DNA of 64,000 nt from Lingula anatina (GCA_051362555.1 CM120640.1:13020001-13084000); one strand, 5' to 3'. Numbered from the stretch's first letter, positions 1 to 64,000 are shown. A program made the numbers and translations. Notes: generated from the sequence alone by a model not told the origin.

Positions 1-120
1 AAACTGATTTCAATATAACTGTACAGATCATTGTCATGAAAATAAATCAGTTTCTGCCTAGATAACTTCTGAGAGTTTTTACTTATGGAAGGAGGGGTAA
101 GGGATTCAGGGAAAGTTCAC

Positions 121-238
121 CTCATCATATTTTCTATCGGCATCTTCAGCAATGTACTTGGCCTCCTGAAGCTGCTTCTCCAGCTCAGCAATACGCTCAT
201 CATCAGTCATGGTACGGTTTTCCAGGGCTTTGCGACCT
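121..238 (-). CDS. TPM: Tropomyosin exon 4 variant d
   Basis: 118 nt, ctag|...|gtgaac; [39 protein letters not shown]. Confidence 0.93.
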
Positions 239-3200
239 CTAGCAACGCACACAAAGAAGTAGGAGGTAGAAGTAATAAAGAGCCAACCAAAATAACATAA
301 TAGGTTGTACAATAACAATAACAGGAATGACAATTGCAAAATAATAAATAAAGACATAGATACACCCACTGAAACTAAAAAAGAAAGCACTTGTGTGTTG
401 AGGAGCTGTCCAAATAAAAAAGTGCCATTGATCAAGCCACCTAAGTGACATTTAGTATGGAGAGGGCCTAAAGGGGCAGGGCCTATACCAGGTGTAAGGG
501 GGGGGGGGGGGGGGGGGGGGGGGGAGAGACAGAGGATGAGCTACCAAGTCTCAACATGCCTAAAGAGTTGCCTTGGTGTTCACCTCATCAAATTTACGGT
601 CAGCATCTTCAGCAATATATTTAGCCTCCTTCAGCTGGGCTTCTAGGGTCTCTATTCTTTCATCATCCTGCTGTGTCCTGCCCTCTAATGCTTTACGCCC
701 TCTGGTGGGACACAAAAGAAAGAACTGTGAAAAACCCAAAGGCAGGAACAGACACTTGCCAGAACAGAAAGTGGCAGTTAATCAAGTTGGACAGAGTAGA
801 GCCATTGTTGTTCTTAGATCAATAAAGGGGATTGGGGGGAAAGGAGGGTTGCCACTTGGGCATATTAAAATGACCCTTCCAGACATGTGCCTCCAAAGCT
901 GTTAACCTAAAGTGAAAAAAAAACAAAAAACACCTGAAATACAGAAAAGTTTTATTAATAAAAACAAAATTGCTGAAAAAGATACCAGATGCTGTTAGTT
1001 GGAGTTACCTACAAACACAGGCACATACCTCGTCAAATTTGCGTTCAGCTTCATCTGCAGTTTCTGTGGCTTCTCGAACCATCTGCTCAAGCATTCCAAT
1101 TCTATCATCATCAATATTGTTTCGGTTCTCAAGCACTTTTCGCGCTCTAGTGTAAGAAAAGATGCAAGGCTGTATGAACACACAGCAAACGTGCTAACAC
1201 AACACATGCAAGACAGTTTGTGAACAGAGAGTTTAACTCTTCCAACACGAAAAAACATCATAAAACAGATCTCCCAACTGCAATACAGACATTAAATGAC
1301 AGGACTATAAATTTCCATAAACCCAGCCCAACGAAATATCTTTACACATTTAGTGAGTCTGCAGTTTCATGTTTACATACATTGCTTCAAGCAACCCTTG
1401 TTATGTATAGGCAGGAGTGGTGATGATAATATCGCCAGGAAGATATAAACTGCTTGGTTCACAAAACTATGTGCATAGACACAAAACAGCAAGACATAAA
1501 ACAATACAAAATGCCACACTTTTTCCAATTTAAAAAGATGGCCGCGTTTGATGCATACCTCTTCGAACATTCGCTCTCGCTCTTCAGCAATACTGCGGGC
1601 ATGCTTGAACTGTTGTTCTAACTGTGCTATCCTATCCTCATCCAAATTACTTCTATTTTGCAGTACCCTGCAGGATCTACACCAGGCATGCAAGAAAATG
1701 ATTGAAGCGCTACCTGTTAGTGGATTCTGTACATGGATTAACATATAAAAGAAACTGTTGCGGAAAAGATCTTGCATAAATTCAAAAACAAGAAAGGGTT
1801 GATAGAAAAAAATTAACTTTGGATACAAAAGTCATACCAATACAATAAAACAGGTAGCAAGATATTAAATAATAAATAGTAAATGTTACAAAAACTTCTC
1901 TCATGCTATCCCCCTTCTTTCCCATGGTATAAATAATATGAAAACCCCGTATCTATCCAAGATCTACATTGTAACAGACTCAATAAAAGACCACTTTCAC
2001 ATTTTAACATTACAAAATGTTTCAGATGTACTATGAAGTAATAGCCTGTTAACGCAAAGGTATTTTCATCAATAATCCTTTATGTTGGTCACATTCCTTT
2101 ACGAGTGACTTCACTGGCTTCCAATTTCTCCAACTGGGTCAAGACTGTAGTGCCCAGTGTTTAGACGAAAAGGTTTTCAAACTGGCCATCTGATTCATTC
2201 AATAAGCATTAGGCTTCAAATCTGAGTTGATAATTTCAATAAGAAAAATTAACAAACACCAAGAGAAGAAATTGCGGTCATTAGCCAAAATGATGTTCGG
2301 AACAACAGTAATTCCTAAATTTCTGATTTCCCCTTATTTTAGGCACAAGAGAAATTCTTCCTGACAGAATCACACAAGCAGAAAAAGGTTAGGGCAACTT
2401 ATTTAATTGTTGTTGCAACAAAAAGACTGGTTATTAAAAGAAAATACATGCAGATGAAGAAAATGGCATGCTGATATATTTAAAGTGCACACTTTAAATT
2501 AGTGAAATATAATATTCCACAGATGAAATAAATATGATATCCAGCTTAGGTTATCTATGAAGGAAGTAAAAAAGCACTGGAAAGCAAGATAAAAAATTTG
2601 CCATTTAGAAGAGCGCCAAGATCTATCTGTACAGTAGGCAGAGAACTCTTGAGCAAAGAATCCTAGATGTATACAAGAAACGCAACAATCACAACAAGAG
2701 GTCAACATACACATTGACACGGCCACACCAAATTTCAACAATTATACCAATCATCAAAGCTACATTCTTAACATATCATTTATACATAATTTTGCTCACA
2801 TCAATTTGATTTGGCTTTTGATAATCATACAATCAAGGGCAGCATGTGCAAGTGGCCATAAATGGAATCAATACAGGCCATTAAGTTACCAAAATCCAAT
2901 TTCATTTGACAAACCTTTATTGTTATTATGGTATCCATGTACTCGGACCCTATTAATCCTTCAATATACACCAAACTACCCATAAAACTGGCCAATTTCT
3001 ATGCCCTACATCCAAGATATCAGTGGCACATGATAAGAGTTAGCTAGAGTAAAGATGCCTTGTGTGCACACATATAGCTCAACTTAAAACATCAATATCC
3101 AGATCCCTTAGTCACATTGTATTTAAGATTACAAAAGCCCAGTACAAAGGGAACATTATGTTGGAGAAATGAATGCATATACATGAATATCCCTCAGGTT

Positions 3201-6200
3201 CCAAATAATAGTTTAAGGTGTGTAAGAGATGGATTTAGGATGAAACCCACCTTTCACACGAGGTCAAATAGCTTATGTGACCTGTACTATAAAATTCTGC
3301 CTACCCCAATGGCAAAAGGGGACAATTTTGTGCAATCAACTCAACAGGATGTTTTTTCTTAGCTTTGAGGAAAGGGTATACTTTTACAAAGAAGTAATGA
3401 ATGCCTTTGGAGCTGCTGGTTTCACACCCCTCTTTTTAGACCATGACTCATTCAAACCTATGCAAATGATGCCCTTGACGCAATGAAAAAAACAAACAAT
3501 AAAACAGATCTGAACCATTACATTTTCTGTGCTTGATGGCTTTTCCATAAGCTATTCACAAATCTTCTTAGAAATCCAAAAAGAGCCTCCTTTGAATTTT
3601 TGAATAAATGTCCAAAAATAAATTTAATTGCATTTCTAAGCTCATTTTTCATGTTGCCACCATTGAAAGTAGATATTTAGGGCTCGCTGTTACATGCCTG
3701 GTGCAAATAATTTTGCAATACAACAAAAGAAATCTGACTTGGGCTTAAAAATACTTAAGTAAAAAAAAATTACAACTGAATCAAGAATAAAATTTACAGG
3801 GAAAGTGAATACATACCTCTCAGACTCATCTGCAGCTTGAGAAGCCTCGTCCAACTTGGATGATGCTGCAGTGAGTCTCTCCTCTGTGCTTTCTAGGTTT
3901 TCTTCTAATAGTAAGACACGCCTGTTCAGTGTCTGCACCTGCTCCTCAGCCTAACAATGACAAAACAAAAATAAAACATTTAAATAAAAGAGAAAAACCT
4001 TGTAAACATTTGGCAAAACACTAGGTTGGTGTGGTGAATACTTTCATTGCATCTGAAGTAAGGGAAATTTTGATGGATTGGGTGCTTTTCTTACATTTTT
4101 AAACTGTTTATCATGAGTAAAGAAAATGTTAAATATTCTTCACATATTTTAGAAAACCTTCATCCCTTAAGGGCTGATTATAATATCTATAATACAAAAA
4201 CTGATAAAACACAGACATCCTAACAGCGTGTGGTATACTAAGATGCCTGTCGTGTTATATAACTGCCACATAATCAAGTAATCATTTACAAGTTAAAGAT
4301 ATACACAACCATGCCCTAGGGTCACATATACTACAAAGTTATATCCTGATATCCATACACCAAGGAAAGGAGCCAAAAAAACTTCCCATTCATAATTTGG
4401 CAAGGGCTTTTACTGAAATGCAGATCCAGCATTGATTGGAGCCCATTTCCAGACAGAACATATAGTATCTACTCTTCCAGGTATTAATTTTCCTTACTGA
4501 AAAATACTGCTTATTAAAAAAACACCAGTGATTTATTTAAAATTAAACCTGGCATGCCCTTTAACTTATAGACCTTCACAAGAGATATTGCTACATATAT
4601 CTTTAGTGCATAATTCATAGCTGTGTCTGACATAAACTGCCCTTTTATTGTACTTTATTACAACGCCATTAAATGCTTTGTTATCAAGGCAAACCTGCAT
4701 ACAAATAGCAGATCTTAAATTCTCTTTGAAATGCTAACAAGACTCGACTCATAAACCCCCTTCTAGATGCCCCAGCAGCCTGTGTGATTGAGTCATCCAT
4801 ATGTGCACCGTAGTTGTATTATTAGATAGACTGTGGTCACTTAGTCGGATACTGATGATAAAAAGGAAAAGAATTGAAAATACCAAGTGCTCATAAGAAA
4901 ACAAACATTCCTTTATCATCAAGTACAAAGTGGGCCAATCTAACTTTACAAAGACAACATATTTGTACACAATAATTCTTCACCTCAAATCTTGTGGATG
5001 ATTCCACTTAGCCGGTTGAGTGAATGAAAAAAGTACCTTTTTTATATAATGACACACCATTTAAGAGGAAATGGGAATCTGGGCCCAGGCACCTGTAAGG
5101 ACCCAAATTTGGAATTTGTGTCTCTACCTGTTATCTGAAACTATTATTACAATTTACAGGTTTTGAATGAGAATGAAGTTCTTTAATGTTAAATGCTCAG
5201 ACAAACTAACAATGATGCTATTGGGATTAGTCATCTGAATGGCACCTAATACCCAATTAAGTGTCTTACCTTTAAAACAAGGTTAGAGACCCATATTCAA
5301 ATTGATTTCTTAGGAGTTACGAGGAGTTATGACAGAGACAATAAAACCCAGTCATGCTGCTTTTTCTTTAGGTATAAATTATTCATAGTTTATTAAATGG
5401 TATGATTATGCAAATTTTTACTTTTTTCTCAATACTTGTTTTCACTTATAAAATTTTACTTGCATTTCATTAAATTAAGCCAGTTTACATAATTAAATTT
5501 CCTGAGCTAGAAGTTCCAAATTATGTTGTTTTGTTTTTCAAATTCTTTTCCCAGTGCATTCATTATGTTACACAAAGCTATACATTATGTTGCATGAGGT
5601 TTCTATCTGATTGTATAAAATCTTGATCACACTACCTTCTCTAATTTAGGCATCTATCCCAAAAATATCAACTAGTCTATACACAAATCACAAATTTATG
5701 CCATTATCTTACTTAATAACACACTGAACAAAGATAATTCATAGTTAATACATAATGAGATCTGTGCAAAGCTTTTGGTATAAAACTATAATTAATCAAA
5801 AATGCTATCTCTCATCACCTCTTGGATGATGATGTGCAGTAGACAATTTAGAATGATCCCAGACACTGGTGTGAATAATAAGTCTATATTTGTATTTCGG
5901 ATGGGGGACAAGAGTTCATCCAAGGTGACAATAAAAATGTCAACTGGGCAAATGTTTTATCTGCACAGTTAATATCTGTTTTTTTATTTAAGAAATGACC
6001 TTGCATAGTTGTGGCTTTCACTGAGATGGAGTCATGAGTAGGAAGGGCTGATATCTGACCTGGATTTCAACTTACTTCCGGACATGACAGACACTGATTG
6101 TGACTAAAAAAACGCCGTCAAAGGAGACTGCAGACGGTTCATATAACAAGTTCAGCATTCCTAAGGGGTTTCACAGTTTAAGGGTTCCCCAGTATCAAAG

Positions 6201-9200
6201 AAAATGCCTGATGCCCTTGCTTCTAAATCTCTTGCTTATGTCACGCCATTTGTACGGCGGCATTTTCACTCTCATTTGACCCTAACTAGATTTAAGAAAT
6301 ATGATCGCTGTGTAAACTAAAGCTACAAACCATGCCCCAACTTTATATTTTCGACCACAACTTTAGATATTTATGCAGAGCAAAATAGCTAAGTACTACT
6401 AATCTACATTTACGACAAAGTAATGTCCGATTCTACTCACATGCCCAGCCCCTTACGTATGAAATAACAGAATAACATTACAATTATATACATACTTTTT
6501 CCTTTTCAATTTTCTCATTTTCACACTCTTGGCATTTCATCTCGTATTTGTCTCTCATTTGGTCTAGCTCCTCCCTTAAACTAGACATTTTCTGTTTGAG
6601 AGCATTCAATACGTTTCCTCCTTTCACGGCCGACATTTTGACGATTAAAGTAGTCGAGCACAAATCTAGGCTTCAGAGATCAAAAATGGCTGACCGGCTT
6701 CGGCTTGACCTTATCACACAGCAAACAGGTGGTTGTGTTACTCGCTCAAAAGTAGTGCGCTAAATCAGGCGCTGTCCTCATAGCTTTATGGCAGAAACGA
6801 AGTTTTCACTGACAAAGCTCAATTCTACTGCTTGTATTTAATCAAACACAACCTCAGAACATGAACCCTAAGAGAAGTCAGAAGTCCTATTTATCACAAA
6901 AATTGTATTCTTGAGCGGTGACGTATGTTGGAAGGCTGGGGTGGAGATCCGACTTTGTCACGTGACTACTATTTTACACCTGAGCTGTGTCACCAGCTGG
7001 GGACACCCCTCTGACTGAATACAGGCATTATATACGACGCGTCTTCTGCGGGTTTCTTCTTCTTTCTATTTTTTTTAAAGTTTTCAGATTTTCATTCAGG
7101 AAAATGCTAACTCACAACTGTTACGGTTTAGCGTGGCAATAACTAAGTTATCATAATGATGCATATATGAAGATCTATTAAAAATTAAAAGATGTAATTA
7201 ACTTCCTATCAAAGCTTTCGGCGCCTAGGCCTAGTTCAGGGGTTTGAAAAAAATGGTAAACAAAGATTGGGTAGGATATTACGTCTTTTTAGTAGATCTT
7301 CATAGATGCATCATTAAGATAGCTATTTATTTCTTAAAGATCTAAACGGTGATTTGATAACAAAATATGTACAAATTCCATACAAAAAGTTAGAATCTTC
7401 GTATGTTCTATTATGAATGATTATTGCACGATAGACATTTAAACTTTTGTATGACTGAGTTCTCTTAAAACGGTGGAGTTATTTGACATCAGAACGTTAG
7501 TCCTTTTAAGCAAAATTTAAGTTTTATCAGTTGAGTTATATGTCACTTTTCTTTTTCATTTTTAAATGAAGTGAGTGAGAGGGAAGTTTAATACAATTCA
7601 TTTTCCGGCATGATATTAACTGCTATCACGAAATTAATTAATGATCAAAATATAAATGTTAACAGCAATAAGCGCCTCCAAATAGGCTAAAAACTGTACA
7701 AATGGACATATCCAGTAATTTTAATAACCAGGATATCACTACTCTAAAATCACTGTCAAGTCATGACGTGTGGTATTTTTTTCTCCATTAAAAGCTAATC
7801 ATGCACATCATTTAACATAAAGAGACTATTACCGTTCTTAATGAAACTCTCAATATATTCTGTATTTCTGTTCCTATAATAGCAAACTTGAGCATAGTGT
7901 TAGAATTCAGCATCTGGGCAAACGAGAAACTAGGGTTACGCATTGACCGTTGCTTTGGTAACTCCTCCCGACTGATGACGTCACTCTCTACCTCTTCCAC
8001 ATCAGAGAAGATAGGTTTGTTACTATATATGACTGCATCATATTCATCCATATTGCAGGGCGGTCTGGCATTGCCGCCTTCTGGATCTGGACGGAGAGAA
8101 ACATCGCGATCAGAAGACTTGGAACGTTTTTCTTTTTTCACTTTTACTTTCTTTTTCTTTTTTGTCTCTTCCTCTGTTTCTTCATCAACAACAGAGCCAT
8201 CATCTGATTTCTTTTTTCTTTCCTTTTTAACTCTTTTCTTTTTTCGAACTTTGTCTGTAGTTTCTGTTAATTCTGTCGTATCCGTAGGGTCTGGCGTTTG
8301 TCTTTCTTTAATCTCGCTGTCATTAACTTTTGTCACCTCTTTTTCAATAACAGATGCACCGCTAGGTTGCGGTAACGTTAAGTCCTCGTTGCCATGGTTA
8401 TGACGTTTCAAGTCTTCTGTTACGTCCATTGTGCATTTGTATATAGCGCAGGGCGCGTGCAAAATCCACTGCCTATGCCGCTGTACAGTTAATCCAAGCA
8501 GCACACCTTGTTATTCCAATATCAAATTGCAGAGGGGCGATGTTCAATAACTGGAACAGCGTTTAGTCAGATTCCCCTTCCACAGCCGGCATTCCTTGCG
8601 TTACATACCATATATGGAGAGCGGCGTCACTATGCGGTTTACGAGTAAATATACTAGTGCTTTCATTCCCAAAATATCCCACAAGATAGTACTTTCTATC
8701 TCCTTTACTGAAAGCGCTTAGCAGGGGAGGACTGGACGGAGTTTGTAACCGAAAAACAGACTTCGCCCTGTCTTAACGAAACTCAACTCTGACTGAACTC
8801 GTGATTTTCTAATGTATCTCAATTATCGTGCACGCACAAGAAGACACCCATTATCTTATCATCCAAGCATAGCACAGTTCCACTTTAACCCCAGGTGTAC
8901 ACTAATTTAAGCCTCCGATAATATACATTTTCTCTAATATATCATAGTATTTTATAAAAAATATATGTCAAAGCTACAGATTACAAATGCTACACGACTT
9001 TGTCAGACCGTCTAGAATCTGTATATCACTATATCAATATGTAGAATATATATCATTTCATATAGTATATATTATCATCTTTTTAAAACGTGGAATTATG
9101 TCATAATAATCGCAGAAAACGCCTCTCTCTCTAGGAACAGCCTCTGAATGATTCTTGCGCTACTTGGCAGCCTTATTTAGACGTGAGGGCTGGCTGTTTA

Positions 9201-11917
9201 TAACACAATCACAGCGAATCAACTGAATGCAACAGCTCTTCTAGTTGCTGTAAGAATAAAACACAGGGCACAACATAAGTCTGCACTGCCCTATATTTAT
9301 CTATATGGACCAAATATTTAACTTATTGTCTCTTTTATTATATTTCGAAGGAACTCAAACACTTTGCGTACCTTTTAGAATGCCCTATGTACTACTTGCG
9401 ACATTAGCAATATGCATCTGTGCATCAATACAGTCTATATTCTCAAATAGAGCTCGAGAAAATCGAGACTATCAAGAAAAAGTCTATTGCCCATCATAGA
9501 ACGGTTCAACAATAACAATGCGTTCATGCCTATAAATTGTGTATTAGCTAAGCGTGCATGCTCGCCCCCGCCTCCCCCTTCCCCCGATTTTTTCGTAGTG
9601 CTCATGCATATTGTGCTAGAATCTTCATGTGACCTCCATCATATTTTATACAAGTACACCACTTTGAACTGAAATCGTCCCTCCTTCATAACCAAGTAGG
9701 GCATTTTATGAGTTTGGACACATCTTTGCTCTTTCGACTTAAAACGATATTCAGTGAGGAATTCTATACACTTCATGACGCTGTCTAGGAAACGCATTCT
9801 ATACAGGATTTTTAAAAATCCAATGACGAACATTAGATATTTCTTTGCACGTGAAAAGTTTTGATAGTGATTAGCAATTTTTTATTTGTGAATTCAACTT
9901 TTGGAGTGGATGGCAGAAAGGGTTGGTGAAAAAAGCGGAATGAAATGTGCGTATATTTAATGTTTGTTTTCTTACCTCTCCCTGGGCTTTCTCTGAAGCT
10001 TCCAGTTTTGTGGTGGCATTTTGTAGATTTTCAGTAGCTTGGTCCAAGTCATTTTCTAATTGCTGGATTCTTTTCTGTAGGCTGTTGATTTCCTCCTCAG
10101 CCTAGAAAGGGAAAATAGAATAGGTGTGATTTTATTACTATATATATATATGTGTGTGTGTTTGTATAAAAACATGGACAGGCCTCTTATTTTGTCTATA
10201 AAAAACGAAAGACCGGTTGAACTATATTGTTTTACATACGTGTCAGTAGACTTTTTAAATCAGCTGTTGGGTAGGACGGTCGGGCCAATTGTTCAACATG
10301 GAAAAAGATTTCCCAGCAAAGCGAGAATATCTCTTAATTTTTTCTTTCTTTTAAAATGGATTATTGTAGTTTCATAATATTTTACAATTCAAAATGAAAA
10401 CAAAAGTCTTATCTGGAGCATAAACTAAGAACATGAGGTTTTGTTGATGGGGCAGTGGGGGTCTAAGGCAGTGGGAGTGTCCCCGTTGATGCCATGAAAT
10501 GCAGGCAGTGGGTCTTTGCCAAAATGTGCATTTGTTTGTCTTTCCCTTTTTCGTTTGGCAAGCAGGGAACAGTTCTAGTACATTTTAAAATAATCTTGTC
10601 AGATTAAGAAAAAGGTCGGGGCAATAAAGATGAACTCAAGATTATCAAGAGAAGACACAAAAAAAATGCGAATTTTTGAGAGAGTAGTGCGGCTCAAAGC
10701 GAGAGAAACGCTATTAGCTTTCTCATGCACGCAAAGCAAACGCATCCAGGTACACCCACCTATACGATCGACAGGCCCATAAAGGGGAAGGTCGAAGTAC
10801 GTTGTTGCGGGGTTAATAATATCAACTGTTATGGAGCGATATGTACAACACACCACAGTTTGGCGCTACGTACCACAATGTCCGGATTTTATTGTTTCTG
10901 GCTGGGCCCGTTCAAAACCATGATGCTGCTTGTGATAATTTTTGCGGTAGGCTCATTTGAGGCCAACCTTTTTTTTTCTCTTTAGCAGGATATGGGATTT
11001 GCTAAGGTATGCGGTGTTGTAAATGGTGAGAGGTGAATCGGACAAGCTGTCAAAACAGCTAAACGCACATGCTGGGCAGGCAGAGCGAAAAGAGTTGTAT
11101 TCTAATGAAAACTGATCTAACGCAGAAACCCAAACAATGCCAGGCACAGTCACCTTTCATTAATTTCGATTAAAGGGATGTTGATCTTTCACAGAAAAAT
11201 ATCCAACCCTGATGAAAAGTGTTTCATTATAAATTTGACAAACAAACCAAAACTTCATAGCATGATTGGAATAAATAATAACTTGACCGTTAGAAAATAT
11301 TTACTGGATCCCCCTCGGTTTTATAAACATTTATCAGATAGCCAGGAATTTGATGTGACCTCGGATCAAGTTTCAAAATGGCGAACGCCGGTATCTGTAA
11401 ATGACCTTTTCCAGCAAACAGCGGTTTCCCGGAGCAGAAAAACCCAAGGACTAACGATGCTGTGCTAAATATGTCTCATTCTCCATTCCCAATCATTGGT
11501 TACAGTTTTCTTTAAAGATGCTGAAGTGGTTTGCCGGATTACATGGTAAGAAGGTAAAAGAAAAGAAGGAAATGCTAGGCCTATAGCAAAGAAACAATTA
11601 ACTGTATATGTATTGTGAAATTAAATACACAATTATATATATATTCTTCAAGGTTTGTTTTAAACACTGATGAAATAATATTAAAACATTAAAAGTAAGT
11701 TATTTCCACAGTTAGTCATGCATGCACATTTGTTACTGACTTGGTCCAATTTAGTGGATATAATGCGTGCGTTTTGATAAGTGGTATATTTTTCGTTACT
11801 TACCTTGGAGTTCTTTTCTTGCTCCTCTCTCAGTTTCTGCTCAGATGCCTCGGCTCTATCTTGAGCATTCTCCTTCTCAAGCTTCATAGCTTGCATCTTT
11901 TTCTTGATGGCGTCCAT
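121..11917 (-). CDS. TPM: Tropomyosin gene, 5' part (exons 1a, 2, alternative first exons, 3, 4a-4d); continues beyond the left edge of the window
   Basis: Starts [23 protein letters not shown]. Exon sizes match canonical tropomyosin architecture (114, 126, 134, 118 nt), all bounded by AG/GT with consistent phases. Confidence 0.97.
498..524. repeat. G27 homopolymer (poly-C in the tropomyosin pre-mRNA) between exons 4c and 4d
   Basis: Read directly from the sequence. Confidence 0.9.
584..701 (-). CDS. TPM: Tropomyosin exon 4 variant c
   Basis: 118 nt, ccag|...|gtgaac; [39 protein letters not shown]. Confidence 0.93.
1029..1146 (-). CDS. TPM: Tropomyosin exon 4 variant b
   Basis: 118 nt, ctag|...|gtatgt; [39 protein letters not shown]. 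Confidence 0.92.
1559..1676 (-). CDS. TPM: Tropomyosin exon 4 variant a (divergent)
   Basis: 118 nt, phase 2-0, gtag|...|gtatgc; [39 protein letters not shown]. Confidence 0.85.
3817..3950 (-). CDS. TPM: Tropomyosin exon 3 (constitutive, 134 nt)
   Basis: ttag|[44 protein letters not shown](R)|gtatgt. Confidence 0.97.
6496..6636 (-). CDS. TPM: Tropomyosin exon 1b (short/cytoskeletal isoform first exon, 47 codons; not in the ORF track)
   Basis: caaaATG; [47 protein letters not shown]|gtatgt; phase 0; the LNALKQKM motif is typical of 1b exons. Confidence 0.9.
6957..6966. promoter_or_regulatory. Palindromic E-box (USF/Myc/MiT type) in the putative exon 1b promoter
   Basis: GTCACGTGAC in a locally CpG-rich region about 320 bp upstream of the exon 1b ATG; an AAAATGGC YY1-like motif lies at about 6684. 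Confidence 0.45.
7833..8429 (-). CDS. TPM: Atypical long alternative first exon of tropomyosin (199 codons; low-complexity head plus short coiled-coil lead-in, Tm1-I/C-like)
   Basis: ATG at 8429, open frame with Lys/Glu-rich tracts, ending ...[26 protein letters not shown]|gtaatag. The phase-0 donor joins exon 3 ([11 protein letters not shown]) in frame. Confidence 0.82.
8608..8617. promoter_or_regulatory. CArG box upstream of the atypical tropomyosin first exon
   Basis: CCATATATGG, about 180 bp upstream of the ATG at 8429. Confidence 0.5.
9976..10101 (-). CDS. TPM: Tropomyosin exon 2 (42 codons; not in the ORF track)
   Basis: ttctag|[42 protein letters not shown]|gtaag, 126 nt, phase 0-0. 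Confidence 0.95.
11804..11917 (-). CDS. TPM: Tropomyosin exon 1a (38 codons)
   Basis: [38 protein letters not shown] followed by donor AAG|gtaagt. Confidence 0.97.
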
Positions 11918-12475
11918 GGTTGATGTTTGTTGGTCGAAGGTGCCGCCGTAAAATACACACTATAGAAACTGGGAGACTGAACGCAAGCTAGCTGGCTACT
12001 GAGCTGGACGAAAGGAGGAGTGAGCTGCTAGGTAAAAATGGTGGCCAGCTTAATGTAAACTGATCTGAAGAGAGATGAGGTGGTATGAAGATTCAGCCTA
12101 TAAGAGCGCAGCTCTGTGATGGATTGAAAACACGCCTGCAGTATGCGTCACGGGAACAGATGAAGTTACTGCCTTGTTTGGCAAGACACGGGCAGGAAGC
12201 CTCCTAGAGATGACCTCGCACCTGAGCAACACGAACGGGGATCCCCAGGAACTCGTACTGCGGAAAACATTAATTATAATCTTTACCACCCAGACTTAAT
12301 ATTACTTAGGGAGGATACCTGAACTCATGGGTTCAACTGAGAAACGTCTTGGGAACTTGCAAAAATAAACTGTAAAATTGAAATCGAAAGTACCCTTTCC
12401 CCCCGATGCCACCTTTTAGAACCCTTCAAGCACCCCTACGTCAGACTATAAAGAGGTGCGCTGTCATAACATGAG

Positions 12476-12485
12476 CCTTAAATGG
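12476..12485. promoter_or_regulatory. CArG box (candidate SRF site) upstream of tropomyosin exon 1a
   Basis: CCTTAAATGG matches CC(A/T)6GG, about 560 bp upstream of the ATG. Confidence 0.5.
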
Positions 12486-15400
12486 AACGTGGTAGCATCT
12501 TGGCATCCACCTGGTTGCGGCCATCGTGTCTTGAATTATTTCTTTATTTTTCAGATTCATTTTTGAAAAAGTCAAAAGAAAAGTGTGTAGAAAATTATAC
12601 AAAAAAGACATTTTGTACAAATGCGAGAAAACTATTTGAACCAGTACAGTTTTGTCTCGAAAAAAGGTCTAGTTATTTATTACTTAATAATACGAAACGC
12701 CATGTTTAGTATTGTTTTCCAAGAGCATTTTAACCCCGGCAAAAAGCCAGCAAAAATAGCTGAAACAAACACATTTTTCTTGTGCGAGGTATCTGTTACG
12801 TCATTTGAAATTCTTGGAAGTTAAAAATAAAAACTAACAACTTTAACTAGTAAATATATTTTGGGTTGCGCTTTTTTAAAAAGCAATTTCTATTTGCGTC
12901 ACTTGGCATGCCTGCGAAATGCAATGATTTCCAATGTGAATCAGATTTAAAACATTTGTTTTTACAGCTGATTTGTATGCCTAAGGTATATCATGCTATC
13001 ATGCTAAGCGCCGTGAACCCTAGTGAAAACGGTGCCCGGAAGCTATAGTGTAGGAATCAGTGAATGCAACACGCATAATAATATATACAACGCGTCCAAG
13101 GCTGACAGGAACATAAGATATATTGATCAAGTTAACCCGGCAATTTCATATAAAATGGATAAATCAAAAGGGTAGCGGAAAATAACAGAGGGGATCTCAT
13201 CAAATTTATATATTTTCCTAGTACGTGTGCGTAGAATATTTCTACTTAATGCGTTCACTATTTTCATACTCCCAGCTCTCTGTTCGTATACATAAATAAA
13301 CTTCTTAGATTACATTGCTAGTTTATTGCCAATTGAAACTTTGAACATACATTTGAGAACAAAAATAAGTTCAACTTTTCACCTTGCCAACTTAAACATA
13401 ACTTCAAAATGTATAATTGGGTGTTGCTATTTTTTATCTACGTCCTAAAAAACAATGTAGGGTCTTAGTCATGACTTGGACGTCATATGGGAAAGACGTA
13501 AAATATCGCTGGAAATCCTAGCATTAGGGTTGGCTTATCAAAATGTGGGATAGTATATAACTATCTAGGTTTAGAGTGCAATATCTATCCCTAGCTGTAT
13601 TCTTTGCTCCTAATTTAGTTCTCACCTGTACCCCAACCATGTATCTCGTAGATCTTCATTACCGTGATCCAATTCAGTATGACATAAGACAATTTACAGC
13701 GGATATATTTTGAGACACAGCATACCCACAACTTTTCCTTTTTTATCTTTATTTATTACAAAAACTCCAATAAGCGTCACAGCATTGAATTTGTGTGCGA
13801 AGTTTGATATTTATCAAGCATTTCCTTGCTGGCATCGTTTTGCCTAGAATAGAAGGTGGTGTTTTTAGCGTGCAACACGACTTATTTAGGGAACTTGGTA
13901 AAAATGGACTAGGTCATGTTAGAATTATCATGTGAGCATTCTACAACACTTATTAAAAAACTGCCCTAAGATACCACTAGCCCAATCCGTCAATGGATGT
14001 TGCTACACTCCACTACTACCTAGTTACAGAACTTTCAAGATTATCAGTTGGTTTTAACCTTATTTACATCAATATATACACTAATTCGTCCATGTTATCT
14101 TCTATACCCTTCCTCAATAATGATGTATGAAAAGTTTTTTTCTTCTCTTTCTAGGGAAAGGTGAATAAATAATTTTGCATTTAAAAAACAAGGAAAAACT
14201 TAGATATAATTGTGTATCGTGTCCTTGTTTACCTGCTACAGAATTATTATTCAAAAGCGATAGCGGTAAAAACGACTTGGATGAAAAACAGATTGGGTCG
14301 TCAGTAATAAAATACGATTTCTCCGTGAAAGACAACAAACCTAAATTTTTATAAAAGTGTTCCAAAATCGACTTAAATTTGATTTTTAGTTTTTCGAACG
14401 ACGGTGGGTGGGGGTAGGAGACGTAAAGAAAAGAGGGATGTAAAAAGAGAAAGGAGATAAAGACGGATAAAAGATAATTATCCCCCCCCCCCCCCCCCCC
14501 GTCTGTCCAGATATAATCCAGAAGGGGTAGTATAAAAACATAAGGCGGAAATGCCATTAAATCACCCATACATGAGCTGCCAGACACGGATTTCAAAGAC
14601 AGGTGTAAATATCAAATATCTCAGCCCTTTGAGGGGGAGTGCGAAAAATAGGTAGGACCAAAGAGCACGCGAAAAGTATAAGAAGGAAATGTACAGTAGT
14701 TTATAATTTTATCAATAGTATTATTTTTCTAGCATCCCATCCGCTGTAAACAATACTAGCCACCAAGTTATTTTAAAATGCAATTAGCACCAATACACGT
14801 TTGGCCCAAGTTAGAGGGCACAACCTTCAGGAATTAAGAATGATGGATATTATTTTCACCTCAATCTCCCCCGCAAGATGCTTATTACCCCCTTAGACCT
14901 TGCAAAATTCATTACTCGCAAAGGATTTGTTAACGGTATGGTACGGGTTAACCTGTCTTAACTCATGGCTGGAAAACACCGAGTTCACCTGCTAACGAAC
15001 AGACGGTTAGACAGGTATTAATAACAGCATGCGATGGTAGAATGTAACCTAAGGTTTATATGGGTATTGCACGAGCTATCCTGGATAGGTTAAGTAATGC
15101 GCTCTTTCTTTCCTTCAGGGGCACAACGCAGCACGTGTGGGTTTAAAGTAGCAGGACAGTTTAAATGAAAAAATCTGTCGGAGGATATCCACTAAATGAT
15201 TGAGAGAATTAGAGGTCGTGTTATTTACGTCATTCAGGCTAGTTGAATTGCAACAGTGCTAAATGTAACATCTTTATTTTTTATTCAAAAGAAGAACATC
15301 ACGTATGAAGATAGCGTGGGGATACTCCACGCGCTCAAGTTTAGAAACTTAAACCGAGGAAACGTTTGATTCAATTTGCGATAACCTGTGAGCTTCAAAC

Positions 15401-16598
15401 GCCGAGTTGCATACTAACCCATACTTCCTGTACCTAACCTTTGACAAAATGCATCATCTTTAAAGTACTGACTAGCTGATGTAGCCAAAGGGTCTGCAAC
15501 ACGTAAATACCACATCATCCTGAGCAATATACAAATGATTATCCTTATTTGGAAAAGTGGTGGGTTCTCCACTTTCTGATAATTTTTTGAGAGCAAACGT
15601 TTGGCATTTCGACAAACATATCAAGAATTTTTTTATAAAAAATACAGATCGGATATTTTTGATGGATGTTTTGTTGAAGCACACATTTAGAAAAATCCCG
15701 CTCATGGTTTTTGGTGAAAGCCTTGAAAATAAATGATCTGTCCTGTAATTTGCATCTGAATAAATGCGGACTGCGTAAATTCATCGCTTTTTAAAGTTTT
15801 CAAAAGATGTATTTTAAAAACAAAATGGGAATAACATCACATTTTCTAATTCAGGTTGAATATTCTGAAGCTACTACCCCTAATCTTTTTTTTTTTTTTT
15901 TTTTTGAAACGTGAACGAAGTTCTCCTTCAGAAAACGTTCACATCGCTTATTTTTAGAATATTCATGTTAAAAAGCACAATCACGTCACAACCAGCTCAA
16001 CATCATTTGCCAGTCTCACAGCACCGCTAGCACAATTTGTCGAATCAGACGCGCTATCCTCTACCAAGCATCTCTAACGATTTATGGCTGAAATATCTCA
16101 AATACCAGCTTCAAAGCCAAAGGTGGAAGCTTTTAGTCTGTGTTTCTCAACAAATGAATATATACAGTAGTAACACCCGCGGGATGCTCTCAAAATTTCC
16201 AACTTAGTTGATTGGAATTAATTTTTTGTTTAGACATCGTTGGTAATCTTTCAATGTCACAAAATTAGGTAGTAAAAATATATTCACAATTAATATATAC
16301 AAATAACCACAGATCTTGGGAATTAAGTCATTCAAAGTTTTTAACTAACAGAACTGTCTGTATGCTTAACACGATCACATGACCTCAGAGCCCCACAACA
16401 TGGTGTCAGCATTATTGTATCTGCTCAATTTTTATGTACCTGTTTAATTTTTCCAAGTTCTGATTCTGCTGATGATTTTTTCCAGTTAACACTTAACAAA
16501 ACAGATTTTCACTGCTCCACTGTCTTGGATAACTTTGATTAAAAGTTAAGGATGTTCAGAACTTTCATAATACTGTTTTTCATTTATTTTGTTGCATA

Positions 16599-19500
16599 TC
16601 AGAACACAGCTGTCTTGTCCAAAAATGGAAATGCTTTAAACTCTACAAGCTTGTGTTTGTTCTTGTCATAATGCAACATCTTGAAGCAAACATCACAGAA
16701 ATGGCTAGGATCCTCAGGTGCCAAAGGACTGCCATGGACGATCCACCTTAAAAAAAAAACACATCTATTATTTATAGAATCTAGTATTTATGTCCTGAAT
16801 ATTAAATCTAAAATAAGAACAAGCAGCTTCAATACAAGTCCCTGCTGGAACTGAATTTAAATTATTGCTTTTTGTGGTAAAATCTAATTGTGATTTTAAG
16901 CGAGCATTCACAACAGATGATCTGCAGACTAACTGATCTGCAGACTAAATATGGCTGAACCCATTTCAAAAGAGATGCCATTAATTCCTAATTGTCTCCC
17001 GCCTCCACATGCACCAATAAATGTATTAAATTTGGGTTTCAAGATTTAACTGCTTGGCCCCTGCTGCAACAGCACATGTGGAGGTGGGGAGACCACCAAG
17101 GAATTAGCAGTATAGCTTTTGAAGTGGGGTTGGCCATATTTAGTCAGCAGATCAGTTAGTCTGCGGATCATCTGTTCTGAATGCGCTCTAAGGCTCTATT
17201 CCCATAGATTTTAGATCGATCTATCCCCGCGGGGAGTCTCACTAGATTACTTTCAGATAATCTGACTTAAATGTCCATCCCGCCTACTACAAGCTTTAAG
17301 GGGGTAATTAACTTTCGTGTCCACCCGGCTGACAGCTATTTAGTGTGAACCCCCAGGGAGTTAAGTCGATCTAAAGTAGGTCGATCTAATCTATGGAAAT
17401 GGGGTGTAAAAGGTTTACTGGGAATTCGGCAATATTTTAATTCATTATTGTGTAGTAAATAAAATTAATTAATTTAAAATTCGACACCAATGTTGACACA
17501 CTCATTTTCCTCATAGCTATGGTGGACAATTGTGGGAATATTTTGATCCATTTAAATTGGTTTTGAATCCACCAGGCAATCAAGCTCAGAAACTGAATGT
17601 ATATACTTTAACCTTACTACAAAAGATACATTCTGCACAGCCAACTTTTGGACAACTACACATGTGATGATGTATTCCATAATACCCGGTACAAACAAAT
17701 TTCTTTTATAAAAACTCTGTACTTTATTCATTTTTATATGGAATTAAAAACAAAACATCACTCCCTTTTTTTAATATACCATACATTACCCAATGCTTTT
17801 TTCAAAGAGAACCAGTATGATTTAATTGCAAATTAATGTGTCTGCAGGAAGTACACGGACAGATACAGCTGGTCACAATGTGTAGAGTTTGTAAATATAA
17901 CAAATTTAGAAAAGAAGAAATTTGGCAAATGCTTTCTTTACCTGGCTGTCATTGTTTGACAGGCGATACACAACTGCCTTCTGGGCTTTGATTTGTGGAC
18001 TAACAAAGGATAGGCTTTAGCATCTTGTGGATCATCTGCACCATGGAGTCTAGAGGGAAATGTTAATGTTATAAACTATACAGGATGTATTAACTCAGCA
18101 AAGTAAAAATCCTTAACAACATTTGTATAAATTGTCTCTCTAATCTCTAATAACACTTTTTTCTATAACATATAACTTATGGGTAGTCATTCTGTTACTT
18201 TGCTCTAACACACCCTGGAACAGATAATGAGCACACCGAAAATAAAACACGCTGAAAAGTTCATAAATGTTTTGACAACTAATACCCAAATATCAACTAT
18301 AAATACGTCATCACTTCTTATGACATAAGAATCATTTGTAGTTCAGTCAATTTTGCAAAACACAAAGACAATTGTTTGCAAGTATATATATAAAGTAAGT
18401 AAACAGATATACAAGTAAGTAAATAGATAACAAACTAATTAATTCACTTAGGAATCAAAATGACAAAATTATTTAACAGCATCACTATGTAAGGGCCTTC
18501 TTTTCAAGTTCAAGGAGTCACTGACCTGAGATCAGAGAAGACAACAAGGTGCTCACATTCCCCCTGATGGAGGTAAACATAGGGCTGACCCAGTCGGAGT
18601 TTCAGGTCCACAAATCTGGTAGTTTCCATTTTGGCACTTGTGTAGGGTCCCAGTCCTCTTTCCTTTTCCTTGGCCCAGTCAATAATGACCCTAATCAATC
18701 AAAAATGTTAGACTTATGTTTAAAGAAAACAAATAGTTGAAAAGCACTTTCACTTACAACAGATCAATTTCAACTAAAAAAAAAAAAATAATAATATGTG
18801 AGTTTTTGAGGAACTTTTACGTCTTTAAATATCTTGACAAATGCTACAACATATTTTCTGAAAAATAATTCTCACAGTGCTTACTTGCTATAATCTCTGC
18901 AATCATCATAACGCATATCATTATAGAAAGTGCCTTCAATGAAAAAGAACCCTGATTTGAATAAGTCCTAAAAAGATAAATAACTAATGATAACATTCAT
19001 AACAACAACAACAACAACAACAACAACAATACAAGATCTGGCAACACATATCACCTAGAATGTATTTCCATGGATGTTCAATTATAATGTTCTTTTCAAG
19101 TTTCAAGAACATCATAATGTTCAAAACTGGCCAGGAAAATTACCTCTAAAGTAATATAACACACCTAAACTTTTTTTATCTGGATTTATCTAAATGTATG
19201 AAGATATATCTAGATCCAACTGGAATCAACAGATGAGGATTAGGAATGACCAAACAAACAAAAAGTTAAGCTGGAATGGGGACATAACTGTAGTACAAAA
19301 GTAATATGTGCATCTGTACTGTACATCCCAGTACAATTAGTCTGACAAAGAATTTTAAACGATGGTGAACTGTGTATTTTTCTACAGTTTTCAAGCAAAT
19401 CAATGTAAAATCATGCAGATTATTCCAGAGCTTTATTTAACCTTTGCCCTGTTGTCCTGAGGCATGTCTGGATCTTCACTGAACTCTCCAGGCACAGAGA

Positions 19501-21688
19501 AATCTGCCACACAACTGTATTTGTCACGGAGATCTGTTAGTGTATTACTACCTATGACTTGGAACTCCTGATCAAGGAAGGTCTGTGGAAGATAAAAAGA
19601 AGCATTATAGTGCTAGTTTTTCTATTGCAAAAAATACTCCAAGCACTTTTTTTACTCCTGGTGTGTTTATCACACATGAATGAATAAAGAGAGCCAAGTG
19701 GACCACAGTACATGTTAAATGTGAAATATATATTGTAATGGTGGCACAAATACTAGTAATAGCAACTACACATACCACATATTTCAAATAAACCACATTT
19801 TACAAATTTACTAACCACATTCAATTTAAAGTTTCTTTTCCCCTACTAACCTGTTTCTTCTTACTATATAATGGTCTGAATATTTTAACATTCAGTAGTA
19901 CCTCTGGTATTTTTATTGGGCATTCAATACTGCCTTCACTCTGACATGGGGGCTGTAAAACAAGAAGAAAAATATGACAGGGACTCCTTTTGAAGTGACC
20001 TATATGTTTATCGCTAATGTAGCAAATTACAATTATGCTTATATTCCTTTATTAGCATGAGAGGGAGAAGCTACATTTTGAAAGCTCCTTAACTTTGCCT
20101 TATCATTATTTGCTCATTTAAACTAAATTTCAATGTTACATAATAAATCTTTCATATTCTTCATATCCACAACATCATATACTATAATCACTATTACCGC
20201 TAATGTTTGTACATATTTATATCTCATCTTTCTGGACACTTTTGTTCTAAATATATTATCATTCTCTCTTTTTTGTACACTTTCTTCCTGGCATCTGAAA
20301 TAAAGGTATAGATGTGTTAATTCAAAGAACTAAGTGGAATTAACTAACCAGTCCAATATTATTTGAAAAGGTTTCTTATTATAGTGCCAACAAAGATGAC
20401 ATCAAAGAAAATACCAAATCCCATTGCTGCAGCCAGTTTATTGAGAGAAAAAGTGTAAAATACCATTAAAGACTACAGTCTTTCAAGTTTGTTATTGCCA
20501 ACTTTAGCATTAAATCTACCTAGATATGAGAAGACAATAAAATACACAGACATGAACACACCTCACTGTCAAAAGGTTAACTTCTGGAAAAGCTGTCAGA
20601 TTCCCTTCTTCTGGCTCTGATCCACAAAGCAATGTGTCAGTACTGCAAATAAAAAAGTCAATGTACTGTAATTTGCAGTTCACTTTGAGTCTGCAGTTGT
20701 ATGGGAAACAGAAATAAAGAGTGCAAATTCTTATGACATAGCATTAAATCATATGGGGGTTTTGTGGGATTTGTAGAAGAGTGGGATAAGAAATAATGGC
20801 ACACTAGCAAGTGGTAAACTAATAAAAACTGATAGAATTTATCCAAGGATATCTAAAAGGACTCTTCTTGGAAAACCACAGAATGAGTGTCAAGAACAAA
20901 AGCTTTGGGCTTGTAGACAAACTGATACTATTTCTTTCTGGAATCTCACAGAGAGAATTAAGGACAAGTTGATAATGAACCATCATTACAGCACCTTAAG
21001 GGACTTCAACAGAATGACATTTGATGCCAATTCTTTGCTTTCAGGATACAGCATACCTGACGCTGCATAGCTTTTTCTTCAACCAGAGGTATGCAAAGAC
21101 TGGTACATAATGTATCTAGTGGAACAGTCTGCCAAAAGGCAGAGGAGTCATTTTTGGCAGTTTGCATGTCCTCTGGCAGAAAGCTAAAACAAATGTAGCT
21201 TATCTATTTTTAATGTGAACACGTAGGTGATATCAGAATGAAGACATAGCACTAGTGCTACCAGAACACCAGAAACTCTCCGTCAGCAATTGCACTAAAT
21301 CTCAATTGTGGCAGAATTACATTCAAACGCAAATGTTAGAAGAAAAAGGAATGAAGAAAATGTACAGTGTGTGTGTGTGCATGCGGGGGAGGGGGGGGGA
21401 GGGGAGGGTCAAACTTCTCATTGTTTAGAGGCCCGGGCTAAAGAAAACAAGACTTCACCTCTCTATTTAGAACTATGGTTAGACTGAGCTAAAGACGGAC
21501 CTACAAACTGAAGCCAACTCTTCAACCATTTCCCGAGAAATAGACATATCATTGGCTATTTTTGCTTCTTGGTCATCATCTTCGTGTTTCTGCAGTTGTG
21601 AATTATCTACAAGACCCGCCCATCCTTCAAGAAACTGCCGTACGTCTAACACATCATTAGCAGTGCCTTCCCGCGTGGGCGCAGCCAT
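16599..21688 (-). CDS. SNAPC3: snRNA-activating protein complex subunit 3 (SNAP50), 9 exons, about 370 aa
   Basis: Exons 21688-21501, 20642-20562, 20294-20198, 19952-19851, 19582-19442, 18967-18885, 18690-18526, 18049-17942 and 16746-16599 sum to 1113 nt in frame. Motifs: KSGFFFIEGTFYND, LRLGQPYVYLHQGECEHLVVFSDLR, CIAC...HFCDVCFKMLHY (zf-SNAP50_C). Confidence 0.95.
16900..17188. mobile_element. MITE with long imperfect terminal inverted repeats (PIF/Harbinger, Tourist-like), in the last SNAPC3 intron
   Basis: Left arm gcgagcattcacaacagatgatctgcagactaactgatctgc matches the reverse complement of the right arm (gagcgcattcagaacagatgatccgcagactaactgatctgc) over more than 100 bp; flanked by TAA...TAA. 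Confidence 0.85.
17192..17406. mobile_element. Second MITE abutting the first
   Basis: Left ggctctattcccatagattttagatcgatcta versus reverse-complemented right caccccatttccatagattagatcgaccta; flanked by TAA (17189-91) and TAA (17407-09). Confidence 0.7.
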
Positions 21689-22460
21689 GTTTGTTGTGAG
21701 GTCAAAGTTGGAGCGGTTTATTATTAGATAAATTACGACTAGACTACGTTGTGTTCGTATTGTGATAACTGGTCCACACATTTTCTTCGTGCTGCTAGAG
21801 ATATAAGAACCTTTACAGGTATTTAAGATATAGATCTAATTGGTTGGTATGTCATATGCACTGAATGGATTTCATATCCAGTAACATAAAAAATCCTGCA
21901 AAGCACTTTAAGGCGAGTCCATCTTACAATGACCTTGGCCTAGGCAAACACGGGGAAGAGGGTTGGGATGAAAAAAAGCACATCATCTGCTCCATTTTAG
22001 CGGTATATAAGCCTCTCGATCTTTGTGTGATTTTGACGTTGTCAAGGTTCCACGGTTTTGCTGTTGAAGTCAACCAGTGCACGCAATTTTATCTTACCTA
22101 GTCCAAAGAAAGGACGGTGAGCAAGATGAGTGCAGATCGAGAGCGTTACTTTTTGACTTACTGTACCTGTACACCTGTAGATCTACAGCCCTAGATGTAC
22201 TACCCTGTATTCACGTGTTAATATTTTAGCAGCTCATACAATATTATGAATGTTGTCATTTTATGATACTTGTGTTATTTCATCACTAATTTTAATTACT
22301 TATTTACTGAGGCCAGAATTATTTGACATCTGCAAGAGCAGCTTTGTTTTAATATTGAAATGTTATGGTTGGTTTGATACCTTCAGGAGCAAGAGACATG
22401 CATTTTGAAATACGGTACTTTATTTTTAGGACAGTTGCTTAAGACTTTGGAGACATCCAG

Positions 22461-23879
22461 ATGATAGCCATTCTTCCTGTTCTGATTTCCTTTGTCCTGT
22501 CACAGTTACTGGGTGTACTATGGTAACCATGCATACAGTGTATATACATTTATATGTAGTAATTGGATTTCATACCTAGGAATCATTTTTGTCTGAAAAA
22601 TTCAAAATTGTTATATGTGGAATCACACTTCTATGGTGGAATTTAGCTCATGATATCTGTTAGGAAGTAGTGCTGGAAAAAAGCTGTTGATTATGTTAAA
22701 TCTGGGTGATTTTTTAAGGTCCATTTGACATATACACTTTACTAGTATATTTGCCCTCAAATGTTCATCCTTTGTTGAATGAATTTTTAGCAAATGAAAA
22801 GTAGTTAATTTTAGCAAAGGATAGAGTAATACCAGTATAACCACAGAATAAATGCTGCTGCAGGTGATGCACAAGAAAAATAGTTCATAAGAAATAGCAT
22901 CATGTAATGTTGAAATATTTATTCACAATAATATCTTGATGCACAAATAAACTATAGTGGTAATTTTACTTAAATTACAGGTATTCCCAGTGGCTGTTTG
23001 GCAGAGTTTGGGCAAGGCATGCATTCCCTGGCAAATCATATGAAGACATTGGCAAGAATGCATCCAGCAGGACTTATATCATAGCAGCAATAGCACATGC
23101 TGTGATTGCCATAGTGATGTGCTATATACTTGGGTAAGAGCCCTATATTAAGATGTTTGCAGTTTAGGAGCTTATAGGCCAAATTTATATTGGTCTTCAG
23201 ATGTGTTCAGAATTGGTCCAGCTTAAATTAGAAAAAGTCTTGCTCTTTGCAGTCTAGGAACCTATAGACCAAATGTATATTGGTCTTAAGATGAGTTCAG
23301 AGTTGGCTAAAGAAATAGTCTCACATCACAAGACAACTTGATAAATTCTTGCCATGAATTTAAGTTGGACATGTTCTGAACTCGCAGTATTTAATGCAAG
23401 CTAGAAAACGCTCTCCTTTTCTTGTTACCCATACCTTTTAAAGAAACAAGCAAAGATAATAGATTTTTTTTAAAATCTGCACAAGTCCAATAAGGACTGG
23501 AGTTGTCATTCAGATAGAGCAACTAATTAATCAATTTATTCAAATTTTAATGTTTAATGCAACCAAAGTTGCAAATCAAAGTATGAAAATAAAATGTTTA
23601 TCAAACATTGAACTTGAAGTTTACATGATTATTAGAAGTGTCGCTTCTTTTTTTTTAATTAGGGAGGTAATGGCCGTATCAACATTAGGTGGTGCAATGA
23701 AGATCTCTGCTCTCATTTCTACACTAATATGTGCAGTGCAAATACCACAGTATTTATTTCAAGAACTCTCTTTCACATTGTTTTTTATAAATGTGGGCTA
23801 CTGTGCAGTAACAATATTTTCCATGGGACTAATGCTTAGCATATTGAGTATTCACATTTTGCCTGACTGGCTTCTGTAG
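22461..23879 (+). CDS. DUF1761-like small multi-pass membrane protein, isoform with last exon 3a (143 aa)
   Basis: Exons 22461-22522, 22981-23133 and 23663-23879 (phases 2/2). MIAILPVLISFVLSQLLGVLWYSQWLFGRVW...PQYLFQELSFTLFFINVGY...MGLMLS resembles the DUF1761 pattern (G.lWYs..lFG..W; lfe......inagy...mg.il). Confidence 0.8.
23157..23307. repeat. Two diverged copies of an about 60-bp unit (period about 90 bp)
   Basis: ttgcagtttaggagcttataggccaaatttatattggtcttcagatgtgttcag versus ttgcagtctaggaacctatagaccaaatgtatattggtcttaagatgagttcag. Confidence 0.8.
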
Positions 23880-25296
23880 TGCTTAGTGTTTTTTTTTTTT
23901 CATATTCACGTTTTTGCAGTAGATTACTCGATGAAATAAGAATAGTAAATTTTTAAAACATTATTTATTGCTATGATACTGTAATTAAGTTTTTGCATAT
24001 CATGTTTTTTTTTTTTTTTGGTTTGTTCCATATAATAGTTTGTCTGTCCATATGTCTGTTTGTTTAAGGAATATCTCATAAGGTTGTATTAAACATTAAT
24101 GGATATGTTTTTATGTACTTCAAAATGCTCTCAAAATACTTCCAGTTGAATTTAAATGTAAATTCAGTGTTATAAGTACTGTTATTTTTCTGTTGATCAC
24201 CTTGGCCAGGAGATCTTAAGAACAAGTACTGACAATTCCAGAAATTGTCATGCATAATATTTCTAGACTTCCAGACTGTAAGGTTCAAATGTAATTGTCT
24301 AGCTGGAAATCACTCGTGTTGGGCAAACAGTTTGTTTTAAAAGGGGAATCATGTCTTTGCTTTTGGTTGTATGTTTACCTCATTTAAGAGTTAATATTTT
24401 TATCATAATTGTATATTTTGAAAAGTATGGGGTTAATTATGAAATAATTTTTGATGTTGTTAGCAAATGAGTAAACAAATCATGTTGACTTGATCTTTTC
24501 AAGTTAAAATGCTGCTGTAGCTTAGTGCATAGAATAGCTTTTACACCTAAATATTCTGTTCACCTTACAGGAGAAACTTTTGGCAGATACAGTTGACTAC
24601 TATTGTGATATGGAATTTGACCACTGTATATTTTAGATACATACTTTTCTTTGAATTCCTAATATTCCAGAGCATATTAAAGTTGTACAATGCTAGTCTA
24701 TCACAAAATCCATAATGATTTGAACATGTATGAAAAGCAGTTGTATTTTATTAAACAAACTTGATATGATTTGATTGAAAAAGAGAGATTTACACATATT
24801 TTCTTCATATTGAAGAAAGTGGTCAGAAAGGTGATAAATTTGCCCTTTTGTAAATTTTTATTGAAGGAGTGGTTGAAGACAAGGAAGTGAAATTCTAATG
24901 TCTAACTGCTCTGTGAACATATCAAGTGAATATTAAAACATATTAAGAAAATTTGTGTTGAGTCATGATCTGTTCTAATTTTAGATGCTGGGCTATGGAT
25001 AGATGCAATATCAACTCACTCAAATGAAAAGAAAGATAACATTGCAGAGTACTCGACTTTATAGCACAGTAGACCACATAACTGTTTACAGGCTAAAAAT
25101 AGTACAGCTTTAGTGGCTTAGAGAATTTTGCAAAGAATGGCTAACAGTCTAGTGCTTTTCTATTGGAACTATGTCATCCCCCGTTAGTTTCTAAACCTCG
25201 AGTTAAAAATCAAGAGTACCTCTGATGACTGAAACATAGTTAAAAATTCAATTTAATAACATTCATTTTTATGAATTCTTCTTTCTTTAATGGCAG

Positions 25297-25474
25297 CCAT
25301 ATGCAAGCCCCCTTGTTAAGCAAGTTCCTTTGCCTTGCCCTCCTGACAGCAGCACTCCCAGTCCCTCACCACATCTTCCTTGGGCATTCCCTGGAACGCT
25401 GGGCAGTTGATGCTGGGTATGATGTGGCTGTGATCACGATGGCAACATGCGTTTTTACTTTTTTTGGCATCTAG
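25297..25474 (+). CDS. Alternative duplicated last exon (3b) of the DUF1761-like gene (130-aa isoform)
   Basis: Pyrimidine tract plus ggcag| acceptor with the same phase 2 as exon 3a; HMQAPLLSKFLCLALLTAALPVPHHIFLGHSLERWAVDAGYDVAVITMATCVFTFFGI* is co-linear with exon 3a. Confidence 0.72.
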
Positions 25475-26090
25475 ATGCCCAACATTTCAAGACCATTTAT
25501 GTCAAGAAGGGTTCTTTTTTTTTTTAAATAATTTTTATAATTTTTCATACCAAAATATACTTAACTGCATGGTGTTCTTTAGCAATGCTGTATTTCAGTC
25601 TCTATAAATGTAGACAACTGATTCAACTGTTTTCTCGAACTGTAAGACCAATTTAGCTGTGCAGAGTATATCTATGTGTCACATTCCAATTGTTTGTGTT
25701 GTAATTAAATGGATTCACTAAAACATAATCTAATAAACTATGTATTCATATTTCTTAAACCACACACACACACACAAAAATACTAATCTCAATCGGTTGA
25801 TATGAGAAAGTTAAATATCATTTAATGTGTATCCAATTTATTTTAAAAAGAATAAAAGTACAGAAATATAACCACTTATATTTGTTATATAAACATACTG
25901 TCATGCTGTTTCTATTTATAATTTCTTCATTTTGACGTGATTGTTTGTTTTTTCAAGTATGGCAGTCACTGCATGGCTGACACCAAGCTTATAGACTTGA
26001 CATGACTGCCATGAAATACTATGTGCTAGAGCATGTAAATTGCAATGGAATTCATGCTTCCATTAAATGCCAGTGTAAGGCTATCCTTCC

Positions 26091-28874
26091 TCAGTCACTC
26101 CTGTCACTTGGCAAGCCAAATAATTTCACTGTTCCAGCATCTCTGTCATTGTATTTTTCCTTATCATCACAAGCAAATGCCAGCAGGTGTCGTTTTGGAT
26201 GCCATGCTATTGTGAATGTGGGGTACTCACATGGGACTTCTGTTATCTTTTCACCTGAAAATATATTTGTGTGTTGAATATATTTTAATAATTTAATTTA
26301 ATAATATATTTTAATAATATTACATAATTGAATGTTCAAAGCTGCAGCTGCAGTTTGATATCTTATTAAATGACATATGTAAATTATAACTAAAAAAGAT
26401 ACCTAAATCAAAGTTACACATGGCTTCTTTTTTCTTATATTTCTTACCAGTTTCTACATTCCCAATGTCTATCACAAGATCTTCTGATGCTGATGCTAAT
26501 ATCTTTCCATCATGGCTAAAACTCATTGTCCTTATGGGCCACTCTAACCTAGAATGTCAATAAAGTAATCTGACACAGTTATGAAAAAAATTGGGAGCAT
26601 CTGTAGCAAAAAAAAAAAAGACTTGATAAATCTGCCTTTACATACGTAAGTACACGAATCCTTGACCAATCTTTTTACCTTCAGTCAAAATGTTTTAATC
26701 ACTGCCAAAAAATAATGTTTGAGCAAAAGCCTAGTTATGACTGAATTTTGGCTCATTATCTCTGCCAAAGAGGTGATGTATTCACCTCCATTTTGTAAAA
26801 GTTAAAGATGGATTTTCACTAATATTTCAGGACAGGTCAGACTGACCTAAAAGTTATTAATTTTGGTGGTCCAGATCATCGTGTGGATCCAAGAATTTTA
26901 AAAGGATTCTCCACCATTGTGAGATGTGGCCAATAATATTGACCTGTTGTGCAATGAACGTACTCTCAACAACCACAATTTATCAGTGAACAGTCCTTTG
27001 TGGATGTCAACTCCTGAGTGTTTTTTTTTTTTTTTTTAGTTTAAACATAACTGATAACTGCAATATCCCCATTAATTTCATGCTTGGATAGATGCTGTAA
27101 CTGTGACATCTATATTTAATTTAAACAGCAGTGTTTACCTAGAAAATGTCCTGACACAAACCAGGTCCTCCAGGTCCCACAGTGTGACCAAAGCATCAGC
27201 ACTGCCTGTGGCAAAGTACTTCCCAGTGGGATCAAACTCTATACAAATACAGTTGGCAGGATGAGCATTGAGAACATATTGATGCTGGAGATCAGGATAA
27301 CTGAAATGTTAAGACATGGTTTATTTGTTGTTGTAGCATTAACTTTATATGATGTTCTAAATCAATGGGGAGCATCTGTCGTGAAAAACCTTTTTCCTTC
27401 ATTTGCTGTGGAACAGATATTATGTAAATTTGACCTGCAACAATTAAAAGGCATTCGGTGTGATTTTGATGGGAAAAATACAATTAAATTTTCCAGGTGT
27501 ATCCTTCAGTGAGCATAAGATGCATTAGAAGTTTTTAATAAGTGGTATTAATTGCATTACTTAATTAAGATAAAAAGTTAAAAAGCAAAATTTTTGAATA
27601 AATCAAGATTTATAAGGACTTATGATATCTAGATTGCTTACTCTATAGCTTATCAATAAATAGGATAATTCAGTTTTGTACAATTCTCTGTAAAACTATC
27701 TTTATCATCTTACAAAATGTGTTTTCAGTAACCAGTATTCACATCCTATTGCAGCAGTCCCAAATAGTACCTTAATATATGTATACAGCCTTGTCCACTT
27801 GTGAGAAAGAACAAGTCTCCTTCATTGTTCCATGAGATTTCATTAACTTCATATTTGAATTGTTCCTCTGCTTTTGATCGATGTGTTTTTGCATCAATAA
27901 ATGTGACCAAATCTTCTTTGTTTCCAACAGCTATTGTGTTTCCATTTGGGGACCAGCATATGTTGATATTTTCACCTTAAATATGTCAAGAAATAGTGCA
28001 TTAGTCATTCTTTGAATTTTTAGTGAAATGCAAAACACAGAACATAAAATAGTAAACAAAGCCAACAAACCTACGTATGTCTACTACTGAAAAATCCTGT
28101 TGCAAAAGTTGTTATTGATATCAGATTCAAAATGTAAAATGTATAGATAAAAATTTTAACATCATGATCTGTGCTTTATTCTTCAAGAAAAAAGGTGACT
28201 TGAAAATTAAATGCAACCAATTTAAGAGCACTGAAACAGTACCTTTTGTATTAACTGTAGCCACTGTTTTTGATGTCCTGGCATCCCAAAGCCGCACTGT
28301 TTTATCCCCACTAGCTGTAACCAGAAGTTCTGGGTGTGTGGGGTGCCAACATAACTGATCTACACTATCTCCATGCCCACGGAATGTATGTTCTTTGGAC
28401 TATGTAAAAAACACACCATGCTATTTGTCAAATCAAAACATTATTTTTCAATTAATAAATTAATAGGATTATAGCAAAATTTCACATACCTTTTATCTTT
28501 GACACTGACATATTAGTTATTATTGTTTATTTTGTTTCTATTTATATTTAGTAAGTGTTCTATGATCAAAATGGCTAAGCACCATGAACCTTAAGAGTGA
28601 AGTTCTTTAACTTGAATTTGGTCAAATGGGTATTTTTAAACTCTTCGCATTTGACATGGTTCTGGGATTTTCATCCATTAATTTGCAAACAACAATTAGG
28701 AGGATGTAGCCCCAGGTAATTAAAAGTAGGAGTACTATTTGGTCTGAGGGGGATCCAGTTTCTATTTAATTTGAACTTCTATCACTTATTAAAAGTTTTT
28801 TCCCTAGTTTTTGTTTCAGAAGCTTCACTCAGTTTGTAAATGCACAGTGTTTATGTTGTATATATGGCTATTCT

Positions 28875-28927
<53 letters not shown>

Positions 28928-29223
28928 GATTTTGACTTGTAATATAGCATTCTAAAGTCGTTTTCTGTGGCTTTTCGGTTTATTAATCAAACACTGAATC
29001 AAGGCAGGTGACAGCCGGGAGTGTATGCATGTTGTACTGTACTAACCAAACGATCTCTATCCAAACTGAAGAGGCTAACTGTCTTGTCGAAGGATCCAGA
29101 TGCCAATTTTCTGCCATCACAACTCCAATCCACTGAATGTACCTTTGCGGAATGTGCCTGGTTTTCTTTTACTCTGTTATTATTTTGGAAATATTTTTGC
29201 ATTTCTTCTGTATATGAAGCCAT
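26091..29223 (-). CDS. THOC3: THO complex subunit 3 (Tex1, WD40), 6 exons, about 321 aa
   Basis: Exons 29223-29047, 28399-28243, 27975-27771, 27300-27139, 26548-26448 and 26254-26091 total 966 nt. Motifs: AHSAKVHSVDWSCDGRKLASGSFDKT, RGHGDSVDQLCWHP, AWHPKRHLLAFACDDK, AGTVKLFGLP. Confidence 0.97.
26756..27040 (+). mobile_element. Putative non-autonomous Helentron/DINE-like element in a THOC3 intron
   Basis: Begins ttatctctgccaaagaggtgatgtattcacc, has an internal ttttggtggtccagatcatcgtgtggatcca segment, and ends ...ctcctgagtg(t)n agtt, resembling Helentron-associated elements (recognised from memory). Confidence 0.5.
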
Positions 29224-29483
29224 TCTTGCCGGCTGTATGTATATCTGCCGATAGATGTCCACAGTTGTACTGAAAAGCCTCGAAAAAAAATCTATCCATT
29301 GTTGACTCAGTTCGAAAAATGGTGTTAAAACTAAGAAAATAAAGTCGTTGTGTGAAATTCAGAATGATCACTTGGAATGTCTTTCACCTAATGTTTCACT
29401 CTTTCCTCAAATTTTTGAAAAAAAGCTTTTCTTGGTATAGCGGCCTCTTCAGGCAATTTCATATTTTGCGGCACATTCAAGAG

Positions 29484-31849
29484 ATGGAGGGAAGCACAAC
29501 AGATAATTCGGGCTCAACTGCTGACTCAAGTGGCCTTAGGATTCCTGCAGCCGTCGATAACATAGAAAACAAATCAACTGATGTGGCAGAAGGTCGACAC
29601 GCAACTCTTTTACGCCAAGCGTTGGAGAAAACTGTGCAAAAATGTCTGTCCAGCGGCAGGTATTTGAAGTTGTTAGTGTTACCTCAGTTTTTGGCCCAGT
29701 TACAGATACAACTTACATGCTGGGTACTTACCGTGGTTATGGCTTATAACATTGTGTGTTACGAAATCTCCACGAAATATCCACATCCTGAGACACTGTT
29801 TGTCTTCCGTTGCATCTGATAATATATCATTCAAAGTCTTTTTGGATCGATTCAAGCAGCAGTTTGATAACGCTTGTAAAGTTTCAAGCTATGCAGCAGT
29901 ACACCCCCTACCCAGTAGTACCATTGGGTAGAGGGGTAGCATGAAGTTCTATGCATTGGCACTCCCTACAGTTTCTGATAAATGTACTATGTGGTATAAC
30001 TAATAACACATAAAAATAGTAGTGAACATAAATGCCTAATGAAGAAATGATAATGACTTCAAGTAAGTCACTTACTTGCATGTAGCTAGGGAGCTCTCGC
30101 ATCTTTCCCTGACCTCCACCTCCTGAAGTTGCACAATCCTGAAAATCCAGCCAGTCTTGCCAGTAACTTCTATGTGAATAAGATACAATTAAAACTTTGT
30201 TTTGTTTCATTCTTGGTAATCAAGAGACTAACTTGTATTTTGGAAGACAAACCTGTTTTTGCATGTCATGTTGTAAACAGACACCAGGGCTATTTTTATT
30301 ACAGGCAGTGTACATGTAGTTAGTGACTGGGATTTACTTCATATAAGAAAAAAAGTAATGATAATACATGGTTTATTTAATTTTTACAGGTTTTCTGCAT
30401 TTGCTAGAAACTTCAAAGCAGTGTATGACAAAAATCCAAAAGCTTTGAAAAATATCCACACACAGTTTATGCATCAGCTGGAATCGGCTATAACAGTAAG
30501 TTATATCATGCTGATATTTTAAAATGGTAATAATTGCCAAATTGTCAGTTTGCTATTGTTACAAAATGCTTATTATAATATATTTTAATTTTGATTTTTT
30601 TAATTGAGTTATAATGGAAAGTTAATGGCTTGAAGAGGATAAATAGAATAAAAAAATAAGGGATAGTTGATTTGCTAGCTGAATATGACTTTGTGTAAAT
30701 CTGTCATTCTTGATCAGTCAATAAATATGGATTATTCTCAGAAAATTTGTGCATAGAATGTGTAAATTTTGATATTGAAAAAAAAAAGAAGAAATGAATG
30801 CATTACACTAGTTTATCCGTGTTGTCAACTTGTCACAATGAGGAATATTTGAGGAAATACCTTTAACACATTTTCCCTTTCTTTTTTCAGGAAGAAATAG
30901 ATACACTGTTTGAAGAGGAGAATATTGTAGGACTTATGAATGAACTTGACAAGTTAATCAGTGAAGCACCTTTGGATCTACAACATCCAGCTTGGTAAAA
31001 TTAATTTTTGTTAATTATTAAGGTAAATTATATTAATTACCAAGACAAAGAAATTAGTGCTTAATTAATTAGCTGGCAACTGCTATCTTTAAATTCACAC
31101 TGACACTTCCATTAATTATGTCATGTGTGTTAATACCCCAGTCTAGTATTTTTTATGTTACTTCACAGGCGCCCAACAGGCAACCCTGAAGCTGATATTC
31201 AGTCCCACTTAATACAAGTGAAACAAGTACATAAAGAAACATTACAGTCCATATTGGAGGATTTGGAGGAAGAAACTGCTAGGTTAAAAGAGGCAGTGTT
31301 ATCAAAGAGACGTCAGCTTCTGAACACACAACAAGCTGTGCAGAATAAAGTAAAAGGGATGGATCAGGTGTGGCTGCAGGCAGTTCTTGTGATAATTAAA
31401 ATTACTTGCACGTAACGAGTCCTTAAAATTAAATGATGATGAGATTTGAACTAATTTTAATGGCTAATTTAAGAATACTGGACAATATTGTTTAAGGCAA
31501 CCTAATTATTCGGGGATATTGAAAATATATTAATTTTTTTATTGATAAACCACCTTCAATGGATGAATAAAACTTGCGGCGGAGCAGGGATTCCCAGTAA
31601 TGCATATAAACCACTTCTGTTACATAGTTTCTTAATAATATATAAGTGATATAACTAAAATAGTTTGGTTCAGTTTATAACATAAGATTTAATCCTTTTT
31701 TTTTGTTATGTAAAAACATGTTTGTCTGAAAAATAAAACATGTTTTTCTTGTAAAAAATATTCTTTTTTTTTTTTTTCAGGCAGTTGATGTTTGCAAAGA
31801 AATGCCAACCAAGGAGATATGGTCATTTTTTGAAGAAACTTCTAAATGA
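29484..31849 (+). CDS. PMF1: Polyamine-modulated factor 1 / Nnf1, Mis12 kinetochore complex subunit; 5 exons, about 217 aa
   Basis: Exons 29484-29659, 30390-30495, 30891-30994, 31169-31367 and 31781-31849 total 654 nt. Motifs: QFMHQLESAITEEIDTLFEEENIVGLMNELDKLI, AWRPTGNPEADIQSHL, and a C-terminal coiled coil. Confidence 0.88.
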
Positions 31850-33183
31850 AATATTCTTGATAAAAGGAATGTGAAAACATGACAAGTGTGCAGTAAAAAA
31901 CAGTTTACCAATGCTAAAATACATTGGAAGAGTTACTCCTTTGTAATTGTTGGCAATGAGTACCTTTGTAAATTATGTTTGCAGTAGAAATATTTTCTAC
32001 CCTTTTAAAAAAGAAAATAATGTAAATAAGTTTATGATAGACTTTACTGAATGTGCTAATGACTTGATAATTTTGTAAATCGGTGTAAAAAAGAGAACTG
32101 AATGTGATATCGTCTTTGTATATTTTAAATAAATGACAGGGGAAGTTGCAGTTTTGTCAAAAAATGGTAACTAATGATCTGACTACCTCATATAATCTTG
32201 TAGAGTTTGTTAAGCCAGATATTGCATAATTCTCAGATAGAGCACTTTCAAAAAGGCTGATATGTGAATATCTGCTGCATTAGCTGCATCTCAAGTGTTA
32301 CTCTGCAAGTATCAATCATTATCCTAGAATAAGCATAAAAGAATATTCCCATTTCCATTTTCCCTAAGTTTGGCTAAAGTCGAGTTCAAAATACTCTCAT
32401 TCATTTGGTGTAATGTTTTCCTTCAAAATGTATACAGTATGATTATGTGAAGGGACTGAAATATCACTTTCTTACAAAATTTTGCATACTCGAAATGAAA
32501 ATAATGTTTTGAAGGCCAAGTTTCAAAAGCCATCACTAAATTATTTGAATCTGTGAAATCTTGATGTGCCTGAATCCAATAACGTGGCGCGCATTGTGCA
32601 GTGACACTTCAAAACTAAATCTGTGAAAACGGGCTATATTATACAGAAATCGACTTTAAATGGCTTTACGACTGCATATTAGAGTTCTTTAGAACCTGAT
32701 TTTAACAACCTATTTCTTGAAATTACCAACGTTGATTTCACCAAGTACTTTTTGATCTTGCAATCTACCTTGTGTTGATGGGTTCCTTGTTGTCGACAAA
32801 TATAAACTTGGAATGTTTGGAGTGTGTACAATGAAGTGGAGTGATATTTCTCCACGAGAAATATTCCAATCCATTTTACATGTGAAACTACAACCTACGT
32901 TTTTTTTCTGATAGTGTCTGGAAAGGCACAAAGGAATATCCTCTTGCTTTTATAGAGTTTTGTTTGTTAAATGTCAATCCTGGCTCAACATGTGATCAAA
33001 CAAACTTCTGATCTGTAGTAGTAGTTTGCATTTACATAAATACATTTTCGCGTCCTTGGCGCACAGTTGATTTAAAAAATAGTGGAGGAAAGCAAGGTCG
33101 CATGTGCTCCGGTTGGTCGAGAAATTTTTACTAACTGGTATTATTAAAAGGAAAGTTTTCTTAGCAAGTATTAAGGCGGAAAC

Positions 33184-35115
33184 ATGAATGGCACAACACA
33201 GCCAGGTTTTAAATGTTCGTGTTATCCGCGTGTCCATTACTGTGACAGAGACTTGGAGGGACAATTCAAAGATTTTTGCCACACAACTTACAAGGTAAGG
33301 CGAAAGGTGCCTTGTTTAAAATGGATTTAATGATAGAAGATCTGATTGTAGTGGTATTCGTGTTCTGTTCTAAATCAAAATTAATCAATAGCAGTTAACA
33401 GCTTCTTCTTAACAATTATAGGTAAAATATTAGGTATCTTCCTATCTTTTTCTTATCAACTGAATATTGATTCTTTATTTAACCTAACCAAATAATATAA
33501 ATTTATTAAGAAATAGAATAAAACATTTTTGCAATGTTGTTACAGAGAAACGCCAACTGAACGAAAATGTTATCTACCAACCTAAAACGGCACAACTCGA
33601 CTGCTTTAATTTATAACTAAACGAATTAAAGGCATATTTCTAAAATGTTTTACTGCAGTTATCTTATGGCGTTTATTTAAAAATAGAGGCTCAGAGACAT
33701 CGAAAGCAAAATTGGACACTATGAAGGGAACATTTGTCTAAGAAGATTAAATTTTTTAATTAATAGTGAAATATTTTGAAATACGCGAGAAAAAATTCAA
33801 AGGGAGTTCGTGTGAGGTCATCTGGGCAATTTTTGAACATTTTAATGGATTTCTCGTTTCAAAGCTAACACAATAGGTTTGGCGATGAGATATGATCGTT
33901 TGATGATGTTATGAAATAAATCAGCTGGCAGACAGGTTTGACGATGAGATATGATCGTTCGATGATGTTATGAAATAAATCAGCTGACAGACAGCATTTT
34001 TAATTTGTTTCACGCTTGCATATTGTGTGTAGCACTTTGGAAAGTTTGGTGAACTTTGATATTTTGCTTTATTATTGTTTTTACAGATGTGCTGTTTGTT
34101 ATTTAATGTTGTCCTTGCAACTCTACACGGGTTATGACAGCAAGTCGTTTTGTCTTAACGTGAACTACGTGATTTTTGGGTAGGATATAGCTGGTGTCCT
34201 CTCTGTCAAACAGATGATGGAAACACTATTTCAGCACGCACACAAACATTTATTTTATTTAGAGGAAAAGCGCATCATGCACCTTGGTCCTTGTTTATTT
34301 CTAATTGTTTGACGAAAAGAAAAACATATCCATAAAATTAAAACCAGATGCAGCTGAGACTTAACACAATGTTTTTTTTTATCAATAACCAAATGAAATA
34401 TTGCAGCACCTGTCGAATAATTAATTCAGGTGATGAGACAACTCCTAAAAAATGTGTTTTTACCTTTTTAAAGTGTTTTGCAACCATCCATTCAGAGACA
34501 GACATTATTCAGAGAGGCTGTCATAACCACCTTCACACCGCTATGTTCCACTGCAACATTTCGCCGAGATGGAGTTACTCAACAGTATGTTGCGATAGCG
34601 AATTTTGCAATCAAAATGTTATCCCGACATATCCGCCAGTTTCTACGACGACCGATGGTAAGTTCTTGGATACGCGTATTTCTCATATTTAGAATAATAA
34701 GAAGAAACATTCAGTTACTCGATCTTTACCTGTATCCATCTGAGTTCATATGTTATAAAAAATGTTAGGGTATGAAACTTTGATTACCCGATAAAAAGGT
34801 TCAAGTCTTAATTTCTTTAGGTCTTTTACGGTATGCTATATGAAGGGTTATAGAAAACCAAATTACAGAAAACCAAAACCGATTATTTTCAATAATTATA
34901 TATTAGTTTTAGGAAACTGGACAAAATACTCAAGGTATGACAATCACTCGGATGGTGTCGCTGCCATAACAGGTAACCAGATGGCGACTGCTGTAATTGT
35001 GCCGTTTGTTTTGGTGACCATCCTTATTATTGTGTTTTTACTGACGCATGTCATGAATGGCAAGAAAAGAAACTCTAACAACAACTCAGAAAACTCTACC
35101 GCTCAAGTTGAATAA
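33184..35115 (+). CDS. Kinase-less BMP/activin type I receptor-like protein (10-Cys ectodomain, TM helix, about 20-aa tail); signal-peptide exon not identified
   Basis: Exons 33184-33294 (MNGTTQPGFKCSCYPRVHYCDRDLEGQFKDFCHTTYK|gtaag), 34474-34657 (CFATI...QRGC...FHC...CCDSEFCNQNVIPTYPPV|gtaag) and 34913-35115 (TM AVIVPFVLVTILIIVFLL, then KKR, stop); phases 0 and 1 match. Confidence 0.8.
33875..33993. repeat. Tandem duplication, 2 x 59 bp
   Basis: aggtttg(g/a)cgatgagatatgatcgtt(t/c)gatgatgttatgaaataaatcagctg(g/a)cagac occurs twice. Confidence 0.9.
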
Positions 35116-35576
35116 CATGGTTTGCTAAGGTTTTCCCTTAAATAATGTGGTTAAAAACTCTTACCGTAACAAGAGATGTGCGCATAGGGTCTAACGTCAG
35201 TGATGATAAGAGGAAAATCATACGTGTTCTGTTAATTAAGGGAATACTCTTGGAATAGACTTTTACTTTTTTTAAACTCACCTTCCTATTTTATTTAAAA
35301 GAATGAAAAAGAGAAGGAGAACACAATAGCTTACTTTTATCACCCCGCTTTTGGTTTGCTTAATTTTTTAATAAGCAACGAGAGGCTTTAAAAGGCAGTA
35401 AGTGGTTTTATGAGCTTTTACTCTTCAGCTGTTTGTCGTTTTAACTCTTATTTTAGTTGACTTGTATTATTTATCAGTGGGGTATTTTGATTAATCAATC
35501 GTTTTATTTTCACTTCTTAAACTTAAATCATTTTATATTTCACTTTTGTAACGATGGTATTGACCATGACTTTATA

Positions 35577-35884
35577 CCCAGACAGCCTCAGTAATCTGGC
35601 CCATGTCTGGCCCAGATCTGGCAGGCTCTGGCAACGTCTGGCAAAAGGTATGGTCCACGTATGGCTTGCCACATGTGGGCCAGATGTGGCAATGGTTGGG
35701 CCAGATCTGGCCCAAACATTGCCACATCTGGCCCACTTCACATTTGCTCATGTGGCCAGATGTAGGCCCAGATCTGGCAATATCTGGCAAAGGTATGGCA
35801 TGCCGGATGTGGACCAGATGTGGGCCAGATCAAAATCAAAGGGGCCAGATTAGGGCCGGATATGGACCACATATGGCCCAGATT
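35577..35884. repeat. GC-rich degenerate array of tggcccagatctggc-like units; probably one arm of a non-autonomous DNA transposon
   Basis: Starts ta|cccagacagc, contains many ggc(c)cagat(c/g)tggc units and ends at a poly-T run; explains the overlapping spurious ORFs on both strands. Confidence 0.6.
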
Positions 35885-35956
35885 GTTTTTTTTTTTTTTT
35901 TTTTGTAAATAATATTAAATTATTCAATATGATTACTATAAAAAAAAAGACAAACA

Positions 35957-36428
35957 AGATTCAAGATTCAAGTATTTATTCTGTGCTACAAACCTTAACA
36001 AAATTATTACACATTATATAACCTTAATTGCTGGCAACTTACATGTAACAAATTAAGGGCCACTCCTCAAATTATAATTGTTACGCGAGGTAGAAACCAC
36101 AAGATCTTGAACTTCTTTAATATAATTTATTCACTACTTTTCGGTTGGTTTCCGTGTCACCTTGCTTCCTACCATTTCTCTTTCTACCTCTTTTCAATCT
36201 CCAGAGGCCTTTTCCCCGTTTACGTTAAATGCTGCTTTTTAAGTATTGCACATTATGAGAATATGTCAATGAACTCTGCAGAACACTCCCCGCTCTTTGC
36301 TCACTTCATGACCATCAATTACCAACATTTTAAGAACTCCGACAGAAAGAAATTTGTGGTGTATTATCCGTGTATATTATGTATGTATTATTTGAATAAA
36401 TTATTATTATTATTATTATTATTATTAG
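35957..36428. repeat. Possible LINE 3'-end remnants (two opposed tails)
   Basis: Minus strand aataaatacttgaatcttgaatcttg at about 35960-35985; plus strand aataaa followed by an (att)n run at about 36395-36427. Confidence 0.35.
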
Positions 36429-38650
36429 GCTATTAAGAGCCCTTTTTCAGTCGCAATTTATATATATAACAGCGTGTATTCCCATGAGTTAAAGATTTCC
36501 ACCGTTGTTCGTTCGTGGGACTTGCTTTAAATGGATAGATCTTGTGTGCTATGTGATTCAGGAATGATTTTCGCCTTTCGGAGGGCTGCCGCCATTGTCT
36601 CTCATCAATTTTAATAAAAGTTTTTTCCATGTGTGCTGGAAACAAGCTTTAAATTCTATTTTCGACTTTAATTTTTCACTATTTTAGTTTTTATCAGTCT
36701 AAGTTTAGCCCAAGAATTTTGGAAAATGCAGAACTCTGGATCGTGCAACCTCTAAAATTAAATTGAGATTTATATTTCGAACTGCAAGTTGAATTTCATA
36801 TAACGTTAGATATCGAATAGAACTTTCAATGTTAAACCCATTTTTGACGATGGGCTTGGTGTTCAGAAAAGACTTTCATTTTTAATCGTCCCAAAAATTA
36901 AATTCATTGTTTTGGAAATTGATAAAACGGATGGAAGCTTAAAGAAAGAATTAAGTGAAACAGAATTTTGGTGCACAATGATAATTAAATACAAACCTGA
37001 CAAAACCGACCCCTCAAACTAATTTTAGATCGAAATTGGTCTCCTCTTGGAGATTTTCCTCAGCAACCAATGACCAATAGAAGCACATGCTTTGATTTAT
37101 GAAATTAATACACCGTGTAATGTAAATTTTTCAAAAATGATAAACATATGTGATTGGATTGATTATGCTGGGTTCTAATACAATATTTATTTTTATTCAT
37201 CCCATGGGTATATCAAAACACATTTGAAAGTCGGGATGCTGGCATAAATTTTGCCCTATTTTTCCTAGCGCGGTAGCATGTTGTTTTGGTTTACATTGTG
37301 AAGAGGCTACAGTTAAAATCGCAAGGAATATCGTAATGGCGATGGGTTGGAAGCTATGTAGTTTGACACAATTTGCAGGTAAGTGGATTCATATCGTTAT
37401 GTAGTTTCTGCAACGATTTTTTTTACATTAAAAATGCACCTCTGTGTCCAGTAGCGTGAAAGGATTGTAACCATATTCGCATAACTACGTGTTTTGACAA
37501 CATGGTAGGCATGTTTAATTTACGTCAGTACAATCCTCACTACCCTAAAATCTACATCGTCTTGTTACTTGAATTGCCAACGTTTTCCATTTACTGGGCC
37601 ATGATTAGTTTTCAACAACAAATGTATACTGTTGTTTTTTAAAGAATCGGAACACTGAAAGTTTTTATTGCCCTAAAATCAGAGTATGCCCAATCATCCC
37701 AATATCAGGTTATCGTAGACAATTTTGTTAGATCTATTTATTTTGTTTAGAATGCTGAACCGATTTTGGTATTTGTTTCCTTATTGTAGACTTATTTTAA
37801 TCTTAAATCTTTATATGTGATTTTGAGATTCACTAACCAATTGAGGCAACATCTGAGCATGATAGAAACTGAAAATTTGATTTTCTTTTAGTGTAAGGGT
37901 AATCTCTCTGACTTCTTTTTTAAGTAAAATTGTTATTTAATTAGCATGTGCAAACATAAATGCATGTATCACATGTCAATATGAGTTTGACTACTTAAAG
38001 AATGAATGGCAATCCTCATTTATTATAAACCATTTGCTTGAATATTTTATGTAGCAGTGTAACTTGGCTGTTTATCTCCAACTGTTATAGTTTTGGTATC
38101 TTTAAAGAGGCTTGGAATTAAATCCATCATATTTTCAACTTTTTCAATTTTGGACCTTCCTCCTTATTCTTGGTTAATGTAAATACACATGATCATTCCA
38201 AAGTTCTCATAAATGAGAGAGGTAGGGGTATTTTGCAAAGAAATATGTGAATTAAAAAAAAAAAGTTCTTTAAAAATTGCCATCGTTTTTTTTCTGTTAC
38301 AGCAATATTTGCAAAAATAATGGAACTTAAGGTGTGACTATATATAAAATCATTGTTCAGGGTTTCTTATTGAAATTTGGTAATTGCCATGTGTGTTATG
38401 TCGATTTGTTTTAGTAATGGAACAGGGGATGAAGAGCTACTTTTTACCAACATGGAAAAATGTGAACCATGGCTATAAAATCTACTCAAAAACAGATAAA
38501 AAGGAGTTATTTTGGAAAATCATTCATGCAGGGAATGAAAATGATGATTAATATCTCTTAGAAAACTGTCATATAACTTTCTGTTCTGTTAACCTGGTAC
38601 ATTATATATATTTTAGGTACTTTAAGTGCTGGCTAAAAAAATAGTAAAAA

Positions 38651-41600
38651 ATGAAAGTTCGAGATGACAGTGATGTGGAATCCAGTAGTAGCAGCAGCTC
38701 CGATACTGAAAGTGATGAGGACACGCCGCGTACAGGAGTTCCACCTGCGATCAATGAAAATGAAACTAGTGCCAAACAGTTGACATTATTTGATGATGAG
38801 GATGAAGGACTTCTTTTACTACCTCCCCCAGTTGAGGAGGGAGAAGGGGAAGGTGAAGAAGGTAAGGAATGTTGACCAAGTTGCTAAATTATAAAATATA
38901 AATAAAAGTACACTGAAAATGCAGACATTTACTTTGAGAGGTAGGCAGATACATTTGCCTCCCCCTCCCCCCTGAAACTGAAATTAAATCTTTCTTGTGT
39001 TAACATATTTGTGGCCCATTTACAATCAAATGATGGCATTTATCGTTGTGATTATAACTGCTGTAAATCAGCATGCAGTTTGCTCCCATCTCTCCAAAAT
39101 GTTGTTCTTTATAATTAAGTACTGTATTGCACAGAGAACTTGGAATTAATTACTTTTGGCCTGGCCTTTGGCACAAAACTCATGATAATCTTTAGAGAGA
39201 ACTCAAGTTAATCTTTAAGTTTACAGAACTGGTGATAACATTTGCCTCAATACATAAACAGGGTTTATTTGCTTAAAAACTGGTGATACTGCATGATGTG
39301 CTACTGTAGCATTGCATACCCTTAATTTGAATTAAAGTACTAGTTCGATGTGAAGCATCTGAGATAGCCCAAAATATTGTGACTTAGTTGAAAATCACGA
39401 GAGAAAGATTTTGTGGGATTTGGAAAAGAGTGGGGCCAGAAAAAATGGCAGACTAACAATAATACAACTGTAGTGCAGAATTAAATGAAAGCCAAGGAAA
39501 CTTTTCAGGTTACTTTCTTTCAAGTTCTATCAAATTATAGTCTATTGCACAACATTATTGTATTGCTGAAATTTTAAGATGACATGATGGCATATAGAGT
39601 TTCAACCCATTGCTGAAAAGTTAACTCCACCTCACCCACCCACCCACGTTTTCTTGTTTGGAAGTGCTGACATGATTTCCGTTGATAATAATTATGATAT
39701 ATAAAATGGTGGCTTGTTGTTTGAAATTGCCATCATTTTGTAAAAGATGTGAAAAAAATAAAAGATATGTAGATACTAGTAAAAATAACAGCAACAAAAA
39801 GAACACAAATTTGCATTTTCAAATTACAGAAATAAAGTTAATTAACAAACTAAGCTTACAGTTAAATACAAAATCTGAAAAAAGGTGTGAGCTACATATT
39901 GTTTTTTATCTATTTTAGAAACAGTAGTCTATGAAGAAGAAGGTGAGGGGGAAGCTGAGGGAGATGATGTCCCCCTCACTAGTCCGTCCATTACACTGAA
40001 ACAAAATGCAATAATAAAGACAAATCAGGAAAAAGAAGAAGCTCAACAAAAGAAGAAAAAGAAAAAGAGAAAAAAGTGAGTAATAGTAACCACGTTTTTT
40101 ATCTTTTCTGCAGCTTATGCTAGAAACGGGGGATTAGGCAGGATTTTGAAACAGGCTGTCCAAATTTATGTTACCTTCTTGTGGTCAAAGAAAAGCAATA
40201 TATATGTGTGTGAAGTTATTGCACTTGGCAGTCATTCTGAGGTCAGATATAGCAAGTTGACAACATTTCAATTTATGTTGTTGAGTGTAAAAACTTATTG
40301 AATAACAAAAAACAGACATTAATTTGACATGTCCTTGTGAGTAAAATGGGTTTTCAGTTGAGAACAGTTGAGCACTTACAGACTCAATGCCAGTGGATTA
40401 TTTTGTAGAGACTATTATGTAGTTGTTTATAATAAGGAAAGTTTTAGCATGCAAGTGTTATTTGGCCTCTGACAGATTGTTCAATATTAAATTGTATAGT
40501 TCTGAAAGTTATGAAACAGCCAAATGAAAACAAGTGGGTATTTAAAGTTATGAGCAAATATTGTTCCACTGCCACTTGAAAAACCAAATAGATTCAACTA
40601 GCACTTATATTTTCACTGGTATGAGGTCTTAACAAGTGATTTTTCTTGAGTGTATTTTTTCTGCATGTGATAAAATATATCTGACTTTTTTATGTAACTT
40701 ATTTCATATTTTATATGTGTAGAATAAGTAATTTTCATTGAAGTGTAATATGTGTAGAAGTGATCGCTTTACATTGTTAAATATTACTGAAGATCATGAC
40801 CAAAATGTAATGAATGGTAATGCATTCTTGATCATAGCTATAAGCTAGATTTGGCAGACCAGACTTTTTTTTTGTCATCTCCACAGGTTTATTTTTGTGC
40901 TTAGACTGGCCCTAGGGTTCTGGGCTGAACTGAACCTCAGTCAATTCAACGTCTGCCTAAGGGCCTAATTCATTTTACAACATGCTCGTAGTTAGTAATT
41001 TGACCTGAGACCCAATACACTGTATGATTATAGCCGAAGGTGTTTTTAAATTCATAGCAACAGTGATGTTTATGTGTAAAAGGTGCTCAATTGATTTGGT
41101 ATTTGAATTTGTATATAAGTGCTAAGCGCTTACTATTCAAGAATACAAACATGAAGTAACTTATCTGAAGTAGATTTGTGTAAAGATTTGTTTATAATTC
41201 AAAGATTTATGGAGGATTTTGGCTGTTTGCTGTCAGTATTCCTAGCAGTCAGTTACTAGTATTGGTTTTATGGTACACCTGAGTGAACAGTGTCTGTGTG
41301 CCCAATAAAATGACCAAGTGTAAACCTCTGCTGAGCCACCATTGTTTCTGAACAAACATTAAGAATGAAAGGTATTTGTGCCTGATTGAATCCACGGGAA
41401 GTTTGAAATCCAGCCTGTTAAGAGAGAATATAAAAGGTGTTGTTATGCTTTATATCAAATTACAGTTACCTAGACCAATGATTGATATACAAAAGAGTGT
41501 GAATTAAGTACTTCACCTGTTTTCTTTTTTTGTTACTCTACTGATATTTTGTCAACTTTGATATTTAAAACCTGTTACAGAGATTTTGAAATTTGAATAT

Positions 41601-44600
41601 TTGGGTTAATGTAAACATTGACATTTTAATCAAAATGTAGTGACATGTGTGCAAAATTTGAGATTAAAAAATTGGAAGTTTTGGAGTGAATTTACAAAAG
41701 TAAATGCGAAAAGTCTTAAGCCTGGCTTGCATGTAGAAAAAGGAGCTAATCTAGATATTTTTGTCTGTTGTGTTTCCTGTAGTATCTTTTGTATGGTTGT
41801 CCCCTAAAATATATGTATATACTGGTACATGTATGCTTATTAACTTGATTAATTGTTGTTCCTCTGAAGCTTTTATACCAATAATAATTTAATTGGAGTA
41901 AATTGTAAAATAATAAAATTGTAAAATTAAATTTTACCTTTATTTCAGATGGCTATATATTTGTACAGTTAACTGCAAATATGAAGTGGGTATGTACTTG
42001 TGTATATTATACACATTTCTGTAAAATATGCAATGCCACTAGCTTGTTAGTCCTTTGTGAAAAAAAAAGAAATACTAGTAACTATTTTGATAAGTAAATA
42101 ACTTAAAATTCAAAATATTCAAATGTGCACTGACAAATTTGAAACTGTTATTTATTTCTCTCAGTGCGAAGGGTATCAAAGCGGTTAAACTTTAAAGAAG
42201 TTAGTGAGGATGAGGAATGGAATCTGTACTGGACAGATTACTCTGTGGCCCTGGAGAGGGTGATGGAAATGAAGAAGTATCAGGTAAAATGGCTAATATT
42301 TATGTATCTTGGTACTTGTATCTTCAAGACTTGCAAGACATTGACTATACCAAATATTTTATGCTGGTCTAAAGACAAAGTTGATTTAATGGTAATGTTA
42401 TTTCAAGCAAAAGGAAATGAAATTGGATCAGTCTCAAGTAGTCAGTTGTATTGCTTGTTCCTTGTCCTTATGGTGCATTAAGAATATTTACCTTCTTTTT
42501 TGTTTTAGAAAATCAATCATTTTCCGGGCATGAGTGAAATCTGTCGGAAAGATTTACTATCCAGGAATTTGAACAGAATGGTGAAACTCTTCCCAAAAGA
42601 CTACAATATCTTCCCTAGATCATGGTGCCTGCCTGCAGAGTAAGTTTGTTTTCTTTTGTTTTTATTGTTATCAAGTTTTCAGACCAAGATGATGTTGTGT
42701 GTCTGGAGAAAGCTAGTATAAATCAGTATCTAATTGATTAACGTAATTGTTTTTCTTAATGTTATAGGCCCTTTATATATTTAAAAACTTTTATATGATT
42801 GAAACACGCCCTATGAGAAAAATCAGAAGTATGCCACTATCCTAACATTTGAATGTTATGAAAAGAAGGTAACAAACAACAATTTTCTTTCAGTTATGGT
42901 GACTTCCAAGCTTTTGCTAGGCAAAAGAAGAGCAAAACTTATATTCTCAAGCCAGAGAGTGGGTGCCAAGGCAAGGGAATATGGGTGACCAAAAACCCCA
43001 AGGAAATCAAACCCAATGAACATATGGTTTGTCAGCAATATATTTCAAGGGTAAGCAAAAGTTGAACCCATACTTTCTCTTATGTTGGTAGAATAAAAAC
43101 TTGGTCAAATATGAAGTGGGAGAGCTTTGATCCCTAATGACCTGATGACTTGTTTAAAATATGATTACAGTGTTGACACAGGTGAGATTAAAATTGTTTC
43201 ATGCTTATGCTCATGGATATCTTGTTTATATTTAATGTAGATTAAAATTGCTTCATCTGTTTGTGCAAGGGTATTTTATTTACCCTTCAGAAAATCGGTA
43301 GCATGCTTTTGAAATTAAAGTACATTTATAAAGTTTAAGAACTATATTAAAAATAATAATAATCACTGTTATTTTCCAGCCTTTCTTGATCGATGGCTTC
43401 AAGTTTGACCTTCGTGTGTACACTCTTGTCACATCCTGTGATCCATTTAGGATATTTGTCTTTAAAGATGGTCTTGCCAGGTTTGCCACAACCAAGTACA
43501 CTGAACCTCATGGGAATAATGTGGTAAGTAATAATTCGTTGACTTTTTTATTTCACTTCTATGGACACCCCTTTGTGCTTACATATAAGATGACTGGTTG
43601 TGGTTCAAAGAAGAATTTTATGTAGGAAATTAATGAAATAGTTATCTGTTAAAAAAACAAAACAAAGAAAAACAAAAAACAAACATATCATCAAGGATGC
43701 AAGTCTGCTAGTGTAAATGGTCAGTGCAGGGTAGCCTTATTGCTCCCTCCATTTATTGCCCCTGATGAAATTATCGGAAATTGTGAAAAATTTTGTAAAG
43801 AGAAATTAATATAAAAATATAATTAAGCAACTACATGTTTGAAGTGCTCAAACTGAAAAGCTTTGTGTTTTTGGCCTTAAGGCTTGACATTGATTTCCAT
43901 TGCCTTAAAGGAAAATCTTCTTTACAAAGACTTTAAAAATAGTTCAGGACAAAGAAAATTTCTGTAACATAAAACTGCTTACATGTACCTTGTGCCAGAA
44001 TAAGTGCCATATTGATTTTGCTTGGCTGGTCTTGTTGAGTAATGCTGTTCAAAATAGAAAAGCTTTTTGATAATTGAAAAGAATTTGACTAGTTTAAGGT
44101 GTAAATTGAGACATTTCACCTGTATAGTTATATAATTGAGGTGAATGCTATGATGTGGGTCAGAGTGAAGTTTGTTGATGGTGCACATCCTGAATCCTCA
44201 TTATATCACTAGGTAACAAAATGGCAAAAATATTGGTGCAGACCTCTCCTGTCTTAAAGAAATACTATACATTAAGAAAGAATGGAGATTAGAACTAAGT
44301 ACAGAATATCACCACTCTACTTGTGACTTTTAAAATTTACGCCATTGACCAAGCATTCCTGAGACTTATGTGAAGTTTGAGGGGAACAGAATGATTTTTT
44401 TGGTACTCTTTAGCCATTTCTATTTTACCAGTATATCTTTTTTGCAGTTATTTGTAATATTGTCAACCTTTAAAATCATAATTAAGTTTCATAACCATGA
44501 CCACTTTAGATCATTTTGGGTTGTACCTGAATATAAAATATCCCTTTGCATACTTCCACTGAAGAAACTGGCATTTCAAAGGCACATTTTGAGTTTGAAA

Positions 44601-47600
44601 ATCAAACAAACCTTATATTGTATCTTTTTATGCGATGAGTACACAGTAAAAATGGATCAATTTTAACAAGCATCTTTTGATTCGCTCACTGGAAAATTGC
44701 CCTTCACGTAAACATGATGATTGTCTACCCCCCAGACTGGGAGAAGACATGGTAGTGAAGCAATCAGTTGAGACCTCTGGCTATTATGTTTGCTTACTGT
44801 ATTGACTACAGCCTTGTGTTAACATAGGAACAGGGGTGGGGAGGATACTGTGTGATTGAAATTAAATTGTCAGTAAACAGTGTGTTTGATGACACAGATA
44901 ATAATCAATCATGTCAGTGAATGGGGGTCCATTGTGAGGTCCCTGTACTGTTATGAATATTTTTTGGGTGTCGACCAATTAGATATACTTTCCTGGTGGG
45001 CTTTTTTGTCTAAAGTATTTGTAAGAAAATGAGAATCGTGAAAAAGAGAAGAAAAGAGAGAGGGAAAAAGGATATTTGTCATTTTGAAGTACCCATATTT
45101 CACATACCAAATAAAAGCAATTTATGATAACATTGATTGGTGTTTTGTTCATTGTACGAGGGCTATATGCTTGACTGTATATGTTTTGTGCAATAATCAT
45201 GAGTTTTAAACTTATAAAAACTGTGGTAGATCTGATAATACTTTTTGTTATGTCATCAATTAATCTCTAATTTCAGGACAATGTTTATATGCATCTAACT
45301 AACTATGCCATCAACAAGCACAGTGAAGACTTTATCAGAGATGATGAAGAGGGTGGAAGTAAGAGGTAAAAGCATACTCTATAGGTTTAGGTGATCCCCT
45401 AAATATACTACTTTCAGTGGCGTAAAATCTGTCAGTTTGCCTAATTAATATTTTTAGGCCTTTTGTTACTACAGAGAGGTATAATGTGAGATAAATTTTT
45501 TATCAAAAAAAAAAAAAAAAAGAATAATTGATGTATAATGAAAATATCTTGCTGATCCTTCATTGATAGAACTTTTACTCTTATTTTATTTACAGGCGTA
45601 TCATCACAATGAACAAGTGGCTAACACACCATGGATACAATGTTGAAAAAATGTGGAATGATATTGATGATGTCTTGATCAAAACACTGATATCTGCCCA
45701 TCCCATACTTAAGCATAATTACAGGACTTGCTTTCCTAATCATGTAAAAGGGAGTGCTTGTTTTGAGATATTGGGCATGGATGTGCTGTTAGACAGGAAA
45801 CTAAAGCCATATATTCTGGAGGTAAATTTACACTTTGAATAACCTTCTTAATGTCATTTTAAAATTATGTTTTGATTTACATTTACTTAACATTGTATCA
45901 TTTTCTATGCAGTTTAAGTAATGGAAATGTAGACATATTTGTTGGAGTAATATTCTAAAATCTATAAAGGAAGCAGATAAACTGCCTACAAAGAAGATCA
46001 AAGCAGTCATTATAAAGCCAGGTGAGAAATGGTTTGTTTTCCCAGATAAAAGCAAGCCACTGTGGGATTGTTCTGTTTGCTTTTCATTCCTGTGAAAATC
46101 TCGGGATACTTAACACAAAGCATATCAAACCCTTGATATTGACCTACACTAACTGTTAATAGTGATTTTGATGCTGATGGGTTTCTCATTGCATTTGTAG
46201 GTGAACCACTCTCCAAGCTTCCACACAGATGCAAAGCTAGACAAGGAAATCAAGGAGGCCTTGATCTATGACAGTCTGAACCTGATCAACTGTGGTGCTG
46301 TTGACAAGCGCAAGTGCATTGAAGAGGAGCGCAGGAGAATCAAAGAGAGGCTGTTCCAGAGACAGGGGTACAAGAAAGAGTCCAAGTAAGTTATGCCTTT
46401 TGTCTGCAGAAGTTTTATGTGCAGAGATAGGAATGGGGAATACCCGCTTTAAGGGTCTGCCGCTAGATGGCGTGGGGGTGAAAGCAGTCCTTCTAAAATC
46501 TCGCAGAATCTCGCTCGCGGCTTTACACCAGAGTTTAACATGGAGCGTGTGCACGCGTCGCTGACAGTGAACCAACTCAAACGCAATTTACTTGAATTTG
46601 GTGCCATAACATCTGGATGAAAATGTGAATTGACTGGAAGGTATGTGTTTTCTTTTCATTTAGTGCTTGAAAAACACGAATGCTGACTATTTTCCTTGAA
46701 AAAATCAAAAATTAGTCGAGGTGTGTGTGTCAAATCTGACATGTTATGTACATGTAGACTACTGTAGGTACGAGTAGGCCTACGCTCATATTTTGTTTTA
46801 GTAGCACGAAAGATTTTTATACTTAGTAAATGTACTTATTTATTTTCTTTATAAGGTTACCCAAAGAAGGCCCATATATCGGGGGCAAAGCCTGAAACTG
46901 TCGATTTCAGGACCCCAGGACAGCCAACTTCAAGAGCAGGATAAAATGATTACTTCAGGAATCTTACCTATCACTTCACATCAGCGGCAAAGATTGCTGT
47001 AGCCACCAGTAATGCCTACCCTAAAGCTGACTTGCAGGCGGCTGTGATGGACAACAACTATTGCCAAGTGCCATGAAAAGAATAAAGCATGGATAGAGGG
47101 AATGATGTAAGTGAAAACAGAGGTCTGCTATTAAGAATCGGGCCCAAATATGAGAAAGAATTATCAAACTAGGTGATAGGTGACATCATAGAATTATAAT
47201 ATTGTATCTAAACTAATCTAAATTGTATCTATTTAATGCTGTAACCATCTACCATGCTTTAATGGGATATGAATATTTCAGGTTAAGGAACAAACAGCGA
47301 AGGACACTGAGTAAGCAAGTTATAACAAGGAAAGAGCGCAATCTGACACAAGGAGAGACAATGGCGGATCACTGCCTCAAGATTTGGAGAGATAATTGCA
47401 GCTACAGAGAAGAAGTATATAAACAAACTGTATGAATCATTGAACATTGTGTCCAAAACCATTGCAGACACATGACAGTTGGACCCGGACCTGATTTCCC
47501 CTTTTGGAATGTGTATCTCGTACACAAATCTGGGCCTAAAGAAAACCTGCAAATACTATACTCAGTTAGAAGGCCAGATGTTCATTACGAATCGCCCATT

Positions 47601-50600
47601 CTGCTATTTTGTTGTGTTTACATTCAAAGATCTGTTTGTGGGGTTGATTCATTCTGACACAGTGACACTGGATATTTTTCTACATGTATTTTGCCGAGGA
47701 TAACTTTTTTTAATGAAAAACACTATAGGAAGTACGTGTCAGCTAGTTTATAGAAAGTACCCCTGTATGAGATGGTTTTAGCTGCAATCACAATTTTGAA
47801 GTGCCATTTAAAAAAAATGTTTTAACTAAAATGAAATAATTTGGTGGTGCTATATTCTTTACAAAAAGTACTTATGTGTTTATGCTGTTTTTAATAATAT
47901 TTAAGTGTAATGAAAAAAAAAACTATGATGCTATTTTGTAAAGTATTTTTAGTGGGATGAAATAATTTGATAGTTGTATTTACAGCAAATAATTTGGTTT
48001 TTCTGCTTTTAAAAGAATTTTCAAAGTGCTGACATAATGTGGTGGTTCTATTCAAGTAAAATAATTCATAAGTACTATTTTGTAAAAAGGAACAAAAAAA
48101 CTGTTCATTTGTAAAATGTTTGCTTTCTTTAATTTTTATTTCTTAAACTGTTACAAAAAGTTTTCCATACCTACAGTAATCCATTGGCTGAGAAATTGCA
48201 GCTATATAATCAGGAAAGTTATAGCACAAATAAATTATCTAAACATTACATATGGTTTCATGGTTTTTACTATGGACTGAATAATTATTTTGTTTAAATA
48301 AAACATTTGGTTTTGCTGCTTTTTAATGAATTTTCAGAGCGATGAAATAATATGGTGTTTCTACTCAAGTAAAACAATTCAGAAGTGCTATTTTGTAAAA
48401 AAAGAATAAAAACTTCATTTATAAAATGTTTTCTTTCTTTAAATTTTATTTCTTAAACTGTTACAAAAAGATTTCCAAACATGCATTATTCCATTGGCTG
48501 AGAAATTGCATCTATACATGTACAAATAAATTATCTAACTATACCTAGTTTTATGATTCTTACGATGTAAATAAAAATAAAAATAATTATTTAATTAACA
48601 TTACCGGTCATGCTCAATACATCAATAAAAAAGGATATTACTTAATAACACAACCTTATGCGGGTAGTAGGCTACCGGCACTTGTATATTTACTGACAAC
48701 TCTTCTGAAATTACGGACATAAGAAAACGCACTTTGATAAATCATACTTCCTAGGGGCACTTTCTTGCTATGGAGCTCTCTTTCCAAAACTTTATAAGTT
48801 TTTCCAAGATCAATTAACCTTTCTACGTGTATTCTTTTTGAGGCAACTCGTCTGTCTTTAGGGGCCTAATTACTGTGCCTGGGTCAAGTTGTAACTGTCC
48901 TTTTAACATGGAAGGTGTGTTGACATGGGCAACCCTTCACTTCAAACGAAGCCCTGAATCCTCAGGAAAATTATGCCCACCTTGCTGACTTTGACATTCA
49001 GGTACACAACAATACTGAGGCATGTTTATTAAGGCCAGTGCCACAGTCCAACGTATATGATATCCAACATGGCGACTGTGTAAGGACTGAATTCACACTA
49101 GCGACACCTGGCGCCAAGCGGGCTGGTATACCTCATTGTAATAGTATAGACTGGGACCTTCTTTCCTTCCTGCCCATATGGATCTGACCAAAAATATTGT
49201 CACTTTAACACCTGTGGAGTGCTGGATGCATTATTATTCCTATGGCTTCATGTGTCGGAGCAAAGTTGAATTTTATTTGTTTTTATAGAAGTTGAGAAAC
49301 ATGCTCAAGAAAAGACGAGAAAAATTACTTTGTTGGCACCTAACAAACATGCATACTCCTATAGTCCATGGTGCTGTAATATTACAGTATAATGAAATCA
49401 CTTCTGTTACAGAGAAGAGCTGGAGCAGGCTCAGCAAGAGTGGCTAGAGTCACTGACCAAGTATGAGGACCAGCATCTAGGCAATTTTCGCAGGATCTAC
49501 CCAGCACATGGCACTGACAAGTATGACAAATACTTCCAACACAGTGCAGGGTCTCTTTTCCAGGAAACTGCAGCTTTCAAAGCCAGGAGTGAATGTGCAA
49601 GGTGAGTGTGGCATAATGTCTTCTGGGAAATAGGTTAGGTTTGGTTGTTGCTTTTGACTTAAAAATATATTTTAATGTATTGATGCATTGGTATATAGAA
49701 AAAAAAACACTTCCCAGAGATATGATTGTATTGAAAAAAAAAACTTTTGCAGCAATGTTGAATTCATAGTTTTATTACTTTTACAGGAAATTTAAAAAAA
49801 GAACGTGAGTTTAGTGTATGTATGTAAAAATTGCAGCTTTTGGGAAAATTGAAACCTAGACTGAAAGGTGAAATGGTGAAATCTTTAATTTGATTTAGTA
49901 AATATTTGAAAATTTGACAAAAAGTTTTGATTTGCAATTTTCCCTGGTTCATTACTTTGTAGTAAAATCAGTGGGAATATATGTAGGTCCTGCATTGAAA
50001 TTGAATTATGAGCATGTTTCTTACGCATATAAATGGCTTGCGGTTAAGGGGCAATTTAAAAAATAGTACAAAAAATCAAGTCATGTCAAATCTAGTTTAT
50101 TCTAAACAAAATATGAATCTTAGATCTAAAATTTTGACAACTCTTGAAACCATGCTGTAAGACACTGATACATGTATATAACATAATAGCTTACAAGAAA
50201 AAGAAGATGATTATAAAATTTTAAAATATGATTTCCTAGGCAACAGAGAGAGGAGATTTTAAGAAAGAAAGAAAAGATGGAAATGATGCTGAACAAAAAC
50301 AAGAAGGCAGCTCGTCCAGAGAGTCCTGGGAGTAGAAAAAGGAGACTTAAACGTCCAAGTGTTCCAAGGAGACAGTTGGCCTCCTCCAGGCAGGGTGCTG
50401 AGGTAATACTGATATACTGATATTTAGATTTAATAAATCACTTTTAAAAAATTATATTGAAAAAAGAAAAAAAGGTTTCATTTACTCTCAGGTTATCCCT
50501 GTTTTTGCATCATTATATACAGTTAAAAAGTATGTTTAATCTTTTAGAGGCATAGATTTAGGTGGTTATAATTATTATACTATATTTCTTTTTCATGAAC

Positions 50601-52187
50601 AAATGTCAGCAAATGTAGGCTAGTTTCCTTTCATAGATCTTGCATGCCTTTGCTCTAGATATGTAATATTATGTGATAACATGCAGTTTGTCAATATTTC
50701 ATGATTATATCTAAAGGGTCTTATTTATATCTTTCTGCAGAGACATTTTAATCCACCTTGGTAGTTATTATTTGCTTATCCATCCTTGATGCATGTTGTA
50801 TTGTGTTACATAACAGTACATTTTAGCAGTTTGGTATTTAGCTGAGGCCTAGTTACCTGGGCATTGTAAGGTCAATACCAAATATTACCTTAAATATTGA
50901 CTGAATGGCCAGGATAGCATATAGAATATTAATACAGTTATACAGTGGCAAAGATGAAATATTGCCACAATGTTGGAATTCATTAAACAGTAATGTATCA
51001 GTATGTAATTGGTGTGTTGATGAAATTGCACCTCAACATCAAGAAATTTTCCAACAGATAAATTCATACAGTTTGACAAAATTTGCATAATGATATGTAC
51101 CAGTATACAAAAGCATATAAATATGTCAGAAGGTCGTGGTCCATTCTCTCAATACACTTACTAACCATGCACTCCCTTGTTTACCTCCTCTCATAGGGCA
51201 CAGAGCATGTTAACATTGAAAGTGAACTGATAGACACCAGCAAGCCATTAGACATTCTGGAGGAGGAAGAGCTGGAGCGGATCAGTGGTCTACTCCAGCG
51301 TGACAACCTGGTTCGGGGCCTGGGGATAGTAGAACATGTGTACAGGCTACTGCACTGTACCCCGGGCACCATGGGCGTAATGAAGAGCAACGACCCTCGT
51401 CAGCAGTTTGTAAGTTTGCATTGAAGACTACTACCATACTTATATTGCCAGCTTTTATTTTGTCATATTGATCCGTAATAAACCCAGTGCATGCTGCCTA
51501 ATGTTATGTTGTAATTGTACCTTGCATGGGTTTGGTATCCTTTGAAAAACATTGACTTCTTTGCATGCTGCTGCTTTGCTTGAGCTGATGATCACCTGGA
51601 AGATCATCAATTAATACTGTAAACTTCTTCAAATGAAACTGGAAACACATTTCTTGTGAATTTGGCTATATATTATGGAAATATTGGAACAGTCATTTAT
51701 GAAGAAGTTTGCAGTGCGCTTATGCACTGCTTTTCAAATGGATTCTCTTCTTTGGAATGTTCATGTTGATTTTACATCAATAAATTAGTTTGGTTGTTAA
51801 ATTGCATGATTTGAATAATGAAGATAAGAGAAGTATTGTTATCAACCTGAAGGTTGAAGTGATGGTTCCTTGTTTGCAATTGAGTTCTCACTTAATACTT
51901 GATTGATCTGTTAATCCTGATTTCTATTGATTTCTCATCACTTCACTGTTTAATTGGCTGTCTTATTTTAAGAAGGTTTTACAGGGATGTTTGATGAATT
52001 ACTCTCTTCAAAGCTAATCAGTGCTTCCTGAGATTGAGAGCTGAAATCATTTGTTTGCACTGAATACTTGATTAGTAAAAACATCTTTCTGATCTTTTTT
52101 TTTTCACTTGAACTCAGCAAAGTTTTATAAATCTTCATGATTTATTTTTCTATGAGAAAAAGTTAAAGTTTTGATTTTGTCGATTAC

Positions 52188-52218
<31 letters not shown>

Positions 52219-55200
52219 CAGCATATCAAAATGAAAGAATTATTAGCATGGGTGTTTAACATTGTTTTTTACTTGGACTCCCTGTGAAATCATCTTCTTG
52301 ATTTGGTTGCAGTGTGTGGTTTCTTAGTCTTGCCTCTTTTCTTGCTCATTTCCAGGGCATCAATAATTTACAAAAATACAGTGCATACCGAGAGGTGCTC
52401 TCTGCATCTCGGTATCGCCAGCGGGGCCTAGATAATCGGTTGTACATCTTTGATGATTCTAAAGCTGACAAATTGACTATTAACTTTGGGACATCATCAT
52501 TGGGAAATGAGGTGAAAGAGCTAGCCCCTGTTGGGAGTGAGGTGTTTAAACCCACAAAACACCTGCCATTAAGAGTAAAGGACTTGGAGAACACATTAAC
52601 TGGGGGCTCCTCTACGACCTCTGTCATGTCTTCAGCCACTGTGTCTGTACCTGCTCCACCAGGGCAGCAGAATGCTGACCAGAACACAGGGCAGCAAACT
52701 GAAAATGACATTGAGAATGACAAAGAGGAAAGCTATGTGGCAACCAGTATTGCAGCAGTTAGTCAGGAGGTCAGTAGTGACCAGGGGCTTTTTGTAGCTA
52801 TTAGATCATTGCACAAGCACTCTAGATAGTCACTGCTGTGTTTAAAAATCAAATACTAGTCTTAGGTGCAGGCACATGATTAGAATGTTCTTTCTGAACA
52901 GAAAAAGTAGTTGCTTGGTTCTCACGTATAAATGTCTCAGAAAGAGAACGGACAGCAGTCACTCATATCCTAGCTGCTTTGTGGACAGACATGATATCAG
53001 AAACAGGCTACATGTACATACAGTACAGGACAGACTGACATGGATTAATACATACTGAATACTGGTAAAGACTCACAAGGTAGATATAAATTATGCTTAC
53101 ACTAGGTAGACATAGATACAGCTCACGTTATATATACAGGGTATGTAGCTTGTGACATAGAAGTCCAAAGAGATCATCTGCAGTGGTTATATGCATTGTA
53201 GATGTACACATGGACATGGACTCCAATCCAATGTAGACATTTTTTTAATAAGCCAAAGTTGACAAACACTTAAGTTACAAAAAAGTGTAATTACTAATGT
53301 AGAGAAGCAAACAATAACTCATATTTGCAATCTAGGTAGAAAGACCATCAGTAGGCCTAACATGTAGGTAGAAAAGTGTGGATCTGCCGCTAATATTAAC
53401 AGAAAACCTTGCCAAGTAGATAGCTATACAGTTTTTATGTATTATTTTTTTCAATTGGTGGACAATGTTAAATGAATAATATGTCTTAAAGAGGGTAGGG
53501 TTTAAGGGATAACTTCTGTCACTATACTATTCTGAAAGGTTGGTATAACATTTTATTGTAATACACTGTAACAATGGCTTGCATTTTCTGCACAAATTGT
53601 CAGTTATTTGATGTGCCATAACTTATTAATTGTCCAGTTAACAACTCACATCATTAAGAAGCATGTTTGTTCAGTGTAATATCGTAGCGCCATAGAAGTA
53701 CAATAAACATGCCTGTCTTTTGTATCCCAACAGCATGATGATTTTGTGACCCGCGCCTCTCACTTACAAGAAAGCCCTCTTGCCGCCTTTAACCACAATC
53801 CATACACCCCTGCCTTCGGTACCTTACAGACGTTCTCTGGGCGCCCACTGCAGCACCCCATGCAGGGCATCATCACACAGCCAGGGAGTGTAACACAGTG
53901 GCAGATCCCCAGGGGGAGGAATACCAGCCTGGGGCAGCTCAGTGATACTCGGGGTGTCCCCCTACAGGTACTGCTGAGAACAGACCAGCTCAGTGTTCCT
54001 TTTCATCTTGCTTGCTGCATGTTTTAACTTAAAGATTGATGATTATTATCTTGTCTTAGTTTTCTACTTCTCTTTGTTGATTATTGTCCATGCTGCATTT
54101 AGACAGATGTCCTGTATTTTCTATGAAGTTTTCACTGAGATGTGGTGATTATTCCTGATACAAATGTTTAAAGATGTACAGATTGTTTGCTTTGGTAAAT
54201 CCTGATACAAATGTTTAAAGATGTACAGATTGTTTTCTTTGGTAAATCCTGATACAAATGTTTAAAGATGTACAGATTGTTTTCTTTGGTAAATCCTGAT
54301 ACAAATGTTTAAAGATGTACAGATTGTTTTCTTTGGTAAATCCCACGCATTAAAAACTATCCTAGAACAACACTGCTAATAAATCTTACAAGTAATTTAT
54401 GTCATTCTTTGTTTCTCTTTGTTATAAGTTTTTTTCTTTATTTATCACAGAGAGCCAAAATCCAGAACAAGAAGCCCATAGGCTCTGGTTATGGCAGCTC
54501 CTACAGTAACAGCACCTCGGGGGTGTACTCAGACAGTGACTACAAGTACTCCCCAGAGACTGACCCCAGGGGTCTGATGAGGGGGCCTTACAGTGACCTG
54601 ACACAGCGAAGGACGCTCAGTGCTGCCACCACACACTCCTCACATGCCAGTACTAGGAAAGATGCGGGTAAGCACATTTGAGGTTTTTGTTTCATTTTAT
54701 TAATTTCTTGCGACTTTCATTTCTTTAGCAAAATTAACTGTTAAATTTTGTGATTGTGGGCTTGACATACATATTGCGAAATGTAGTTCAAGTCACTTCA
54801 GCAGTTTAAAATATGTTTAAATGGTCCCTTAGAATACATATGGTTGATTGGGCCTTATTAGAATGTGAATATGTAATACTGAAATGTTGGGGTGTCTGGT
54901 TAGGATGATTTAAGACAGTTTTCCACAGAAAAAAGAAATAGCTGTAGGCACACTAATCAATATCATTTGGTCAGTTAAAAAAATAGCAAAATAGCACTAT
55001 TATAATGTATTAATTGCCAGAAGTTTATAAAGTATGAGTTCAGGTTTGTAAGTGTGGCAATAGAAAAGGAAGAAATATACTTTTGTCTGGGGCCTTGCCT
55101 AGAATGCAGTGCAATACAGTGACTGCAACATAACTAGACATGTATCTCCTTGTCCTGCAGTGCTTCTCCAGTCCTATAGGGTCAGAGAAAGAGGTAAGGT

Positions 55201-57408
55201 GGTCAAAGCTGACCTAACACAGGTGCAGAGCTTCATTATTATTATTATTATACAGGTGTCACAGTTCTTAGAGTATACAATAGGCATGGCCTCATCTTAT
55301 AAGCTTGTTGCTTGTGGCAAGATAATCTCTGGATTGCATGTGATTTTTCATATTCAAATGCATGTATTCATTACTTTGAACATGAACAATAGTTAATATT
55401 TCTACAACTTCACAGTGAGTTTTTTCTTTTATGAAAATAAATGCTTGGCTTTGACTATGATTGATTGGGGTGAAAGATTTTAGCTATTTGTGACTTTAAC
55501 ATTTTTGAAACTTGCTCTAAACTTAATTTATGACGATGCATGTTTATATTGGCAAGATGCCTTAGAACTTACTGCGTAGAGGTAAATAGGTTGATTTTTT
55601 TGAAGATGAATTTGCATGTCTTGCATGATTGTACAACGGATTTTGTGTGTGCTTAACCGTAACCCCAGCTGCATTACATAATTACATGCAGAATCCCAGG
55701 ACAGATAAATATTGGGGTTTTATATTTTCATTATGATATTTGGACGACAATCCAGTGATTTGTTTATGAACTTTGCTTGCTTTTCCTTATGTGTTTACTA
55801 AATTGCATGTTGCACATGGTGAATTGTTTAACTATCATGAAAGATTTTGCATGAAAAAAAATGCAATGGTGGATTATACTATATTATAGGTTTAATGATC
55901 AAATATTGTAAATTGAGAAGTATAACAACCTTACTTGCTATCATTATGTTGAAAGTCATTAACTCTAGATTAATGCTCAGTCTGATGTAAAAAGTGATTT
56001 TGTGATGTTTAAGACACATTTGATACTATAAGAATATGGTATGTCGGTCAGAGTGCTGCTAACTTCTTATCATACTTAGGCCTTGTCCTGCTAACGAAGA
56101 TAATGAAACTTCAACAGGCTCGAGATAATCGGTAAAACAGCAGAACACAATGCATGTGAACCCCTCCCCATCCCTTGTGCACCTTACAGCACAGTTTTCA
56201 TGGTAGATGTTGTGGGAGTGGCATGAGGTGTTATGTTGACTTTTCTTTTGTTTTTTCCTTTATTTACCCAGTAATTCAAAAGAAGCAAGAAAAAACAAAA
56301 GTGAAATCTGAAATTCAATAATTTCTCATTGTGTGTTTGCAGTTTGTTCAGAGAAAAAATGGATGTTCCAGAAATGTTATCAGCTAAATGGAATCTTTTC
56401 TGTGAAATGTATTATCTTGACAAATGAAAACATCCCAATGCACAATGGAGAATTGAGATTTGATCCCCTTATTCAAGCAATTCATTTCTTTAAGTTGGAT
56501 ATTGTCAGTGAGCTTTTATAATTGGGGTGATATTTGTGATAGTGATGTTTATTTCTTTGTTTTTCTTTATGTTTTTTATTTTTATTTTCTAAAACTAGTT
56601 ATAATGTATGGATATTTGTATGTGATTATAAGCTGACATTATAAGCCGACAAGCATCACTTGATACTTTGGCACTGGAATTTGCCAATGTAAACAGCAAT
56701 TCCCAAACTAGAATCTTATGATGTTTGTGATTTATGAAGGACTCCTACATGTGGCACTTAGCATGGATTTAGCTAGGATAAAATGCACCAAAATAGATTA
56801 GATTAGTTAATAGTGAAAATGTATGCTTCATATATTATGAATATATGTATGTAAGTATTTGAGTAGGTGATAAAAATAATTAGGGATAAAAAAAGTGTAT
56901 CAAAAGAGTAAAGCTTGCTCAACTTTGAGACATTTTTGAACTGGGGCTTTTTGCATGCAAGACTAATGCTGATTTGTTATTAACACTGTCTTAGCCATAG
57001 AAAAGATGAGTCAGTTTGCATCTGCAGCAGTAGCATGTCATTAATTTGCTTGGTTTATTTTCAGCCATAAACCCCAGTTTTAAGGGAGGTGCTGAACCTA
57101 TGCTAATGGGCCTCCCACTCCAGCCACAGCCACCCATGGGGCTGCCCTCAGCCTTCTCCTTCCCAGGGACCTCCAGAGTAACCCCCTATGCCGGACCCCA
57201 GGGGCTGTCTGTGGTGTCAGCGCCTGCACCTGTTGTCCAGAGGCCTGAACTCACAGGAAATAGAGCACAGAAAACATTGACTGCTCAGCAGAATGTGGAC
57301 TCAGTACCTGGGAGGTCCACCAGGTCACAGAGGATACGAGGAGCTTCTAATAACATGAGACTTAAACAGATGGAGATGAGAGAAAACCATGCCATTGTGT
57401 ACAGCTGA
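38651..57408 (+). CDS. TTLL6: Tubulin polyglutamylase, TTLL6/TTLL13 family
   Basis: Exons 38651-38861, 39919-40075, 41949-41989, 42165-42283, 42509-42639, 42894-43050, 43380-43523, 45277-45365, 45596-45821, 46201-46385, 49413-49601, 50240-50402, 51197-51409, (52356-52769), 53734-53967, 54451-54667, (55161-55193), 57065-57408. Motifs: WNLYWTD, QKINHFPGMSEICRKDLL, KPESGCQGKGI, KFDLRVY, MHLTNYAINK, CFEILGMD, LEVNHSPSFHTD, EEEELER. Tail exons are less certain. Confidence 0.93.
47355..47703 (+). pseudogene. YqaJ/lambda-exonuclease-like ORF remnants of the transposon
   Basis: RQWRITASRFGEII (about 47357-47398) and LKKTCKYYTQLEGQMFITNRPFCYFVVFT (ORF 47479-47703); the middle PD-(D/E)xK core is not seen and the frame is interrupted. 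Confidence 0.8.
47987..48540. repeat. Diverged direct duplication (about 250 bp, period about 310 bp) inside the transposon spacer
   Basis: atttggtttt...caagtaaaa...ttcttaaactgttacaaaaag...ccattggctgagaaattgca...caaataaattatctaa occurs twice. Confidence 0.8.
48690..49023 (-). pseudogene. THAP-domain and DDE_Tnp_4 transposase remnants
   Basis: MPQYCCVPECQSQQGGHNFPEDSGLRLK* (stop at the conserved THAP Trp position), followed directly by VNTPSMLKGQLQLDPGTVI / RRVASKRIHVERLIDLGKTYKVL...NFRRVV. Confidence 0.85.
54153..54343. repeat. Minisatellite, 4 x 47 bp
   Basis: cctgatacaaatgtttaaagatgtacagattgttt(g/t)ctttggtaaat at 54154, 54201, 54248 and 54295. Confidence 0.95.
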
Positions 57409-57726
57409 GTTTATAAGAACCATGTGAAAAACTCAATTTCTAAGCATCAGATTTCAATGAGATGGAGTCTTCACAATCACCTCAGAACTTGCCATTCTTT
57501 TATGATATGTACCTGTGGCCTCACCTGTTACCATGGTTTATGAAGGAAGATGGAGCTACATCCCGTTGACACTGTTTCTATGTTTTTTTATACTGAAGCA
57601 AAGACATTGTTTGCTGTTGTTGACTTTATCAAAATGAAAGTGAAGTGCATTAAAGAAACAGTTTTGTAAGAAGCATTTGGAATACTTGGATGTGTTCACG
57701 AGAGACTGAGTGTGTGGGTGCGCACA

Positions 57727-57758
<32 letters not shown>

Positions 57759-60700
57759 GGAGAGAGATAAAAATCTGTGCTACCTTTGAAAGAAATTTTA
57801 TCATGGTTATAATGCCAGTGTCTTATCAATGTCATGTGATTAAACCTCATTCATTATTACACAGCTTTTCTAACTATTCACAATTAGCATATACTTACAT
57901 ATATTATTGTAGGACAGAATTTTTCCTATGTAGCTGATATCCGTCCGGAGTTTGTCCTCATAAGGGCTTTCAATTTTATGTTTAAAGATGAAATTATCTT
58001 CTTTTGATATATGTAATTATGTTGATTTTGTTTAAAGCTTAAACATTATCATACCAGTATTACAGCTCATATTTATGGATATTTTTTCAGATCTTTATAT
58101 GATTTGATGCAATTATGAATGCTCAATTAACAGTTTATTCTTGAATTGAAAAGAAATGTAACACGATGAGAATAAGTTCAAGTTTTTTTAGTTAAAATTT
58201 AGTTGCAGTAAAGCTTCAAATGTTTTTCTTGTTTTCTTAGGCACTATTAATAGATATGATTATAAGTATTGTTTCTTAGAGAAAGAAACTAAAGCTATGT
58301 AAATATTAATAAATCAATTCACCTTTTCCTCACATTTTAAGGAGTATTTATTTCTACATAATTATTCTTAATGTGTATTATTTTCCAAATGTTTTTGAAT
58401 GCTTTAAATCCCTCTTAATAAAAAAGTATAACAGTTTTTATGTAGTTATCCTTGAATTTTCCTTTGAATCTGGACAATTGACTGCTGAATTTCATTAATG
58501 GACAGCTGTGAAAAAGAAGACATACAATGAAGGTCATATTTAGGAAAGCTACTCTTGGGACATAAACTTAAAACATAAGAAGCCCTAAATTTTGCCAGTT
58601 GCAAAATTTACAGAGCAGTCTATACATTGACTGTTGTTTTACATCAACAGTATAGAGGTGATGGTATTGGAAGTTCAGTACTTGAAAATTGATCTCAACC
58701 TTCCAGAAAATTGTTTCTTTTTATTCAATCTCTTAAACTTTTGATCATGCAGCAAAAATATTTTAAAAATCACATCCTTGTTAACATACCTTTTACTTAT
58801 TTATTTATTCTTAAAAATTGCTATCCAAAGAAACATGTTACCTTATGCCCTCCAATTGGCGGCAATTTGGTTCAATTAACAAACTAAAAGAAGCCTGACA
58901 TCTCATCGACTTTAAATCCAGGGATGCGCTGAAATTTTACACCAAAGGAAAACCCGAGTCAACAAGTTCTTTCAAGGATGGGTGCGCAAGCTACCCCAGC
59001 AGTCTTCTGCTGTTAACAAGTACTTTGTCAACATATTGACTTGAATGGCAGCATTGATTACTTGCTGTGTGTAGGGTTGACTTACAGGTGTGAATTGACT
59101 GGGTTTTGTCTCTGGCCAGGAAGTAGTGCACTGTCAAGTCGGCAGCAGGACCAGATTGTCATCACCCTCAGCCTCCTTGTGCTGATTAGCTTTTTCAAGG
59201 GAGTTTTGAAGAGGAAAAAAAACAATAGGTCGTGGTAGTGCATCCCCATGCACTAACGACCTTAAGCCAACTTTCAGAAGCGTCTGCAGCATATTACTAT
59301 CTGACATCTGATCTAATCAAAGTAATGATAAATAAGTGTCATGGGAAAGCTTGCATCTTTAAAATTCCATCTGATATTTTAAACACATCACTTATCCCTG
59401 CATTGTTAAATGCTGGTGAAATTTTGCAGTTCATATAACTATATTGAAAAAAATTAAAAATTCCCCACTATTTGAGACAATCTTTGGCCATGAGACAACA
59501 TTATACCACATGCAACCAGCAACAACCTAACAGACAGTAAGATAGAACCTATTGATTCCCAACATACAAATGATACACCATAATTATCATGTTCAAGGCA
59601 CTTGTGAAGCAAAATGTGTGGAAAATTCTCAGTTTGCCTTCTTAATCAACTGACAAGGTCTCATAATCAGAGAGGTGTACATATTTTTTTCATCATCTTT
59701 CCATTGCATTGAAAAGTTTGATTCCTTTTTCTTGTTAAAATTAAGAAAATTAAGCAATATCCAACATCCAACTTCAATTGAAATATGTTCTGGTGGTCTA
59801 TGTTAAAAGTTGCTGTCTAAATTGTGACGTAATGTAAATCCAAAAGTAAACAATTCTCAACTCAATACACCAATGCTACTAGGGTAATTGAAAATCTGTA
59901 ATATAATATCTTCATCAAGTTTGTGACCCTGCTCTGCCATCTATCAATTTCCTTACTTCATTTACCAATATTTTAACAGGTGGACCTTTTATCACACGAC
60001 ATAATGCACTATTGCCAAGTGCATAATACTCCTCTGGTCTAGTAAGCATCCAGGAAATTACACGGTATATAAAATAATGTGACACTACCAGCATCTTAAG
60101 AAATCATTAGACACATCTGCACTTGAACCAGTTTAAGATGAGCATTTATGTACACTTTCAGGAAAAAAAGGTGGCTTCCACGCTGTATGATAATTAATCC
60201 TCTTGAATTTTTATTTCATGGCTTGCATCACTTTACAGTATATGGGCTGAATTGTTGGTACAAAATACTCCATAAAAACTTTAACCTTACCTTATCAGTG
60301 AGAAAATGCCATTTAATGCCTTTATCAGACTTTCATCATTTCAGTTTTTCCCATTGAAATTCATTACTATCTCTAACCTTTGAAAATCCCTGAGCGTGAT
60401 CTGGAATTTCAATGCGTTTTTTTTACAACCAATGAAGTTCAAGTGTCAAGAACGGTATATTTAAATCATATAATGCTTTTTAGTCACAAACTTAATTAAA
60501 ATACAAAAATTTACACTATGCCTTAAACTTATGAAGCAAGGATAGATTCCCTGTAAGGAATATAAACCACATCTACTAGTTTCTTATACTACTCAAATCA
60601 AGTTGATGTACCAAAAGGTAAACCAAATTAATCTCTTGGTCAGCCAAAGAATAACTTCAAAACTGCACCTTCTTCAAATTTCTTGTCACTCAACCTATTA

Positions 60701-62023
60701 ATCTGTCCCTCCAGTTCTTTAAAGTCCAACAAATGATGTAGTAAATATTCAAATGAGCATTGGCAGAAATGGTTGAGGGATATACTTATAAATATATAGC
60801 ACAAAAAAAAAGTAAAAAAAAAAATTTAATATTTTTTCTTTTTACTTTGGTATTTCTTTAAGTTATGCTATTTGAAGCTACGTGATAGTGTTTGGTTAGG
60901 TTTAGTAGCAAAGATTTGACTTAATATGTAACTTGAAGTTCCTTTATGAGTTCATAACTTTGCACAACCATTTTCATATATAGTAAATCTTGCATGGTAT
61001 AGTAATTTCTTTTCACTTTTTCATTTGATCTTTTCCCACTTATATACTTCTGGAGGTAACACACTTCCACTTTTTGCTAAATATTTTTATTCATAATGAA
61101 GTAAACCATCTGAATAAACTTATTACATTTGGTTTCAGTGGTGAGTAATACAAAAACAAACACAGGTCTTTAAGAACACACAAGATGTATATTTGTGTAC
61201 AAATCTTATATACATTTATAAATGTACACCATATATAAAACATTTACAAGATGAAAAAATATTCTTTTAAGGTTAATGATAGTGAATTTGCATGTAACTT
61301 TAAAAAACCCACAAATAAGTCAAACATGCCCTCCATGTTTGAAGGATGTAGAAAACTTTGATTTTGAATATCTGCTGGCTTCACTATTCCAAAAAAATAT
61401 TTCCTCAATTTTATTGAAAAAATTGAATCACTGAGATTCCCCTTTGGCATTACACTTCAAATCTAAATTGCTCACCAACAGATGAAGATGATACTGATCT
61501 CGTCTTGCCATGTGAACCATTGGCAATTTGGCATTTCTGTACAAAAAGAGAACATGCTTTCTATCAAGATAACAGTGAATTTTTTTCTCTACTTAAAAAA
61601 ACCTAACGTACCTAAAAACCCTTAACGCTAGAATTTTGATACTTGCACAAAACATCTGATAAAGCCATGTGGCTACTGAACCAATGTAACAAAACACTTT
61701 GTGAATGCCAACATATTGGAAGATTAAAAGAAATCACATTTTTCATTTAAAAAACGTAATTTGAAGAATGCCAGATACATATATGTATCTAACTGAACAA
61801 CTGAAAAACAGTTTATAACTCTTAGTTATTTCAATCTGCCATGTAAACATGCCTGAACACTTTTGATTAAATCAGCAATTCCTCCATCATAAAAACAACA
61901 AAAACAAAAATATGCATATTTTTCATTACAAAGTCTTTAAAGAATGACATAAACATGGTTTGATTTTTACCACATTTCTTTTTTTTTAACCATTGGTGTA
62001 AAAGTGCAACTGCAGTCTTTTCA

Positions 62024-62560
62024 TTAAGGTTTCATCTTAACCAGTGGTATATTCTTTGAAGTTAGACACTTATCACACACCCACTCAGCATATACCTCAT
62101 GTGTTAACATTTGGTAGGCTGCCTCTGTTAGTCCTGTACATATACGATGAAACCAAAAGTTACATCCACTTTCACATAAAATTGCTTGGTCATTGTCATG
62201 TACCTCTTTGTGGCAGATTCCACATGGATAAATAGGTGGCGCATTGGGGTTGGAAGGGTTGAACACCATTGGTTGATTTGGAGGGTACACTTTTTGTGCG
62301 TTAGGACCACTTGGGTGCGGTCCACCAGGGTGAGGTCCCTGAGGACCATGAGGGGGTGGCATCTTATTCATCATGTTACGGTGCTGGATCTGTTGTTGAA
62401 GTTGTTGCTGTTTTTGTTGCTGCTGCTGATGCTGTGATGATGTGATATTCAACTGTTGCTGCGGCGGAGGAGGGTCGTCAAAAGGGTTCCCTGCCACTAT
62501 GGTTTCACCTCCTGGTAGAAGGGATGGGGGAACCAGATCTGGAAGGCTGTTTGGGCTTGG
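62024..62560 (-). CDS. PYGO: Pygopus, last coding exon (NHD plus PHD finger); upstream exon(s) not identified, probably beyond the right edge
   Basis: tttcag|PSPNSLPDLVPPSLLPGGETIVAGNPFDD, a polyQ/Pro linker, then YPCGICHKEVHDNDQAILCESGCNFWFHRICTGLTEAAYQML...EWVCDKC, stop at 62024. Confidence 0.96.
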   Translation of the reverse strand, partial: PSPNSLPDLVPPSLLPGGETIVAGNPFDDPPPPQQQLNITSSQHQQQQQKQQQLQQQIQHRNMMNKMPPPHGPQGPHPGGPHPSGPNAQKVYPPNQPMVFNPSNPNAPPIYPCGICHKEVHDNDQAILCESGCNFWFHRICTGLTEAAYQMLTHEVYAEWVCDKCLTSKNIPLVKMKP

Positions 62561-64000
62561 CTGAAAAAATAATAATAAAAATAATAATAATAATAAACAG
62601 TTTCTAGAGAACTAAATTGTTTTGGTTGCAAAGTTACAGACTCTCAAGATACTACAGAGTTCACTTCGATGTTACAATGTTATTCGGAACGACTTCATAC
62701 AGCATACTGGAAGAAATTACACAATCTTTCTTAAACATTTTTTCTTTAAATTTCATAAGATACAACCATTAATTTAGATGATTACATGAATGTCTGATAT
62801 ATCCTGATGGAAACCATTAGTAAGATACTGCCACTCATTTTTGTTCAGAGATTGTGATAAGCATGACAGTATCTAAGAAATAGAAAATCAATAGGGATTT
62901 TTTATTTTGTGAATGCAATACAACACGCCTAACTTGAACTGAAAAGGAACTCCAGAACCTGCATTTTTTAATCAATACAGTAAATAGCAATGTTTTTAAG
63001 AAAACATACACTGGTCTTGCACGTTGCTATCCCTCACAAAAGAACATTATTCTCCTAAGTGCAATGTGGTATTCTAAATATCATCTCATCTTCTGCCACA
63101 CCAGACTGTAATCCTTGAACTTTTCTCAATTGTAAGTGAAAAAGCCAAACTTGCACAATATATGAAACCATCAATTCTTTTCATGCAACTGTTGCAAATA
63201 AAAGTCAAAGCATCCCACCCTTTCATACAATACTGCAGAGGTTTTTGTGCCACAGTTAAACAACAAATCCCTTTGAAACTGTAGTTCAACAAAGACCTGA
63301 CACCAACATTTCAATCTCTTCAAACGGAAAAGTAGGTCGCATTTTTTCTTTCCCTTATTTTCAATCAATGACACGGTTGAGATGCTAGACACTTAGGCAG
63401 CTGGAATTCACTCTGGTGGTTTAACTGTACAGCTACCAATGGGAGTTGAAATTGGAGATTGACTTCAAATTCAATGAGACAAGAGGGCTTCCAGTCAGGG
63501 AACAAAGATCTCCATCTGGACAGATATAGGATAAAGCACAAACAGTCTGGAACCAAGGGCAATGAAGGACGCTGAAGACTCAATCAATACACACACATTC
63601 TTTACAATCTAGGGTGGGGCCCTTTTTGGGGAAAAGGGTAAAAAAATACTCATTATTTATTTACAATAAGGAGATATATATACAAAAAGATCTAATTTAA
63701 TTGTAAAATTCAAAGCAGTAAAAACGGAATTTCTCTATTTCACTCTCTTTTTTTGTATGATAAAAGTGAGCCATAGAAAGAGATGCCAGTGATTCAAAAG
63801 AAACAGAACCTCATAAAGGGATGAACAGGTATAAGCATCACCACATCCAAATGAGTAAAAATCAATAACAAGAAAATCAATAACATAAAACAATAAGATA
63901 ATAAACCAACAAACGAAAACATTCCTGCAAAACAGAATGCCCTTAAAAGTAACGGACAATCCAACAGCCAATTTGATTTGCCTCAAAGGATGTTAATAAA

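What the first reader, a model, noticed from the sequence alone, without database searches (positions are those of the whole stretch)
7833..8429. Apparent non-arthropod counterpart of the atypical kinesin-binding tropomyosin Tm1-I/C
Seen: a 199-codon first exon hidden between exons 2 and 1b, mostly low-complexity (two poly-Lys blocks, acidic and Ser/Thr runs). It ends [32 protein letters not shown] and splices in frame to exon 3 ([11 protein letters not shown]). Known: Drosophila Tm1-I/C has a long disordered head joined to the exon-3 coiled coil, binds kinesin-1 and RNA for oskar mRNA transport, and can form intermediate-filament-like polymers. From memory (needs verifying), its junction reads approximately KFSIIRNELHNIMNTQLKR-AESEVAALNRR, which aligns without gaps to [30 protein letters not shown]. 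Inference: this isoform may date back to the protostome ancestor, implying a conserved tropomyosin-kinesin RNA-transport module in spiralians. The basic tracts could bind RNA or act as an NLS.
Basis: partly seen in the sequence, partly recalled or inferred. Interest (0 to 1): 0.88.

Follow-up and report, generated by a model that had tools for sequence, protein, structure and literature searches.

The report
Ancient kinesin-binding tropomyosin head beyond flies
A hidden, spliced first exon in this non-arthropod animal's tropomyosin gene encodes the same short helix that lets the fruit-fly protein Tm1-I/C grip the motor kinesin-1, and the exon sits in the same place in molluscs, annelids, a flatworm and arthropods, so this supposedly fly-only protein head likely dates back to the common ancestor of protostome animals and likely still binds kinesin-1.

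Summary
Confirmed. The 199-codon exon (8429-7833, minus strand) is real and splices in frame to exon 3 (37 junction reads in 4 of 8 RNA runs; under 1% of exon-3 entries). Its last 25 residues are homologous to the unique kinesin-binding helix of Drosophila aTm1 (Tm1-I/C): a profile of 43 exon-only relatives finds PDB 7BJS chain C as top hit (E 6e-7), without gaps and in register with the splice site, and fly I267/L271/L279 are I/I/L here. The same exon occurs in gastropods, bivalves, octopus, annelids, a tapeworm, insects, crustaceans and a centipede, between exons 2 and 1b wherever order could be read. The fly structure paper calls aTm1 'present in Drosophilidae'; I found no report of wider range. 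Differences: database models of relatives keep a full coiled coil and lack the fly's filament-forming tail; the lysine blocks and a DEYD-FSD motif are absent from arthropods. Kinesin binding, RNA binding and tissue are untested. The scan earlier noted the arthropod version on other DNA (e1-7497388); the spiralian link is new here.

The parts
7833..8429 (-). Coding part of the alternative first exon ('exon X'), 199 codons, ATG at 8429 in good context, phase-0 GT donor at 7832
   Evidence: junction reads
7833..7907 (-). Conserved helix, residues 175-199, equal to Drosophila aTm1 257-281; I185, I189, L197 correspond to fly I267, L271, L279
   Evidence: helix predicted in the abalone relative
8001..8048 (-). 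MDEYD..IY..KPIFSD motif, residues 128-143; conserved in spiralian-type heads, replaced by other motifs (LRC, DYPG) in arthropods
   Evidence: F[SP]D-type motif in 60 of 60 versus 0 of 40
8073..8093 (-). RPDPEGG motif, residues 113-119; a looser R[PES]xx[ED]G form lies at the same distance in arthropod heads
   Evidence: 56 of 60; 28 of 40 arthropod heads, shuffled rate 0.018; pattern chosen after seeing the alignment
8118..8252 (-). Two Lys/Arg blocks (residues 60-74 and 90-104) in the low-complexity head
   Evidence: such blocks in 51 of 60 spiralian-type heads, 1 of 46 arthropod heads
8430..8900 (-). Transcribed 5' leader of exon X, upstream end not mapped; out-of-frame ATG at 8436 opens a 12-codon frame overlapping the start
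   Evidence: depth tables; sequence
11804..11917 (-). Tropomyosin exon 1a (coding part)
9976..10101 (-). Tropomyosin exon 2
6496..6636 (-). Tropomyosin exon 1b (short-isoform first exon, coding part)
3817..3950 (-). Common exon 3, acceptor for exons 2, X and 1b; supplies the second half of the fly-type kinesin-binding region (fly 282 onward; L296, L300, L307 kept, D299 is N)
1559..1676 (-). Alternative exon 4, copy a
1029..1146 (-). Alternative exon 4, copy b
584..701 (-). Alternative exon 4, copy c (no joint among those listed)
121..238 (-). Alternative exon 4, copy d (main copy in muscle-isoform-rich runs); later exons lie outside the window

Best explanation
This is an alternative first exon of the tropomyosin gene, spliced to exon 3, whose last 25 residues are homologous to the kinesin-binding helix of Drosophila aTm1 (Tm1-I/C); the isoform likely binds the cargo-binding stalk of kinesin-1 heavy chain and likely acts as a motor adaptor or regulator rather than as an actin-filament tropomyosin. 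Shown: an internal, low-output start between exons 2 and 1b makes an RNA in which a charged low-complexity head and the conserved helix replace the normal N-terminus. Predicted: the head is disordered and the helix extends the exon-3 coiled coil by about 24 residues without a break. Inferred from the fly structure: helix plus exon 3 would pack antiparallel against two kinesin-1 chains through I185, I189, L197 and the exon-3 leucines; this would hold kinesin on RNA or other cargo and tune its autoinhibition, while the long head would block the head-to-tail overlap that ordinary tropomyosins need on actin. Inferred: the exon was present in the last common ancestor of arthropods and spiralians, and the oskar role and filament-forming tail are later fly additions. 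The lysine blocks would add RNA or microtubule affinity in spiralians only (least certain step).
For: Homology: the last 40 residues alone hit 1 of 177,635 PDB sequences at E<=10, 7bjs_C, gapless (E 0.18), with exon 3 starting at the matching residue. Profile A1 (43 exon-only ORFs, no coiled coil) gives 7bjs_C E 6.2e-7 and 7bjg_A E 0.002 as its top two hits. A spiralian-type head HMM scores 22 of 22 arthropod heads at 25.5-40.3 bits against a maximum of 12.4 in 2000 shuffles; an arthropod HMM scores the window exon 23.1 bits against a maximum of 10.8 in 2000 shuffles; hhalign probability 98.3, E 1.3e-14 over 43 columns. Helix HMMs score canonical exons 1a, 2, 1b and the coil below 0 bits, so the helix is not a recopied canonical exon. 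Register: 114 of 125 spliced proteins have the fly spacing from helix to exon 3, 5 are one residue shorter, 5 read through exon 1b, 1 lacks the helix; among 22 distinct helices with fly spacing, position 267 is I in 22, 271 L/I/V in 22, 279 L/I in 22. Position in the gene: phase-0 GT at the same codon in 9 of 9 metagenome loci; flanking tropomyosin exons in the same order in 7 of 9 (2 contigs too short); read-through gene models give 1a-2-X-1b-3 in Darwinula, Pieris, Cloeon, Pinctada and Bulinus. Selection: helix codons differ at positions 1/2/3 at 0.20/0.15/0.51. Function in the fly: aTm1 247-334 is the minimal Khc-binding part and largely rescues oskar localisation alone (PMC8247599 section 7); I267A/L271A weakens Khc binding and abolishes rescue (section 10); the Khc site is described as conserved. 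What is conserved between arthropods and spiralians is this piece. AlphaFold model of the abalone relative: disordered head, one helix from residue 155, 24 residues before exon 3.
Against: [quoted passage not shown] Database models of relatives carry 203-205 residues after the junction in 23 of 31 named or stored rows, a full coil unlike the fly's short one, which could still touch actin; these models come from short reads and do not prove phasing. Exon X reads appear only in runs rich in the exon-2 (muscle-type) isoform and are absent from the three runs that have almost only exon 1b, which does not point to an oocyte-type role; tissue labels were not given. The fly homodimer salt bridge R292-D299 has N at 299 here. 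Upstream of about 45 residues the spiralian and arthropod heads share only a short loose motif. The single-sequence match to the fly chain is not significant by itself (E 0.18), and the arthropod HMM's best single domain on the window is 16.9 bits. The arthropod set was recruited with a helix-containing profile, so only the PDB chain is a target fixed in advance.
Confidence: 0.62

Rival explanations
1. The exon is homologous and ancient, but the helix is conserved as a structural switch: it extends the coil, sets dimer orientation or caps tropomyosin cables on actin, or binds another coiled-coil partner. Kinesin-1 binding would be a later arthropod or fly use.
For: The same residues form the homodimer core and the Khc interface (PMC8247599 section 10). 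Relatives' models keep a full coil with normal C-termini. Exon X reads follow the muscle-type isoform across the 8 runs. Spiralians conserve extra motifs that arthropods lack.
Against: Polar positions outside the I/L core are also fixed across both groups (K263 in 77 of 79, E270 and N273 in 79 of 79 distinct helices), which suggests a conserved partner surface. The fly homodimer is weak (Kd 10 uM) against 141 nM for Khc. The span shared by both groups matches the minimal Khc-binding fragment.
Confidence: 0.27
2. The main job of the spiralian head is nuclear or nucleolar targeting, or non-specific nucleic-acid binding, through its lysine blocks; the helix is secondary.
For: Lys/Arg blocks in 51 of 60 spiralian-type heads; they resemble classical nuclear localisation signals (general knowledge, not tested).
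Against: They are nearly absent from arthropod heads (1 of 46), vary in number and spacing, and are far less conserved than the helix.
Confidence: 0.07
3. The arthropod and spiralian exons arose independently and converged, or the window exon is a rarely spliced by-product without function.
For: Low abundance (0-0.87% of exon-3 entries); the shared stretch is short; an out-of-frame ATG lies 7 bases upstream of the start. No protein-level evidence was seen.
Against: Same place in the gene, same splice phase and register, significant two-way profile matches, a second shared motif about 70 residues upstream, third-position-biased change, and no likeness to canonical exons.
Confidence: 0.04

Closest known systems
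Drosophila melanogaster tropomyosin 1 isoform I/C (aTm1; PDB 7BJS, 7BJG, 7BJN; PMC8247599, PMC10948360, PMC5286366)
   Same: Long low-complexity head joined to the exon-3 coiled coil; homologous unique helix (fly 257-281) in the same register; I267, L271, L279 kept as I, I, L; L296, L300, L307 kept.
   Different: The fly protein has a short coil (to about 366) and a low-complexity tail that builds filaments and is limited to Sophophora (PMC7519307); relatives' models here keep the full coil. The heads upstream of the helix are mostly unalignable; spiralians have lysine blocks and a DEYD-FSD motif, arthropods LRC and DYPG motifs. Kinesin binding, RNA binding and germline expression are shown only in the fly.
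Automatically predicted 380-420-residue 'tropomyosin isoform X' models of molluscs and unnamed annelid and flatworm models (e.g. XP_046340959.1 Haliotis, XP_063434812.1 Mytilus, XP_035829767.1 Aplysia, KAK2162088.1 Paralvinella)
   Same: Same exon, three motifs and splice register.
   Different: They carry only generic names, and no Pfam family covers the head (59 of 59 scanned); none is linked to aTm1 in the names seen. The window's own exon is filed in the protein collection as a stand-alone 205-residue ORF that runs into the intron.
Canonical tropomyosin isoforms, long (exons 1a+2) and short (exon 1b), Pfam PF00261
   Same: Share exon 3 onward and the same gene.
   Different: They begin with a short coiled-coil N-terminus used for head-to-tail overlap on actin (established knowledge); exon X is unrelated to exons 1a, 2 and 1b (below 0 bits).

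Membership tests
Tropomyosin (PF00261) | Coiled-coil exons matching the family | tested here: met
   Exons 1a, 2 and 3 hit PF00261 at E 1e-7 to 1e-8 as fragments; spliced relatives pass the curated cut-off.
aTm1 / Tm1-I/C | Unique first exon spliced in frame to the common exon 3 | tested here: met
   37 junction reads in 4 of 8 runs; transcription start not mapped.
aTm1 / Tm1-I/C | Unique helix of 20-25 residues extending the coil, homologous to fly 257-281 | tested here: met
   helix predicted in a relative.
aTm1 / Tm1-I/C | Core residues I267, L271, L279 needed for Khc binding | tested here: met
   I185, I189, L197.
aTm1 / Tm1-I/C | Long low-complexity, disordered N-terminal head | tested here: met
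   Composition; pLDDT below 50 over most of the head of the abalone relative. Not alignable to arthropod heads beyond short motifs.
aTm1 / Tm1-I/C | Short coil followed by a low-complexity tail that forms intermediate-filament-like polymers | tested here: inconclusive
   The 3' exons lie outside the window and short reads cannot phase them. 23 of 31 relatives' models have a full 203-205-residue coil and none showed such a tail; the tail is Sophophora-limited. Probably not shared, so this is filed as a homologous variant, not as Tm1-I/C itself.
aTm1 / Tm1-I/C | Binds kinesin-1 heavy chain as an antiparallel three-helix bundle | not testable with these tools
aTm1 / Tm1-I/C | Head binds RNA | not testable with these tools
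   Shown for fly residues 1-246 only.
aTm1 / Tm1-I/C | Antiparallel homodimer that does not bind actin | not tested
   No dimer model was run; R292 is kept, D299 is N.
aTm1 / Tm1-I/C | Germline (oocyte) expression | not testable with these tools
   Run descriptions give no tissue; exon X reads follow the exon-2 isoform.
   17 arthropods form one branch at 100/100 without the window; RNA reads continue into an exon 5 starting AARKLAITEV, seen in 8 of 14 non-arthropod rows and 0 of 17 arthropods.

The most novel reading that the evidence does not exclude
Protostomes share an ancient, unrecognised kinesin-1 adaptor hidden in the tropomyosin gene: a light-chain-independent module that loads and regulates kinesin-1 on RNA cargo in neurons, muscle and eggs of molluscs, annelids and flatworms (including Aplysia and parasitic tapeworms), and flies later co-opted it for oskar transport and added a filament-forming tail.
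Probability: 0.4. Interest if true: 0.85.

Novelty: new variant of a known kind. Interest (0 to 1): 0.72.

Why it matters
aTm1 is one of very few structurally defined links between kinesin-1 and mRNA, and it is treated in print as a fly oddity. Finding its kinesin-binding helix, in register and in the same place in the gene, across spiralians and arthropods would move its origin to the protostome ancestor, long before oskar-based germ plasm (timing from general knowledge). It separates an old core (the helix) from a young add-on (the filament tail). It also gives named, testable candidates for kinesin-1 RNA transport in systems where the adaptor is unknown, such as Aplysia neurons and spiralian eggs that localise mRNAs, and two further conserved motifs that point to unknown partners.

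Tried and rejected
Whole 199-residue exon against the PDB: only low-complexity noise; the signal appears with the last 40 residues or a profile. Pfam has no family for the head. Word-indexed protein searches found nothing with residues 120-199 among 350-2000-residue proteins or with profile A1 among 719-2050-residue proteins (length window badly chosen); later calls show these were sensitivity misses. ESM Atlas: no usable hit for the window head; the crayfish junction returned tropomyosin clusters, among them one mainly arthropod (334 aa) and one mainly mollusc (407 aa, score 0.88, a lead only). Foldseek of the AlphaFold model: no match at E<=0.001, uninformative for a long helix. No whole genome is held, so the 3' exons and the organism's kinesin could not be read. 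No RNA holder was listed in the index; runs of the same species label were laid instead. No complex prediction was run: no kinesin chain was on hand and a homodimer score would not separate the readings. Rejected: origin of the helix from exon 1a, 2 or 1b; exon X as an internal cassette after exon 2 (no such joint listed; gene models that chain 1a-2-X also chain X-1b and look like prediction read-through); intermediate-filament behaviour as a shared trait. The 119.7-bit score of the window on the spiralian-type HMM is circular, because that set was recruited by the window exon, and is not used as evidence. Earlier-findings searches by sequence and by spiralian words returned nothing.

Full report
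OBSERVATION. window:7833-8429 on the minus strand reads 199 codons from an ATG in good context to a phase-0 GT donor. It lies in a tropomyosin gene whose order is exon 1a (11917-11804), 2 (10101-9976), this exon ('X'), 1b (6636-6496), 3 (3950-3817) and four copies of exon 4; later exons are outside the window and no genome is held. I laid 8 of the 9 RNA runs listed for the same species label, each read only in part (6-26% of the run). The X-to-3 joint was found in X4 (16 reads, 14 starts), X5 (11), X7 (5) and X8 (5), and not in X1, X2, X3 or X6. That is 0 to 0.87% of all entries into exon 3, and up to 0.28 of the exon-1b level. The three runs with almost no exon-2 isoform (X1-X3) show no depth over exon X at all; X6 has depth near 1 but no junction read. 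Depth extends a few hundred bases upstream of the ATG and no joint into the exon from upstream is listed, which fits a first exon. Of six variant sites seen in reads within the coding part, four are silent and two change residues 162 and 166 in the variable linker; none falls in the last 30 codons.

RELATIVES. phmmer with residues 120-199 against 1.84 billion representatives gave 60 hits at E<=0.001, the exon's own ORF included. They share three motifs: RPEPEGG, a DEYD..IIY..PLFSD stretch and a terminal NSNTMxKFAIIxTELxN helix. Most are genomic ORFs that run into the intron at a Val right after the helix; 7 continue into a tropomyosin coil. I looked up 30 of the 60; named ones or their cluster mates are Patella, Haliotis, Biomphalaria, Aplysia, Mytilus, Tegillarca, Paralvinella, Dimorphilus and Owenia, and the rest are unnamed. 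A profile of helix plus exon 3 against proteins of 332-2000 residues gave 691 hits, of which 120 were listed. Of the 116 new ones, 115 carry the helix: Octopus, Ostrea, Pinctada, Bulinus, the tapeworm Schistocephalus, the centipede Strigamia, decapods, an amphipod, an ostracod and insects of six orders. No nematode or deuterostome was among those listed, which does not show absence.

HOMOLOGY TO FLY aTm1. The whole exon finds only noise in the PDB. Its last 40 residues find one chain of 177,635 at E<=10: 7bjs_C, the aTm1 chain of the kinesin complex, gapless over 26 residues, E 0.18; exon 3 starts at the matching residue of that chain. A profile of 43 exon-only ORFs, with no coiled coil in it, ranks 7bjs_C first (E 6.2e-7) and 7bjg_A second (0.002). 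In two-way tests on heads cut before exon 3, a 65-sequence spiralian-type HMM scored all 22 arthropod heads tried at 25.5-40.3 bits (best of 2000 shuffles 12.4), a 22-sequence arthropod HMM scored the window exon 23.1 bits (best of 2000 shuffles 10.8; best single domain 16.9), and hhalign gave probability 98.3, E 1.3e-14 over 43 columns. The arthropod set had been recruited with a helix-bearing profile, so the PDB chain is the one target fixed beforehand. Helix-only HMMs score exons 1a, 2, 1b and the coil below 0 bits. Of 125 spliced proteins, 114 have the fly's 19-residue spacing from the helix lysine to exon 3, 5 have 18, 5 read through exon 1b and 1 has no helix; many of the 125 are isoforms of the same gene, and only 22 helices with fly spacing are distinct. 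In those 22, fly 267 is always I, 271 L/I/V and 279 L/I. K263, E270 and N273 are near-invariant in both groups. The variable 275-278 stretch and the one-residue deletions fall near the kink at T277 in the fly complex (my inference). A loose R[PES]xx[ED]G motif lies about 70 residues upstream of the helix lysine in 56 of 60 spiralian-type and 28 of 40 distinct arthropod heads (shuffled rate 0.018; pattern chosen after seeing the data).

PLACE IN THE GENE. Nine metagenome loci (some are near-copies, about six distinct) all have a phase-0 GT at the same codon as the window; seven show flanking tropomyosin exons in the order 1a-2-X-1b-3 as far as the contig reaches, and two are too short. Read-through gene models give the same order in Darwinula, Pieris, Cloeon, Pinctada and Bulinus. 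Over the 24 helix codons of these loci and the window, differences per position 1/2/3 are 0.20/0.15/0.51 (pairs are not independent). I did not see the Drosophila gene itself, so its exon order is inferred from other insects.

ORGANISM. In a 32-row tree of head end plus exons 3 and 4, the 17 arthropods form one branch at 100/100 without the window, and ten mollusc rows form a branch at 97/97 also without it. The window's branch is long and its place otherwise open. RNA reads leaving exon 4d continue into an exon 5 beginning AARKLAITEV (read by hand from the loose-end consensus), as in 8 of 14 non-arthropod rows and 0 of 17 arthropods. The head has the spiralian-type motifs. So: not an arthropod (shown), a spiralian outside the molluscs (likely; no deuterostome, nematode or priapulid was in the tree). 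The protostome inference does not depend on this, because the named molluscs, annelids and flatworm carry the exon.

HOW IT LIKELY WORKS. In the fly, aTm1 247-334 is the minimal Khc-binding part, binds at 141 nM as one antiparallel helix on two Khc chains, and largely rescues oskar localisation alone; I267A/L271A weakens binding and loses rescue; the head binds RNA; Tm1 stabilises kinesin autoinhibition (PMC8247599 sections 7, 9, 10, 11, 12; PMC10948360 sections 9 and 14). The piece shared by arthropods and spiralians is the unique part of that fragment. An AlphaFold model of the abalone isoform (31-row alignment, mean pLDDT 74) shows a disordered head, a short helix at the DEYD motif and one long helix starting 24 residues before exon 3. 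I therefore take kinesin-1 binding as the most likely conserved function (0.62). The main rival (0.27) is a structural role: the same surface forms the fly homodimer, relatives' models keep a full coil (23 of 31 rows with 203-205 residues after the junction), and exon X reads follow the muscle-type isoform. The lysine blocks are a spiralian trait (51 of 60 against 1 of 46); RNA binding or nuclear import by them is untested. Filament formation is unlikely to be shared, as it needs a tail limited to Sophophora (PMC7519307, passages).

WHAT IS IN PRINT. PMC8247599 (passages and five sections read) says aTm1 'is present in Drosophilidae'. Passages only were seen of PMC5286366, PMC10512467, PMC8247605, PMC5603733, PMC9606379, bioRxiv 2022.04.12.487826 (79) and PMC7519307; PMC10948360 as abstract, passages and two sections. 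None of the passages reports the head outside flies. Ten full-text searches listed no paper on a non-fly aTm1 by title or abstract start; some listings were partial (20 of 63, 20 of 133, 40 of 73). Cho 2016 and Veeranan-Karmegam 2016 are not held, no supplements were read, and most subscription papers on tropomyosin gene evolution are outside the library, so an earlier remark may exist. The isoforms themselves are already in NCBI as automatic models under generic names.

VERDICT. A real, spliced, conserved exon, homologous to the kinesin-binding extension of fly aTm1 (about 0.95), probably inherited from the protostome ancestor. It is filed as a new variant of a known kind: same helix and gene position, different head motifs and probably a different C-terminal half. 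Interest 0.72.

Noticed in passing
window 121-1676 (minus); L002 10049-12038: Four tandem alternative copies of tropomyosin exon 4 in the window, used differently across runs (copy d in muscle-isoform-rich runs, copies a and b in others); locus L002 also has four copies, and L001-L003 have two copies of exon 2.
   Followed up: partly
window 1027 and 1557 versus 120 (loose read ends): Exon-4 copies a and b continue into a different exon 5 from copy d, so exon-4 and exon-5 choices look coupled; both exon-5 copies lie outside the window.
   Followed up: no
window 8436-8398 (minus): An out-of-frame ATG 7 bases upstream of the exon X start opens a 12-codon frame that overlaps the start; it could damp translation.
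   Followed up: no
P0002 (protein collection): The window's exon X is filed in public protein sets as a stand-alone 205-residue protein that reads six codons into the intron, an annotation artefact that hides its link to tropomyosin.
   Followed up: yes
arthropod heads P0090-P0203: Arthropods conserve their own LRC and DYPG motifs (40 of 40 distinct heads) just upstream of the helix, where spiralians have a different motif; neither has a Pfam family or a known partner that I saw.
   Followed up: partly
window 26320-29358 (minus), 29343-31415 (plus), 42143-45842 (plus), 62024-62611 (minus): Neighbouring genes: THOC3-like WD40 gene head to head with an Nnf1/PMF1-like gene, a tubulin-tyrosine-ligase-like gene, and a PHD-finger exon that looks like Pygopus (name recalled).
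   Followed up: partly
window 35523-35908: Repetitive GC-richer stretch open in several frames on both strands, with no Pfam hit; probably a small repeat element.
   Followed up: no
window 6620 (exon 1b): Runs X7 and X8 carry a 3-base insertion near the start of exon 1b and many substitutions, so that study's animals are a distinct population or strain.
   Followed up: no
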